A stretch of DNA of 32,000 nt from Chitinophaga pinensis (GTDB lineage: Bacteria; Pseudomonadota; Gammaproteobacteria; Burkholderiales; SG8-41). The stretch covers positions 1 through 32,000 of the forward strand of contig CALQCM020000007.1 of assembly GCA_943329075.2 (NCBI GenBank). Reading direction: 5' to 3'. Positions within the stretch are counted from its first letter, which is position 1; every line of letters starts with the position of its first letter. Below the pieces are notes generated by a model, which was given only the letters and a program-made list of their open reading frames with translations, was not told the DNA's origin and made no database searches. Below are positions 1 through 32,000 of this stretch, piece after piece. Made by a program: the position numbers and the translations under genes.

Positions 1-123
1 CACAAGGGTGATGACGCGCGCCTTCGGATCTCCGAACACGCCGCGCACCGTCGGTTGCGGACGAAATCGATCGAACGCATACGCGTCCCACAGCCGCCGC
101 TTTCGCTTCGTTGAATTGGCCAT
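1..123 (-). CDS. 5' end of an unidentified GC-rich ORF running off the left edge
   Basis: ATG at 123-121 (cat on + strand) opens MANSTKRKRRLWDAYAFDRFRPQPTVRGVFGDPKARVITLV, with no stop before position 1. It is too short in-window to appear in the ORF track. Composition matches the GC-rich host DNA, not the adjacent AT-rich block. No family recognised. Confidence 0.3.
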   Translation of the reverse strand, partial: MANSTKRKRRLWDAYAFDRFRPQPTVRGVFGDPKARVITLV

Positions 124-425
124 CCAAACATGATGCCCAATTCAAAGCCTTTACGAAACCCCTGCAAGCCAGTAGTCATGCGGCTTTCAGGCATTTTTAT
201 CGCTCTTTTTACCCACTCGATTTCCTGAAGAGCCTTTTTATATAAGGCATTAGGCTTACCCTTTCCCCGCAACCTACGATTGCAATTAGAGGGCATCTCG
301 CTTTACAAGCTTTCACCAAATATATACTGACATCAATGGCTGGAAACCACAGAGGCCAATCGAAACATATACCCCTTGTATTAAGAGCGCCGAGCAAGCA
401 CCGTGAAATCAATTGATGCAACCCC

Positions 426-1232
426 CTAGCCGTCTCGTCTCGCCTCCAAAAGTTCTTTTTTTATTCCTTCACTCATTTCACTTTGCAGCCATGCCTCAAA
501 AACAACCATAGCATCTTTTCCTTTTTTTTCTAAAACTCCCTGCAGATCATAAGCGTTAATTCTCGCAATCTCAGAAAAATACTCACCAAGAATTGGAAAC
601 TTACGCTTTGCCTCAATCATATCCTCTATGTTCTCACTAACAATATTACAAAATACTATGGCTTTTATGTATTGAAAGATATGCATTGTCGAAGCAATAG
701 CATCGAATGTAATTTCTAACATATATCCACATTCATACTCATAGAGTATCCGCACTCTTTTTATTTCTTTTCCCAGATTACAGGCAATAGAATAATCGTG
801 CCCGCATAACTCCATAACACTTTTAAATAAATGAACGACCATCTGCACGGGTTCATTTTCGACCTCATAGATTGATTCTAATAAAACAGAATCTGCAGGA
901 TTTAATTCTATAACGTTAGATCCTATGTCTTTAAATTCATCGCAAAAATATACGAGCTCTCTAGCCAATGAATCTGACTTAACATCGCCCCATTGATCCG
1001 CCAGAGCGGCAATTTTCTCAAGAGGATTGCCGTATTTTTTCTCCATAAATTGATCCAGCCTATCGCCAAAGTAACGACTAAAAATAATAAATATGTATAA
1101 AAAAATTCCAATAACAATCAGAGGCAATACAAGCCATACCGAAAGGGGTTCAGGTACAATCATGCCAATTAAGAACGCAAGCGTGACTACTATTTGCAAA
1201 ATGCTCGTTGCGAATTTCTGGAACTCTTCCAT
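426..1232 (-). CDS. hypothetical membrane-anchored protein (two N-terminal TM helices plus ~200-aa soluble domain)
   Basis: 268-aa ORF with an ATG start. Hydrophobic helices are ILQIVVTLAFLIGMIV and VWLVLPLIVIGIFLYIFIIF, followed by a charged helical region. No recognisable catalytic motif. Confidence 0.55.
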   Translation of the reverse strand: MEEFQKFATSILQIVVTLAFLIGMIVPEPLSVWLVLPLIVIGIFLYIFIIFSRYFGDRLDQFMEKKYGNPLEKIAALADQWGDVKSDSLARELVYFCDEFKDIGSNVIELNPADSVLLESIYEVENEPVQMVVHLFKSVMELCGHDYSIACNLGKEIKRVRILYEYECGYMLEITFDAIASTMHIFQYIKAIVFCNIVSENIEDMIEAKRKFPILGEYFSEIARINAYDLQGVLEKKGKDAMVVFEAWLQSEMSEGIKKELLEARRDG

Positions 1233-1307
1233 TAAATCTCGCGTTTTTTCTATTTAGTTACTACCGATCTGGTAATTTTTATTGAATCTAGGCTGACCCC
1301 CTCTGCA

Positions 1308-1952
1308 TCAGCGATCTTCTTCTGGATAAATTATCCTACCCATTAACTCTGGTCCATTGTGTTCGAATGCACTGAGATCGACATCATTAAAATTGATAAC
1401 CGCAACACATTTATTTCCCTTAATAGCATTAAGTAGTTCTTCGTCGGTATCACACAAGTAAACGTGGCTGTTACATGTTTCGCAACTACGAATTTTTGGA
1501 AGGCATGGTATTTCCTTGAGTTCAGCCCACTTGAGAGTGCACTTGTATCCAATTTTGCAGTGCCGAATCACGGATTTCTCCGCCGGGGTCTTTGGCTTGA
1601 AGAAATTATTGACCTGCGCTATAGCTTCGTTAAAGTCGGTGACCTTGATGCCAATGCTCGGTTTACGCATCTTTTCTATGCGCTCATTGCGGATAACATA
1701 GCACCTCTTTCTTTTTAAAGTTCCTAGCGAAACGGTACCCAACACCTCCAACCCCTCCATGATGATAAATTTATGGCCGAGTAGCGGCGTATCTCCATGA
1801 AATTTATAATCACCAAACTCAAGGGCCCACTCCGGATGGTCTAGCGCCAACTTCTCAACGAGAGGTTTCAGAAACGGATGGGCATCGAATACGCGGGCAC
1901 ACTCATCCTCTTTCAAGAAACTGAACTTTATATTTGCGTACGTCATATCCAT
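1308..1952 (-). CDS. hypothetical protein with C-terminal six-cysteine (zinc-ribbon-like) domain
   Basis: 214-aa ORF. GGAGG abuts the first ATG, so the second ATG at 1946 (spacing 6) is the likelier start. The C-terminal segment RHCKIGYKCTLKWAELKEIPCLPKIRSCETCNSHVYLCDTDEELLNAIKGNKCVAVINF aligns with ORF 6154..6426, and all six Cys are conserved. Confidence 0.6.
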   Translation of the reverse strand: MDMTYANIKFSFLKEDECARVFDAHPFLKPLVEKLALDHPEWALEFGDYKFHGDTPLLGHKFIIMEGLEVLGTVSLGTLKRKRCYVIRNERIEKMRKPSIGIKVTDFNEAIAQVNNFFKPKTPAEKSVIRHCKIGYKCTLKWAELKEIPCLPKIRSCETCNSHVYLCDTDEELLNAIKGNKCVAVINFNDVDLSAFEHNGPELMGRIIYPEEDR

Positions 1953-2129
1953 CCTCCGTTAGCAGTCGGATTCATTAAGAACGTCATTCCTAACCTTGCG
2001 CAATTAAAACTTCCGAGTCGTTCTTAATCTATTGGATGCAACCTTTTACAGGCCCTATACCGACCAACTGGCCTAAGCCGCAACAGAGAAGTCCGAATAA
2101 CCTTCTATTAACTCCTTACGGCGCAACGC

Positions 2130-2996
2130 TTACCAGTAATACCACTTTAAATACCATTTAATTTGATCGAATGTCTCACCGCAAGCGCTTCTTCTTTTAT
2201 CTTCTTTAAATTTTGCCGGATGGTAATTAAATAAACCATCAAAAACCGTGAACTGCTCACGTATCCAGTCTTTATCCCAGTCTGGGGATTTCCCGCCACA
2301 CTGCCAATTGTTTTTATCCAAGACAACGCAATCATCTAATTTTTTCAACTCAACATACTTCTCTCTTTTATCTCTTCCGTAATTAAAAGTCCCTTCTGTC
2401 TTTTCAATTACATCATTATTTTTTAGGGTATAGGTAAGAACCTCGGGGCTCATTTTCGACCCTACTTCACATCCAATAAAAATCGTTTTTATCTCTCCGT
2501 CGAAATAACACACAGCCTCGACCGAAACAATTATTCCAAAAACAAAAACAAAAACAAATTTTCTGTATATTTTAAATATATTTATATTATCCGTTACCCT
2601 CGCCTTCCCAACATTTTTCACGCTAAGAATTTGCCTAGATTTCTCCTTCTTATCGTCATATCCAAGATACAAAATAATACATAGCTTTACCGCCAACAGC
2701 GAACCAGCTCCGATCAGCAATCCTTCCTTAGTATTTGTGTTCAACATACCAAATACGTCTGAATCAGATTTAACGAAGAGTGCAAAAGCGGAAAGTATTA
2801 CGGCATTTATAATTGCGACAACCTTAACCCAGCGAAATATATCGTCAGAACGTCCCTTGTAAGCTAGGTAGCCGATATAAATCCAAAACAACTGATAGGG
2901 TGACCCTTTGTTTCCAGCAACCAACACCAATAGAAACATCAGCACCGATACTGCGAGGATTCCCCATCTGCGCCTTACGTTACTCGGATCAGACAT
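2130..2996 (-). CDS. hypothetical multi-pass membrane protein with Cys/Trp-rich C-terminal region
   Basis: 288-aa ORF with an ATG preceded by GGGGGGAG. Hydrophobic segments are WGILAVSVLMFLLVLVAG, VVAIINAVILSAFALFV, LLIGAGSLLAVKLCIILYL and FVFVFVFGIIVSV. The C-terminus is WQCGGKSPDWDKDW...ACGETFDQIKWYLKWYYW. Confidence 0.55.
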   Translation of the reverse strand: MSDPSNVRRRWGILAVSVLMFLLVLVAGNKGSPYQLFWIYIGYLAYKGRSDDIFRWVKVVAIINAVILSAFALFVKSDSDVFGMLNTNTKEGLLIGAGSLLAVKLCIILYLGYDDKKEKSRQILSVKNVGKARVTDNINIFKIYRKFVFVFVFGIIVSVEAVCYFDGEIKTIFIGCEVGSKMSPEVLTYTLKNNDVIEKTEGTFNYGRDKREKYVELKKLDDCVVLDKNNWQCGGKSPDWDKDWIREQFTVFDGLFNYHPAKFKEDKRRSACGETFDQIKWYLKWYYW

Positions 2997-3641
2997 ATCA
3001 CTCCCCCCGCCATTCCTGCTTCAGCCATTTGCTCTGCTTCATACCGCTCTCCAGAAATTTCTTTGGGTGAAAAATCAATCGAGGCAAATTTTGCTACGCT
3101 AGCGGGCGAAGGTGATTGAGGCAGATATATCGTTGCTACGCGCAGGTCTCTTGCATGGATACTACGCCGTAACCCAATCGCGACATTGCAAAAAATATAT
3201 ACCCCCCCGGTCAAGGCATTTGAAAAACCAAGGGGGGGGGCTTTCCTATAGCGGGGTGGGTGGGCGGTCGGCTGGCGATTTTTACACCTTACCTGGTACC
3301 AGTTATGGTGTCAGCGCCATCACACAGATCGTTCGTACAGATCATTGTGCATAGCCGACGCGGGAGGAAGTAAACAAATTCCGGGGGGTGCCGGGTGGGT
3401 GGGGGTCGAAGTAGAACGAAATTGCTCTGCGAGACGGTAAAACGCTAAAAAACCTGGTAGCCGGACAGGTCACACGTTGTGCGGCTAAACATACGCGTCG
3501 ATGCTAAAACCTTCACCGGAACGATAAGCATGGCGCTTACCGTCTGACCGAAATGGTTCGGTCAAGCCCAAGTTTTCCAGCGTCTAATTTTTAGTTCGCT
3601 GGATACGTTGTGCCGTAGGTGCTTGATTACTTGAGGTGGGG

Positions 3642-3687
3642 TGGTGCCGCTGCCCGGATTCGAACTGGGGACCTTCGCATTACGAAT
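3642..3687 (-). repeat. tRNA-Thr 3'-half remnant (distal att direct repeat of the island)
   Basis: tggtgccgctgcccggattcgaactggggaccttcgcattacgaat matches 13094-13139 at 43 of 46 positions in the same orientation. It includes the CCA end, the acceptor 3' strand, the T-arm and the 3' side of the anticodon stem. Confidence 0.85.
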
Positions 3688-3735
3688 TATTGAATAGGCG
3701 GTTTTCGCCGTTGTTTTTATTGATGTTTTTTATGT

Positions 3736-3756
3736 GTAGTATAGTTTGTAGTATAG
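3736..3756 (+). repeat. two direct GTAGTATAG 9-mers (candidate integrase arm-type sites, distal end)
   Basis: gtagtatag occurs at 3736-3744 and 3748-3756. The same 9-mer occurs as an inverted pair at 13045-13068, next to the integrase and tRNA. Confidence 0.6.
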
Positions 3757-3851
3757 TGCCGGCGCTAAAATAATATAATAATATCAGTTACTTAGAGCGT
3801 TTTTCGCGCACCACAATCCACCACAAACCGACTAAACGCGATCACCGTTAC

Positions 3852-3868
3852 TTTGCGTAACGGTCACA
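3852..3868 (+). repeat. 17-nt repeat TTTGCGTAACGGTCACA, copy 1
   Basis: Exact 17-mer shared with 6476-6492. Here it forms the 3' arm of the hairpin ACCGTTAC-TTTGC-GTAACGGT (3845-3865). Function unknown. Confidence 0.6.
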
Positions 3869-3878
3869 CACGCTGAGC

Positions 3879-3901
3879 AAGTGTCTTTCAAAACGACACT
3901 T
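3879..3901 (-). repeat. 23-nt hairpin element, copy 1 (AAGTGTC-TTTCAAAAC-GACACTT)
   Basis: 7-bp stem and 9-nt loop. It lies 41 nt 3' of the stop of ORF 3942..4262/4286. It is identical to the reverse complement of 8848-8870. Confidence 0.8.
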
Positions 3902-3941
3902 CAACGCTCGAAGTCAAATATTTTACTTAGTTCCCAAAAAA

Positions 3942-4262
3942 CTAATCTCGCGAAATTTTCTCAGAAGATTTATTTTTATCAGCAACCTGTGGCGCGGTTT
4001 TATATAGCAACAGAGCAGTAGAAAAATCGAAAATAACCCATACTTCCTTTGGATGAAAAAACGGGGAAAACGGGTTAAATAAAATTGCCACCAATAGGTA
4101 GTATATAGGGGTAGCTTCTCGTCCTTGCTCATACGCTATTAATGCACCGAGCGCAAAAGTACCGCATACCACAACGCGAAGTAAAACATAGTAGGCGTAC
4201 GGCAAAGGTAAGACCGCAATAAGTAGCATTGCTATACAAATATTTTTGATGTATTTTGGCAT
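3942..4262 (-). CDS. small hypothetical membrane protein
   Basis: The ORF-track entry 3942..4286 begins at a TTG. The first ATG is at 4262 (MPKYIKNICIAMLLIAVLPLPYAYYVLLRVVVCGTFALGALIAY...). There are three hydrophobic helices. The start choice is uncertain. Confidence 0.5.
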   Translation of the reverse strand: MPKYIKNICIAMLLIAVLPLPYAYYVLLRVVVCGTFALGALIAYEQGREATPIYYLLVAILFNPFSPFFHPKEVWVIFDFSTALLLYKTAPQVADKNKSSEKISRD

Positions 4263-4364
4263 ACTAAGAGTTATTTTCCGCCACAATACTTCCCACTAAT
4301 TTTATCAAGCAAAGTAGAATATTAATAGTTACCCTACACTATTGTAGGATCAATATGAAAAATC

Positions 4365-4760
4365 CTATATCGCCCAATAACGTCCGCTTGAATAAATTCC
4401 TTCCTCATATTTTCTTGCATCCCAGAATTTCTCTTTTGGCATATAGCACTCAAAACTTGAACGGCTATCAAACCTAAAAAATCGATTATTGCTAAGGGCA
4501 GAGTAAGCTGAGTAGTAAGAACTAAAATCGATAGAATCAACGACGGCCGAATATTCATCATTGATTATAGTGTACGGATTCCGACCTAGTGTTTTCCCGC
4601 AGTCGTGGAAGAAGTAAACCGTAGCCGTGAAATTCTCACAACAATCAATCAAAGCCCAGTTGTGTTGACCTTGCTCAATTATTTTCCAATACCATTTTCG
4701 AGAACCGATCTCAAATAGCGGCGGTATTCTATTTGCCAAACCGCCAAAATTTCTAATCAT
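4365..4760 (-). CDS. hypothetical protein
   Basis: 131-aa ORF with an ATG start, aromatic-rich, no TM segment and no recognised motif. No clear Shine-Dalgarno sequence. Confidence 0.45.
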   Translation of the reverse strand: MIRNFGGLANRIPPLFEIGSRKWYWKIIEQGQHNWALIDCCENFTATVYFFHDCGKTLGRNPYTIINDEYSAVVDSIDFSSYYSAYSALSNNRFFRFDSRSSFECYMPKEKFWDARKYEEGIYSSGRYWAI

Positions 4761-4819
4761 TTTTGAATAACAATAATTGTAAAATCGCGCATGAAATTAA
4801 AATAGATTGGGCAATTCTC

Positions 4820-5197
4820 TTAAGCAATGACAAGAGATATCATCCAAAGTATCAGAAGTGGAATTGAGGGTATACCTACAAAACCGATAGCCCAACCACT
4901 TTTATTGAGCCCTAATGCAATTTCTAACTTGACAAGCACAAGCGTACAAACAGGTATGCTCAGAAACACTAACACAAGCGGATAGTACCAACGAGTTGCA
5001 TATCCAATATACAACAGTAAACCAACATATATTGGCATCGCACTTGTTAGACGCATTGTTAGACGCAGAACTGGATTTAACGTTGCTTTCCCCCTAGATA
5101 CGGTAACAAGAAAGCTCGATTGATGCCCAACAAACCAAAAAAACGTCGAGTATGCAAGGACAAGTAACACAAAATTAGTTGAAAATATCTCGTTCAT
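4820..5197 (-). CDS. small hypothetical four-helix membrane protein
   Basis: 125-aa ORF that is almost entirely hydrophobic helices (FVLLVLAYSTFFWFV, MPIYVGLLLYIGY, YYPLVLVFLSIPVCTLVLV, WAIGFVGIPSIPLLILWMISLVI). Confidence 0.5.
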   Translation of the reverse strand: MNEIFSTNFVLLVLAYSTFFWFVGHQSSFLVTVSRGKATLNPVLRLTMRLTSAMPIYVGLLLYIGYATRWYYPLVLVFLSIPVCTLVLVKLEIALGLNKSGWAIGFVGIPSIPLLILWMISLVIA

Positions 5198-5286
5198 TTT
5201 TCACTTAATTTGTCTTTGTATTGTTCAACGTTTGGGTATCTTCGTGTTCAAAACTGAATCCTGAGGCTACACTCATCACGCACAGC

Positions 5287-5309
5287 AAGTGGCTTTAAAA
5301 ACGACACTT
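5287..5309 (-). repeat. 23-nt hairpin element, copy 2 (variant AAGTGGC-TTTAAAAAC-GACACTT)
   Basis: Matches copy 1 at 21 of 23 positions, and the left flank also matches (CAGCAAGTG). It lies 3' of ORF 5421..6017 and 5' of ORF 4820..5197. Confidence 0.7.
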
Positions 5310-5420
5310 CAGCTTAATACAGCGAACTGTTCACGCTTGTCACCACTCCTCTCAGCAGCCACTAGCCAACGTGATGCTATATCATGCTAAATCTATGTGT
5401 TTCCCTTGCCATCATTAAGG

Positions 5421-6017
5421 CTAACAGTCGCTATCAGTTTTGGGCAACCCTAATATTGCCCACTCCGCGTCCGTAAGGCGTTTTATTATGTGACAATTGT
5501 GCTTAGGGGGCAAAGAAAAGTTTCTACATCCCCACATGTATGAACCACCCTTAGTGTTTTTTAACTCAAAAGGGATATTGCATTTGGAACAATGAGGGGC
5601 TACCTTCTGAAGTGCTTTTTCTTTGTCTTTTAGCTCTTTTTCCACTTCAATCGTTGCTTGTGTGGGTAAGCTAGCTCTTTTCAACTCACAGGTTCTGATT
5701 GCCCGTAACGCCTCTGCACGAATAGTCGCATCGGTTGCTGCCGGCAGAAGCTCTTTAATTGTCGCAACGAATTCGTCACAATCATTTTGTGAAATAACAT
5801 AGTCGATATCCGTTAAGGCCTCAATAACAGCTTTATTTCCATCAACCACCAAAACACTAATGTTGGCATCGAATAATACTAAAAAGCCGCCAGAGCGATC
5901 ACGCTGTATTTTGTTACGCTTCCGTTTTTTACCAAGCTCCCTCGCAAACTCTCTTGCCTTTGAATACGATTCAAACCTCTGCTCCGTTTCCATTGGCAAA
6001 TCAGAAGGGGATGTCAT
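5421..6017 (-). CDS. hypothetical protein with C-terminal topoisomerase-type C4 zinc ribbon
   Basis: 198-aa ORF with GAGG 7 nt upstream of the ATG. The C-terminal HCSKCNIPFELKNTKGGSYMWGCRNFSLPPKHNC fits the CxxC...GC...C pattern of Topo I-type C4 zinc fingers. The N-terminal part is unassigned. Confidence 0.6.
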   Translation of the reverse strand: MTSPSDLPMETEQRFESYSKAREFARELGKKRKRNKIQRDRSGGFLVLFDANISVLVVDGNKAVIEALTDIDYVISQNDCDEFVATIKELLPAATDATIRAEALRAIRTCELKRASLPTQATIEVEKELKDKEKALQKVAPHCSKCNIPFELKNTKGGSYMWGCRNFSLPPKHNCHIIKRLTDAEWAILGLPKTDSDC

Positions 6018-6038
6018 CTTCGGCCTCGCGCGGCACCC

Positions 6039-6146
6039 CTAATGTATGACACCTTTGTTCTTTTCCCAGTAAACATTTTCGCCCCTTATTACGACTTTTC
6101 CGCATCTACCACAATGACTTTTGCATTTTGATGCTATGAGTCTCAT
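6039..6146 (-). CDS. possible 35-aa zinc-ribbon micro-ORF (not in ORF track)
   Basis: ATG at 6146 and TAG at 6041-6039. It reads MRLIASKCKSHCGRCGKVVIRGENVYWEKNKGVIH, with a CxxHCxxC cluster. It starts 7 nt after the stop of ORF 6154..6426. No Shine-Dalgarno sequence, so support is weak. Confidence 0.2.
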   Translation of the reverse strand: MRLIASKCKSHCGRCGKVVIRGENVYWEKNKGVIH

Positions 6147-6153
6147 TTATTGC

Positions 6154-6426
6154 TCAATAAGGTATATCGTCATCTTCTAGATCTGTTTTTCTACGGACCA
6201 CACCCATTAGTCGAGTAATATTTTTTGTCGTTGCAGTCTCAAAGTCTACAGCAACACACCTATTCAAAACTATTGACTCGCGCAACTGATCATCTGCCTT
6301 ACAGAAGAAAACCTCTCGTTGACAAGCATCGCAAAAACGAACATCAGTGTTTTTTGTTTGCGTCAGTGCCTCCCATTTCTTTTCACACTTAAACGCGAAG
6401 ACACAGTTACGAATAAACGTAGTCAT
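6154..6426 (-). CDS. small six-cysteine (zinc-ribbon-like) domain protein, paralogous to the C-terminus of ORF 1308..1952
   Basis: 90-aa ORF. RNCVFAFKCEKKWEALTQTKNTDVRFCDACQREVFFCKADDQLRESIVLNRCVAVDF aligns with ORF 1308..1952. The pattern is C-x5-C-x18/19-C-x2-C-x5-C-x14-CVAV. Confidence 0.6.
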   Translation of the reverse strand: MTTFIRNCVFAFKCEKKWEALTQTKNTDVRFCDACQREVFFCKADDQLRESIVLNRCVAVDFETATTKNITRLMGVVRRKTDLEDDDIPY

Positions 6427-6475
6427 ATGTGTTTTTAACCTTTATCTAACTCTATATGCCGCCTACGGCATAACT

Positions 6476-6492
6476 TTTGCGTAACGGTCACA
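6476..6492 (+). repeat. 17-nt repeat TTTGCGTAACGGTCACA, copy 2
   Basis: Exact match to 3852-3868. It lies in the gap between ORF 6494..6688 (stop 2 nt away) and ORF 6154..6426. Confidence 0.6.
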
Positions 6493-6493
6493 A

Positions 6494-6688
6494 TTAAATC
6501 CCCGCTATTGCTTTCTGCACCGTTGCCAGCGTCTGCTGTGCTTTACGCTGTTGCTGTCGGGCACGTTCAGCTTGGACAGCTTGATCTGCACGTTTGGCGC
6601 TTGCTTTCATTGTGGCAATACGTTGCTGGTCGGGTGTCAGCGGTTTGTTGGGCTTGATGGTCTTCGGTTGGATTTCATGTAGGCGCAT
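6494..6688 (-). CDS. small basic Gln/Ala/Arg-rich hypothetical protein
   Basis: 64-aa ORF with a predicted helical, highly basic C-terminal half (AKRADQAVQAERARQQQRKAQQ). No obvious Shine-Dalgarno sequence. Confidence 0.4.
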   Translation of the reverse strand: MRLHEIQPKTIKPNKPLTPDQQRIATMKASAKRADQAVQAERARQQQRKAQQTLATVQKAIAGI

Positions 6689-6703
6689 TGGGTATTTAGT
6701 GAA

Positions 6704-6748
6704 CCTTGCAGTACCAGTTTACAAATAAATTTGCGTGATACTGCAAGG
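6704..6748. promoter_or_regulatory. perfect 10-bp inverted repeat CCTTGCAGTA-N25-TACTGCAAGG
   Basis: The arms are at 6704-6713 and 6739-6748. It lies between the stop of ORF 6770..7204 and the start of ORF 6494..6688, near the boundary between the mid-GC backbone and the AT-rich cargo (~6430-6700). No U-run follows on the minus strand. The spacer contains TTTGCGTGA, which resembles the 17-nt repeat. Confidence 0.4.
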
Positions 6749-6769
6749 GCCAGACACTAAACGCCGTTG

Positions 6770-7204
6770 CTAACGCTTGAAGCCCCGACGCACACCCGCG
6801 CTGACCGCCTCAATCTGAGTGTCAATTTCGCCACTTTCCACTGCTTTACGCAAAACAGCAAGCGTTGCGGTCAATTCTGCCGCAGTCGTTTCCACCGCAG
6901 TGCGTCCTTTTGCCAATTCCACCACCTTGTTGCCGTATTTCACAGCAACACACACCTTACCCCCGTCCACAGCCCAAAACCACGCTTTTAGACGTTTGGG
7001 CTGCTGAACCACGCTGACATTGCCCGCCGCATCTTTAACCCGCTTGCTACGCATAGCCGTGTAAACAGTGCCAGCCGCTTTTGCCGCCGCCAGTGCGATC
7101 TGCTCATCCAGCTTTGCCAACAGCTTTTGACGACGCTGTATGACAGGGTTGTTTTCGCGTTGTGGTTTTGCGGCTACCAATTTCAGTGTGTTCAGTGTGC
7201 TCAT
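6770..7204 (-). CDS. conserved-looking hypothetical protein
   Basis: The ORF track starts at 7219, but GGGAGA lies 7 nt upstream of the ATG at 7204 (MSTLNTLKLVAAKPQ...). From memory, it resembles a hypothetical-protein family common in proteobacterial islands. That cannot be verified here. Confidence 0.6.
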   Translation of the reverse strand: MSTLNTLKLVAAKPQRENNPVIQRRQKLLAKLDEQIALAAAKAAGTVYTAMRSKRVKDAAGNVSVVQQPKRLKAWFWAVDGGKVCVAVKYGNKVVELAKGRTAVETTAAELTATLAVLRKAVESGEIDTQIEAVSAGVRRGFKR

Positions 7205-7310
7205 TTGTCGTTCTCCCAATAGTTAACCTACTGAACACACGATAACGCCTGATTTTGGTGATCGCGACCGAAGATTATTTCTGCATTTTGTTTGGTTTGC
7301 ATAAATAACT

Positions 7311-7437
7311 GTGAGTTGCTTGGTGAGTTGCATTAGTTGCTTATTGGTAAATAAGTTTCTTGTCACAAGTTACTAGTAACAAGTTACGTATTTGCAGACA
7401 AATGAGTAACTACGACTAGTGACAAGCAACAAGTGAC
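7311..7437. promoter_or_regulatory. cluster of iteron-like short repeats in a divergent intergenic region
   Basis: GTGAGTTGC occurs at 7311 and 7323, with ATTAGTTGC at 7332 and an inverted GCAACT at 7472. ACAAGTTAC occurs at 7365 and 7379, ACAAGCAAC at 7422 and ACAAGTGAC at 7429. A perfect 12-bp palindrome GTTACTAGTAAC is at 7369-7380. Confidence 0.55.
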
Positions 7438-7509
7438 TGGCGACTTCTTTTTTTGGCGTCAGCAACAGAATGCAACTAACAAGAAACTCTTTAACCAAAG
7501 GAGATAGCA

Positions 7510-7968
7510 ATGGAAAATGAAATAGCAGTTAGGTTTTACGAAAATGAACGGTATGGAACAACGTATGGAAAAGCACTTTATCGCCGTGCCTTGTATAACG
7601 CCACAGCAGATGTAAGCAATCCAAAAGCAAAATATTTGCTGGACTTGCACAAATACAATGAATGGGAACACACCGCAAAAACAGATGATGATATGGCACT
7701 ACTAGAAAATGCAGAAGCTTACATTGGCACGGCGTCTAAAGATGATTGGGTTGGCACTTGGGTTAAGCGACTTGACGCTGATGGTAGCAAACCACTAGTA
7801 ATGGGATTCGGCTTGTTGGACATGCACAAGCTGGAGCTTATATTAGTTATTAACGATGAGGAGTATGGGGTGCAAAACGCATGGCAGTTAGCTGTAAAAC
7901 CATGCAAGCAAGCCAGGCCCAATAAAAAAAGCCCGCAGTTACTTGCTACCAATACTGATCTGAGCTAA
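7510..7968 (+). CDS. hypothetical protein
   Basis: 152-aa ORF with a strong Shine-Dalgarno sequence (AAGGAG at 7498-7503). No motif recognised. Confidence 0.6.
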   Translation: MENEIAVRFYENERYGTTYGKALYRRALYNATADVSNPKAKYLLDLHKYNEWEHTAKTDDDMALLENAEAYIGTASKDDWVGTWVKRLDADGSKPLVMGFGLLDMHKLELILVINDEEYGVQNAWQLAVKPCKQARPNKKSPQLLATNTDLS

Positions 7969-8282
7969 TTGCATCCGACAGACACTGCGACAACACGCGA
8001 CAAACGTGTTGTCGTAGGGTAGGCAAGCGTGGGTAGCTGAATACTGCAAGACTGCGCGATAACGCACGATCGCACGTCTGAGGTGTTTTACGCGATGCCC
8101 TGTACAGCGCCCACTATGTACAGCACGAATAAAAAACAAATCTTATTCGCAGAGTATTTGGTCTGGCGCGAATTGCTTGAAATCATTGAGGTCTTTTGCA
8201 GAGCCAGTTTCGGTCGTTTTTCTGAATCAAAGACAGCACAATAAATACACGACTATTGTTTGATTAACGGGAGAAACGACAA

Positions 8283-8849
8283 ATGGCGCAAGCACGTACA
8301 CTGAAGGAAAAGGAACTTAAACAACTACTGCAATTTATTGCTTTTCGCAAACACGCATTACGGAACCGCTGTACCTGCCTGATGACGCATTGGGCGGGCA
8401 TGCGTGTAGGCGAAGTGGCTGCGCTGCGGTACTCAGATGTGCTGGCAGCAGACGGCAGCATACTTGCAGAAATACGTTTATCGGCTCAGCAAACAAAGGG
8501 CGACAAGGCCCGTGTTGTGTATGTGGCAGAAAAGCTACGCAAGGAACTGCTGAACTACGTCCGTACCTACCCTCAGACTGACCCAACACGGCCCCTGTTT
8601 TACACACAGAAGCGTGACCATTTCACAGCAAACACTTTGGCACAGCACTTTTTTTGGTTATACAAGGCGGCAGGGCTGAACGGGGCTTCGTCACATTCTG
8701 GCCGACGGACTTTCATTACTACTTTGGCAAACAAGGGAGTTGGAATCCGTGTGTTGCAGCAATTATCTGGTCACGCTGATATTCAAACAACTGCCAGATA
8801 TATAGAGACAACGGACGCGATGAAGCGGGCGGCGGTGGAACTGGTGTAA
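8283..8849 (+). CDS. small tyrosine recombinase, catalytic domain only (188 aa)
   Basis: GGGAGA lies 8 nt upstream of the ATG. Catalytic signature: R in GMRVGEVAALR, HxxR in SHSGRRTF, H in LSGHADI, and the Tyr nucleophile in TTARYIE. There is no N-terminal core-binding or arm-binding domain. The size is comparable to FimB/FimE-class invertases. Confidence 0.8.
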   Translation: MAQARTLKEKELKQLLQFIAFRKHALRNRCTCLMTHWAGMRVGEVAALRYSDVLAADGSILAEIRLSAQQTKGDKARVVYVAEKLRKELLNYVRTYPQTDPTRPLFYTQKRDHFTANTLAQHFFWLYKAAGLNGASSHSGRRTFITTLANKGVGIRVLQQLSGHADIQTTARYIETTDAMKRAAVELV

Positions 8850-8870
8850 GTGTCGTTTTGAAAGACACTT
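8848..8870 (+). repeat. 23-nt hairpin element, copy 3 (exact, inverted relative to copies 1 and 2)
   Basis: aagtgtcgttttgaaagacactt is the exact reverse complement of 3879-3901. It begins inside the TAA stop (8847-8849) of the small recombinase gene. Confidence 0.8.
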
Positions 8871-8925
8871 ATGCACGGACTGCTGTGGAATCAGGCTAAA
8901 ACTTCGGTGTGGGAGTTTTGCTGCT

Positions 8926-8972
8926 GCAATCTTGTTGAGATTGCTGCAACCGTCCAGCAACGAGACGGTTGC
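8926..8972. terminator. two adjacent hairpins in the convergent gap between recombinase and AAA+ genes
   Basis: GCAATC-N7-GATTGC is at 8926-8944 and GCAACCGTC-N9-GACGGTTGC is at 8946-8972. Neither has a clear U-tail, so the terminator role is tentative. Confidence 0.3.
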
Positions 8973-8983
8973 ACTTCGAAACA

Positions 8984-9691
8984 TTATTTCTTTTTGCTGG
9001 GAACCACAGACAAGTGTGTTTGTGCAGACTTTGTAACAGTAGGCACAGGGGGCAGCGCCATTTCGTTACGAACCAAGTAGAGAATTTCATCCAGCTTGTT
9101 CATGTAATCGCGCAAGTCGCCTGTTGACTCCACCAGTTGCAACCAGTGCAGAACCTGCTGATCCGACAAATGAACGTCTTCGCCATGCAGAATTAATTGC
9201 GCTCTATTTAGAACTTGACGTGCGCCCAAAGCAGGGAAATTGATCAGGTCACAGCGCGAACGCAGACTTTTGTGAATGTTCATCGCATCGTTGGTCGTGA
9301 CAATCAACATGACTCTGTCCTGCACGGCATCAAGCGCTTTCCAAAAATTGGCGAAATCCCCTTTTAGGGTATCTAGTTCCTCCGCCACGATAAACAATTT
9401 CTCTCCTTCCTCAAGAAATATAACGGAGGTCGCGTTCTGTAAATAATTACGTAGATTTTTCATGCGTACGAGTTCTTCCATGTCTTTGTGTTCAATTCGT
9501 GCGTGTGCGCCGCCGATAGCCACTGGCAGTAAACGCGCCGCTGTACTTTTTCCAGTACCGTTCGGCCCCCAAAGCAAGATGTTTCCTTCAAGTGCCTTGT
9601 TTGCATAGGCGTCAATTCGGGTTTGCACAGCCAGGCTGGGGTAGATCACATCGCCAAGTGACTGGGGTGCGTATTTGATAGCGGTTTTCAT
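8984..9691 (-). CDS. clamp-loader (RFC/DnaX/HolB)-like AAA+ ATPase
   Basis: 235-aa ORF with AAGGAA upstream of the ATG. KYAPQSLGDVI resembles RFC box II. Walker A is GPNGTGKST, Walker B-like is FIVAEELD, and sensor 1 is IVTTND. The SRC motif in LRSRCDLINF is the hallmark arginine finger of clamp-loader subunits. Confidence 0.7.
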   Translation of the reverse strand: MKTAIKYAPQSLGDVIYPSLAVQTRIDAYANKALEGNILLWGPNGTGKSTAARLLPVAIGGAHARIEHKDMEELVRMKNLRNYLQNATSVIFLEEGEKLFIVAEELDTLKGDFANFWKALDAVQDRVMLIVTTNDAMNIHKSLRSRCDLINFPALGARQVLNRAQLILHGEDVHLSDQQVLHWLQLVESTGDLRDYMNKLDEILYLVRNEMALPPVPTVTKSAQTHLSVVPSKKK

Positions 9692-9763
9692 GTTGTGTGT
9701 TCCTTTGTGTAGTGGTTTTTTTTGTGTATGTCGAAAAGGGGAGTTGCCTCCCCCTTTCGGTCA

Positions 9764-10549
9764 TTAAGCTACTTTTGCGAAAACATCCGCATTGGCCGCC
9801 ATCCCCAACAAATCACTGGCCTCTTTGTTGAGCGCCTGATCTGCATCTTTTTGACCAGCGCGAACTTTTGCCATGCGTATCAGCAGTGCCTGAACGAGAG
9901 CTTCGTTGATGTCGGACAAAACACCCACAATAGAAACCATGCCGTCTGGTGCAGGTTTAGCCAGCAAAACAGCGTAATCCCCAGTGACGCCCGCCAGCGA
10001 CAGCGTTGCCAATGGAGTAATTGTCGCTAGTTCCACGTTCGCTTTGACTTCGCCAGTAGCCGAAACAATCGCAGCACGTTTCGCCTGTGCCGCTTCTGAC
10101 ACCACCATATCGCGTTTGATTTCTTCGATGCCGCCTTGTTCTGCGATGTAAGCGGGCAGATCGTTAGCGGTGATAGCTTTAGAAATCGCCGCTTTGAGCA
10201 CGTAGGCATAGCCATGCGCACGTTTGCGATCTGAGCTGAATACGAAACGCACGAACATCGTGAGTGTCGTCGTGTTGCTCTGCACTTTGACTCCATCCGC
10301 TGTAAGCCGCGCACAAAGCTCATTGCGCAGCGTCTTACGGCTGTTGCCATCAGCGTTTACGAACTTGGTTTGGAATACGTCCAAGCAGCCCGCAAGCAAC
10401 GCGTACAGCCCATCATTAGCTTTCTTGTAGTCAGTTATTTCCCACTGCTGACGACGCGCAGACAGAGCGTCCAGAGACTGGACGATGCCATTTGCAATAA
10501 TCATGTTGTCGTTCGACGGGGTAAAGGCGGTTTTGACAGATTTGCTCAT
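9764..10549 (-). CDS. hypothetical protein (261 aa), upstream partner of the AAA+ gene
   Basis: The ORF track starts at 10660, but GGAGA lies 7 nt upstream of the ATG at 10549 (MSKSVKTAFTPSND...). It is Ala-rich and predicted helical. No motif recognised. Confidence 0.6.
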   Translation of the reverse strand: MSKSVKTAFTPSNDNMIIANGIVQSLDALSARRQQWEITDYKKANDGLYALLAGCLDVFQTKFVNADGNSRKTLRNELCARLTADGVKVQSNTTTLTMFVRFVFSSDRKRAHGYAYVLKAAISKAITANDLPAYIAEQGGIEEIKRDMVVSEAAQAKRAAIVSATGEVKANVELATITPLATLSLAGVTGDYAVLLAKPAPDGMVSIVGVLSDINEALVQALLIRMAKVRAGQKDADQALNKEASDLLGMAANADVFAKVA

Positions 10550-10688
10550 TTTGATTCTCCGATTTAAAAGTCGGCGCGATGCTGGTGGCGGAATTGCCAG
10601 AAGTTGTATCGCGCTGACAATTAGGATTAGATCACCAAGAACTAATAAATCAGTCAACAACCAATAATCAGTTATTATCTGTAGACAT

Positions 10689-11624
10689 ATGGAAGAACAA
10701 TTGCTTCCGTGGTACCTCCGTAGCGCGGATTTCTACAAACCGAACTGGCACACACGGCCTACGATTGGCTTTGAGTTGCTGTTTGAGTTTTTGCGGCTCA
10801 GCCCTAGCTACGAACTGGCCCGCAAAGCCAGCATGGAAGGGCTAAGCACTGCTGACCAGCTACTATTGCCGCCAGATTTTGAGCAGGTAAAAAACACCTA
10901 TCAGCTCTTGGGCGATGTGCAAAAAATCTTGTTTCGGCAATGGTGGATCGCAAGAGGACTCAGCACCTTTGGCAATCCCTACGCACGCCCAAAATTGCAC
11001 TCAGTCGCACATCTGGCAGGTGGGAAAGATATTTCGGCTGAAACCCTCGTAGGTAACTTCGAAAGTTACCTAGCTGGAGCGCGTCATGAGGAAGGGCTAG
11101 TCGATAGCGTGCTCATCGCAGTCCCTTTGGGCCTACGTCAATCAGAAATCCGCAAACAGATGTCCGCTATTCTTACTGCCTATTCAGGCCATGAGCAAAA
11201 CTCACGGCAAAGTCCATTGATAAAATTGCAAGGCAAGCGGCTGCGATCAAAGGTGCTGTTCAATGGCCTACGACTGCTTTGGTTTAAAGCTGCAAAACCC
11301 CAATGGGAACACTGGCGGCTGGGTGCTAAATCAAGATTCAGCGTCACCTATTCCAAAGAACTCAATCCTGCCAATCCCCGTAGAGTGGTCAGCACGCTGG
11401 AATCGTACGATAGAGAGATGATGACAAAAATCACCAATCGCGCGCTGAAGAAATTCGAATCCATTGCGGAGAACGCAGCAAGAGGGCGATTCCCTTCGCA
11501 AGACCCAGTCCATCCAGTAGATTTTCAGTATCCGTTTCTTGCCAAACGAATACAGCGCAAAAACACATGGGAACAAGAGGAGAAAGCACGGTTACTGGCG
11601 GCATTCCGCAGCCGTCGGCATTAG
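10689..11624 (+). CDS. hypothetical protein (311 aa)
   Basis: Long ORF divergent from 9764..10549 and convergent with the integrase. Trp/Arg-rich, no recognised motif, weak Shine-Dalgarno sequence. Confidence 0.55.
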   Translation: MEEQLLPWYLRSADFYKPNWHTRPTIGFELLFEFLRLSPSYELARKASMEGLSTADQLLLPPDFEQVKNTYQLLGDVQKILFRQWWIARGLSTFGNPYARPKLHSVAHLAGGKDISAETLVGNFESYLAGARHEEGLVDSVLIAVPLGLRQSEIRKQMSAILTAYSGHEQNSRQSPLIKLQGKRLRSKVLFNGLRLLWFKAAKPQWEHWRLGAKSRFSVTYSKELNPANPRRVVSTLESYDREMMTKITNRALKKFESIAENAARGRFPSQDPVHPVDFQYPFLAKRIQRKNTWEQEEKARLLAAFRSRRH

Positions 11625-11771
11625 TGCAAGACCGTCCCGTTGCTGGACGCTTGCTGAACGTAACAGCACAGCACGACCCAGCCCACTCACGTATTCGACC
11701 CGATTCCACCGTCGGTTCGGCGGTGATTTTCACCAAGTACAGCGACAGAGGCTGTCGTCCAACTCCGAAAC

Positions 11772-13040
11772 TCAGGCTTTCTTCCGCTTCTTAGAGGGTT
11801 TCAATGACTGCAGTTGTGCCACGTTCATTTCGTTCTGGTAATGACTGCCGTAGAAACGGGTGATCATTTCTGCGCTAGTTCTGGCATTTTGCGCCAACGT
11901 ATTCCAGTCGATGTTGTCGCCCTTAGTAATCCGAAACATGATTGCTGTGTGACGCAAGCTGTACAACGTCCGTACCGTGCCTTTTGCATCCAGTCGCAAA
12001 TCAGTCACGTCCAGCAAGTGGTAAAACAGCCGCACCAGCTGTACGTAAGCGTAGTCTCTGTTGCGATGCTCTGGCATAAACACGTAATCGTCGTCTTTAG
12101 CCAATTCCCGTTCAGCTTGATATTGCTGTTGCCGTTCATACACTTTAACGGCGACGGGCATACTGATGATGGGCTTGTTGTGCTTTTTCGTGGTGGGCGG
12201 TGACAAACGCAAATACGTGTTGTCCTTTCGCACCACTGCCACATGCGAATGCTTCAGCGTCTTAATATCCGACGGCCGCACGTAGGTGTTGACCATAAAC
12301 AAGATCAAGTTATGCAATTCTTGCGTAAACCGCATCCGCCGCTTTGCCTTACCTTGCTGATTACGGACTACGATCTCAGTGCCGATCAATGCCTTTGCGT
12401 TGCTTTGAAGCTTGGTATATTCCCAGCTATTAAAATAACCACGCGGGTCATCTTCCAAAGTGATGGTGGGAAATGCGGGCAGATGCGGGATGATTTGCTT
12501 GCGGTGGGCGTGCTTTAACACCTTACGTAGCAGTGATTCGTGTAGCTTCAGTGTTGCGACCTTCAGTCCTTTTTCCGTCAGTGTATTTAAGTAAGTCTCT
12601 ATAACCGTGTAGTCAATCTGACCCACATCGTATGCGCGGAAATACGGCAGCATGTGTACACGCAGACGGCTTTGTTCGTTGACGTTGAGACTGGCGCTGA
12701 GTTCACCGCGCTTAATACGCGATTCTTGTAACTTCAGCATCTCTTTCGCGCACACTTCAAAGCGCGATGTCTTGCCAATCATCAAACCACCCGTTTTACG
12801 CACCAGTAGTTCTTCGTAAAACGCGATCGCTGCCTTAAACGCTTCTTGCGTCTGGTCAGTCTTAGTAGTGCGCTTAAATATTCTGCCGCTGTCGTAGTAG
12901 CGTGCCCAATAGAAAGGCGACGCGGGAATGCGGAAGATGGTTAACTTGGAGGGGTATTTGGGGACGGATTGAATCGTAGCGGGAATCGGCACAGTTTTGT
13001 GCCGCCCGATTACCAAAGCTTTTTTGGGCTTCGTTTCCAC
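11772..13040 (-). CDS. tyrosine-type site-specific integrase (422 aa)
   Basis: GTG start at 13040, 54 nt from the tRNA 3' end. Catalytic elements: R in YVRPSDIK, LRHTAI (the second Arg), and the Tyr in ITRFYGSH. The long N-terminal region is consistent with arm and core-binding domains. Confidence 0.85.
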   Translation of the reverse strand: METKPKKALVIGRHKTVPIPATIQSVPKYPSKLTIFRIPASPFYWARYYDSGRIFKRTTKTDQTQEAFKAAIAFYEELLVRKTGGLMIGKTSRFEVCAKEMLKLQESRIKRGELSASLNVNEQSRLRVHMLPYFRAYDVGQIDYTVIETYLNTLTEKGLKVATLKLHESLLRKVLKHAHRKQIIPHLPAFPTITLEDDPRGYFNSWEYTKLQSNAKALIGTEIVVRNQQGKAKRRMRFTQELHNLILFMVNTYVRPSDIKTLKHSHVAVVRKDNTYLRLSPPTTKKHNKPIISMPVAVKVYERQQQYQAERELAKDDDYVFMPEHRNRDYAYVQLVRLFYHLLDVTDLRLDAKGTVRTLYSLRHTAIMFRITKGDNIDWNTLAQNARTSAEMITRFYGSHYQNEMNVAQLQSLKPSKKRKKA

Positions 13041-13044
13041 GTTA

Positions 13045-13068
13045 GTAGTATAGCGCCAACTATACTAC
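13045..13068. repeat. inverted pair of GTAGTATAG 9-mers (candidate integrase binding sites, tRNA-proximal end)
   Basis: GTAGTATAG (13045-13053), then cgccaa, then CTATACTAC (13060-13068). It lies between the integrase start and the tRNA. The same 9-mer is found twice at 3736-3756. Confidence 0.6.
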
Positions 13069-13093
13069 TGTCAAAACGTAACTACTTGATTTT

Positions 13094-13169
13094 TGGTGCC
13101 GCTGGCCGGAATCGAACTGGCGACCTTCGCATTACGAATGCGCTGCTCTACCAACTGAGCTACAGCGGC
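13094..13169 (-). tRNA. tRNA-Thr (anticodon CGT)
   Basis: The reverse complement is GCCGCTGTAGCTCAGTTGGTAGAGCAGCGCATTCGTAATGCGAAGGTCGCCAGTTCGATTCCGGCCAGCGGCACCA. It has a 7-bp acceptor stem, a GCTC/GAGC D-stem, anticodon loop TTCGTAA, T-loop TTCGATT and an encoded CCA. Positions 10-48 (D-arm, anticodon arm and variable loop) are identical to my recollection of E. coli thrW. One A52-C62 mismatch in the T-stem is present in both att copies. Confidence 0.9.
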
Positions 13170-13256
13170 GTGACACCGGTCTGGAATGGCTCCCGACCAG
13201 GCGCGGAGCGGATTCTACCACGAGCCGGCGCCGCCGTCGGGCGCCACAAACGTTAT

Positions 13257-13289
13257 TGAAAACAACAGGCATTGGCCTATCGATGCCTG
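13257..13289 (-). terminator. possible intrinsic terminator downstream of the HDOD fragment
   Basis: CAGGCAT (13266-13272) and ATGCCTG (13283-13289) form a 7-bp stem. On the minus strand it is followed by UUGUUUUCA. It lies 47 nt after the stop at 13336. Confidence 0.4.
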
Positions 13290-13335
13290 ACCGGGCGCGG
13301 TTCGAACGCGACCCTGCAGCGCCCGCGCTGATGCG

Positions 13336-13936
13336 CTAACCGGCGTCGAGTTCTTCCATCAGTTTCTTGCCCATGACATCGAGTTCGGTCTGCGCAAGTC
13401 CGAGCTGCGCCAGTGCAAAGGTTGCACCGCGCTTCCACTCGGCGTCGTGCAGGCCCATCTTGTTCAGGCAGTAGACGTATTGCGCCGCCAGCGTCACGGC
13501 GATATTGCGTTGGCCCGCCGGCGATACGCCGGCCGTGCCGTCGGCGAGCGCGGCGTAATCATGGTGCCAGAGGATCGCCGCGCAGACGTCGTCGGGCAGC
13601 AGCCAGGTCTGCGCCATGCGGCTACCGAGCCGCGCGTGGCTCATGCCGTAGAGCCGGTCTTCCATTTCTGTAATGCCGGCGTCGCCCTCGATGCGGGAAC
13701 CGGGCAGTTTCGGCTTGTAGCCTTCGAAGTTGCCGAGCATCGCCAGCATGCCGCAGTCGCGGAACAGCGCAAACGTAGGCGTCCCGGTTTACCCCGCTGA
13801 GGCGGCTCAATGAATATTCCTGGCGCTCAAAACAGCTCCATCGCGTTATATAACGGACGAAAACCCGCGCTCTTGAACCCGGCGCCGGCGCCGCCGCTGT
13901 TCCCTTAAGAAGCAGGCGTTTTGCGCCGTTGATAAG
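13336..13936 (-). pseudogene. HDOD-domain middle and C-terminal fragment, with an internal frameshift
   Basis: ORF 13336..13749 encodes ...GMSHARLGSRMAQTWLLPDDVCAAILWHHDY, a typical HDOD C-terminal half. Upstream it continues as FALFRDCG to a stop at 13789-13791. A different frame (ORF 13622..14083) reads ...RWSCFERQEYSLSRLSGVNRDAYV up to about 13772. A 1-nt shift at the AAA run 13771-13773 would join the two. There is no N-terminal HDOD part and no start codon on this strand. The upper boundary is approximate. Confidence 0.6.
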
Positions 13937-13971
13937 AGGTGCCACGCAGCGCGCGCCACCCCGGGAAACCA

Positions 13972-15115
13972 ATGAGTGCAAACAGTGCCGCCGTGTCGTC
14001 CGCGGTAGCGTCCACCAGTATTGGCAGGTTTGAGATTGTGCGCGCGCTCGGCCGCGGCGCGCAGGGCAGCGTTTACCTTGCAAACGACCCGCATCTGCAA
14101 CGTCAGGTCGCGATCAAATCGATCGGCGCCGGCGCCAGGCGCCGGCGCCAGCGCCGAACAGATCGCGCGCCAGTTGCAGGAAGCGCGCGTCGTCAGCCAG
14201 TTCAGCCATCCGAACATCGTCACGCTCTACGACGCGATCGAAGCCGACGGCGGGCACTTTCTGATTCTCGAATACGTCGACGGCGAAACGCTGGCCCAGT
14301 TGTTGCGCCGCGAGGGCCGCCTCGAACCGCAACGCGCGCTACGCCTCGCCATCCAGATCGCCGAGGGCCTCACCTACGCGCACGCCAAGCAGGTGATCCA
14401 CCGCGATATCAAGCCGGCCAATATCATGATTGATGCCAGCGGCACGGCCCGCATCATGGATTTCGGCATCGCCGCGGCCGCCGGTGAGGCCGCCTCCGCC
14501 GGCGGCATCATGGGCACGCCGGGTTATATGGCGCCGGAATGCCTGCGCAACGAAGCGCCGACTGCCGTCGCCGATGTGTTTGCCGCCGGCATGGTGCTCT
14601 ATGAGATGCTGGTGGGCGGGCCCGCAGTAACCGGCGCGAACACCTTCGAGATCATCCACAAGATCAGCAACGAGCCGTTCGCGCCGCCGTCGCGGCGCAA
14701 TGAAAATCTCGACGAGGAAATCGATCATCTGGTGCTGCGCGCGATCGGCAAAAGCGCGGGCGAGCGCTACGCCTCGGCGGCGGCAATGAAACAGGCGGTC
14801 GAGCAATATCTGGCGCCCGCCGAAGTCGATGCGCAGACTTCCGGCAGCGGCAAGGGCGCGCTCGATTTTCTGCTGCGACGCATGAGCCACAAGACGGGTT
14901 TCCCGGCGCTGTCGCAGACCATCAGCGCGATCAACCGCATCGCCGCCAAAAGCGACGAGAGCGTGCAAACCCTGTCAGCCGTGCTGTTAAAAGACTTTGC
15001 GCTGACCAACAAACTGCTGCGCCTCGTGAACTCGACCACCTACCGCCAGTTCGGCGGCGGCGTGAGCACCATTTCACGCGCCGTCATGATCCTCGGCTTT
15101 AACACAGTGCGCGAT
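13972..15115 (+). pseudogene. Hanks-type Ser/Thr protein kinase fused to the N-terminal third of an HDOD domain; frameshifted and 3'-truncated
   Basis: Frame 1 from the ATG at 13972 reads MSANS...GRFEIVRALGRGAQGSVYLANDPHLQRQVAIKSIGAGA. Frame 2 continues SAEQIARQLQEARVV...HRDIKPANIMID...DFGIA...GTPGYMAPE, then FPALSQTISAINRIAAKSDESVQTLSAVLLKDFALTNKLLRLVNSTTYRQFGGGVSTISRAVMILGFNTVR. Past 15115 the reading frame becomes Arg/Ala/Pro-rich junk. Confidence 0.75.
14125..14150 (+). repeat. 13-bp perfect tandem duplication GGCGCCGGCGCCA x2 inside the kinase gene
   Basis: The copies are at 14125-14137 and 14138-14150. Removing one unit converts VAIKSIGAGARRRRQRR... into VAIKSIGAGASAEQIARQLQEARVVSQFSHPNIV, which joins the two kinase reading frames exactly. 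Confidence 0.9.
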
Positions 15116-15174
15116 CCGGCAGAAGTTCTGAGAAATTCCGCGCAGCGGCATGACGGCGGCATCTTCCGGCAAAA

Positions 15175-15489
15175 CTACATGCTGCCGGCGCAGAACAGAC
15201 CGCGCGCGACTTTCGCCTCGCGCACCGTCGCAGCGGTGACCGGCTGCGTTATCGTGGCGAGCGCAAGCCGCGTCGGCGCCACCATCTCGCTGCCGAATTC
15301 GGTGATCTGCAGGATCTGGCCCGGCGCGATGCCGCCGGCGCGCAGTGCCGGCAATACGATCGTGCGCGCGACCGCCGGTGCGGCCGCTGTGTCGTCGCCG
15401 CGCGCGCCCGGCGCGATGCTCCACAATATTCCGCCCAGCACGAGCATTGCCGCCGCTCCGCGCGAAAAATTCATCCGTTTGACTCGCAT
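15175..15489 (-). CDS. possible small exported protein (104 aa), function unknown
   Basis: GGGAG lies 8 nt upstream of the ATG at 15489. MRVKRMNFSRGAAAMLVLGGILWSIAPGARG looks like a signal peptide. The remainder is not assignable. The high-GC context means a spurious ORF is possible. Confidence 0.3.
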   Translation of the reverse strand: MRVKRMNFSRGAAAMLVLGGILWSIAPGARGDDTAAAPAVARTIVLPALRAGGIAPGQILQITEFGSEMVAPTRLALATITQPVTAATVREAKVARGLFCAGSM

Positions 15490-15594
15490 GATTGCAGCTC
15501 CCGGGTTGCACGCGGCGTACCCCGCCGACGGCGCCCAATGCCGTTGCCCCTCTTCCATGACAATTGACGGCCGCGGACGCGGCGAACTTGAGGA

Positions 15595-15726
15595 CATTCG
15601 TCGCTGTCGTCGGATGCCAACCGTGCGATGGGCAAAAGTGTGGGCGTCGATGCCTATGTGCCGAAGTTCGATCCGACCATACTGGCCGACACCCTGCGGC
15701 CGCTGCTCGAGGCGCGTGCCGCCTGA
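15595..15726 (+). pseudogene. cheV: 3' stub of a CheV-like (CheW-receiver) gene
   Basis: HSSLSSDANRAMGKSVGVDAYVPKFDPTILADTLRPLLEARAA ends at the stop at 15724-15726. It is preceded in frame by a TGA at 15589-15591. The HSSLS...VGxDxYxxKF pattern is typical of the end of CheV receiver domains. No upstream CheW or receiver sequence is present. Confidence 0.5.
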
Positions 15727-15798
15727 ACGGGCGCGCGCGGACCAAACGCTGATGCAACAGAAACGTGAACAGGACAAAACTGGAATGACGGGTGAATC

Positions 15799-16200
15799 AT
15801 GAGTGATCCAAAAATGAAATTCTTGGTGGTGGACGATTTCTCGACGATGCGCCGCATTGTGCGCGGACTTCTGAAGGAACTCGGCTTTCTCAATGTCGAC
15901 GAAGCCGAGGACGGCGTGGTCGCGCTGGCGAAGCTCAAAAGCGAAGCGTTCGATTTTGTAGTGTCCGACTGGAATATGCCAAACATGACCGGCATCGATT
16001 TGCTGCGGGCGATCCGCGCCGACGCGGCGTTGGCGCACCTGCCGGTGCTGATGGTGACGGCCGAGGCAAAAAAGGAAAACATCATCGCCGCGGCGCAGGC
16101 GGGTGCCAGCGGGTATGTCGTCAAGCCGTTCACGGCGGCCACACTCGATGAAAAACTCAACAAGATTTTCAAAATGATGGGTGCCAAGGAGGCCGCATGA
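15799..16200 (+). CDS. cheY: chemotaxis response regulator CheY
   Basis: 133 aa, very similar to E. coli CheY as I recall it. Matching segments include [59 protein letters not shown] and EKLNKIF. All active-site residues are present (DD, D57-equivalent, T, K). Confidence 0.9.
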
Positions 16201-16316
16201 GTGCCGTTGCAGACAACGAAGCTGATTCGCCCGATCTCGAGGCGCTGTTCGACAGTATCGTCGAGGCCAATGCGACGCCGGATGGCGTAGGCGCTGATGG
16301 AGCGGTGGGCGGTTGA
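16197..16316 (+). pseudogene. cheZ: probable cheZ 5' remnant (39 codons)
   Basis: ATG 16197-16199 overlaps the cheY TGA (ATGA). [39 protein letters not shown] is followed by a stop at 16314-16316. The acidic DLEALFDSI N-terminus and the position after cheY fit CheZ, but this is from recollection. The ~200-aa remainder is absent. Confidence 0.4.
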
Positions 16317-16340
16317 GAACATATGGATATTTTCCGAAGG

Positions 16341-16715
16341 CTAATTGGATGACTTGTTATTGTTGACGGGCATGTTGGCGAGCTGCTGCGTGAGGAAAGT
16401 GCTGGTCGAGTTGAGCCGGCTGATCATCGTATCGAGCGCGGTGAACTGCGCGCGGTAACGCGCTTCGGTCGCGGTCAGCTGGCGGTTGATCCTGGCACGC
16501 TGGGCGCTGATGTCGGTCAGGCTGTTGTTGATGCCGGTGCTGCGTCCGGCCAGTGCGCTGCCGTCGGCGAGTGCGCTGGCGGCGAGTTTATTGAGCAATG
16601 TCGCGTAGCCGCCGGAAAAACCCAGCGTGCCGTCGACGCCGGAAACGACCTGTGCCGGCGTGCCCGTGTATTTGATCTGCAGGCCCTCACCGGCGGTACC
16701 GGTCGCACCGGTCAC
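16341..16715 (-). pseudogene. fliD: 3' fragment of flagellar filament cap gene fliD
   Basis: ...GRSTGINNSLTDISAQRARINRQLTATEARYRAQFTALDTMISRLNSTSTFLTQQLANM matches the conserved FliD C-terminal region. Only about 124 codons are present. The upstream end abuts the truncated GGDEF ORF at ~16711. Confidence 0.7.
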
Positions 16716-17976
16716 CGCCGAAACGCGCCACGCTGTCGCCGGGGCGCACGGTTTCGCGGATCACCTGGGCGAGAAGGGTCAGCGCATCGTCGCCGACGGC
16801 GTGGCCGAAGTTGTCGTTCAGTTCCTTGAAATTATCGACGTCGAGCAGCGCCAGCGAGAGACGGTGGTGTTTGCGTTCAGTCGCCGCGATTTCGCGCGAG
16901 AAGGCGTCGTTGAGGCCGCGCCGGTTAAGCGTGCCGGTGAGGCTGTCGATGCGCACCTGTTCACTGGCCTGCGCGAGCTCCGCTTCGAGATCGGCAACCT
17001 TGCGTTCGGCGGCATCGACCTGCTGGCGCGCGTTCAGCACTTCCGCGCGCGCGCGCAGCGTGCTGGCCTGCACGTCGCGGGTTTCGCGCAGCACGTCACC
17101 GAGCAGGCGGTTGAGTTGGTCCACATCGTCAGTCTGGCGGATCTGCTGGGCCAGATTCTCCACGGTGTCGTGATAGTCGCCGGTGGCCGCCGACAGATTG
17201 CCGAGCTGGTCGATGAACGAGCCGATCATCTGTTTCATGGTCGCCTTGACCTCGCCCAGCCCGCGTTTGAGCAGCGACTGGCGCACGATCAGGTCGGAGA
17301 GTCCGGTCTTGGCGGCTTCGATCGCCGCCATGTCGAGCGGACTCGAGATGGCGCGCAGCACTGCCGAAATCTGGCCGCGCAACCATTGGTCGTCAGCAAC
17401 GAGTTCGCCGACGTTTTCGATCAGCAGTTGCAGCAGTTCGAGCAGGCCGGTCTGCAGCTTGTTGCACGTGTTGCCGTACTGTTCGATGCGCCGCCACAGA
17501 AAATTCAGCTGTTCGCGCAGCGCCGTCACGTCGATGGCGCTGCCGTTGCGCAGTTTTTGCGCAATCGCATTGGCTTCGGCGGCCAGGCCCGGCGCGTCGA
17601 GCAGGCGCGCGCGCACGCTGATTTCCAGCGTTTGCGCCAGCAGTTCGCACAGTTCGGCCGGCGGTTGCGGCATGGTGGTTGTCGGGCGCGGCGCCTGGCG
17701 CTGCAGCGTCGAAGTGCCCTCGGCCACCTTGCCCGGGTCGGCGATCACCTCGCGGATGAGCTTGTGTGCGACAAATAATTTAAGCGCGTTATAGACCGTC
17801 GCCTTCGACGTCTCGGTGGCGCGGTCATTAGCCAGCGCGAGTACGCGGTCGGCCGACACATGCGTGTGGCGCGACAGAATCGCATGGGCGATCTCGATGC
17901 GCTGGTGCGTCGGGCTGATGCCGTGTTCGCGCAACAGCGCGGGCAGGCTTTCGCGTGTGTAGGTTTTATGTTCCAT
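16687..17976 (-). pseudogene. chimeric, truncated ORF: Fur-family wHTH fragment plus coiled-coil plus GGDEF domain cut inside the GGDEF motif
   Basis: aa 1-84 (LREHGISPTHQRIEIAHAIL...SKATVYNALKLFVAHKLIREVIADPGKV) form a Fur/Irr-type N-terminal DNA-binding domain without the metal-binding half. An internal Met at 17673 (MPQPPAELCELL) begins a long helical region. The GGDEF domain follows (RIDSLTGTLNRRGL, LLDVDNFKELNDNFGHAVGDDAL) and ends at ARFGGD plus 7 out-of-context codons and a stop. Confidence 0.65.
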
Positions 17977-18310
17977 GGTCCGGATCCAGGCCGGCCTGAT
18001 TCTAGGCCAACGTTTGGACAGTGTCTAATTGGCGCCCGTTAAATCGTTTTGCCGCGCTGTTTGCCGCCGGCGGCAGCGTTGCGTGACCTATTTCACGCGC
18101 GTCATGCCCCGCTCCGCCCCCTTTGGCGCGGTGCTAGAATTTAAATGCCGTAAGTTACCGTTCACAAGGCAATTAACTGTTTGTTTTAATTTAACAAATA
18201 CACATACGCTCGACCGGCTTTCCGTTCATGCGAACGGAGTGACCGCTTATCGGCAAAGCGTGGAAATGCCCGTCCACCCTCTTTAACATGCACACGTCTA
18301 GGAGAAAAAC

Positions 18311-18790
18311 ATGCAACGTTCGTCCGGCTTTACCTTGATCGAACTGATGATTACCGTGGCCATCGTGAGCATTCTGGTTGCCGTCGGATTGCCGTCTTAT
18401 CAGGCGCACATGATCAAAGCGGTGCGCTCCCAGGGCCAGCAGTTTCTGCTGGACCTGGCGCAGCGCGAGGAACAATACTTTCTTGATGCACGCTGGTATG
18501 CGTCTGGCATCGCCGCATCATCAACGGCGGGCATGATGACCATCTCCGTTCCCGACACCGTGGCCGCCAAGTACGACGCCCCCGTGTTTACCGTGCCGGC
18601 GCAGGCCGCCGGTGTGGCGCCGACCTTCGTCATCGCCCTGCCGCCGAAAGCCGGCGGCACTGTCACCGCCGACGGCAGACTGCTCATCAACAATCTGGGG
18701 CAGCGCTGGCGCGAAGTTGATAACAACGATGCCTATGACAGCGCAAAAGATTGCACCTGGGAAAAAAGCACGTGCACGCCAACGCCATAA
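18311..18790 (+). CDS. pilE: type IV pilus minor pilin PilE-like
   Basis: AGGAG lies upstream of the ATG. It has the prepilin N-terminus MQRSSGFTLIELMITVAIVSILVAVGLPSYQ (G/F cleavage-methylation motif, E5). Confidence 0.8.
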   Translation: MQRSSGFTLIELMITVAIVSILVAVGLPSYQAHMIKAVRSQGQQFLLDLAQREEQYFLDARWYASGIAASSTAGMMTISVPDTVAAKYDAPVFTVPAQAAGVAPTFVIALPPKAGGTVTADGRLLINNLGQRWREVDNNDAYDSAKDCTWEKSTCTPTP

Positions 18791-18801
18791 CTTTCGCCGC
18801 C

Positions 18802-19395
18802 ATGCGGCGCGGCAACGCGCGCGGGTTCACCCTGCTCGAGTTGATGATCGTGCTGGTGATCATCGGCATCATGACAACCATCGCGTTACCGCCGATGGTC
18901 GATTTTGTCGCCGAGCAGCGTGTGCGCACGGTCGCCTCTGACATGGTGTCGGAAATCGCGTTTGCGCGTGCCAAAGCGGTTGAATCGGGGCGCCGCGTCA
19001 TCATGGAGCGTCTCAGTGCCAGCGGCTGGGATCTCGGCTGGCGCACCTATATCGACGTCAACGGCAACGGCAGCTATGACGCCGGCGCCGATACCGAGAT
19101 CAAGCAGTTCAACGGCTTCGGCACCGGCGCGGCCGCTGCGACGGGGCGGCTTTACGTCTGCAGCAACACGGCGGATTTCGCCACCCGCATTATCTTCCGG
19201 CCGGATGGCCGCGTCGTGCGTTCTGCGACCGCGACCACCGTCAACGACGGCCTCTATGTGGTCGACCCGATGGGCGACAGCGATATTTGCAACAACAAGA
19301 CACGCGCGGTGCTGTTTGATCTGTCCGGCCGCGTCAACAGCCGCATCATCACCAGTACCGTTGCCGGCTGCAAGGGAGTAACGCCGCCATGCTGA
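18802..19395 (+). CDS. fimT: GspH/FimT-family minor pilin
   Basis: The start was moved to the ATG at 18802 (MRRGNARGFTLLELMIVLVIIGIMTTIALP). The body has GspH-like features (ARAKAVESGRRV..., GWDLGWRTYIDVNGNG). Assignment as FimT rather than FimU is not resolvable by eye. Confidence 0.7.
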   Translation: MRRGNARGFTLLELMIVLVIIGIMTTIALPPMVDFVAEQRVRTVASDMVSEIAFARAKAVESGRRVIMERLSASGWDLGWRTYIDVNGNGSYDAGADTEIKQFNGFGTGAAAATGRLYVCSNTADFATRIIFRPDGRVVRSATATTVNDGLYVVDPMGDSDICNNKTRAVLFDLSGRVNSRIITSTVAGCKGVTPPC

Positions 19396-20045
19396 ACCAG
19401 CGCGGATTTACACTGATTGAAGTGCTGGTCACCCTGGTGATTCTGCTGTTCGGCCTGCTCGGCATCGCCGGCCTCATGGCCAAAGGCCAGCGCGTGGCCT
19501 TCGAGGCTTTGCAGCGCCAGCAGGCACTGGCACTGGCGGCCGACATGTCGGAGCGCATCCTCGGCAATCGTTCGCAGGCCGCCGGTTATGCCACCGCCGC
19601 GCCGCTGGCGACGCCCGCCGGCGCCGGCTACGGCCTTTATTATGCCGATTTGCTGAAAAACAACATTACGAACTGCGCGACCGGCAATTGCACGAATCTC
19701 GAACTGCAACGCTATGACGTAGCGATGTGGGAGGGCCTGTTGCTCGGTTATACCGAACGGCTGGCGGTCGGCGGCACCATCATCGGCGGCATCGTCAACG
19801 CCAACGGCTGCATTGTGCAACTGGCCACAACATCGGCGAACTGCCCGGCCGCGCCCGCTGCTGTGGGCAGCCTGTTTACGCGCACACTCAGAATCAGCGT
19901 GGTCTGGCAGGGTAACGAAGACACGGTGGACCCGAGTCTGGTCGCCGGCAATGCCAACATGACCTGTGGCACGGGCCTTTACCGGTCGGCCACCAGCCGG
20001 CGCATCATTTCGACCGATGTCAATGTCCTGGAGTCATGCCCATGA
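19389..20045 (+). CDS. pilV: type IV pilus minor pilin PilV
   Basis: MLNQRGFTLIEVLVTLVILLFGLLGIAGL is a typical PilV N-terminus. The start overlaps the fimT stop. Confidence 0.8.
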   Translation: MLNQRGFTLIEVLVTLVILLFGLLGIAGLMAKGQRVAFEALQRQQALALAADMSERILGNRSQAAGYATAAPLATPAGAGYGLYYADLLKNNITNCATGNCTNLELQRYDVAMWEGLLLGYTERLAVGGTIIGGIVNANGCIVQLATTSANCPAAPAAVGSLFTRTLRISVVWQGNEDTVDPSLVAGNANMTCGTGLYRSATSRRIISTDVNVLESCP

Positions 20046-21187
20046 TTCGCTCGCATCTGCACAAGGCATGGCAGGCGGGTTTGTCGCTGATCGAGTTGAT
20101 GGTGGGACTGACCATCGGCCTGTTTCTGACATTGGGCATGTTCGTGCTGATCACGAATTCTTCAAGCGCTTTCAAGGTGCAGGATGACTTCGCGCGCATG
20201 CAGGAAAATGCCACTTCGGCGATGCGTTACATCGGCAGTTCTTTGCGCATGGCCGGCTTTTACGGTTACGCGCAGGACGCGAGCGTGATTAACACGACCT
20301 TCGGCGCGGTCAGCACAACCACCGACTGCGGCTCCGCCACCAATACACCATTAAGCAATTGGGCGATCGACCTGCGTTTTTCGGTGTTCGGTCTGCAGGG
20401 CTTGACACAATCGGACATCAATACGACGGTGCCGTGCGTCGCTGTGGCGAATTTTCTTGAAATTACCGGCGGACAGCAGATTCTGGTGACGCGGGGCGCG
20501 CTCGGCACGCGTGTCGCGGATCCCAACGCAGACGGCAATCTGGCCGATGGTCTGGCCGCCATGCGCAATTACACGACGACTATTTTTGTGCAGGCCGATC
20601 CCGGCGAAGGTCTGATTTTCTACGGTAATGATTTCACCACGCTCAAGGGCGCGGCGCGCACACGCACGCTGCCAAACGGAAACGACATCGATATTTTTGA
20701 ATTTGCGGCACATGTCTATTACATCCGTCCGTGCAGCCGCTTTGCAGCGGGCGCCACCGCGTGCACTGCCGCGGCCGACGACGGCAGGCCGATTCCAACG
20801 CTGGTCCGCCAGGAACTCTCAGGCAGCGCGATGACCGAGGTTGCGCTGGCAGAGGGCATCGAGCGCATGAATCTGCTCTACGGCATCGACAACGTTCCGG
20901 CAGGCGCCCCCGACGGCGTTGCCGACACGTTCACCACCACACCGGCGGCAGCTGACTGGCAGAACGTGGTATCGGTCAGGGTGACATTGCTGGTGCGTTC
21001 GAACACACTGACCGCCCAATATGACGACGGCGCAAAAACCTACGATCTCGACGGCGACAACGCGATCACTGCAGCCGACTATAACTGCACGACCGACGTC
21101 GCCACGCCGTCAGCCTGCCGGTACAAACGCAAAGTCTTTTCGCAGCTGGTACAGCTGCGCAACATTGCCCAACGGAGGGGCCTGTGA
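20042..21187 (+). CDS. pilW: type IV pilus assembly protein PilW
   Basis: GLSLIELMVGLTIGLFLTLGMF...MQENATSAMRYIGSSLRMAGF is a PilW signature. The ATG at 20042 overlaps the pilV TGA (ATGA) and has GGAG 9 nt upstream. The ORF-track start at 20036 is an alternative. Confidence 0.8.
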   Translation: MIRSHLHKAWQAGLSLIELMVGLTIGLFLTLGMFVLITNSSSAFKVQDDFARMQENATSAMRYIGSSLRMAGFYGYAQDASVINTTFGAVSTTTDCGSATNTPLSNWAIDLRFSVFGLQGLTQSDINTTVPCVAVANFLEITGGQQILVTRGALGTRVADPNADGNLADGLAAMRNYTTTIFVQADPGEGLIFYGNDFTTLKGAARTRTLPNGNDIDIFEFAAHVYYIRPCSRFAAGATACTAAADDGRPIPTLVRQELSGSAMTEVALAEGIERMNLLYGIDNVPAGAPDGVADTFTTTPAAADWQNVVSVRVTLLVRSNTLTAQYDDGAKTYDLDGDNAITAADYNCTTDVATPSACRYKRKVFSQLVQLRNIAQRRGL

Positions 21188-21681
21188 TGCCCGTTTATAT
21201 CCAATCGCGCCAGCGTGGCGCCGTGCTCATCGTCAGCCTGATCATGCTCGCGGTGATGTCCTTGTTCGTGGTTTCCATGCTGAGAACCTCGATCCTCGAA
21301 CTCAAGATCGGCGGCGCCAGCCACGTTTTCCAGCTCAATTTTTCGAACGCCGAATACGCCATCAACAAATGGATCAACGATAACAACGGTCGCCTTGCGC
21401 CGAATTTTCTGGCGATCACACCCGTGCTGAGCGCCGGCTGCAATGTCACCACCACCGGCTCCGCCCAGTGCACCGATCCGCCAACTGTCTACGGCGGCAC
21501 GGTTGCCCTGGCGCCCACGCAGATCCACTGCGGCCCGTGGGCGCAGTTCGGCAACATGATGGGATCGATGCAGCTCTCGGCGGTGCAATTCGACATCCGC
21601 GCCACCGCCACCGGCACGCTGGGCGGCACCACCGTCGTGCACCAGGGCGCACAGTCACTGGCACCACCCGGCACCTGTTAA
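21187..21681 (+). CDS. pilX: type IV pilus minor pilin PilX
   Basis: RGAVLIVSLIMLAVMSLFVVSMLRTSILELKIGG is a PilX N-terminal domain pattern. The ATG at 21187 overlaps the pilW TGA and has GGAGG 8 nt upstream. The GTG at 21184 is an alternative start. Confidence 0.75.
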   Translation: MPVYIQSRQRGAVLIVSLIMLAVMSLFVVSMLRTSILELKIGGASHVFQLNFSNAEYAINKWINDNNGRLAPNFLAITPVLSAGCNVTTTGSAQCTDPPTVYGGTVALAPTQIHCGPWAQFGNMMGSMQLSAVQFDIRATATGTLGGTTVVHQGAQSLAPPGTC

Positions 21682-21734
21682 AGCATTTGCAAACCATTGG
21701 TAGCTCCACCGGTAATCCGTCACAACTCAGCCAA

Positions 21735-24700
21735 ATGAGGTCTGTCGTGAAAAAACGAAATCTTTTTTCAAAATCCATTGCCTGGTTGCTCATTACGACG
21801 CTGGTCAATCCGGCGTTGATGGCGCCTGCGTTTTCGCGCGACACGGATATTTTCCTCTCGACCACCACCGGATCAACCACCGCCGAGCCGAACATCATGA
21901 TCGTGCTCGACACCTCGGATTCCATGAATCTCCCGGAGGCGTGGCGGGAGTACTCCGGCACCTACGATTCGCACATTGAATACCTGTGGAACGATATCAA
22001 CGTCATCAGCAGCACCGAGCAAACCACCGAATCGGGGACCAAAATTTCCACCGCCGACGCCACTTCGGTGGCCCACCCGGTCAGCCCTTACGGCTTCTGG
22101 GCGGGTGCAACGCTGGCCGACCGGCGCGCCATCTGGAACGCGGCCAGAATCTACGCCAATGCCACCCAGGGCGGCGACCCCGGAGCGCGTTCGACCTGGC
22201 GCAATTACAGCGAGGGTTCGCCGAGTTACCCGGCGCTCTCAAATTACTATTGGCTGCCGGCTGGCACCAGCGATTCCGATCCACTCCTGCGCTCACCGTC
22301 ATTCAACCGCTTCCGCGGCTATCAAAGCAGTATCACCGGCACCCGCGGCGGCCTGATATTTCCGGGAACCACCGACTACAGCAGCCTCAACGCCTGCTCT
22401 GCTTCTCAAGGATCATTGATAGCGTCGACGGTATTTCGCCCGAGCGCGACACCGCGCAATGCGGGGGTCTATCCGAATGACCAGTGGTTCCGCTGGGAGC
22501 CCTATGCGGTGCTGGACGCGCAGAATGTCGCCGTGTATCCCGGCAGCCAGACCGTGACCAATGGCTATATTCAGGGTTATCTCGACTCGTCGATTTTGCC
22601 GCCCGGCTCATGGAGTCCGTTGCCGGCCAGCCGGCCGGCCCGTGACAACACCGGCGGCACCAACGCCTCCAGCCAGGGCCAGCCGATCCGCCTGCGTAAC
22701 GCCGTGAACAGCGGTGCGACCTGGCGTAATGTCGCTGCCGATCTCGGCGGTTACGAATTTCAAAGTTACGTAAACGGCCTGAGCGGATCAATTTTGCAAA
22801 GTCTGCGCGGCACCTATGCTTACACACTGCTCGCGGCAGTCGGCGCGGCTGGCACCGTTCCTGCAGAACGCTTCAGCGCCTGGCTCGGCAATCGCGATGC
22901 CTTGCCCAATTTTGAGAAAAGCACCGGCACGCCGGCCTATTACGATGCGACCTCTTCGCCACTGACGGCCTGTGACCCTTTGACCGGCCCAGGCAGCGGG
23001 ACTTGCATCAACGTCACCACCGGCGGATCAGCGAATATTACGTTGACGAAAACGCGTGCCTGCACCTATAACGCCGGCCTCACCGAACTCGATGCAAGCG
23101 GCACAACGCGGCGCTACAACGGCACCTGCACTGGCGCCGCCGTCGTTAATGTGTGCGGTGTCGATATCACCTGCAGCGGCGATACGAACGGCGTGGCTTA
23201 TCCCAACTACAGCGACGTGGCAAATCCGGCCCCCTGCACCGCCACCACGGTCAAACAGAATACATTCATCAACATCAATTATCAGAGCTGCGCATGGTCG
23301 CCCGCGCGCTCCAGCGTCGCGGTCGCCGCCTGCGCCTGGTCGGCGGCACGCACCTCGGTGTATGTCGAGGGCCAGGGCTATTATTACTATGGCGGCACCT
23401 GTACCGAGAACAGCAGCACCAGCAGCTGCACCGCCGGCGGCAGCACCCTGACAGTCAACAGTGTGTCGCGCCCCAATGTGATGGGCCCCTACACCACCGA
23501 CACCGCGGGCAACAAGGCCCTCGGCTGCACCAACGCGCTGGCAGCCGGCACCTATTATTACGGCAGCACCTGCCAGGGCAACAATGTCAACGTCGGCACC
23601 ACACTGCGCGGCGGCACGCCGCCCGGGTCACCGTTACCGGGAGCCACCGGCCCGGCAACCGCCAATTGCACGATCAGCGGCACCACAGCATCGCAAACAA
23701 TACGCGGCACGGCCTATGCCAATACCGTTCTGAACAATGCCACCAACGGTTGCAATAACAACGCCCAGAACAATCAGACTTGTTCCGTACGCGGAGGCTA
23801 CGGCGGCGTGCAATGCGATAACCCGACGGCAGCGACCGCCTGCCCGGCCGTGCAGACCAGCCTCACCGGCGGCGGCACTTCGGCAACCAATAACTATTAT
23901 CTCGTCGCCAACCAAAGTGCCACCACCACCAATCTGGTACACGATTGCAAAGCCGATGCCCCGGCCGCGAACGGCGGCGCCTACATGCGCGGCGGCACGC
24001 TCAGAACCTTCGCCACGGCATACAACACCACCAATACGGATGCCAGCGCCACGGCATCCTATACGACCGTCGCCGGCAACTCCGTCAATTACGACAGCGA
24101 CAAAAACATCGATGTCTATTCGGTCAATTACCTGAACTGGAAATTCGGGCCGAAAGGGCCGAACGGCGATCCGATCGGGCGCAAGACCCGTCTGCAAATT
24201 GCCAAAGATGCATTGAGCGGCCTGGTGCAGAACACCGACGGCATCCGCTTCGGACTGACGGTTTTCAACAAAACAGCGTCCTGCAGCGCAACCACCGGCA
24301 GCATCACCGCGGGCACCAACCAGTTGACGGTGGACGATGCCACGCAATTCACGGTCGGCGACCCCATTTCCATCGGCGGCGCAAACGCAACCGGCGCGGT
24401 CCTGAACTCGGTGGTGACCGCCGTCTCAGGCACCACCTACACGATCGCGACCAGCACCACCAATCTCACCACGACCGGCAATATGACCGCCGGCAGCCAT
24501 TCTCTCACCGCCGTCGGCACCGTCACCGGTTATGCCATCGGTCAATCGATCAAGGTCGCCGGCGCCGGTGTTGCGGGAGCGGACCTGGTGGTAAACATCA
24601 CTAACATTTCGGGTTCGACATTCACCCTCGGTGGCGCCACTGCCGGCACGACGGTGGCGGGTGCCGTGGTGTCAATCGCAGCAGGCACTACCGTTAGCGG

Positions 24701-27700
24701 AGCATTGGTACAACGCAACCCTTGCACCGGTTCGGGCAACAACGAGGGCGCGAACGTCGCCTACGGCGTCAAGCGCATGGGCAGCAATGCGAGCGATACC
24801 CCCGATTACAACAACCGCTCGGGACTGATCACCGCCATCAACAACGTCGTGGCGCAGGCACGCACGCCGCTGACTGAATCGGTGTATGAGGCCTACCGCT
24901 ACTTCAGCGGCCGCACGCCGAAATTCGGCACCTCCAATGTTCCGGCATCCGTCGGCACGGTGAGTGCGGGACGCGATACGTCGGTCATCTGCACATCCGC
25001 AGCCGCCGGATCCGGCTGTACCGCAATCGGCGCCTACAAATCGCCGATGCTGAACAATCCGAACACAACTTCACCGGCCGGCTGTCAGAAGAACTTTATT
25101 GTGCTGCTGACCGACGGTGGCCCGGAGGACGATTGGAGCGCAAACGCCGACATCAAGAGCATGAGCTGGAGCGGGCCGCTGGGCGTCATAGCGCCACGCA
25201 CCGGGATCGACGCCACACAGGGCGACACCACCACCGATCAGATCGAAGCCTCGGCCAATACGCCTTTCGGCCCGCAGGATATTGCCAGCACGGCGTTTGA
25301 CAACGGCTATATCTGGCTCGACGAACTGGTTTACTTCATGGGCAATGCCGATATCAGCCCGCGCGCCCGCAACTTCACCACGGACAGCGGCACCGACACC
25401 ATCGCCGGCCGCCAGTCGGTCAATACCTACACGATCGGCTTTGCAGGGGCGAATTCACCCGTTCTGCAAAACGCGGCACTGCGCGGCAACGGCGTCTACT
25501 ACACCGCCGACAACAGCGCGGCGCTTTCTGCGGCACTTCTGGCAGCGCTGGCGGCGATCGTCAACTGGAACCCGACCGTCGCAGCGCCTACCGTGCCGAT
25601 CTCGGCGCTGAACCGCTCGGAAAATGCGACTGATGTTTATCTCGCGTTCTTCCAGCCCGACCCGTCTTCAGCATGGCTGGGAACGGTCAAGAAGTTCCAG
25701 TTGAGCCAGTACCCGAACAACGGCGATGCGGCAATTTGCGGCGCCGGCGTCGGACTGTGCCTGATCGGGCAAACCTCTTTGACCAAATCGGCACCAAACC
25801 CGTCGCCGACCCGCAATATTGAAACCGTGGTCGTCGACACCATCACCGGCATCAGTCAATCACAGGTCGACATCAACGCCTCGAGCTTCTGGGCGCCGTC
25901 GTCGGTAACCGATGGCAGCCATCCGGACCAGGGCGGCAGCGGCTACCAATTGGTGAACAACACCTCGACGCTGACGCCGAATACCCGCAATGTCTACACC
26001 TTCCTGACCAACGCTGCAGCCCTGCAGAACGGCAACTCCGGGAGCGTGGTTGATCTGACCAATACCGCCAACAAGGTGCACTTCAGCAATGCTTCGAATA
26101 TTTCGAAGTGCCGGCTTGGCGATGTCGCGGCGTGCGGCGGAACCGCGACCATGACCGCCGCCCAGCAGGAAACGCTGATTAACTGGATACGCGGCGGCGA
26201 CACGGCAACCACTGCCAATTGTAGCGACGGCACGTCGTCGACCTGCACGACCTGGCGTACCTGGCCGCATGCCGACGTGCAGCACTCGAAACCGGCAATC
26301 GTGACTTACCAGGCAAGCACGCCAATCATCCAATACATGTATTACGTGCAGAACAACGGCCTGCTGACCGCCATTGACACCGCGACCGGTATTGAAAAAT
26401 GGTCGTTCATGATCGAGGAGGCGCTGCCGAAGATCTCAAGCATGACGGCTGACGCCGCCGGGCAGCAGATCGACGTCGCCGACGGCACACCGACCATCTA
26501 TGTGGAGGACGTCAACGGTGACGGCAACATCACCGGCACCGACAAAGTATGGCTGTACTTCGGCCTGCGCCGCGGCGGTCGCGTATATTATGCGATTGAC
26601 ATTACACAACCAGACAGCCCGCAATTCGGCTGGAAGATCGATGCCAATTCGACCCCGGCGAAGATTTGCCTGGGGAATGGCGTTTGCTCCAACGCGTCGC
26701 AATACAATGAACTGGGGCAAACCTGGTCAAACCCGTTCGTTGGCAAAGTCCGCGCCAACACCAGTCCGGTGCTGATCTTTGGCGGCGGCTATGACGCTGC
26801 CGAGGACACGCTGCCACCGGGCGCACGCACGATGGGTCGCGCGATTTTTGTGGTTGATGCATTCACCGGAAGTCTGGTGCAGTCCTGGGGCACCGGGCAA
26901 GCGGGCACTTTCCTCGGCAGCGGCGCGGCATCGATGATTTATCCGATCCCGTCGGACGTCACGGCGCTGAATACCGACCTTGACTCCCAGGGCTTCCTTG
27001 ACCGCCTGTATGTCGGCGACACCTGGGGCAACGTCTGGCGCTTCGACGTCGACGATGCGAGCGTAAGCAATTGGCGCGGCAAATTGCTGGCAACCCTGTC
27101 GAGCGACATCTCGACGGGCGAACGGCGCAAGATTTTGTTCCAGCCGGCCGTGGTGAAACAAAATTCGCCCTTCCGCTTCGATGCGGTTTATGTCGGCACG
27201 GGTGATCGCGAACACCCGCTCTGCCTGACCGCGAATCAGGTAACGCCAACCGTCATGTCGAACTCATGCTCATTGTTCGCGCCCGCCAACAAGATGTTCA
27301 TGGTGATCGATCCCGATTACGGCCTGAGCGCAAGCAATACCTCTCCGGTCCTGGTCTCCGACCTGTCGCAGCGGCTGACCACCGACCTGGTCACCAATAC
27401 CTCGAATACCATCCTCAATACCAGAAAGGGCTGGTACCGCGATTACGACAACGGCGAAAAGAGTGCGAATGCACCGACCGTCTTCAGCCAGCGTCTGCGC
27501 TTCGGCACTTACGCCCCGCTTGGCCAAAGCAACGGCGCCTGCGTGCCGCCGGGCGAAGGCCGGCTGAATGAAATCGACGCCATCACCGGCGATCTGGTGC
27601 CCATCAACGGTTCGGTCACGCAGGCTTCGGACCGCTACTACTCGACGTTTATCACACACGGCTACATATCCACCGGCCAGTTGATCGTGCAAGGCAAGAA

Positions 27701-27803
27701 CATTTACCACATCGTGGTGTCCGACTCGCGGCTGCAGTCGGTGCTGGTCGGCAGCATGGGATCAGCGACCAAGATTTACTGGTACATGGAACCCGAACAA
27801 TAA
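21735..27803 (+). CDS. pilY1: giant PilY1-family pilus tip adhesin, ~2020 aa (VWA domain with large insertions plus C-terminal PilY1/PilC beta-propeller)
   Basis: The start is the ATG at 21735, or the GTG at 21747 with GAGG 6 nt upstream. Signal peptide: KKRNLFSKSIAWLLITTLVNPALMAPAFS. MIDAS motif: IMIVLDTSDSM (~21909). Later VWA segments are YSVNYLNWKFG...IRFGLTVFN (~24120-24270), NFIVLLTDGGPEDD (~25090-25130) and NTYTIGFAG. Propeller motifs are DVNGDGNITGTD (~26510) and TDLDSQGFLDRLYVGDTWGNVWRFD (~26975-27050). The 89 codons upstream in the ORF track overlap pilX and are not coding. Confidence 0.85.
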   Translation: MRSVVKKRNLFSKSIAWLLITTLVNPALMAPAFSRDTDIFLSTTTGSTTAEPNIMIVLDTSDSMNLPEAWREYSGTYDSHIEYLWNDINVISSTEQTTESGTKISTADATSVAHPVSPYGFWAGATLADRRAIWNAARIYANATQGGDPGARSTWRNYSEGSPSYPALSNYYWLPAGTSDSDPLLRSPSFNRFRGYQSSITGTRGGLIFPGTTDYSSLNACSASQGSLIASTVFRPSATPRNAGVYPNDQWFRWEPYAVLDAQNVAVYPGSQTVTNGYIQGYLDSSILPPGSWSPLPASRPARDNTGGTNASSQGQPIRLRNAVNSGATWRNVAADLGGYEFQSYVNGLSGSILQSLRGTYAYTLLAAVGAAGTVPAERFSAWLGNRDALPNFEKSTGTPAYYDATSSPLTACDPLTGPGSGTCINVTTGGSANITLTKTRACTYNAGLTELDASGTTRRYNGTCTGAAVVNVCGVDITCSGDTNGVAYPNYSDVANPAPCTATTVKQNTFININYQSCAWSPARSSVAVAACAWSAARTSVYVEGQGYYYYGGTCTENSSTSSCTAGGSTLTVNSVSRPNVMGPYTTDTAGNKALGCTNALAAGTYYYGSTCQGNNVNVGTTLRGGTPPGSPLPGATGPATANCTISGTTASQTIRGTAYANTVLNNATNGCNNNAQNNQTCSVRGGYGGVQCDNPTAATACPAVQTSLTGGGTSATNNYYLVANQSATTTNLVHDCKADAPAANGGAYMRGGTLRTFATAYNTTNTDASATASYTTVAGNSVNYDSDKNIDVYSVNYLNWKFGPKGPNGDPIGRKTRLQIAKDALSGLVQNTDGIRFGLTVFNKTASCSATTGSITAGTNQLTVDDATQFTVGDPISIGGANATGAVLNSVVTAVSGTTYTIATSTTNLTTTGNMTAGSHSLTAVGTVTGYAIGQSIKVAGAGVAGADLVVNITNISGSTFTLGGATAGTTVAGAVVSIAAGTTVSGALVQRNPCTGSGNNEGANVAYGVKRMGSNASDTPDYNNRSGLITAINNVVAQARTPLTESVYEAYRYFSGRTPKFGTSNVPASVGTVSAGRDTSVICTSAAAGSGCTAIGAYKSPMLNNPNTTSPAGCQKNFIVLLTDGGPEDDWSANADIKSMSWSGPLGVIAPRTGIDATQGDTTTDQIEASANTPFGPQDIASTAFDNGYIWLDELVYFMGNADISPRARNFTTDSGTDTIAGRQSVNTYTIGFAGANSPVLQNAALRGNGVYYTADNSAALSAALLAALAAIVNWNPTVAAPTVPISALNRSENATDVYLAFFQPDPSSAWLGTVKKFQLSQYPNNGDAAICGAGVGLCLIGQTSLTKSAPNPSPTRNIETVVVDTITGISQSQVDINASSFWAPSSVTDGSHPDQGGSGYQLVNNTSTLTPNTRNVYTFLTNAAALQNGNSGSVVDLTNTANKVHFSNASNISKCRLGDVAACGGTATMTAAQQETLINWIRGGDTATTANCSDGTSSTCTTWRTWPHADVQHSKPAIVTYQASTPIIQYMYYVQNNGLLTAIDTATGIEKWSFMIEEALPKISSMTADAAGQQIDVADGTPTIYVEDVNGDGNITGTDKVWLYFGLRRGGRVYYAIDITQPDSPQFGWKIDANSTPAKICLGNGVCSNASQYNELGQTWSNPFVGKVRANTSPVLIFGGGYDAAEDTLPPGARTMGRAIFVVDAFTGSLVQSWGTGQAGTFLGSGAASMIYPIPSDVTALNTDLDSQGFLDRLYVGDTWGNVWRFDVDDASVSNWRGKLLATLSSDISTGERRKILFQPAVVKQNSPFRFDAVYVGTGDREHPLCLTANQVTPTVMSNSCSLFAPANKMFMVIDPDYGLSASNTSPVLVSDLSQRLTTDLVTNTSNTILNTRKGWYRDYDNGEKSANAPTVFSQRLRFGTYAPLGQSNGACVPPGEGRLNEIDAITGDLVPINGSVTQASDRYYSTFITHGYISTGQLIVQGKNIYHIVVSDSRLQSVLVGSMGSATKIYWYMEPEQ

Positions 27804-27818
27804 GGCAGCGACCGGTTC

Positions 27819-27851
27819 AAAAATCCCCGTCCGTGTGGCGGGGATTTTTTT
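27819..27851. terminator. bidirectional rho-independent terminator between pilY1 and ispH
   Basis: Perfect 11-bp stem AAAAATCCCCG / CGGGGATTTTT with a 9-nt loop. There is an A-run 5' and a T-run 3'. It lies 15 nt after the pilY1 stop and 60 nt after the ispH stop. Confidence 0.85.
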
Positions 27852-27911
27852 GTCTGTGCTTTGGGGAAACAACCGGGGAAAACAAGGCGCGGCGGACACG
27901 CCGCGAAAAGC

Positions 27912-28838
27912 TCAGACCGCGGCGAGGTTCTTCGGCAGCGGAAACGTGACGCGCTCGGTGATGCCGTCGAGTTCCGAAACCGCGGTGGCGCCGAATTCGC
28001 GCAGGCGCGCGACGACTTCCTGCACCAGCACTTCGGGTGCCGAGGCGCCGGCGGTAACGCCGACGCACCGGCTGGCGGCGACCCACTCCTGCTTCAACTC
28101 GCGCGCGTTGTCGACCATGTAGGCGGCCACCCCCTGGTTCGCGGCGACTTCACGCAAACGGTTCGAATTCGAACTGTTCGGCGAACCAACCACGATAACC
28201 ACATCGCATTGCTGCGCCAGTGCCTTGATTGCATCCTGGCGGTTTTGTGTGGCATAGCAGATGTCGTCTTTGCGCGGGCCGGCGATTTGCGGAAAACGCA
28301 CGCGCAATGCGGCGATGATCTGGCTCGCGTCGTCGACCGACAGCGTGGTCTGCGTGACGAAGGCGATATTGTTTTCATCGGTCACCTGCAGCGCGGCGAC
28401 GTCGGCCGGCTTTTCGACCAGATACATGCCGCCCGTCGACTGCCCCATCGTGCCTTCGACCTCGGGATGCCCGTGGTGCCCGATCATGACGATCTCGCGG
28501 CCGAGTTCGCGCAGCTTGGCGACTTCGACATGCACCTTGGTCACCAGCGGGCAGGTCGCATCGAACACGCGCAGCCCGCGTGCATCGGCATGCTGGCGCA
28601 CCGCCTGCGACACGCCGTGGGCGCTGAAAATCACCGTGCTGCCGGCCGGCACGTCATCGAGTTCTTCGACGAAAACGGCGCCCTTGGCACGCAAATCGTC
28701 GACGACGAATTTGTTGTGCACCACTTCATGGCGCACATAGATCGGCGCGCCGTGGATCGACAGTGCACGCTCGACGATTTCAATGGCGCGGTCGACGCCG
28801 GCGCAAAAGCCGCGGGGTTTGGCGAGTAAGACTTGCAT
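27912..28838 (-). CDS. ispH: 4-hydroxy-3-methylbut-2-enyl diphosphate reductase IspH (LytB)
   Basis: 308 aa. It contains [42 protein letters not shown] and [10 protein letters not shown]. The conserved Cys ligands are present. Confidence 0.9.
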
Positions 28839-28891
28839 GGGGCGGAATTATAGCCGAAGCCCTGCCGACGACTGTGAAACGGCAGGCCGGA

Positions 28892-29353
28892 TCAGGATTT
28901 GGACGGAGCGCGCAGGCTATCCCACACCATCAGCACGGCGCCGCAGGTGATCGCCGAATCGGCGACGTTGAACGCCGGCCAGTGCCAGCCGACCGCATGA
29001 AAATCGAGAAAGTCGACCACGGCGCCGACCCAGACGCGGTCGATCAGATTGCCGAGTGCCCCGCCCAGAATCAGGCTGAGGGCAAGACAAAACATCGTTT
29101 CTGCCGCCTGGCGGCGCAGCAGAAAGACGATCCACACCGAGGCAATGACGGCAATGCCGATAAAAAAACCACGCTGCCAGCCTGCCGCACCGGCGAGAAA
29201 ACTGAAGGCGGCACCGGTGTTATGCACCAGAACAATGTTTAAAAATGCAGCGATCTCGACGCTGCAACCGTCGGCCAGCCATTGCGTGATGAAATACTTC
29301 GACGCCTGGTCGAGAACAATGCAGAGCGCTGCGATGCCGAGCCAGCGGCTCAT
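28892..29353 (-). CDS. lspA: lipoprotein signal peptidase II LspA
   Basis: The start was moved to the ATG at 29353, which overlaps the ileS TGA (ATGA). Motifs: [27 protein letters not shown] and WPAFNVADS. Confidence 0.9.
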
Positions 29354-32000
29354 GCGTGCACGCGCGGTTCCCCGTCCCCGAAGAGGTTCGCCACGCAGCG
29401 GCCGCAGATATCCGCATGCGCGGCAGCGGCGCCGACATCCGCGCGATAGTGCCAGCAGCGTTCGCATTTGGTGTAGGTGGTCGCGCTGACTTTCACCGTC
29501 ACGCCTTCGAGTGCTGTCGCCACCGCGGCGGCATCGCCGCCCCGGTTGACCGTGGCGCGCGAGGTGATGAAAGCAAAACGCAGATCGTCGTCAAACGAAC
29601 TCAACAGCGCATGATTTTCACCATCGGCGTATAGATCGACCTCGCCGGCGAGCGATGAACCGATCTTGCCGGCGATGCGCAGGTCTTCGAGCAACTTCAG
29701 CACATCGGAACGCAGCGCGCGCAGTTTCTGCCAGCGGCCGCGCAGATTTTCGGCGTCTTTGGGCGCCGGGAACTGATACCACGTCTGTTCGAACACACTG
29801 CTGTCCGCGCCGTGGAGCGTTTCCCACACTTCGTTCGCGGTAAACGACAGCACCGGCGCCATCAGGCGCACCAGCGTCTGCGTCATGTGATACAGCGCGT
29901 TCTGCGCCGAACGCCGCGCGCGGCTGTCGGCGCCGGCGGTATACAGGCGGTCTTTCAAGACGTCGAGATAAAACCCGCCGAGATCCTCCGAGCAGAAGGC
30001 CTGCAGTTTCTGCACGACGTTGAGAAACTCGTAACGGCCGTAATAGCCCGGCGACTGCGGTTCTTTTGAGCCCATCTCCGAGGGCACCATCGCCGCCTGC
30101 AGATCCTGCGTCATCACCCACGCATAACGGTCGATTTCGAGCCATTCATCGACCGGCAGCGCGTGCGCCTTGGGCTCGAAGTCGGCGATATTCGCCAGCA
30201 GGAACCGCAGTGTATTGCGAATACGGCGGTAGGATTCGACCACGCGCTTCAGAATCTCATCGGAGATCGACAGCTCGCCCGAATAGTCGGTCTGCCCGAC
30301 CCACAGGCGCAGGATGTCGGCGCCCAGCGTATCGAGCACTTTTTGCGGCGCGATGACATTGCCCATCGACTTCGACATCTTGCGGCCCTTGCCGTCGACG
30401 ACAAAGCCGTGCGTCAGCAACGCGCGGTAAGGTGCGACACCGTTGATCATGCAGGAGACCAGCAGCGAGGAATGAAACCAGCCGCGGTGCTGGTCCGAAC
30501 CTTCAAGATACAGATCGGCGGGAAACTGCAGCACATCCTGGTGCGAACCGCGCAACACCGTTTCATGCGTCGAGCCCGAATCGAACCAGACATCCAGCGT
30601 GTCGCGGATTTTTTCGTACTGATCGGCCTCGGCACCGAGCAGCTCGTTGCTATCGACCTGCTGCCACGCCTCGATGCCGGTGTGCTCGACGCGTTTGGCG
30701 ATGGTTTCCAGCAATTCAAGCGTGCGCGGATGCAGCTCGCGCGTTTCCTTATGGATGAACAGCGGCATCGGCACGCCCCACTGGCGCTGGCGCGAGAGCG
30801 TCCAGTCCGGGCGGTTGGCGATCATGCCGTGCAGGCGCGCCTTGCCCCAATCGGGGTAAAACGTAGTCGCTTCGACGCCACGGAGTGCCGTCGTGCGCAG
30901 CGTTTCGGCCGGCTTCACGCCGCGATAACCGGGCACCGCCTCCATGCCGGCGAACCACTGCGTGGTGGCGCGGTAAATGATCGCCGACTTGTGGCGCCAG
31001 CAATGCATATAGCTGTGCAGTTCGGCCTGCTCGTGAAACAGCGCGCCCTTCTCACGCATCGTTTCGACGATCTGCGGATTGGCCTTCCAGATATTCAGCC
31101 CGCCGAACAGCGGCAGCGCTTCGCTGTAACGCCCGTTGCCCTGCACCGGCGTGAGGATTTCATCGTCCTTCATGCCGTGCGCGCGGCAGGAGTTGAAGTC
31201 TTCGATGCCGTACGACGGCGCGCAATGCACGATGCCGGTGCCGGTTTCGAGCGTCACGTATTCGGCGAGATACACCGGTGAGCTGCGCTCATAAAACGGA
31301 TGACCGAAGGCGATTTTTTCCAGCGCGCTGCCCTTGCAGGTTGCAACGGCCTTGCCCTCAAGGCCATAGCGCTGCAGGCATGCTTCTTTGCGATCGGACG
31401 CCAGAATCAAATAGCCCTTCGCGGTCTCGACGAGGCTGTATTCGAATTCGGGATGCGCATTCAACGCCTGGTTTGCAGGCAACGTCCACGGCGTGGTGGT
31501 CCAGATGACGATCCAGCCCGGCGCATCTTTGAGCGTGATGCCGCCGAAGGCTTTGCCGATGGCCGCAAAGTCGCGAAAACTGAAACCGACGTCGACCGCA
31601 GTGTCCTTGCGATCGATGTATTCAACCTCGGCCTCGGCCAGCGCCGAGCCGCAATCGAAGCACCAGTTCACCGGTTTCAGACCGCGGTAGACGTAGCCCT
31701 TCGCGATCAGCTTGCCGAGCGCGCGGATCTCGTCGGCTTCGTTTTTGAAATTCATCGTCAGGTACGGGCGGTCCCATTCACCGAGCACGCCGAGGCGAAT
31801 GAAGTCGGCATGCTGGCGCTCAATCTGCACTGCGGCGTAAGCGCGCGATTTCTGCTGCACTTCGGCGACACCGAGTCCCTTGCCGAATTCTTTTTCGATC
31901 TGAATTTCGATCGGCATGCCGTGGCAGTCCCAGCCCGGCACATAGGGTGCATCGAAACCCGACAGCGATTTCGATTTGACGATGATGTCCTTGAGGATCT
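29350..32000 (-). CDS. ileS: isoleucine--tRNA ligase IleS, partial (N-terminus beyond right edge)
   Basis: The frame is open to position 32000 (...[18 protein letters not shown]). The KMSKS loop is present ([10 protein letters not shown]). The C-terminal zinc cluster is CERCWHY...CGRC. The stop is at 29350-29352. Confidence 0.9.

Follow-up and report, generated by a model that had tools for sequence, protein, structure and literature searches.

REP/BIME palindromes and hairpin terminators are short, recur at the 3' ends of genes with the polarity of the transcript and can stabilise the upstream mRNA, while in mosaic phage linkers and phage-satellite cargo hot spots, short conserved non-coding sequences or gene ends lie around interchangeable modules. 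Invertases of the FimB/FimE type are proteins of about 190–200 aa, essentially the catalytic domain alone, which act on short inverted repeats close to their own gene. Integron attC sites are imperfect palindromes at cassette 3' ends, with a fixed polarity, frequent stop-codon overlap and an adjoining tyrosine recombinase gene, and provide the precedent for structure-based recognition, with one enzyme (IntI) acting on many site sequences (PMC4792948). Relaxases of the MOB_M type (MobK, TcpM, MpsA) have a catalytic domain without arm-binding or core-binding domains, occur on small mobilisable elements, usually next to a true integrase, and have inverted repeats in their cis site (PMC8152469; PMC9299015; 10.64898/2026.01.13.699239). 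The catalytic tyrosine of MobK is residue 179 (PMC8152469; PMC9299015), and according to a 2026 preprint no other relaxase family is as common in chromosomes as this one, of whose members 96 % lie beside an integrase (10.64898/2026.01.13.699239).

The window analysed here (32 000 nt of contig CALQCM020000007.1) contains a low-GC island of ~9.4 kb, at about 3688–13093, which was inserted at tRNA-Thr (Table 1) and came from lake-water metagenomes. The preliminary description of this DNA, whose interpretation was partly supported overall, had overlooked both the tRNA-Thr att repeat and the island's own integrase of 422 aa. The island belongs to a family of ~9–12 kb elements that freshwater Burkholderiales carry at tRNA or elsewhere in the chromosome, and related islands were seen both in a wrapped-around (circular or tandem) and in an integrated state. 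The conserved core comprises the large integrase, the DUF6641–p64 operon and a 188-aa tyrosine recombinase (rec188), the operon being conserved together with the recombinase across the family, and is accompanied by two or three cargo slots. Cargo block B took the place of most of an H-NS-family gene; the third slot held an HUH Rep-like gene or a 53-aa ORF in relatives, and other genes occupied the module-1 position in loci L001–L004 and L007/L008. Restriction-modification and other defence-type genes were found among the cargo (NaeI and BstXI systems in relatives), a likeness to phage linkers and satellite hot spots, although the island linkers differ in being palindromes, of several kinds with the same job, that abut stop codons.

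Table 1. Features of the island and its borders (positions in the window; strands of the 23-mer copies as in the feature table, the strand on which the 23-mer itself reads being given in the text)
Feature	Position	Strand	Details
Distal att repeat	3642–3687	.	46 nt, 93 % identical to the tRNA-Thr 3' portion; far end of island
IR-A hairpin	3835–3874	−	Core ACCGTTAC-TTTGC-GTAACGGT at 3844–3864; stem lengthened by flanks
23-mer hairpin copy 1	3879–3901	−	
Cargo block A	3902–5276	−	DUF6804 protein (3942–4286), 131-aa ORF (4365–4760), 125-aa membrane ORF (4820–5197)
23-mer hairpin copy 2	5287–5309	−	2 mismatches; weakened stem; fold z = +0.2
Decayed H-NS-family remnant	5312–5425	−	Last 38 codons; in-frame stops
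Cargo block B	5421–6426	−	198-aa and 90-aa zinc-ribbon-like ORFs
Half IR-A	6476–6492	−	Exact 17-nt copy of loop and right arm (TTTGCGTAACGGTCACA); abuts p64 stop
Backbone operon	6494–7219	−	DUF6641 protein (6770–7204/7219) and 64-aa p64 (6494–6688)
Third variable slot	7510–8020	+	Unrelated 152-aa ORF (7510–7968) with own 3' hairpin (7982–8020)
Conserved non-coding region	7995–8282	+	Upstream of rec188 gene; 87–93 % identical in close relatives
rec188	8283–8849	+	188-aa tyrosine recombinase, catalytic domain only
23-mer hairpin copy 3	8841–8878	+	Core 8848–8870; stem apparently lengthened into last codons and downstream ATGCACGG
IR-B hairpin	8945–8973	−	TGCAACCGTC-CAGCAACGA-GACGGTTGCA; 3' end of AAA ATPase gene, left edge of module-1 cargo
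Module-1 cargo	8984–11624	.	Clamp-loader-like AAA ATPase (8984–9691, −), 298-aa ORF (9764–10660, −), 311-aa ORF (10689–11624, +)
IR-B inverted partner	11626–11654	+	3' end of 311-aa ORF, right edge of module-1 cargo
Large island integrase	11772–13040	−	422 aa; adjoins tRNA
tRNA-Thr(CGU)	13094–13169	−	Integration site, proximal att

The three copies of the 23-mer AAGTGTCTTTCAAAACGACACTT reported in the preliminary description were recovered at 3879–3901 (+, exact), 5287–5309 (+, 2 mismatches) and 8848–8870 (−, exact); 100 dinucleotide shuffles gave no match with ≤3 mismatches allowed, and none is expected by chance. Most of what had been claimed for these copies also held. Their polarity relative to the upstream gene was the same (3/3), no T-run followed any of them, the flanks appeared to extend the stem in copy 1 and in copy 3 (copy 3: −16.8 kcal/mol, z = −3.5), and copy 3 began with the middle base of the TAA (8847–8849) that ends the 188-aa ORF (8283–8849). 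The statement that each copy lies just 3' of a gene failed for copy 2, which is 111 nt away from the 198-aa gene. The intervening sequence (5312–5425) is what remains, in decayed form, of the 3' end of an H-NS-family gene, and the copy 2 hairpin originally belonged to this gene; in intact copies of it (L019, L063) the TGA stop overlaps the hairpin. The repeat common to copies 1 and 2 is longer than the 23-mer, extending over 35 nt (3869–3903 and 5277–5311) as direct repeats on either side of cargo block A. Copy 1, a 10-nt spacer (3869–3878) and IR-A together form a ~60-bp unit common to many island variants, at which contig depth reached up to 128× vs 8× in the flanks.

A search for the 23-mer and for its co-occurrence with homologues of the recombinase, as had been proposed, placed it within the island family: island genes were present at 12 of 12 metagenome loci that had the 23-mer, and the viral contigs and the plasmid and phage collections searched gave no match, nor did the window's 19 kb of host sequence. 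Co-variation with the recombinase was absent. The locus (L054) encoding an identical 188-aa protein had an unrelated AT-rich palindrome after the gene, proteins 93 % identical to rec188 (L001–L004) were likewise encoded beside an unrelated palindrome, and L005, L035 and L039 (64–77 % identity) had no repeated hairpin. No result links the 23-mer to rec188 in particular, despite the overlap with its stop codon.

The 23-mer is instead one of several short palindromes that punctuate the islands (23-mer, IR-A, IR-B and the AT-rich palindrome); the earlier account of a single hairpin family had overlooked the others, which behave in the same way. IR-A has a U-rich stretch downstream on the minus strand and was kept beside the 23-mer in many related islands, and next to the same ACGGTCAGCACTAAACC IR-A and IR-B were interchangeable. 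The half IR-A at 6476–6492 is a hybrid site, with a cargo end in place of the IR-A left arm. Hairpins were found at the 3' side of the genes for rec188, p64, the H-NS-family protein, the DUF6804 protein, the AAA ATPase, p311 and p152, and in three unrelated genes the stop codon lay inside the hairpin's first bases. One copy of a related hairpin in L021 was at a 5' rather than a 3' end.

Homology of relatives to the window ended exactly at hairpin edges (3901–3903, 8849 and 8878) and restarted at 6484 or 11659. At least six different sequences followed 3900–3903 in lake contigs, and in 'empty' variants the hairpin was joined directly to the p64 stop codon, with the cargo absent. Matched hairpins flanked cargo in the window (IR-B and its inverted partner), in L004 (three copies of the AT-rich palindrome) and in L007 (three copies of the 23-mer). 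The hairpins sit exactly at core/cargo junctions; most close a transcription unit on its 3' side, and many cover its stop codon. Of the three hypotheses in the preliminary description, that of hairpin-type cassette boundaries was the best supported, as a description.

The recombinase matched the full-length Pfam Phage_integrase catalytic domain (2e-27), and in the comparison of its predicted fold with XerA, Cre and IntI the match was confined to their catalytic domain. R41, K72, H138, R141, H164 and Y173, which include the catalytic residues pointed out earlier, were all invariant in 39 relatives. As a protein rec188 is a complete Xer-like catalytic domain with every catalytic residue in place, and it scored below the cut-offs of the FimB/E, Xer and integron integrase family models. 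A tyrosine-recombinase-like relaxase (MOB_M type) is an equally possible identity. The non-coding region upstream of the rec188 gene (7995–8282) retained motifs such as CAGTTTCGGTCG in relatives with as little as 48 % protein identity, and may be a cis site of an oriT-like or a regulatory kind. Both of the TGTACA palindromes described upstream of the gene exist, but the first was not conserved in close relatives.

Our preferred reading, to which we give a probability of roughly 0.45, is that the hairpins are punctuation at module boundaries: transcript-end stem-loops that double as preferred crossover points. Stem-loops at transcript ends would insulate or stabilise the upstream message, with IR-A, which has a long stem and a U-rich tail, as the terminator proper. 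The same hairpins would be preferred crossovers for the gain, loss and swap of cargo blocks because different islands share few other non-coding sequences and because palindromes readily break or provoke template switching. On this reading rec188, a core gene of the island, would have a different primary job, e.g. multimer resolution or mobilisation nicking. The 23-mer is still viable as a candidate RNA element, as the preliminary description had also suggested, and hairpin polarity mostly matched that of the upstream gene. Metatranscriptome contigs (unstranded, and possibly including DNA) extended across both the 23-mer and IR-A, which makes termination at these hairpins partial at best; a canonical terminator is present in the host part of the window (27819–27849), whereas no U-run follows the 23-mer. 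Against this reading, a purely structural RNA hairpin would not need the conserved loop TTTNAAAAC, which was kept, in line with the earlier claim, even where the recombinase was only 52 % identical (L013/L014), and variant copies had broken stem pairs with no compensating change. The three stop codons inside hairpin starts and the 5'-end copy in L021 hint at an active cutting-and-joining process.

The main rival, which we consider unlikely, is an integron-like platform in which rec188 would read folded hairpins by structure, not by sequence, and, with the hairpins as cassette junctions, capture or excise gene blocks at both backbone ends. Recognition by structure would explain how one protein acts on different palindromes. 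The recombinase gene abutting a site, the matched hairpins around cargo blocks, the direct repeats around block A, the nucleotide-sharp boundaries with empty sites, the hybrid and half sites, the uniform polarity within the array and the stop-codon overlap, as in many integron cassettes, all fit this scheme. The island sites, however, measure 21–29 nt (attC, 57–141 nt) and lack RYYYAAC / GTTRRRY cores, there is no attI, and the cargo blocks are multi-gene with their own promoters. Moreover, rec188 has neither the N-terminal domain nor the IntI-specific insertion (52 bits vs an integron integrase cut-off of 265), many of its relatives lack repeated hairpins, block A was confined to one context in 24 contigs, some replacements stopped inside genes rather than at sites, and the contigs contained neither a circular cassette junction nor an inverted one. 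More doubtful is the view that the hairpins are selfish mini-palindromes, REP- or MITE-like repeats spreading in the island gene pool, harmless at gene ends and with no island role. Several unrelated palindrome families show the same positional behaviour, the loop was flipped relative to its conserved flanks at least twice, as unstable palindromes would be, decaying copies occur (copy 2; L007 and L012 variants), and the backbone of some lineages encodes an HUH nuclease-like protein. Yet the window lineage has no HUH or RAYT-like gene, hairpin type was independent of the HUH gene (the AT-rich palindrome in L054 occurs without it), each island has only 1–4 copies, and the 23-mer was strongly conserved across lineages with 52 % protein identity; unlike REP/BIME elements, the repeats are limited to one mobile-island family, are absent from host DNA in the window and have no U-run.

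We regard as improbable a role in transfer or replication, with rec188 as a MOB_M-type relaxase and the hairpins as nick or single-strand signals of the excised island. The arm-binding and core-binding domains are also missing from known recombinase-like relaxases (PMC8152469; PMC9299015), and the separate large integrase, the two states of related islands and the long conserved stretch upstream of the rec188 gene would suit such a role, but the oriT of known systems is a single site and precedes the relaxase gene instead of lying at the gene's stop codon, whereas the hairpins occur in several copies and both orientations. The similarity to TcpM was only generic (hhalign probability 46 %), and the best matches of rec188 were Xer-type recombinases. 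Least probable is the hypothesis of a FimB/FimE-style switch that flips a 3.5–5-kb block, with copy 3 as one inverted site and copy 1 or copy 2 as the other, which was unsupported as stated. Copy 3 repeats copy 1 exactly in inverted orientation, with the same asymmetric centre, and the likeness to FimB/FimE holds for size, but not for family membership (34–40 bits vs curated cut-offs of 221–222). The 5 kb that separate the copies contain the recombinase gene itself, an inversion would lack an evident regulatory effect, and the copies in L004 and L007 are in direct orientation. The alternative junctions that the preliminary description proposed to look for gave neither inverted junction in the assembled contigs of four deep lake metagenomes, and all of the 16 or more contigs with an identical recombinase had a single orientation. 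In L021 two related 23-bp hairpins flank, in inverted orientation, a 2.9-kb block next to the recombinase gene, and in the distant lineage L013/L014 the central backbone block from DUF6641 to the recombinase is reversed relative to the integrase, with the same hairpin at the junction, so an ancient hairpin-associated inversion may have taken place there.

The 23-mer AAGTGTCTTTCAAAACGACACTT, which has a 7-bp stem and a 9-nt loop, was present in the window in three copies, as the preliminary description had claimed, whilst 100 shuffles of the window gave no match at ≤3 mismatches. Copy 3 does begin inside the stop codon of the 188-aa recombinase, at the second base of the TAA. Among 241 million metagenome records scanned with AAGTGNCTTTNAAAACGACACTT, 12 loci were identified, of which 11 carried island-family backbone genes or the unit of IR-A and palindrome, and the remaining locus (L011) carried an island-type integrase. 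Viral contigs scanned with AAGTGNCTTTNAAAACGACACTT gave no matches, a distant search with the hairpin units found none in plasmid and phage collections, and plasmid and phage sequences had no megablast match to the region. The 23-mer is a real and non-random element, confined to one family of mosaic islands. A REP-like element of the host, named earlier as an alternative, was ruled out, since the host part of the window (19 kb) held no copy and all 12 metagenome matches lay within island contexts rather than being spread through a host genome.

The G+C content was 36–50 % over bases 1–13100 of the window and ~62 % in the rest. Together with the tRNA-Thr gene (the sole match in an Rfam search), the distal repeat of its 3' 46 nt and the abutting integrase, this identifies 3688–13093 as an integrated island. 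The window sequence comes from lake-water metagenomes. The backbone shared by relatives comprises the 188-aa recombinase, the large integrase and a DUF6641 protein with p64, a small basic protein, after it; the variable genes between these included NaeI and BstXI restriction-modification systems. Contigs of three related loci (L037, L040 and L041) wrapped around with a period of 12.1 kb, as circular or tandem forms would, and the same island was integrated in L039 between 300-nt direct repeats beside ribosomal protein genes. The family thus appears to excise, and seems to have been caught in both circular or tandem and integrated states. Small islands of this kind are abundant in lake bacteria, and related ones have defined slots for accessory genes, restriction-modification genes among them; what sets the slot edges, once known, would explain how cargo is exchanged among them.

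Positions of the island features, and of one host terminator, in the window
Feature	Position	Remarks
Repeat of tRNA-Thr 3' 46 nt	3642–3687	
IR-A, ACCGTTAC-TTTGC-GTAACGGT	3844–3864 (core)	Beside copy 1
23-mer copy 1	3879–3901	Forward strand, exact
Cargo block A	3902–5276	
23-mer copy 2	5287–5309	Forward strand, 2 mismatches
Partial copy of IR-A	6476–6492	Abuts p64
p64 gene	6494–6688	
DUF6641 gene	6770–7204	
Third variable slot	7315–7994	
152-aa ORF	7510–7968	In third variable slot
Further hairpin	7982–8020	3' end of third variable slot
Upstream region	7995–8282	Non-coding
188-aa recombinase gene	8283–8849	
23-mer copy 3	8848–8870	Reverse strand, exact
IR-B	8945–8973	Brackets AAA-ATPase/p298/p311 cargo
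Module-1 cargo	8984–11624	AAA ATPase, p298, p311
IR-B, inverted partner	11626–11654	Brackets AAA-ATPase/p298/p311 cargo
422-aa integrase gene	11772–13040	Abuts tRNA
tRNA-Thr gene	13094–13169	
Canonical bidirectional intrinsic terminator	27819–27849	13-bp stem flanked by A-runs and T-runs, right after 2111-aa host ORF

Homology between the window and related islands ended sharply at the hairpins. Against L001–L004 it stopped exactly at the recombinase stop codon (8849) and restarted at 11659; against L007 and L008 it stopped where the extended hairpin ends (8878) and restarted at 11669; and against L010 and L017 it covered 3642–3901, up to and including the final base of copy 1, and jumped to 6484. 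In lake contigs the ~60-bp unit of IR-A, spacer and 23-mer reached a depth of 128× compared with 8× in its flanks, at least six different sequences followed position 3900–3903, and empty sites were found in which the 23-mer unit was joined directly to the p64 stop codon. The 35-nt direct repeats flanking cargo block A include copies 1 and 2. Copy 2 belongs to an H-NS-family gene whose 3' end survives in decayed form (5312–5425); in intact H-NS copies the TGA overlaps the hairpin, as the recombinase TAA does, and the TAG-TAA of p64 in L012 overlaps it in the same manner. Block A was found in one context only among 24 contigs, with no independent mobility seen, and the H-NS block, which has repeated units on its flanks, was not seen elsewhere. 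The 23-mer, together with other palindromes, marks the edges of cargo slots, and the earlier idea of cassette boundaries holds as a description, given the sharp ends of homology, the empty sites and the mosaic slot edges. An IS3-family transposase gene (rve domain) adjoined the unit of palindrome, IR-A and 23-mer in L009 (1070–2272), so a slot edge receives insertion sequences too.

Palindromes other than the 23-mer showed the same boundary behaviour. In L004 an AT-rich palindrome, AAAAGTTAAAAGTTTTAACTTTT, unrelated to the 23-mer, occurred three times, once behind the recombinase gene, once where the cargo faces the integrase and once at the distal end, and in L007 three 23-mer copies were placed around the cargo. 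Beside p64 in L047 the AT-rich palindrome, IR-A, a 23-mer variant and IR-B stood in a row. The partial copy of IR-A in the window is an exact 17-nt copy of its loop and right arm; the site is a hybrid, with cargo as its left arm. A third variable position lies between DUF6641 and the recombinase: this slot held a small HUH Rep-like protein (PF23343, with the motifs LHYHL and YxTKE) in L004 (8042–8590), L005 (3872–4447) and L037 (9009–9527), the unrelated 152-aa ORF in the window and a 53-aa ORF elsewhere. Covariation of hairpin type with the gene in this slot (p152, HUH Rep or 53-aa ORF) was ruled out by L008, L019 and L054.

The 188-aa protein belongs to the tyrosine recombinase superfamily by its catalytic domain but is not a canonical two-domain enzyme. 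Pfam PF00589 (Phage_integrase) matched residues 6–178 of 188 (2e-27), a full-length catalytic domain. The catalytic R, HxxR, H and Y residues reported previously were confirmed, R41, K72, H138, R141, H164 and Y173 being invariant in relatives, as was the missing DNA-targeting N-terminal part: the core-binding (SAM-like) domain is absent and the protein begins at the equivalent of residue ~95–110 in XerA, XerC and XerD. Its AlphaFold model (pLDDT 87; best PDB match XerA 5hxy, TM 0.76 over the catalytic domain) superposed on the catalytic domains of XerA, IntI, Cre and XerH, with nothing N-terminal to them. More than 3,000 relatives were detectable, nearly all of exactly 188 aa and with Burkholderiales names wherever named; they represent a large, unstudied family of catalytic-domain-only tyrosine recombinases, always beside a true integrase. 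The best family matches were Xer-type catalytic domains, and the curated cut-offs for XerA, XerC, XerD, integron integrase and FimB/FimE-type invertase were all missed widely.

Hairpin and recombinase varied independently. L054 encodes a protein identical to the recombinase of the window but has the AT-rich palindrome downstream, as do L001–L004 with a 93 % identical recombinase; L047, again with an identical recombinase, has a hairpin with two loop changes; and L005, L035 (Burkholderia sp. WP9) and L039, with recombinases 64–77 % identical, had no repeated hairpin at all. The hairpin, which also varied independently of the slot gene, therefore travels with the neighbouring cargo or the slot edge and not with the enzyme. 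The proposal that the copies are the recombinase's own sites is not supported. The only way in which the enzyme could act on the hairpins would be structure-based recognition, as in integrons.

An RNA element at transcript ends was considered for the hairpins. Most independent copies have one polarity relative to the upstream gene, and copy-specific flanks give longer stems around copies 1 and 3 and the L004 palindrome. However, a shuffled-flank test of this stem extension in 21 contexts gave a weak trend only, and stem pairs were mutated without compensation. As described previously, no T-run follows any 23-mer copy; none of the hairpins was detected in a terminator scan, and they lack the combination of G+C-rich stem and subsequent U-run that characterizes intrinsic (Rho-independent) terminators. 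The host, by contrast, uses classical terminators, as the one behind the 2111-aa ORF indicates. IR-A resembles an actual terminator more closely than the 23-mer does, having an extended stem of ~16 bp and, on the sense strand, a U-rich tail. Metatranscriptome contigs, which were unstranded and sparse, revealed transcription of related islands, with RNA extending across both the 23-mer and IR-A, contrary to a role in ending transcripts. We tentatively read the hairpins as boundary punctuation (probability roughly 0.45), that is, as transcript-end stem-loops that double as preferred crossover points. If they are only passive linkers or transcript ends, they provide a tidy case of short palindromes organizing the mosaicism of mobile elements.

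Integron-like use of the hairpins by the small recombinase, a reading with which the structure-based recognition of integrons would agree, is unlikely. The protein scored 52 bits on the integron integrase model TIGR02249 (cut-off 265) and 32 on NF011946 (cut-off 435), and has no room for the inserted extra helix by which IntI recognizes attC. Integron attC sites are 57–141 nt long, with R''/L'' and L'/R' cores (RYYYAAC ... GTTRRRY) and extrahelical bases, whereas the 23-mer is without such cores, and integron cassettes move as units between contexts, which block A was not seen to do in the 24 contigs. In its fullest form, which we consider decidedly unlikely, a catalytic-domain-only recombinase would recognize short folded hairpins by shape and, with these as junctions, capture, excise and invert gene blocks to either side of the backbone of a mobilisable island, as a minimal integron-like system evolved independently of IntI. 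Were the enzyme to act on the hairpins, it would offer a second, much simpler answer to the integron's problem of gene capture at structured DNA sites. That the hairpins, which recur at the slot edges of many islands, are selfish palindromes is likewise decidedly unlikely, and their serving as transfer or replication signals is quite improbable. A fim-style invertible switch is very improbable. The likeness to FimB/FimE noted earlier holds for size only, since the protein scored 40.1 bits on NCBIfam NF007370 (curated cut-off 221) and 34.2 bits on NF007371 (cut-off 222). Neither of the junctions expected if the segment between copies 1 and 3 inverted, and no circular junction, was seen in assembled contigs of four lake metagenomes, in which rare variants are dropped, and all contigs (16 or more) with an identical recombinase had a single arrangement. 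On the side of inversion, at an evolutionary scale, L013/L014, an island at tRNA-Lys with a 52 % identical recombinase, has its DUF6641-to-recombinase block turned round as a whole with respect to the integrase, and the 23-mer lies at the junction. In the related island of a cultured strain, Polynucleobacter yangtzensis MWH-JaK3 (L021), a 2.9-kb block beside the recombinase gene is enclosed by two inverted copies of a related 23-bp hairpin, AAGTGTTAC-TGCAA-GTAACACTT. The hairpin loop was flipped relative to conserved flanks at least twice; palindromes flip their loops spontaneously.

The tyrosine-recombinase-like relaxases MobK, TcpM and MpsA are without DNA-binding domains and have oriT upstream of the gene (PMC8152469, PMC9299015). 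MOB_M, whose published profile has a cut-off of 84 bits, is reported to be the commonest relaxase family in chromosomes, with 96 % of its members beside an integrase (2026 preprint, 10.64898/2026.01.13.699239). The 188-aa protein is similar in consisting of a catalytic domain that lacks the arm-binding and core-binding parts, in being encoded next to an integrase within an integrative element (PMC8152469; 10.64898/2026.01.13.699239), and in having a conserved non-coding region of ~290 bp upstream of its gene. This region was 87–93 % conserved in close relatives, and some of its motifs (e.g. CAGTTTCGGTCG and TTCTGCGCTAA-like) were kept in relatives with a protein only 48–57 % identical; of the two TGTACA palindromes pointed out there in the preliminary description, the second was conserved and the first was not. 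The upstream region may be an oriT, a site of recombination or a regulatory leader. Alignment with TcpM by hhalign (probability 46 %, E=2e-4) involved generic motifs only. The 188-aa protein may be a MOB_M-type relaxase, which we regard as a lead and not a finding; if the family consists of relaxases instead, this would bear on how the islands move.

DUF6641 was the constant partner of the small recombinase. Its model (pLDDT 88) comprised a long helix, a six-stranded sheet and two helices, a helix-sheet-helix arrangement with no significant match among solved structures in the PDB, and a literature search on DUF6641 found no papers. The idea that DUF6641 might, like MpsB, be a core-binding domain encoded apart from the recombinase was ruled out, as the confident model is not a SAM-like helical bundle and had no PDB match.

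L047 combined the identical recombinase and module-1 cargo with another large integrase (424 aa) and another chromosomal site (beside secA, with no tRNA), in place of window positions 11659–13100, so the integrase/att module is itself exchangeable, with a break near 11757. The L059 contig joined window position 8475, in the middle of the small recombinase, to 12657, in the middle of the large integrase, with 4.2 kb deleted and a 3-nt overlap; this contig is a genuine deletion variant or else a chimera of the assembly. Positions 1–3641, left of the distal att repeat, formed a second low-GC segment, with none of the five hairpin types and with ORFs of 268, 214 and 288 aa without family match. 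One ORF of this segment has a domain 36 % identical to the 90-aa protein of the island, and the segment is probably a second, neighbouring island in tandem.

Follow-up and report, generated by a model that had tools for sequence, protein, structure and literature searches.

The window, that is, the whole stretch of 32,000 nucleotides analysed here, carries a minor-pilin operon with the order pilin-fimU-pilV-pilW-pilX-pilY1 (Table 1), which is kept in most of 56 related loci. The first pilin gene has a counterpart upstream of giant pilY1 in 41 of the 56 related loci with neighbour matches. The match of the FimU/FimT-like pilin to TIGR01708 is sub-threshold. The genes ispH-lspA-ileS-ribF adjoin the operon, as they presumably do the fimU-pilVWX-pilY1 operon of P. 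aeruginosa PAO1, and a GGDEF-domain gene lies directly 5' of it, likewise in 15 related loci. Neither pilY2 nor pilE follows pilY1 here.

Table 1. Features of the minor-pilin operon and of the giant pilY1 gene (window coordinates).
Feature	Coordinates	Strand	Basis
Pilin gene, N_methyl and ComP_DUS-like, first in the minor-pilin operon	18311..18790	+	Pfam PF07963, PF16732; gene call on source contig
FimU/FimT-like (GspH family) minor pilin	18772..19395	+	Pfam GspH, N_methyl; gene call on source contig
PilV minor pilin	19389..20045	+	TIGR02523 type_IV_pilV, 59.9 bits (cut-off 52.2)
PilW minor pilin	20036..21187	+	Pfam PF16074 PilW, E 1.2e-23
PilX minor pilin	21184..21681	+	Pfam PF14341 PilX_N, 27 bits (gathering score 25.5)
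Giant pilY1	21735..27803	+	One continuous ORF
Sec-type signal peptide, aa 1-34	21735..21836	+	Read from sequence
VWA strand beta1 and MIDAS DxSxS (D59-T-S61-D-S63)	21891..21923	+	AF2; Pfam after insert removal
Insert 1 lobe A, aa 64-420, mixed alpha/beta	21924..22994	+	AF2, pLDDT mostly 80-97
Insert 1 lobe B, aa 421-794, beta-rich, Cys-rich	22995..24116	+	AF2, Cys counts, repeat analysis
VWA helix alpha1 and strand beta2	24117..24284	+	AF2; YSVNYLNWKFG ... RLQIAKDALSGLV ... IRFGLTVF
Insert 2, aa 851-1000, in the beta2-beta3 hairpin	24285..24734	+	Internal repeat, AF2
Rest of VWA, beta3 to alpha6	24735..25604	+	AF2 order, conservation, Pfam VWA
Linker and PilY1 beta-propeller	25605..27800	+	PF05567, 3HX6 and hhalign matches

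The last gene of the operon lies in a frame that is uninterrupted from 21468 to 27803. It encodes 2022 residues from the ATG at 21735, from which all residues are numbered here, or 2018 from a GTG at 21747. The GTG is the likely start, being preceded 6 nt upstream by GAGG and agreeing with the N-terminal consensus of the family, MxxxxxFxKxxAW. The 2018-residue protein of the source contig (P0001) is identical. The putative signal peptide comprises a KKR n-region, an IAWLLITTLV h-region and APAFS/RD. The sequence-only reading had ended the feature at 25450, a position inside the VWA domain; the gene itself ends at 27803.

Its assignment as PilY1 held. PF05567 matches the C-terminal part with 31.2 bits (gathering score 28.1), PDB 3HX6 is matched with E 1.7e-5 by the single sequence and 2.9e-16 by the family profile, hhalign to the P0080 propeller gives a probability of 100%, and the gene order is conserved. 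The propeller region contains an EF-hand-like loop, DVNGDGNITGTD (aa 1592-1603, nt 26508-26543), and DLDSQGFLD (aa 1748-1756, nt 26976-27002), which aligns to the calcium site of P. aeruginosa PilY1.

The gene is genuine and intact and about twice the usual size of pilY1, because an insert of about 730 residues adjoins the MIDAS of the VWA domain. The giant size might instead stem from an assembly error, from a sequencing error that fuses two genes, or from low-complexity DNA read as coding, given that the region is GC-rich and Thr/Ser/Gly/Asn-rich and that Pfam and NCBIfam scans of the whole protein are empty. However, collinear full-length homologues occur in many independent assemblies, among them the finished genomes of Ca. 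Accumulibacter phosphatis (NC_013194) and Ca. Desulfobacillus (AP021857), the AF2 model is confident and the cysteines are conserved. DNA-level repeats longer than 33 nt are absent from the gene, which makes assembly collapse unlikely. Together these observations effectively refute an artefact.

Two inserts split the VWA domain. The sequence-only reading had described a VWA domain interrupted by a Cys-rich insertion of about 720 residues, and its motifs were all recovered: IMIVLDTSDSM at aa 54 (nt 21894), YSVNYLNWKFG at aa 795 (nt 24117), IRFGLTVFN at aa 837 (nt 24243) and NFIVLLTDGG at aa 1120 (nt 25092). The insertion between the MIDAS motif and the next VWA element (aa 65-795) measures 731 residues. 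In the AF2 model, beta1 (strand aa 53-58, pLDDT 84-95) is followed by insert 1, alpha1 (helix aa 819-833) and beta2 (strand aa 838-844), insert 2, and then beta3-alpha2-alpha3-beta4-alpha4-beta5-alpha5. The alpha1-beta2 block is the most conserved stretch of the N-terminal half (identity 0.71), and weak Pfam VWA_2 matches begin within it at profile position 17, both here and in four homologues. The remainder of the domain supplies the MIDAS residues Thr1044 (RTPLTE) and Asp1127 (LLTDGG), carries two smaller loop expansions (aa ~1058-1119 and 1128-1194) and matches Pfam VWA over profile positions 129-169 (E 0.029). The family profile matches the VWFA protein 9e5c in the PDB with E 0.012. Once the inserts were removed in silico, VWA_2 rose from 13.3 to 25.0 bits and VWA reached 23.7 bits; the Pfam VWA/VWA_2 matches then covered profile positions 1-49 and spanned the junction.

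None of the 50 matches listed by Foldseek for the N-terminal model is a VWA structure, so the identity of the domain rests on motifs, the order of secondary structure, sub-threshold Pfam matches and residue co-variation. Of 79 members, 69 keep the MIDAS set DSSTD whole; in nine, residues 59, 61, 63 and 1127 (four of the set's five) are replaced together. These nine retain insert 1, which suggests that binding by the insert need not use the metal site.

Insert 1 lies between beta1 with its DxSxS motif and helix alpha1. Its AF2 model (pLDDT 83.9, pTM 0.64) and its occupancy across the family (0.64-1.0) indicate a folded, conserved module. Lobe A is the better conserved lobe (occupancy 0.86-1.0, identity 0.37-0.68 across the family) and opens with a near-invariant MNxPExWREYxGxYDSHxEYLWND, which is predicted with pLDDT below 50 when modelled without the VWA core and with 85-95 when modelled with it.

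Lobe B holds 19 of the 20 cysteines of the insert, a number that the sequence-only reading had estimated by eye as about 20 and even. The count is even in all 79 members examined (range 14 to 52), 12 of the 20 are conserved to 96% or more, and the variable cysteines are gained and lost pairwise. Co-variation, with kinship ignored, pairs 413/424 (phi 0.97), 519/613 (phi 0.95) and 598/645 (phi 0.69). Lobe B also contains both repeat pairs noticed earlier. CAWSPARSSV/CAWSAARTSV represents a unit of about 13 residues (CxWSxxRxSV, aa 519-546) that occurs about nine times in the homologue P0043. GYYYYGGTC/GTYYYGSTC (z=4.1 against shuffles) belongs to a repeat of about 46 residues (CxNx5YxYGGxC...C...TIxG), present in two copies here (aa 545-672) and in 1-10 copies per homologue. 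The supposed richness in N-x-S/T motifs dissolved, with 13 in insert 1 against 12.9 +/- 3.1 expected by composition alone.

The impression that the insert matches no known adhesin-repeat family was borne out. No domain or fold in Pfam, NCBIfam, PHROGs, the PDB (sequence profile and Foldseek) or BFVD (Foldseek) matches insert 1, and no lectin, adhesin or carbohydrate-binding family matches either insert in Pfam, Foldseek and profile searches. A search of 1.84 billion representative proteins with insert 1 gave only 63 matches. The long proteins among them (~1700-2370 aa) match mostly from aa ~60-85, the same site, and the others are shorter sequences. With no relatives outside the betaproteobacterial family among these representatives, insert 1 appears to be confined to this PilY1 family.

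Within the family the architecture is widespread. Homologues of comparable architecture form 78 clusters, and GTDB species genomes contain 61 loci, among them those of Ca. Accumulibacter phosphatis and Ca. Desulfobacillus; complete ORFs among the homologues span 1726-2231 aa. The size had been presented as exceptional, but in Rhodocyclaceae and related Betaproteobacteria a PilY1 of 1726-2388 aa, bearing this insert at this position, is the norm. Comparison with the homologues thus found such sizes to be routine in the clade, and giant PilY1 is normal in these freshwater and wastewater Betaproteobacteria.

The sequence-only reading implied a second insert without describing it. Insert 2 is 150 aa long and consists of two all-beta repeats of about 50 aa (z=6.6), with 12 strands in the AF2 model. 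Cys850 and Cys997 bracket it and co-occur (phi 0.72, kinship ignored), and only about one family member in four has it. Foldseek matches to phage depolymerases and tailspikes (7vul, E 4.6e-4; 6e0v, 8bke and 9k4a, probability ~1) arise only when the insert 2 region is in the model, and they probably belong to insert 2. They cover only ~100-190 columns with a TM-score of ~0.1. This likeness, together with the near-invariant E72, D78, H80, E82, W70, W85, Y77 and Y83 after the MIDAS motif, could be taken to mean that insert 1 is a polysaccharide-degrading or -modifying or other catalytic domain at the pilus tip. We regard an enzyme as highly improbable: catalytic families are unmatched by sequence or fold in the database searches above, and the short, low-scoring depolymerase matches most likely represent accessory beta modules rather than catalytic beta-helices.

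Sequence comparison indicates that insert 1 evolves independently of the remainder of the protein, which is a new point. Identity in insert 1 is uncorrelated with C-terminal identity (Spearman rho -0.05), whereas VWA core identity tracks it (rho 0.73). Relatives with 80-95% propeller identity share only 12-47% identity in insert 1. Outside the inserts P0002 and P0003 show 70-95% identity, against 12-47% across most of insert 1 (aa 121-780); P0018 has the opposite pattern. Extreme local rate acceleration, instead of recombination, could lie behind the apparent cassette exchange.

Divergence confined to modules that are predicted to be exposed, on a conserved chassis and with variable repeat copy number, might also arise if the inserts were a shield or decoy that hides the VWA domain and propeller from tip-binding phages or grazers, with an arms race driving diversity. 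The likeness of insert 2 to phage tailspike and depolymerase beta modules would then hint at exchange with the phage gene pool, but it is weak (best E and TM-score as above). The hosts are uncultured, without any known phage, and the conserved lobe A with its invariant motif is at odds with purely immune-type variation; we consider a shield improbable.

The cysteines themselves invite a mechanical reading, in which insert 1, clamped by disulfides, is an extensible or force-bearing module that adjusts the transmission or sensing of tension at the tip. Their even number and strong conservation fit this, variation in the number of tandem Cys repeats would alter contour length, and in a published model the vWA cysteines of P. 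aeruginosa PilY1 control both conformational change under force and c-di-GMP signalling (PMC9210963). The GGDEF-domain gene upstream of the operon points the same way. However, a pure spacer is not expected to diverge several-fold faster than its chassis or to swap between lineages, lobe A is non-repetitive, and the near-invariant aromatic/acidic motif by the MIDAS resembles a site more than a spring. A purely mechanical role thus seems unlikely, although mechanical and binding roles of insert 1 are compatible.

Known pilus proteins offer parallels. P. aeruginosa PilY1 (PA4554; C-terminal domain 3HX6) shares the homologous C-terminal beta-propeller, the N-terminal VWA domain with MIDAS and the operon. 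Its vWA is likewise cysteine-enriched, but it is a protein of ~120 kDa with a vWA of ~26 kDa and 7 vWA cysteines (PMC9210963), whereas ours has ~2020 aa and a VWA region of ~1240 aa with 25 Cys, owing to the two large inserts. Aligned with 3HX6, ours also differs at one of five calcium-site positions, with Gln for Asp, and it lacks a following pilY2 or pilE. The PilY1 orthologue ComC of A. baumannii combines a conserved tip VWA scaffold with a lineage-specific insertion, as ours does, in the form of a finger-like vWFa protrusion (PMC10374093). The idea of such insertions decorating PilY1/ComC is thus already published, as is their influence on adhesion, twitching and DNA uptake, all of which are impaired by deletion of the ComC finger; like insert 1, the finger shows cassette-like replacement, among strains (PMC10374093). 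Compared by description, the finger has ~110 aa (deletion 156-266) and is Tyr-rich, whereas insert 1 has 731 aa, two lobes and 20 Cys.

Extended cysteine-rich PilY1 clades have also been published (PMC13190605). Likened by description, the vWFA-PilY1 proteins of Myxococcota, a different phylum (M. xanthus PilY1.3; clades 1.5-1.7), are similarly long with an N-terminal vWFA, a median of 30-41 Cys and 5-20 predicted disulfides. They occur as several paralogues per genome, and their N-terminal part has been proposed to determine adhesion specificity (PMC13190605, PMC9109919). RrgA and GBS104 of Gram-positive sortase pili present a tip VWA with MIDAS and two insertions projecting from the core, arms that are the most variable part of these VWA domains and form a proposed ligand cradle (PMC7893114). 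The likeness is one of analogy, not homology, since that pilus system is unrelated and sortase-assembled and its arms are small hairpins or loops as against our multi-hundred-residue disulfide-rich domains.

By the AF2 order, insert 2 appears to occupy the hairpin equivalent to the specificity-determining loop of integrins. The I-like domain of the integrin beta subunit, a MIDAS VWA fold, owes part of its ligand specificity to an insertion in the beta2-beta3 hairpin. The integrin is eukaryotic, and its loop is far shorter and without sequence relation to insert 2.

We conclude that this PilY1 is probably an adhesin at the tip of a type IV pilus, with an exchangeable, disulfide-locked binding head on its VWA scaffold. 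PilY1 has been shown at the distal end of the pilus in other species. Exported by Sec as a subunit of the type IVa pilus, it would be joined through its C-terminal beta-propeller to the upstream-encoded minor pilins (FimU-like, PilV, PilW and PilX), and would therefore sit at the distal end here too. The N-terminal VWA retains a complete MIDAS metal site, and two loops have become large appendages: the post-DxSxS loop the two-lobed insert 1 with ten predicted disulfides, and the beta2-beta3 hairpin the tandem beta module of insert 2. Because both insertion sites are predicted on the MIDAS face of the fold, the inserts would make up the tip's outermost surface. The sequence-only reading had proposed a surface- or host-binding module; binding at the tip is plausible, but a host is unsupported, the carriers being bacteria of the environment and of wastewater. 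The inserts may thus be a substrate-binding head that determines what the pilus adheres to, held folded by disulfides against retraction force. In sequence comparison the head behaves as an exchangeable cassette: its repeat number varies, and its divergence or recombination is uncoupled from the conserved chassis.

The giant pilY1 gene occupies an uninterrupted ORF on the plus strand (21468 to 27803) whose first ATG, at 21735, yields a protein of 2022 aa. A GTG at 21747 yields 2018 aa, has a GAGG six bases upstream and matches the family N-terminal consensus MxxxxxFxKxxAW. Its product is identical to the protein called on the source contig (P0001; ENA ERZ28593093, scaffold_660, 65.5 kb). This GTG, which is annotated on the source contig, is more likely the start than the ATG, from which residues are numbered here. 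Extending the ORF to the GTG at 21468 includes ~90 non-coding codons and overlaps the end of pilX. The protein starts with a region that, judged by eye from the sequence, resembles a Sec signal peptide (aa 1-34). All motifs quoted in the sequence-only reading were found in this ORF, displaced by a few bases at most.

The whole protein has no match in Pfam, NCBIfam or the PDB (phmmer), a result of scanning it at full length, since splitting it recovers the beta-propeller of PilY1. Scanned alone, aa 1250-2022 match PF05567 with 31.2 bits (gathering score 28.1), and the C-terminal segment matches the crystal structure of Pseudomonas aeruginosa PilY1 (PDB: 3HX6) with E 1.7e-5 as a single sequence and E 2.9e-16 over 420 positions with a family profile. 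Where P. aeruginosa PilY1 has its calcium site (D851-x-N-x-D-x-V-x-D859), the aligned propeller loop reads D1748-L-D-S-Q-G-F-L-D1756, with one Asp replaced by Gln; 66-76 of the 79 family members examined retain D1748, D1750 and D1756. A second EF-hand-like loop is located at aa 1592-1603. Several family proteins are already labeled PilY1 or PilC/PilY family by JGI and NCBI. The propeller matches and the gene neighborhood identify the giant protein as a PilY1/PilC protein, which is predicted to be associated with the type IV pilus tip.

The gene is directly preceded, on the same strand, by genes for a pilin, a GspH/FimU-like protein, PilV, PilW and PilX, and is followed on the opposite strand by ispH, lspA, ileS and ribF. 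The upstream minor-pilin genes and downstream ispH/ileS are kept in most related loci; PilW and PilX each occur in 53 of 56. Divergent from the pilin operon and directly upstream of it lies a gene with FUR and GGDEF domains (16687-17976, minus strand) that is recognizable at the same place in 15 related loci. Further upstream are an HDOD/Ser-Thr kinase gene and a response-regulator gene. This neighborhood may link the pilin operon to c-di-GMP signaling.

The window also carries a ~9.4-kb genomic island (3642-13169) integrated at a tRNA-Thr(CGT) gene (13094-13169, minus strand). A 46-nt copy of the 3' half of this tRNA at 3642-3687 is 93% identical to 13094-13139, so att-like direct repeats flank the island, whose GC content is 38-51% versus ~62% in the rest of the window. 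GC is also low (39-48%) beyond the distal repeat, at 1-3641, where the ORFs have no Pfam or PHROG match. That stretch could be another island, older than the first and in tandem with it.

Features of the giant PilY1 (aa, counted from ATG 21735) and of the genomic island (nt of the window)
Feature	Position	Strand	Remarks
beta1	aa 53-58		AlphaFold2 model
insert 1	aa 64-794		AlphaFold2 model
lobe A of insert 1	aa ~64-420		mixed alpha/beta
lobe B of insert 1	aa ~421-794		beta-rich; 19 of the 20 insert 1 cysteines
alpha1	aa 819-833		AlphaFold2 model
beta2	aa 838-844		AlphaFold2 model
insert 2	aa 851-1000		all-beta; AlphaFold2 model
beta3	aa 1006-1014		AlphaFold2 model
alpha2, alpha3	after beta3, in this order		AlphaFold2 model
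beta4	aa 1120-1126		AlphaFold2 model
alpha4	after beta4		AlphaFold2 model
beta5	aa 1229-1235		AlphaFold2 model
alpha5	after beta5		AlphaFold2 model
second, short integrase	8283-8849	+	genomic island
AAA/clamp-loader-like gene	8984-9691	-	genomic island
integrase gene	11772-13040	-	genomic island

The N-terminal part of the protein is a predicted split VWA domain. AlphaFold2, run on aa 49-1248 with an alignment of 35 sequences (mean pLDDT 79.3, pTM 0.64), places its elements in the alternating beta-alpha order of VWA domains, with the final beta-alpha unit lying beyond the 1200-aa model. The MIDAS set is complete (D59, S61, S63, T1044 and D1127). Native segments score below the gathering score of the Pfam families VWA (PF00092) and VWA_2 (PF13519), with E 0.026-0.029. 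Removing both inserts in silico raises VWA_2 from 13.3 to 25.0 bits (threshold 27) and gives 23.7 bits for VWA (threshold 23.8), both just under, and the match spans the artificial junction at profile positions 1-49. Two homologs (P0009, P0014) carry a precomputed PF13519 match. Directly after the MIDAS motif follows the near-invariant motif MNxPExWREYxGxYDSHxEYLWND, which is modeled as disordered (pLDDT <50) without the VWA core and at pLDDT 85-95 with it. Element order, MIDAS residues, insert-removal scores and the ordering of this motif agree, and bear out the PilY1 with an interrupted VWA domain that had been read from the sequence. A Foldseek search with the aa 49-1248 model has no VWA structure among the 50 matches listed, probably because inserts of 731 and 150 aa cut the fold into three pieces.

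Among the 79 members, the five MIDAS residues read DSSTD in 69 and GNRTN in nine, indicating that residues more than 1000 positions apart are lost together. The nine clusters with GNRTN (P0028, P0030, P0032, P0035-P0038, P0040, P0041) have four of the five residues changed and keep insert 1. They are predicted to be metal-site-dead variants of the same architecture.

The site of insert 1 varies in other PilY1 proteins. A homolog of canonical size (P0086, 1233 aa) has ~110 residues there, both ends of which align to the ends of insert 1, and two others (P0080, P0082) have none, marking the beta1-alpha1 loop as a recurrent expansion site. Aligning the family to P0080, whose VWA domain lacks insert 1, with hhalign reported the propeller alignment alone. 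P0080 belongs to a group of long PilY1 proteins without insert 1 (P0080-P0084, 1619-1696 aa) in which VWA alpha1 directly follows the MIDAS loop and ~670 extra residues lie between the VWA domain and the propeller. Other lineages have therefore expanded PilY1 elsewhere in the protein.

Insert 1 (about aa 64-795) resembles nothing in the libraries searched. It has no Pfam match even at E 10 and none in NCBIfam (whole protein scanned), PHROGs or a PDB profile search, and its best Foldseek matches have E 0.85 (PDB) and 0.43 (BFVD). The impression that it belongs to no recognized adhesin repeat family holds for aa 65-795, which match no adhesin, lectin or repeat family. An exhaustive phmmer search of 1.84 billion representative proteins returned 63 relatives in all. 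In the long ones (~1700-2370 aa) the match starts near the N-terminus, mostly at residue 60-85; the other matches are shorter sequences. Modeled alone with the same alignment, insert 1 reaches a mean pLDDT of 83.9 (pTM 0.64, AlphaFold2).

The earlier estimate of about 20 cysteines, an even number, is exact for insert 1 of this protein, and the count is even in all 79 proteins, ranging from 14 to 52. Twelve of the 20 are conserved at 96% or more. The variable ones are gained or lost in pairs (413/424, 519/613 and 598/645; the co-variation statistic is uncorrected for phylogeny), a pattern that fits disulfide bonding in an exported protein. An enrichment of N-x-S/T (N-glycosylation) sequons is rejected, with 13 observed and 12.9 +/- 3.1 expected.

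The two internal repeat pairs noticed by eye are real and belong to two repeat families. Detecting internal repeats in the inserts took Smith-Waterman alignment with shuffling controls; BLAST self-comparison detected none. The first, CxWSxxRxSV, is ~13 aa long and has two copies here and about nine in a homolog (P0043). The second, CxNx5YxYGGxCxExGSx3Cx4Gx3TIxGxxY, is ~46 aa long and has two copies here and 1-10 in homologs (HMM built from P0043). Its profile had no match in a set of 5.8 billion proteins, in a search that scored 99 candidates and missed the source protein itself.

Insert 2 consists of two ~50-aa repeats (z=6.6) with 12 strands in the AlphaFold2 model. Two cysteines that co-occur in the family, Cys850 and Cys997 (phi 0.72, uncorrected for phylogeny), bracket it. 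About a quarter of the family carries it, and 1785-aa forms lack it cleanly. Foldseek aligns the model to phage depolymerases and tailspikes (7vul, E 4.6e-4; 6e0v, 8bke and 9k4a, probability ~1) and to the FCCH-barrel-containing region of ubiquitin E1. These matches arise only when the insert 2 region is in the model and would thus belong to insert 2. Insert 2 has no PHROG match, and as a search query on its own it returned two marginal 222-aa matches.

Insert 1, the proposed head of the protein, and the chassis of VWA core and propeller have diverged differently. When 75 full-length homologs are compared with the window protein, their percent identities in insert 1 show no correlation with those over the C-terminal 730 residues (Spearman rho -0.05, p=0.70); percent identities in the VWA core do correlate with the C-terminal values (rho 0.73). 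Measured in 60-residue windows against the same protein, P0002 and P0003 keep 70-95% identity at aa 1-60 and from aa ~1020 on, and drop to 12-47% across most of insert 1 (aa 121-780). P0018 shows 53-72% identity along most of insert 1 and 28-57% in the greater part of the C-terminal half. These transitions fall at the insert boundaries. The head has either been swapped between PilY1 lineages by recombination or diverged several times faster than the chassis; either way, it behaves as a separate evolutionary module.

The first protein search gave 86 matches, 78 of which share the architecture; a few of these are partial, and the full-length ones measure 1779-2388 aa. Among genomes taken one per GTDB species, 61 loci with a giant pilY1 were detected, the complete ORFs measuring 1726 to 2231 aa. 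Proteins of this size are thus routine in the clade, and the rarity implied by the sequence-only reading was wrong. Carriers include Ca. Accumulibacter phosphatis (finished genome NC_013194, 1857 aa), Ca. Desulfobacillus denitrificans (AP021857, 1830 aa), Ca. Dechloromonas phosphorivorans, Sterolibacterium and many Rhodocyclaceae and Burkholderiales MAGs. Searches of the literature on PilY1 in Accumulibacter or other Rhodocyclaceae yielded no description of the family. An assembly artefact is rejected on the strength of the complete ORFs at GTDB species loci and of the gene itself, in which the longest DNA repeat is at most 33 nt.

Some carriers have more than one set of these genes. A second PilV/PilW/PilX set lies just downstream of the giant pilY1 in some MAGs (L037, 1161-9252; L038, 4410-15890). 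MAGs JAIENF01 and JBIITW01 have two giant-pilY1 loci each, and Sterolibacterium nzgw567 has two longer matches and a short fragment. The extra minor-pilin sets and giant-pilY1 loci are paralogous tip complexes, as in Myxococcus. In three species genomes (L022, L036, L051) the ORF stops after 296-598 aa. In L036 and L051 tblastn similarity nevertheless extends over query residues 1-1200; in L022 it reaches residue 538 only. These are frameshifts or pseudogenes; L051 is contig tig00000952 of Ca. Dechloromonas phosphorivorans, which looks like a long-read assembly. Five loci (L013, L023, L014, L046, L056) have betaproteobacterial pilin/ispH/ileS synteny under titles such as Bordetella parapertussis, Streptomyces and Bifidobacteriaceae, probably reflecting wrong MAG taxon labels or mis-binned contigs.

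Insertions into VWA scaffolds have precedents. P. aeruginosa PilY1 (~120 kDa) has a ~26 kDa vWA domain with a MIDAS site (PMC9210963). Iruegas et al. described differing lineage-specific insertions in the vWFa scaffold of Acinetobacter ComC and other PilY1 proteins, and deletion of the ~110-aa 'finger' of ComC impairs adhesion, twitching and DNA uptake (PMC10374093). In myxobacteria, the N-terminal modules of PilY1 proteins are interchangeable (PMC9109919), and there are clades with extended, cysteine-rich vWFA domains and up to 20 predicted disulfides (PMC13190605). In the Gram-positive tip pilins RrgA and GBS104, the VWA domain bears two inserted arms, its most variable part, which are proposed to cradle the ligand (PMC7893114). 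The giant PilY1 family follows the same design and takes it much further, with about 880 extra residues in two inserts showing how far a VWA domain can be elaborated.

The giant PilY1 is most likely a pilus-tip adhesin, in which the VWA scaffold would present a large, disulfide-stabilized and exchangeable binding head. The main rival is a mechanical or force-sensing role of the insert, which would be compatible with adhesion; seven cysteines of the P. aeruginosa PilY1 vWA domain are implicated in force-dependent signaling (PMC9210963). A host-binding role, as proposed earlier, is without basis. More tentatively, insert 1 could be an undescribed fold or pair of folds that acts as a 'tool head' at the type IV pilus tip, locked by disulfides, variable in copy number and exchangeable by recombination, and sets the attachment of Accumulibacter-type and related Betaproteobacteria, for example to EPS or cell-surface glycans in flocs and granules. 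If so, aggregation in wastewater and freshwater communities would depend on it in a lineage-specific manner.

The family overturns nothing known about PilY1, the part of the type IV pilus that makes first contact with the surroundings. Its interest rests on the orphan fold, the variation in repeat number, the cassette-like evolution and the presence in key wastewater organisms. With no known family found in the sequence and structure libraries searched, insert 1 is possibly a new fold and would be well worth solving structurally. Two of the carriers, Ca. Accumulibacter and Ca. Dechloromonas phosphorivorans, are key to biological phosphorus removal, a process in which aggregation into flocs and granules is of practical importance. 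Should the insert set attachment specificity, it would offer a concrete molecular handle on this aggregation.
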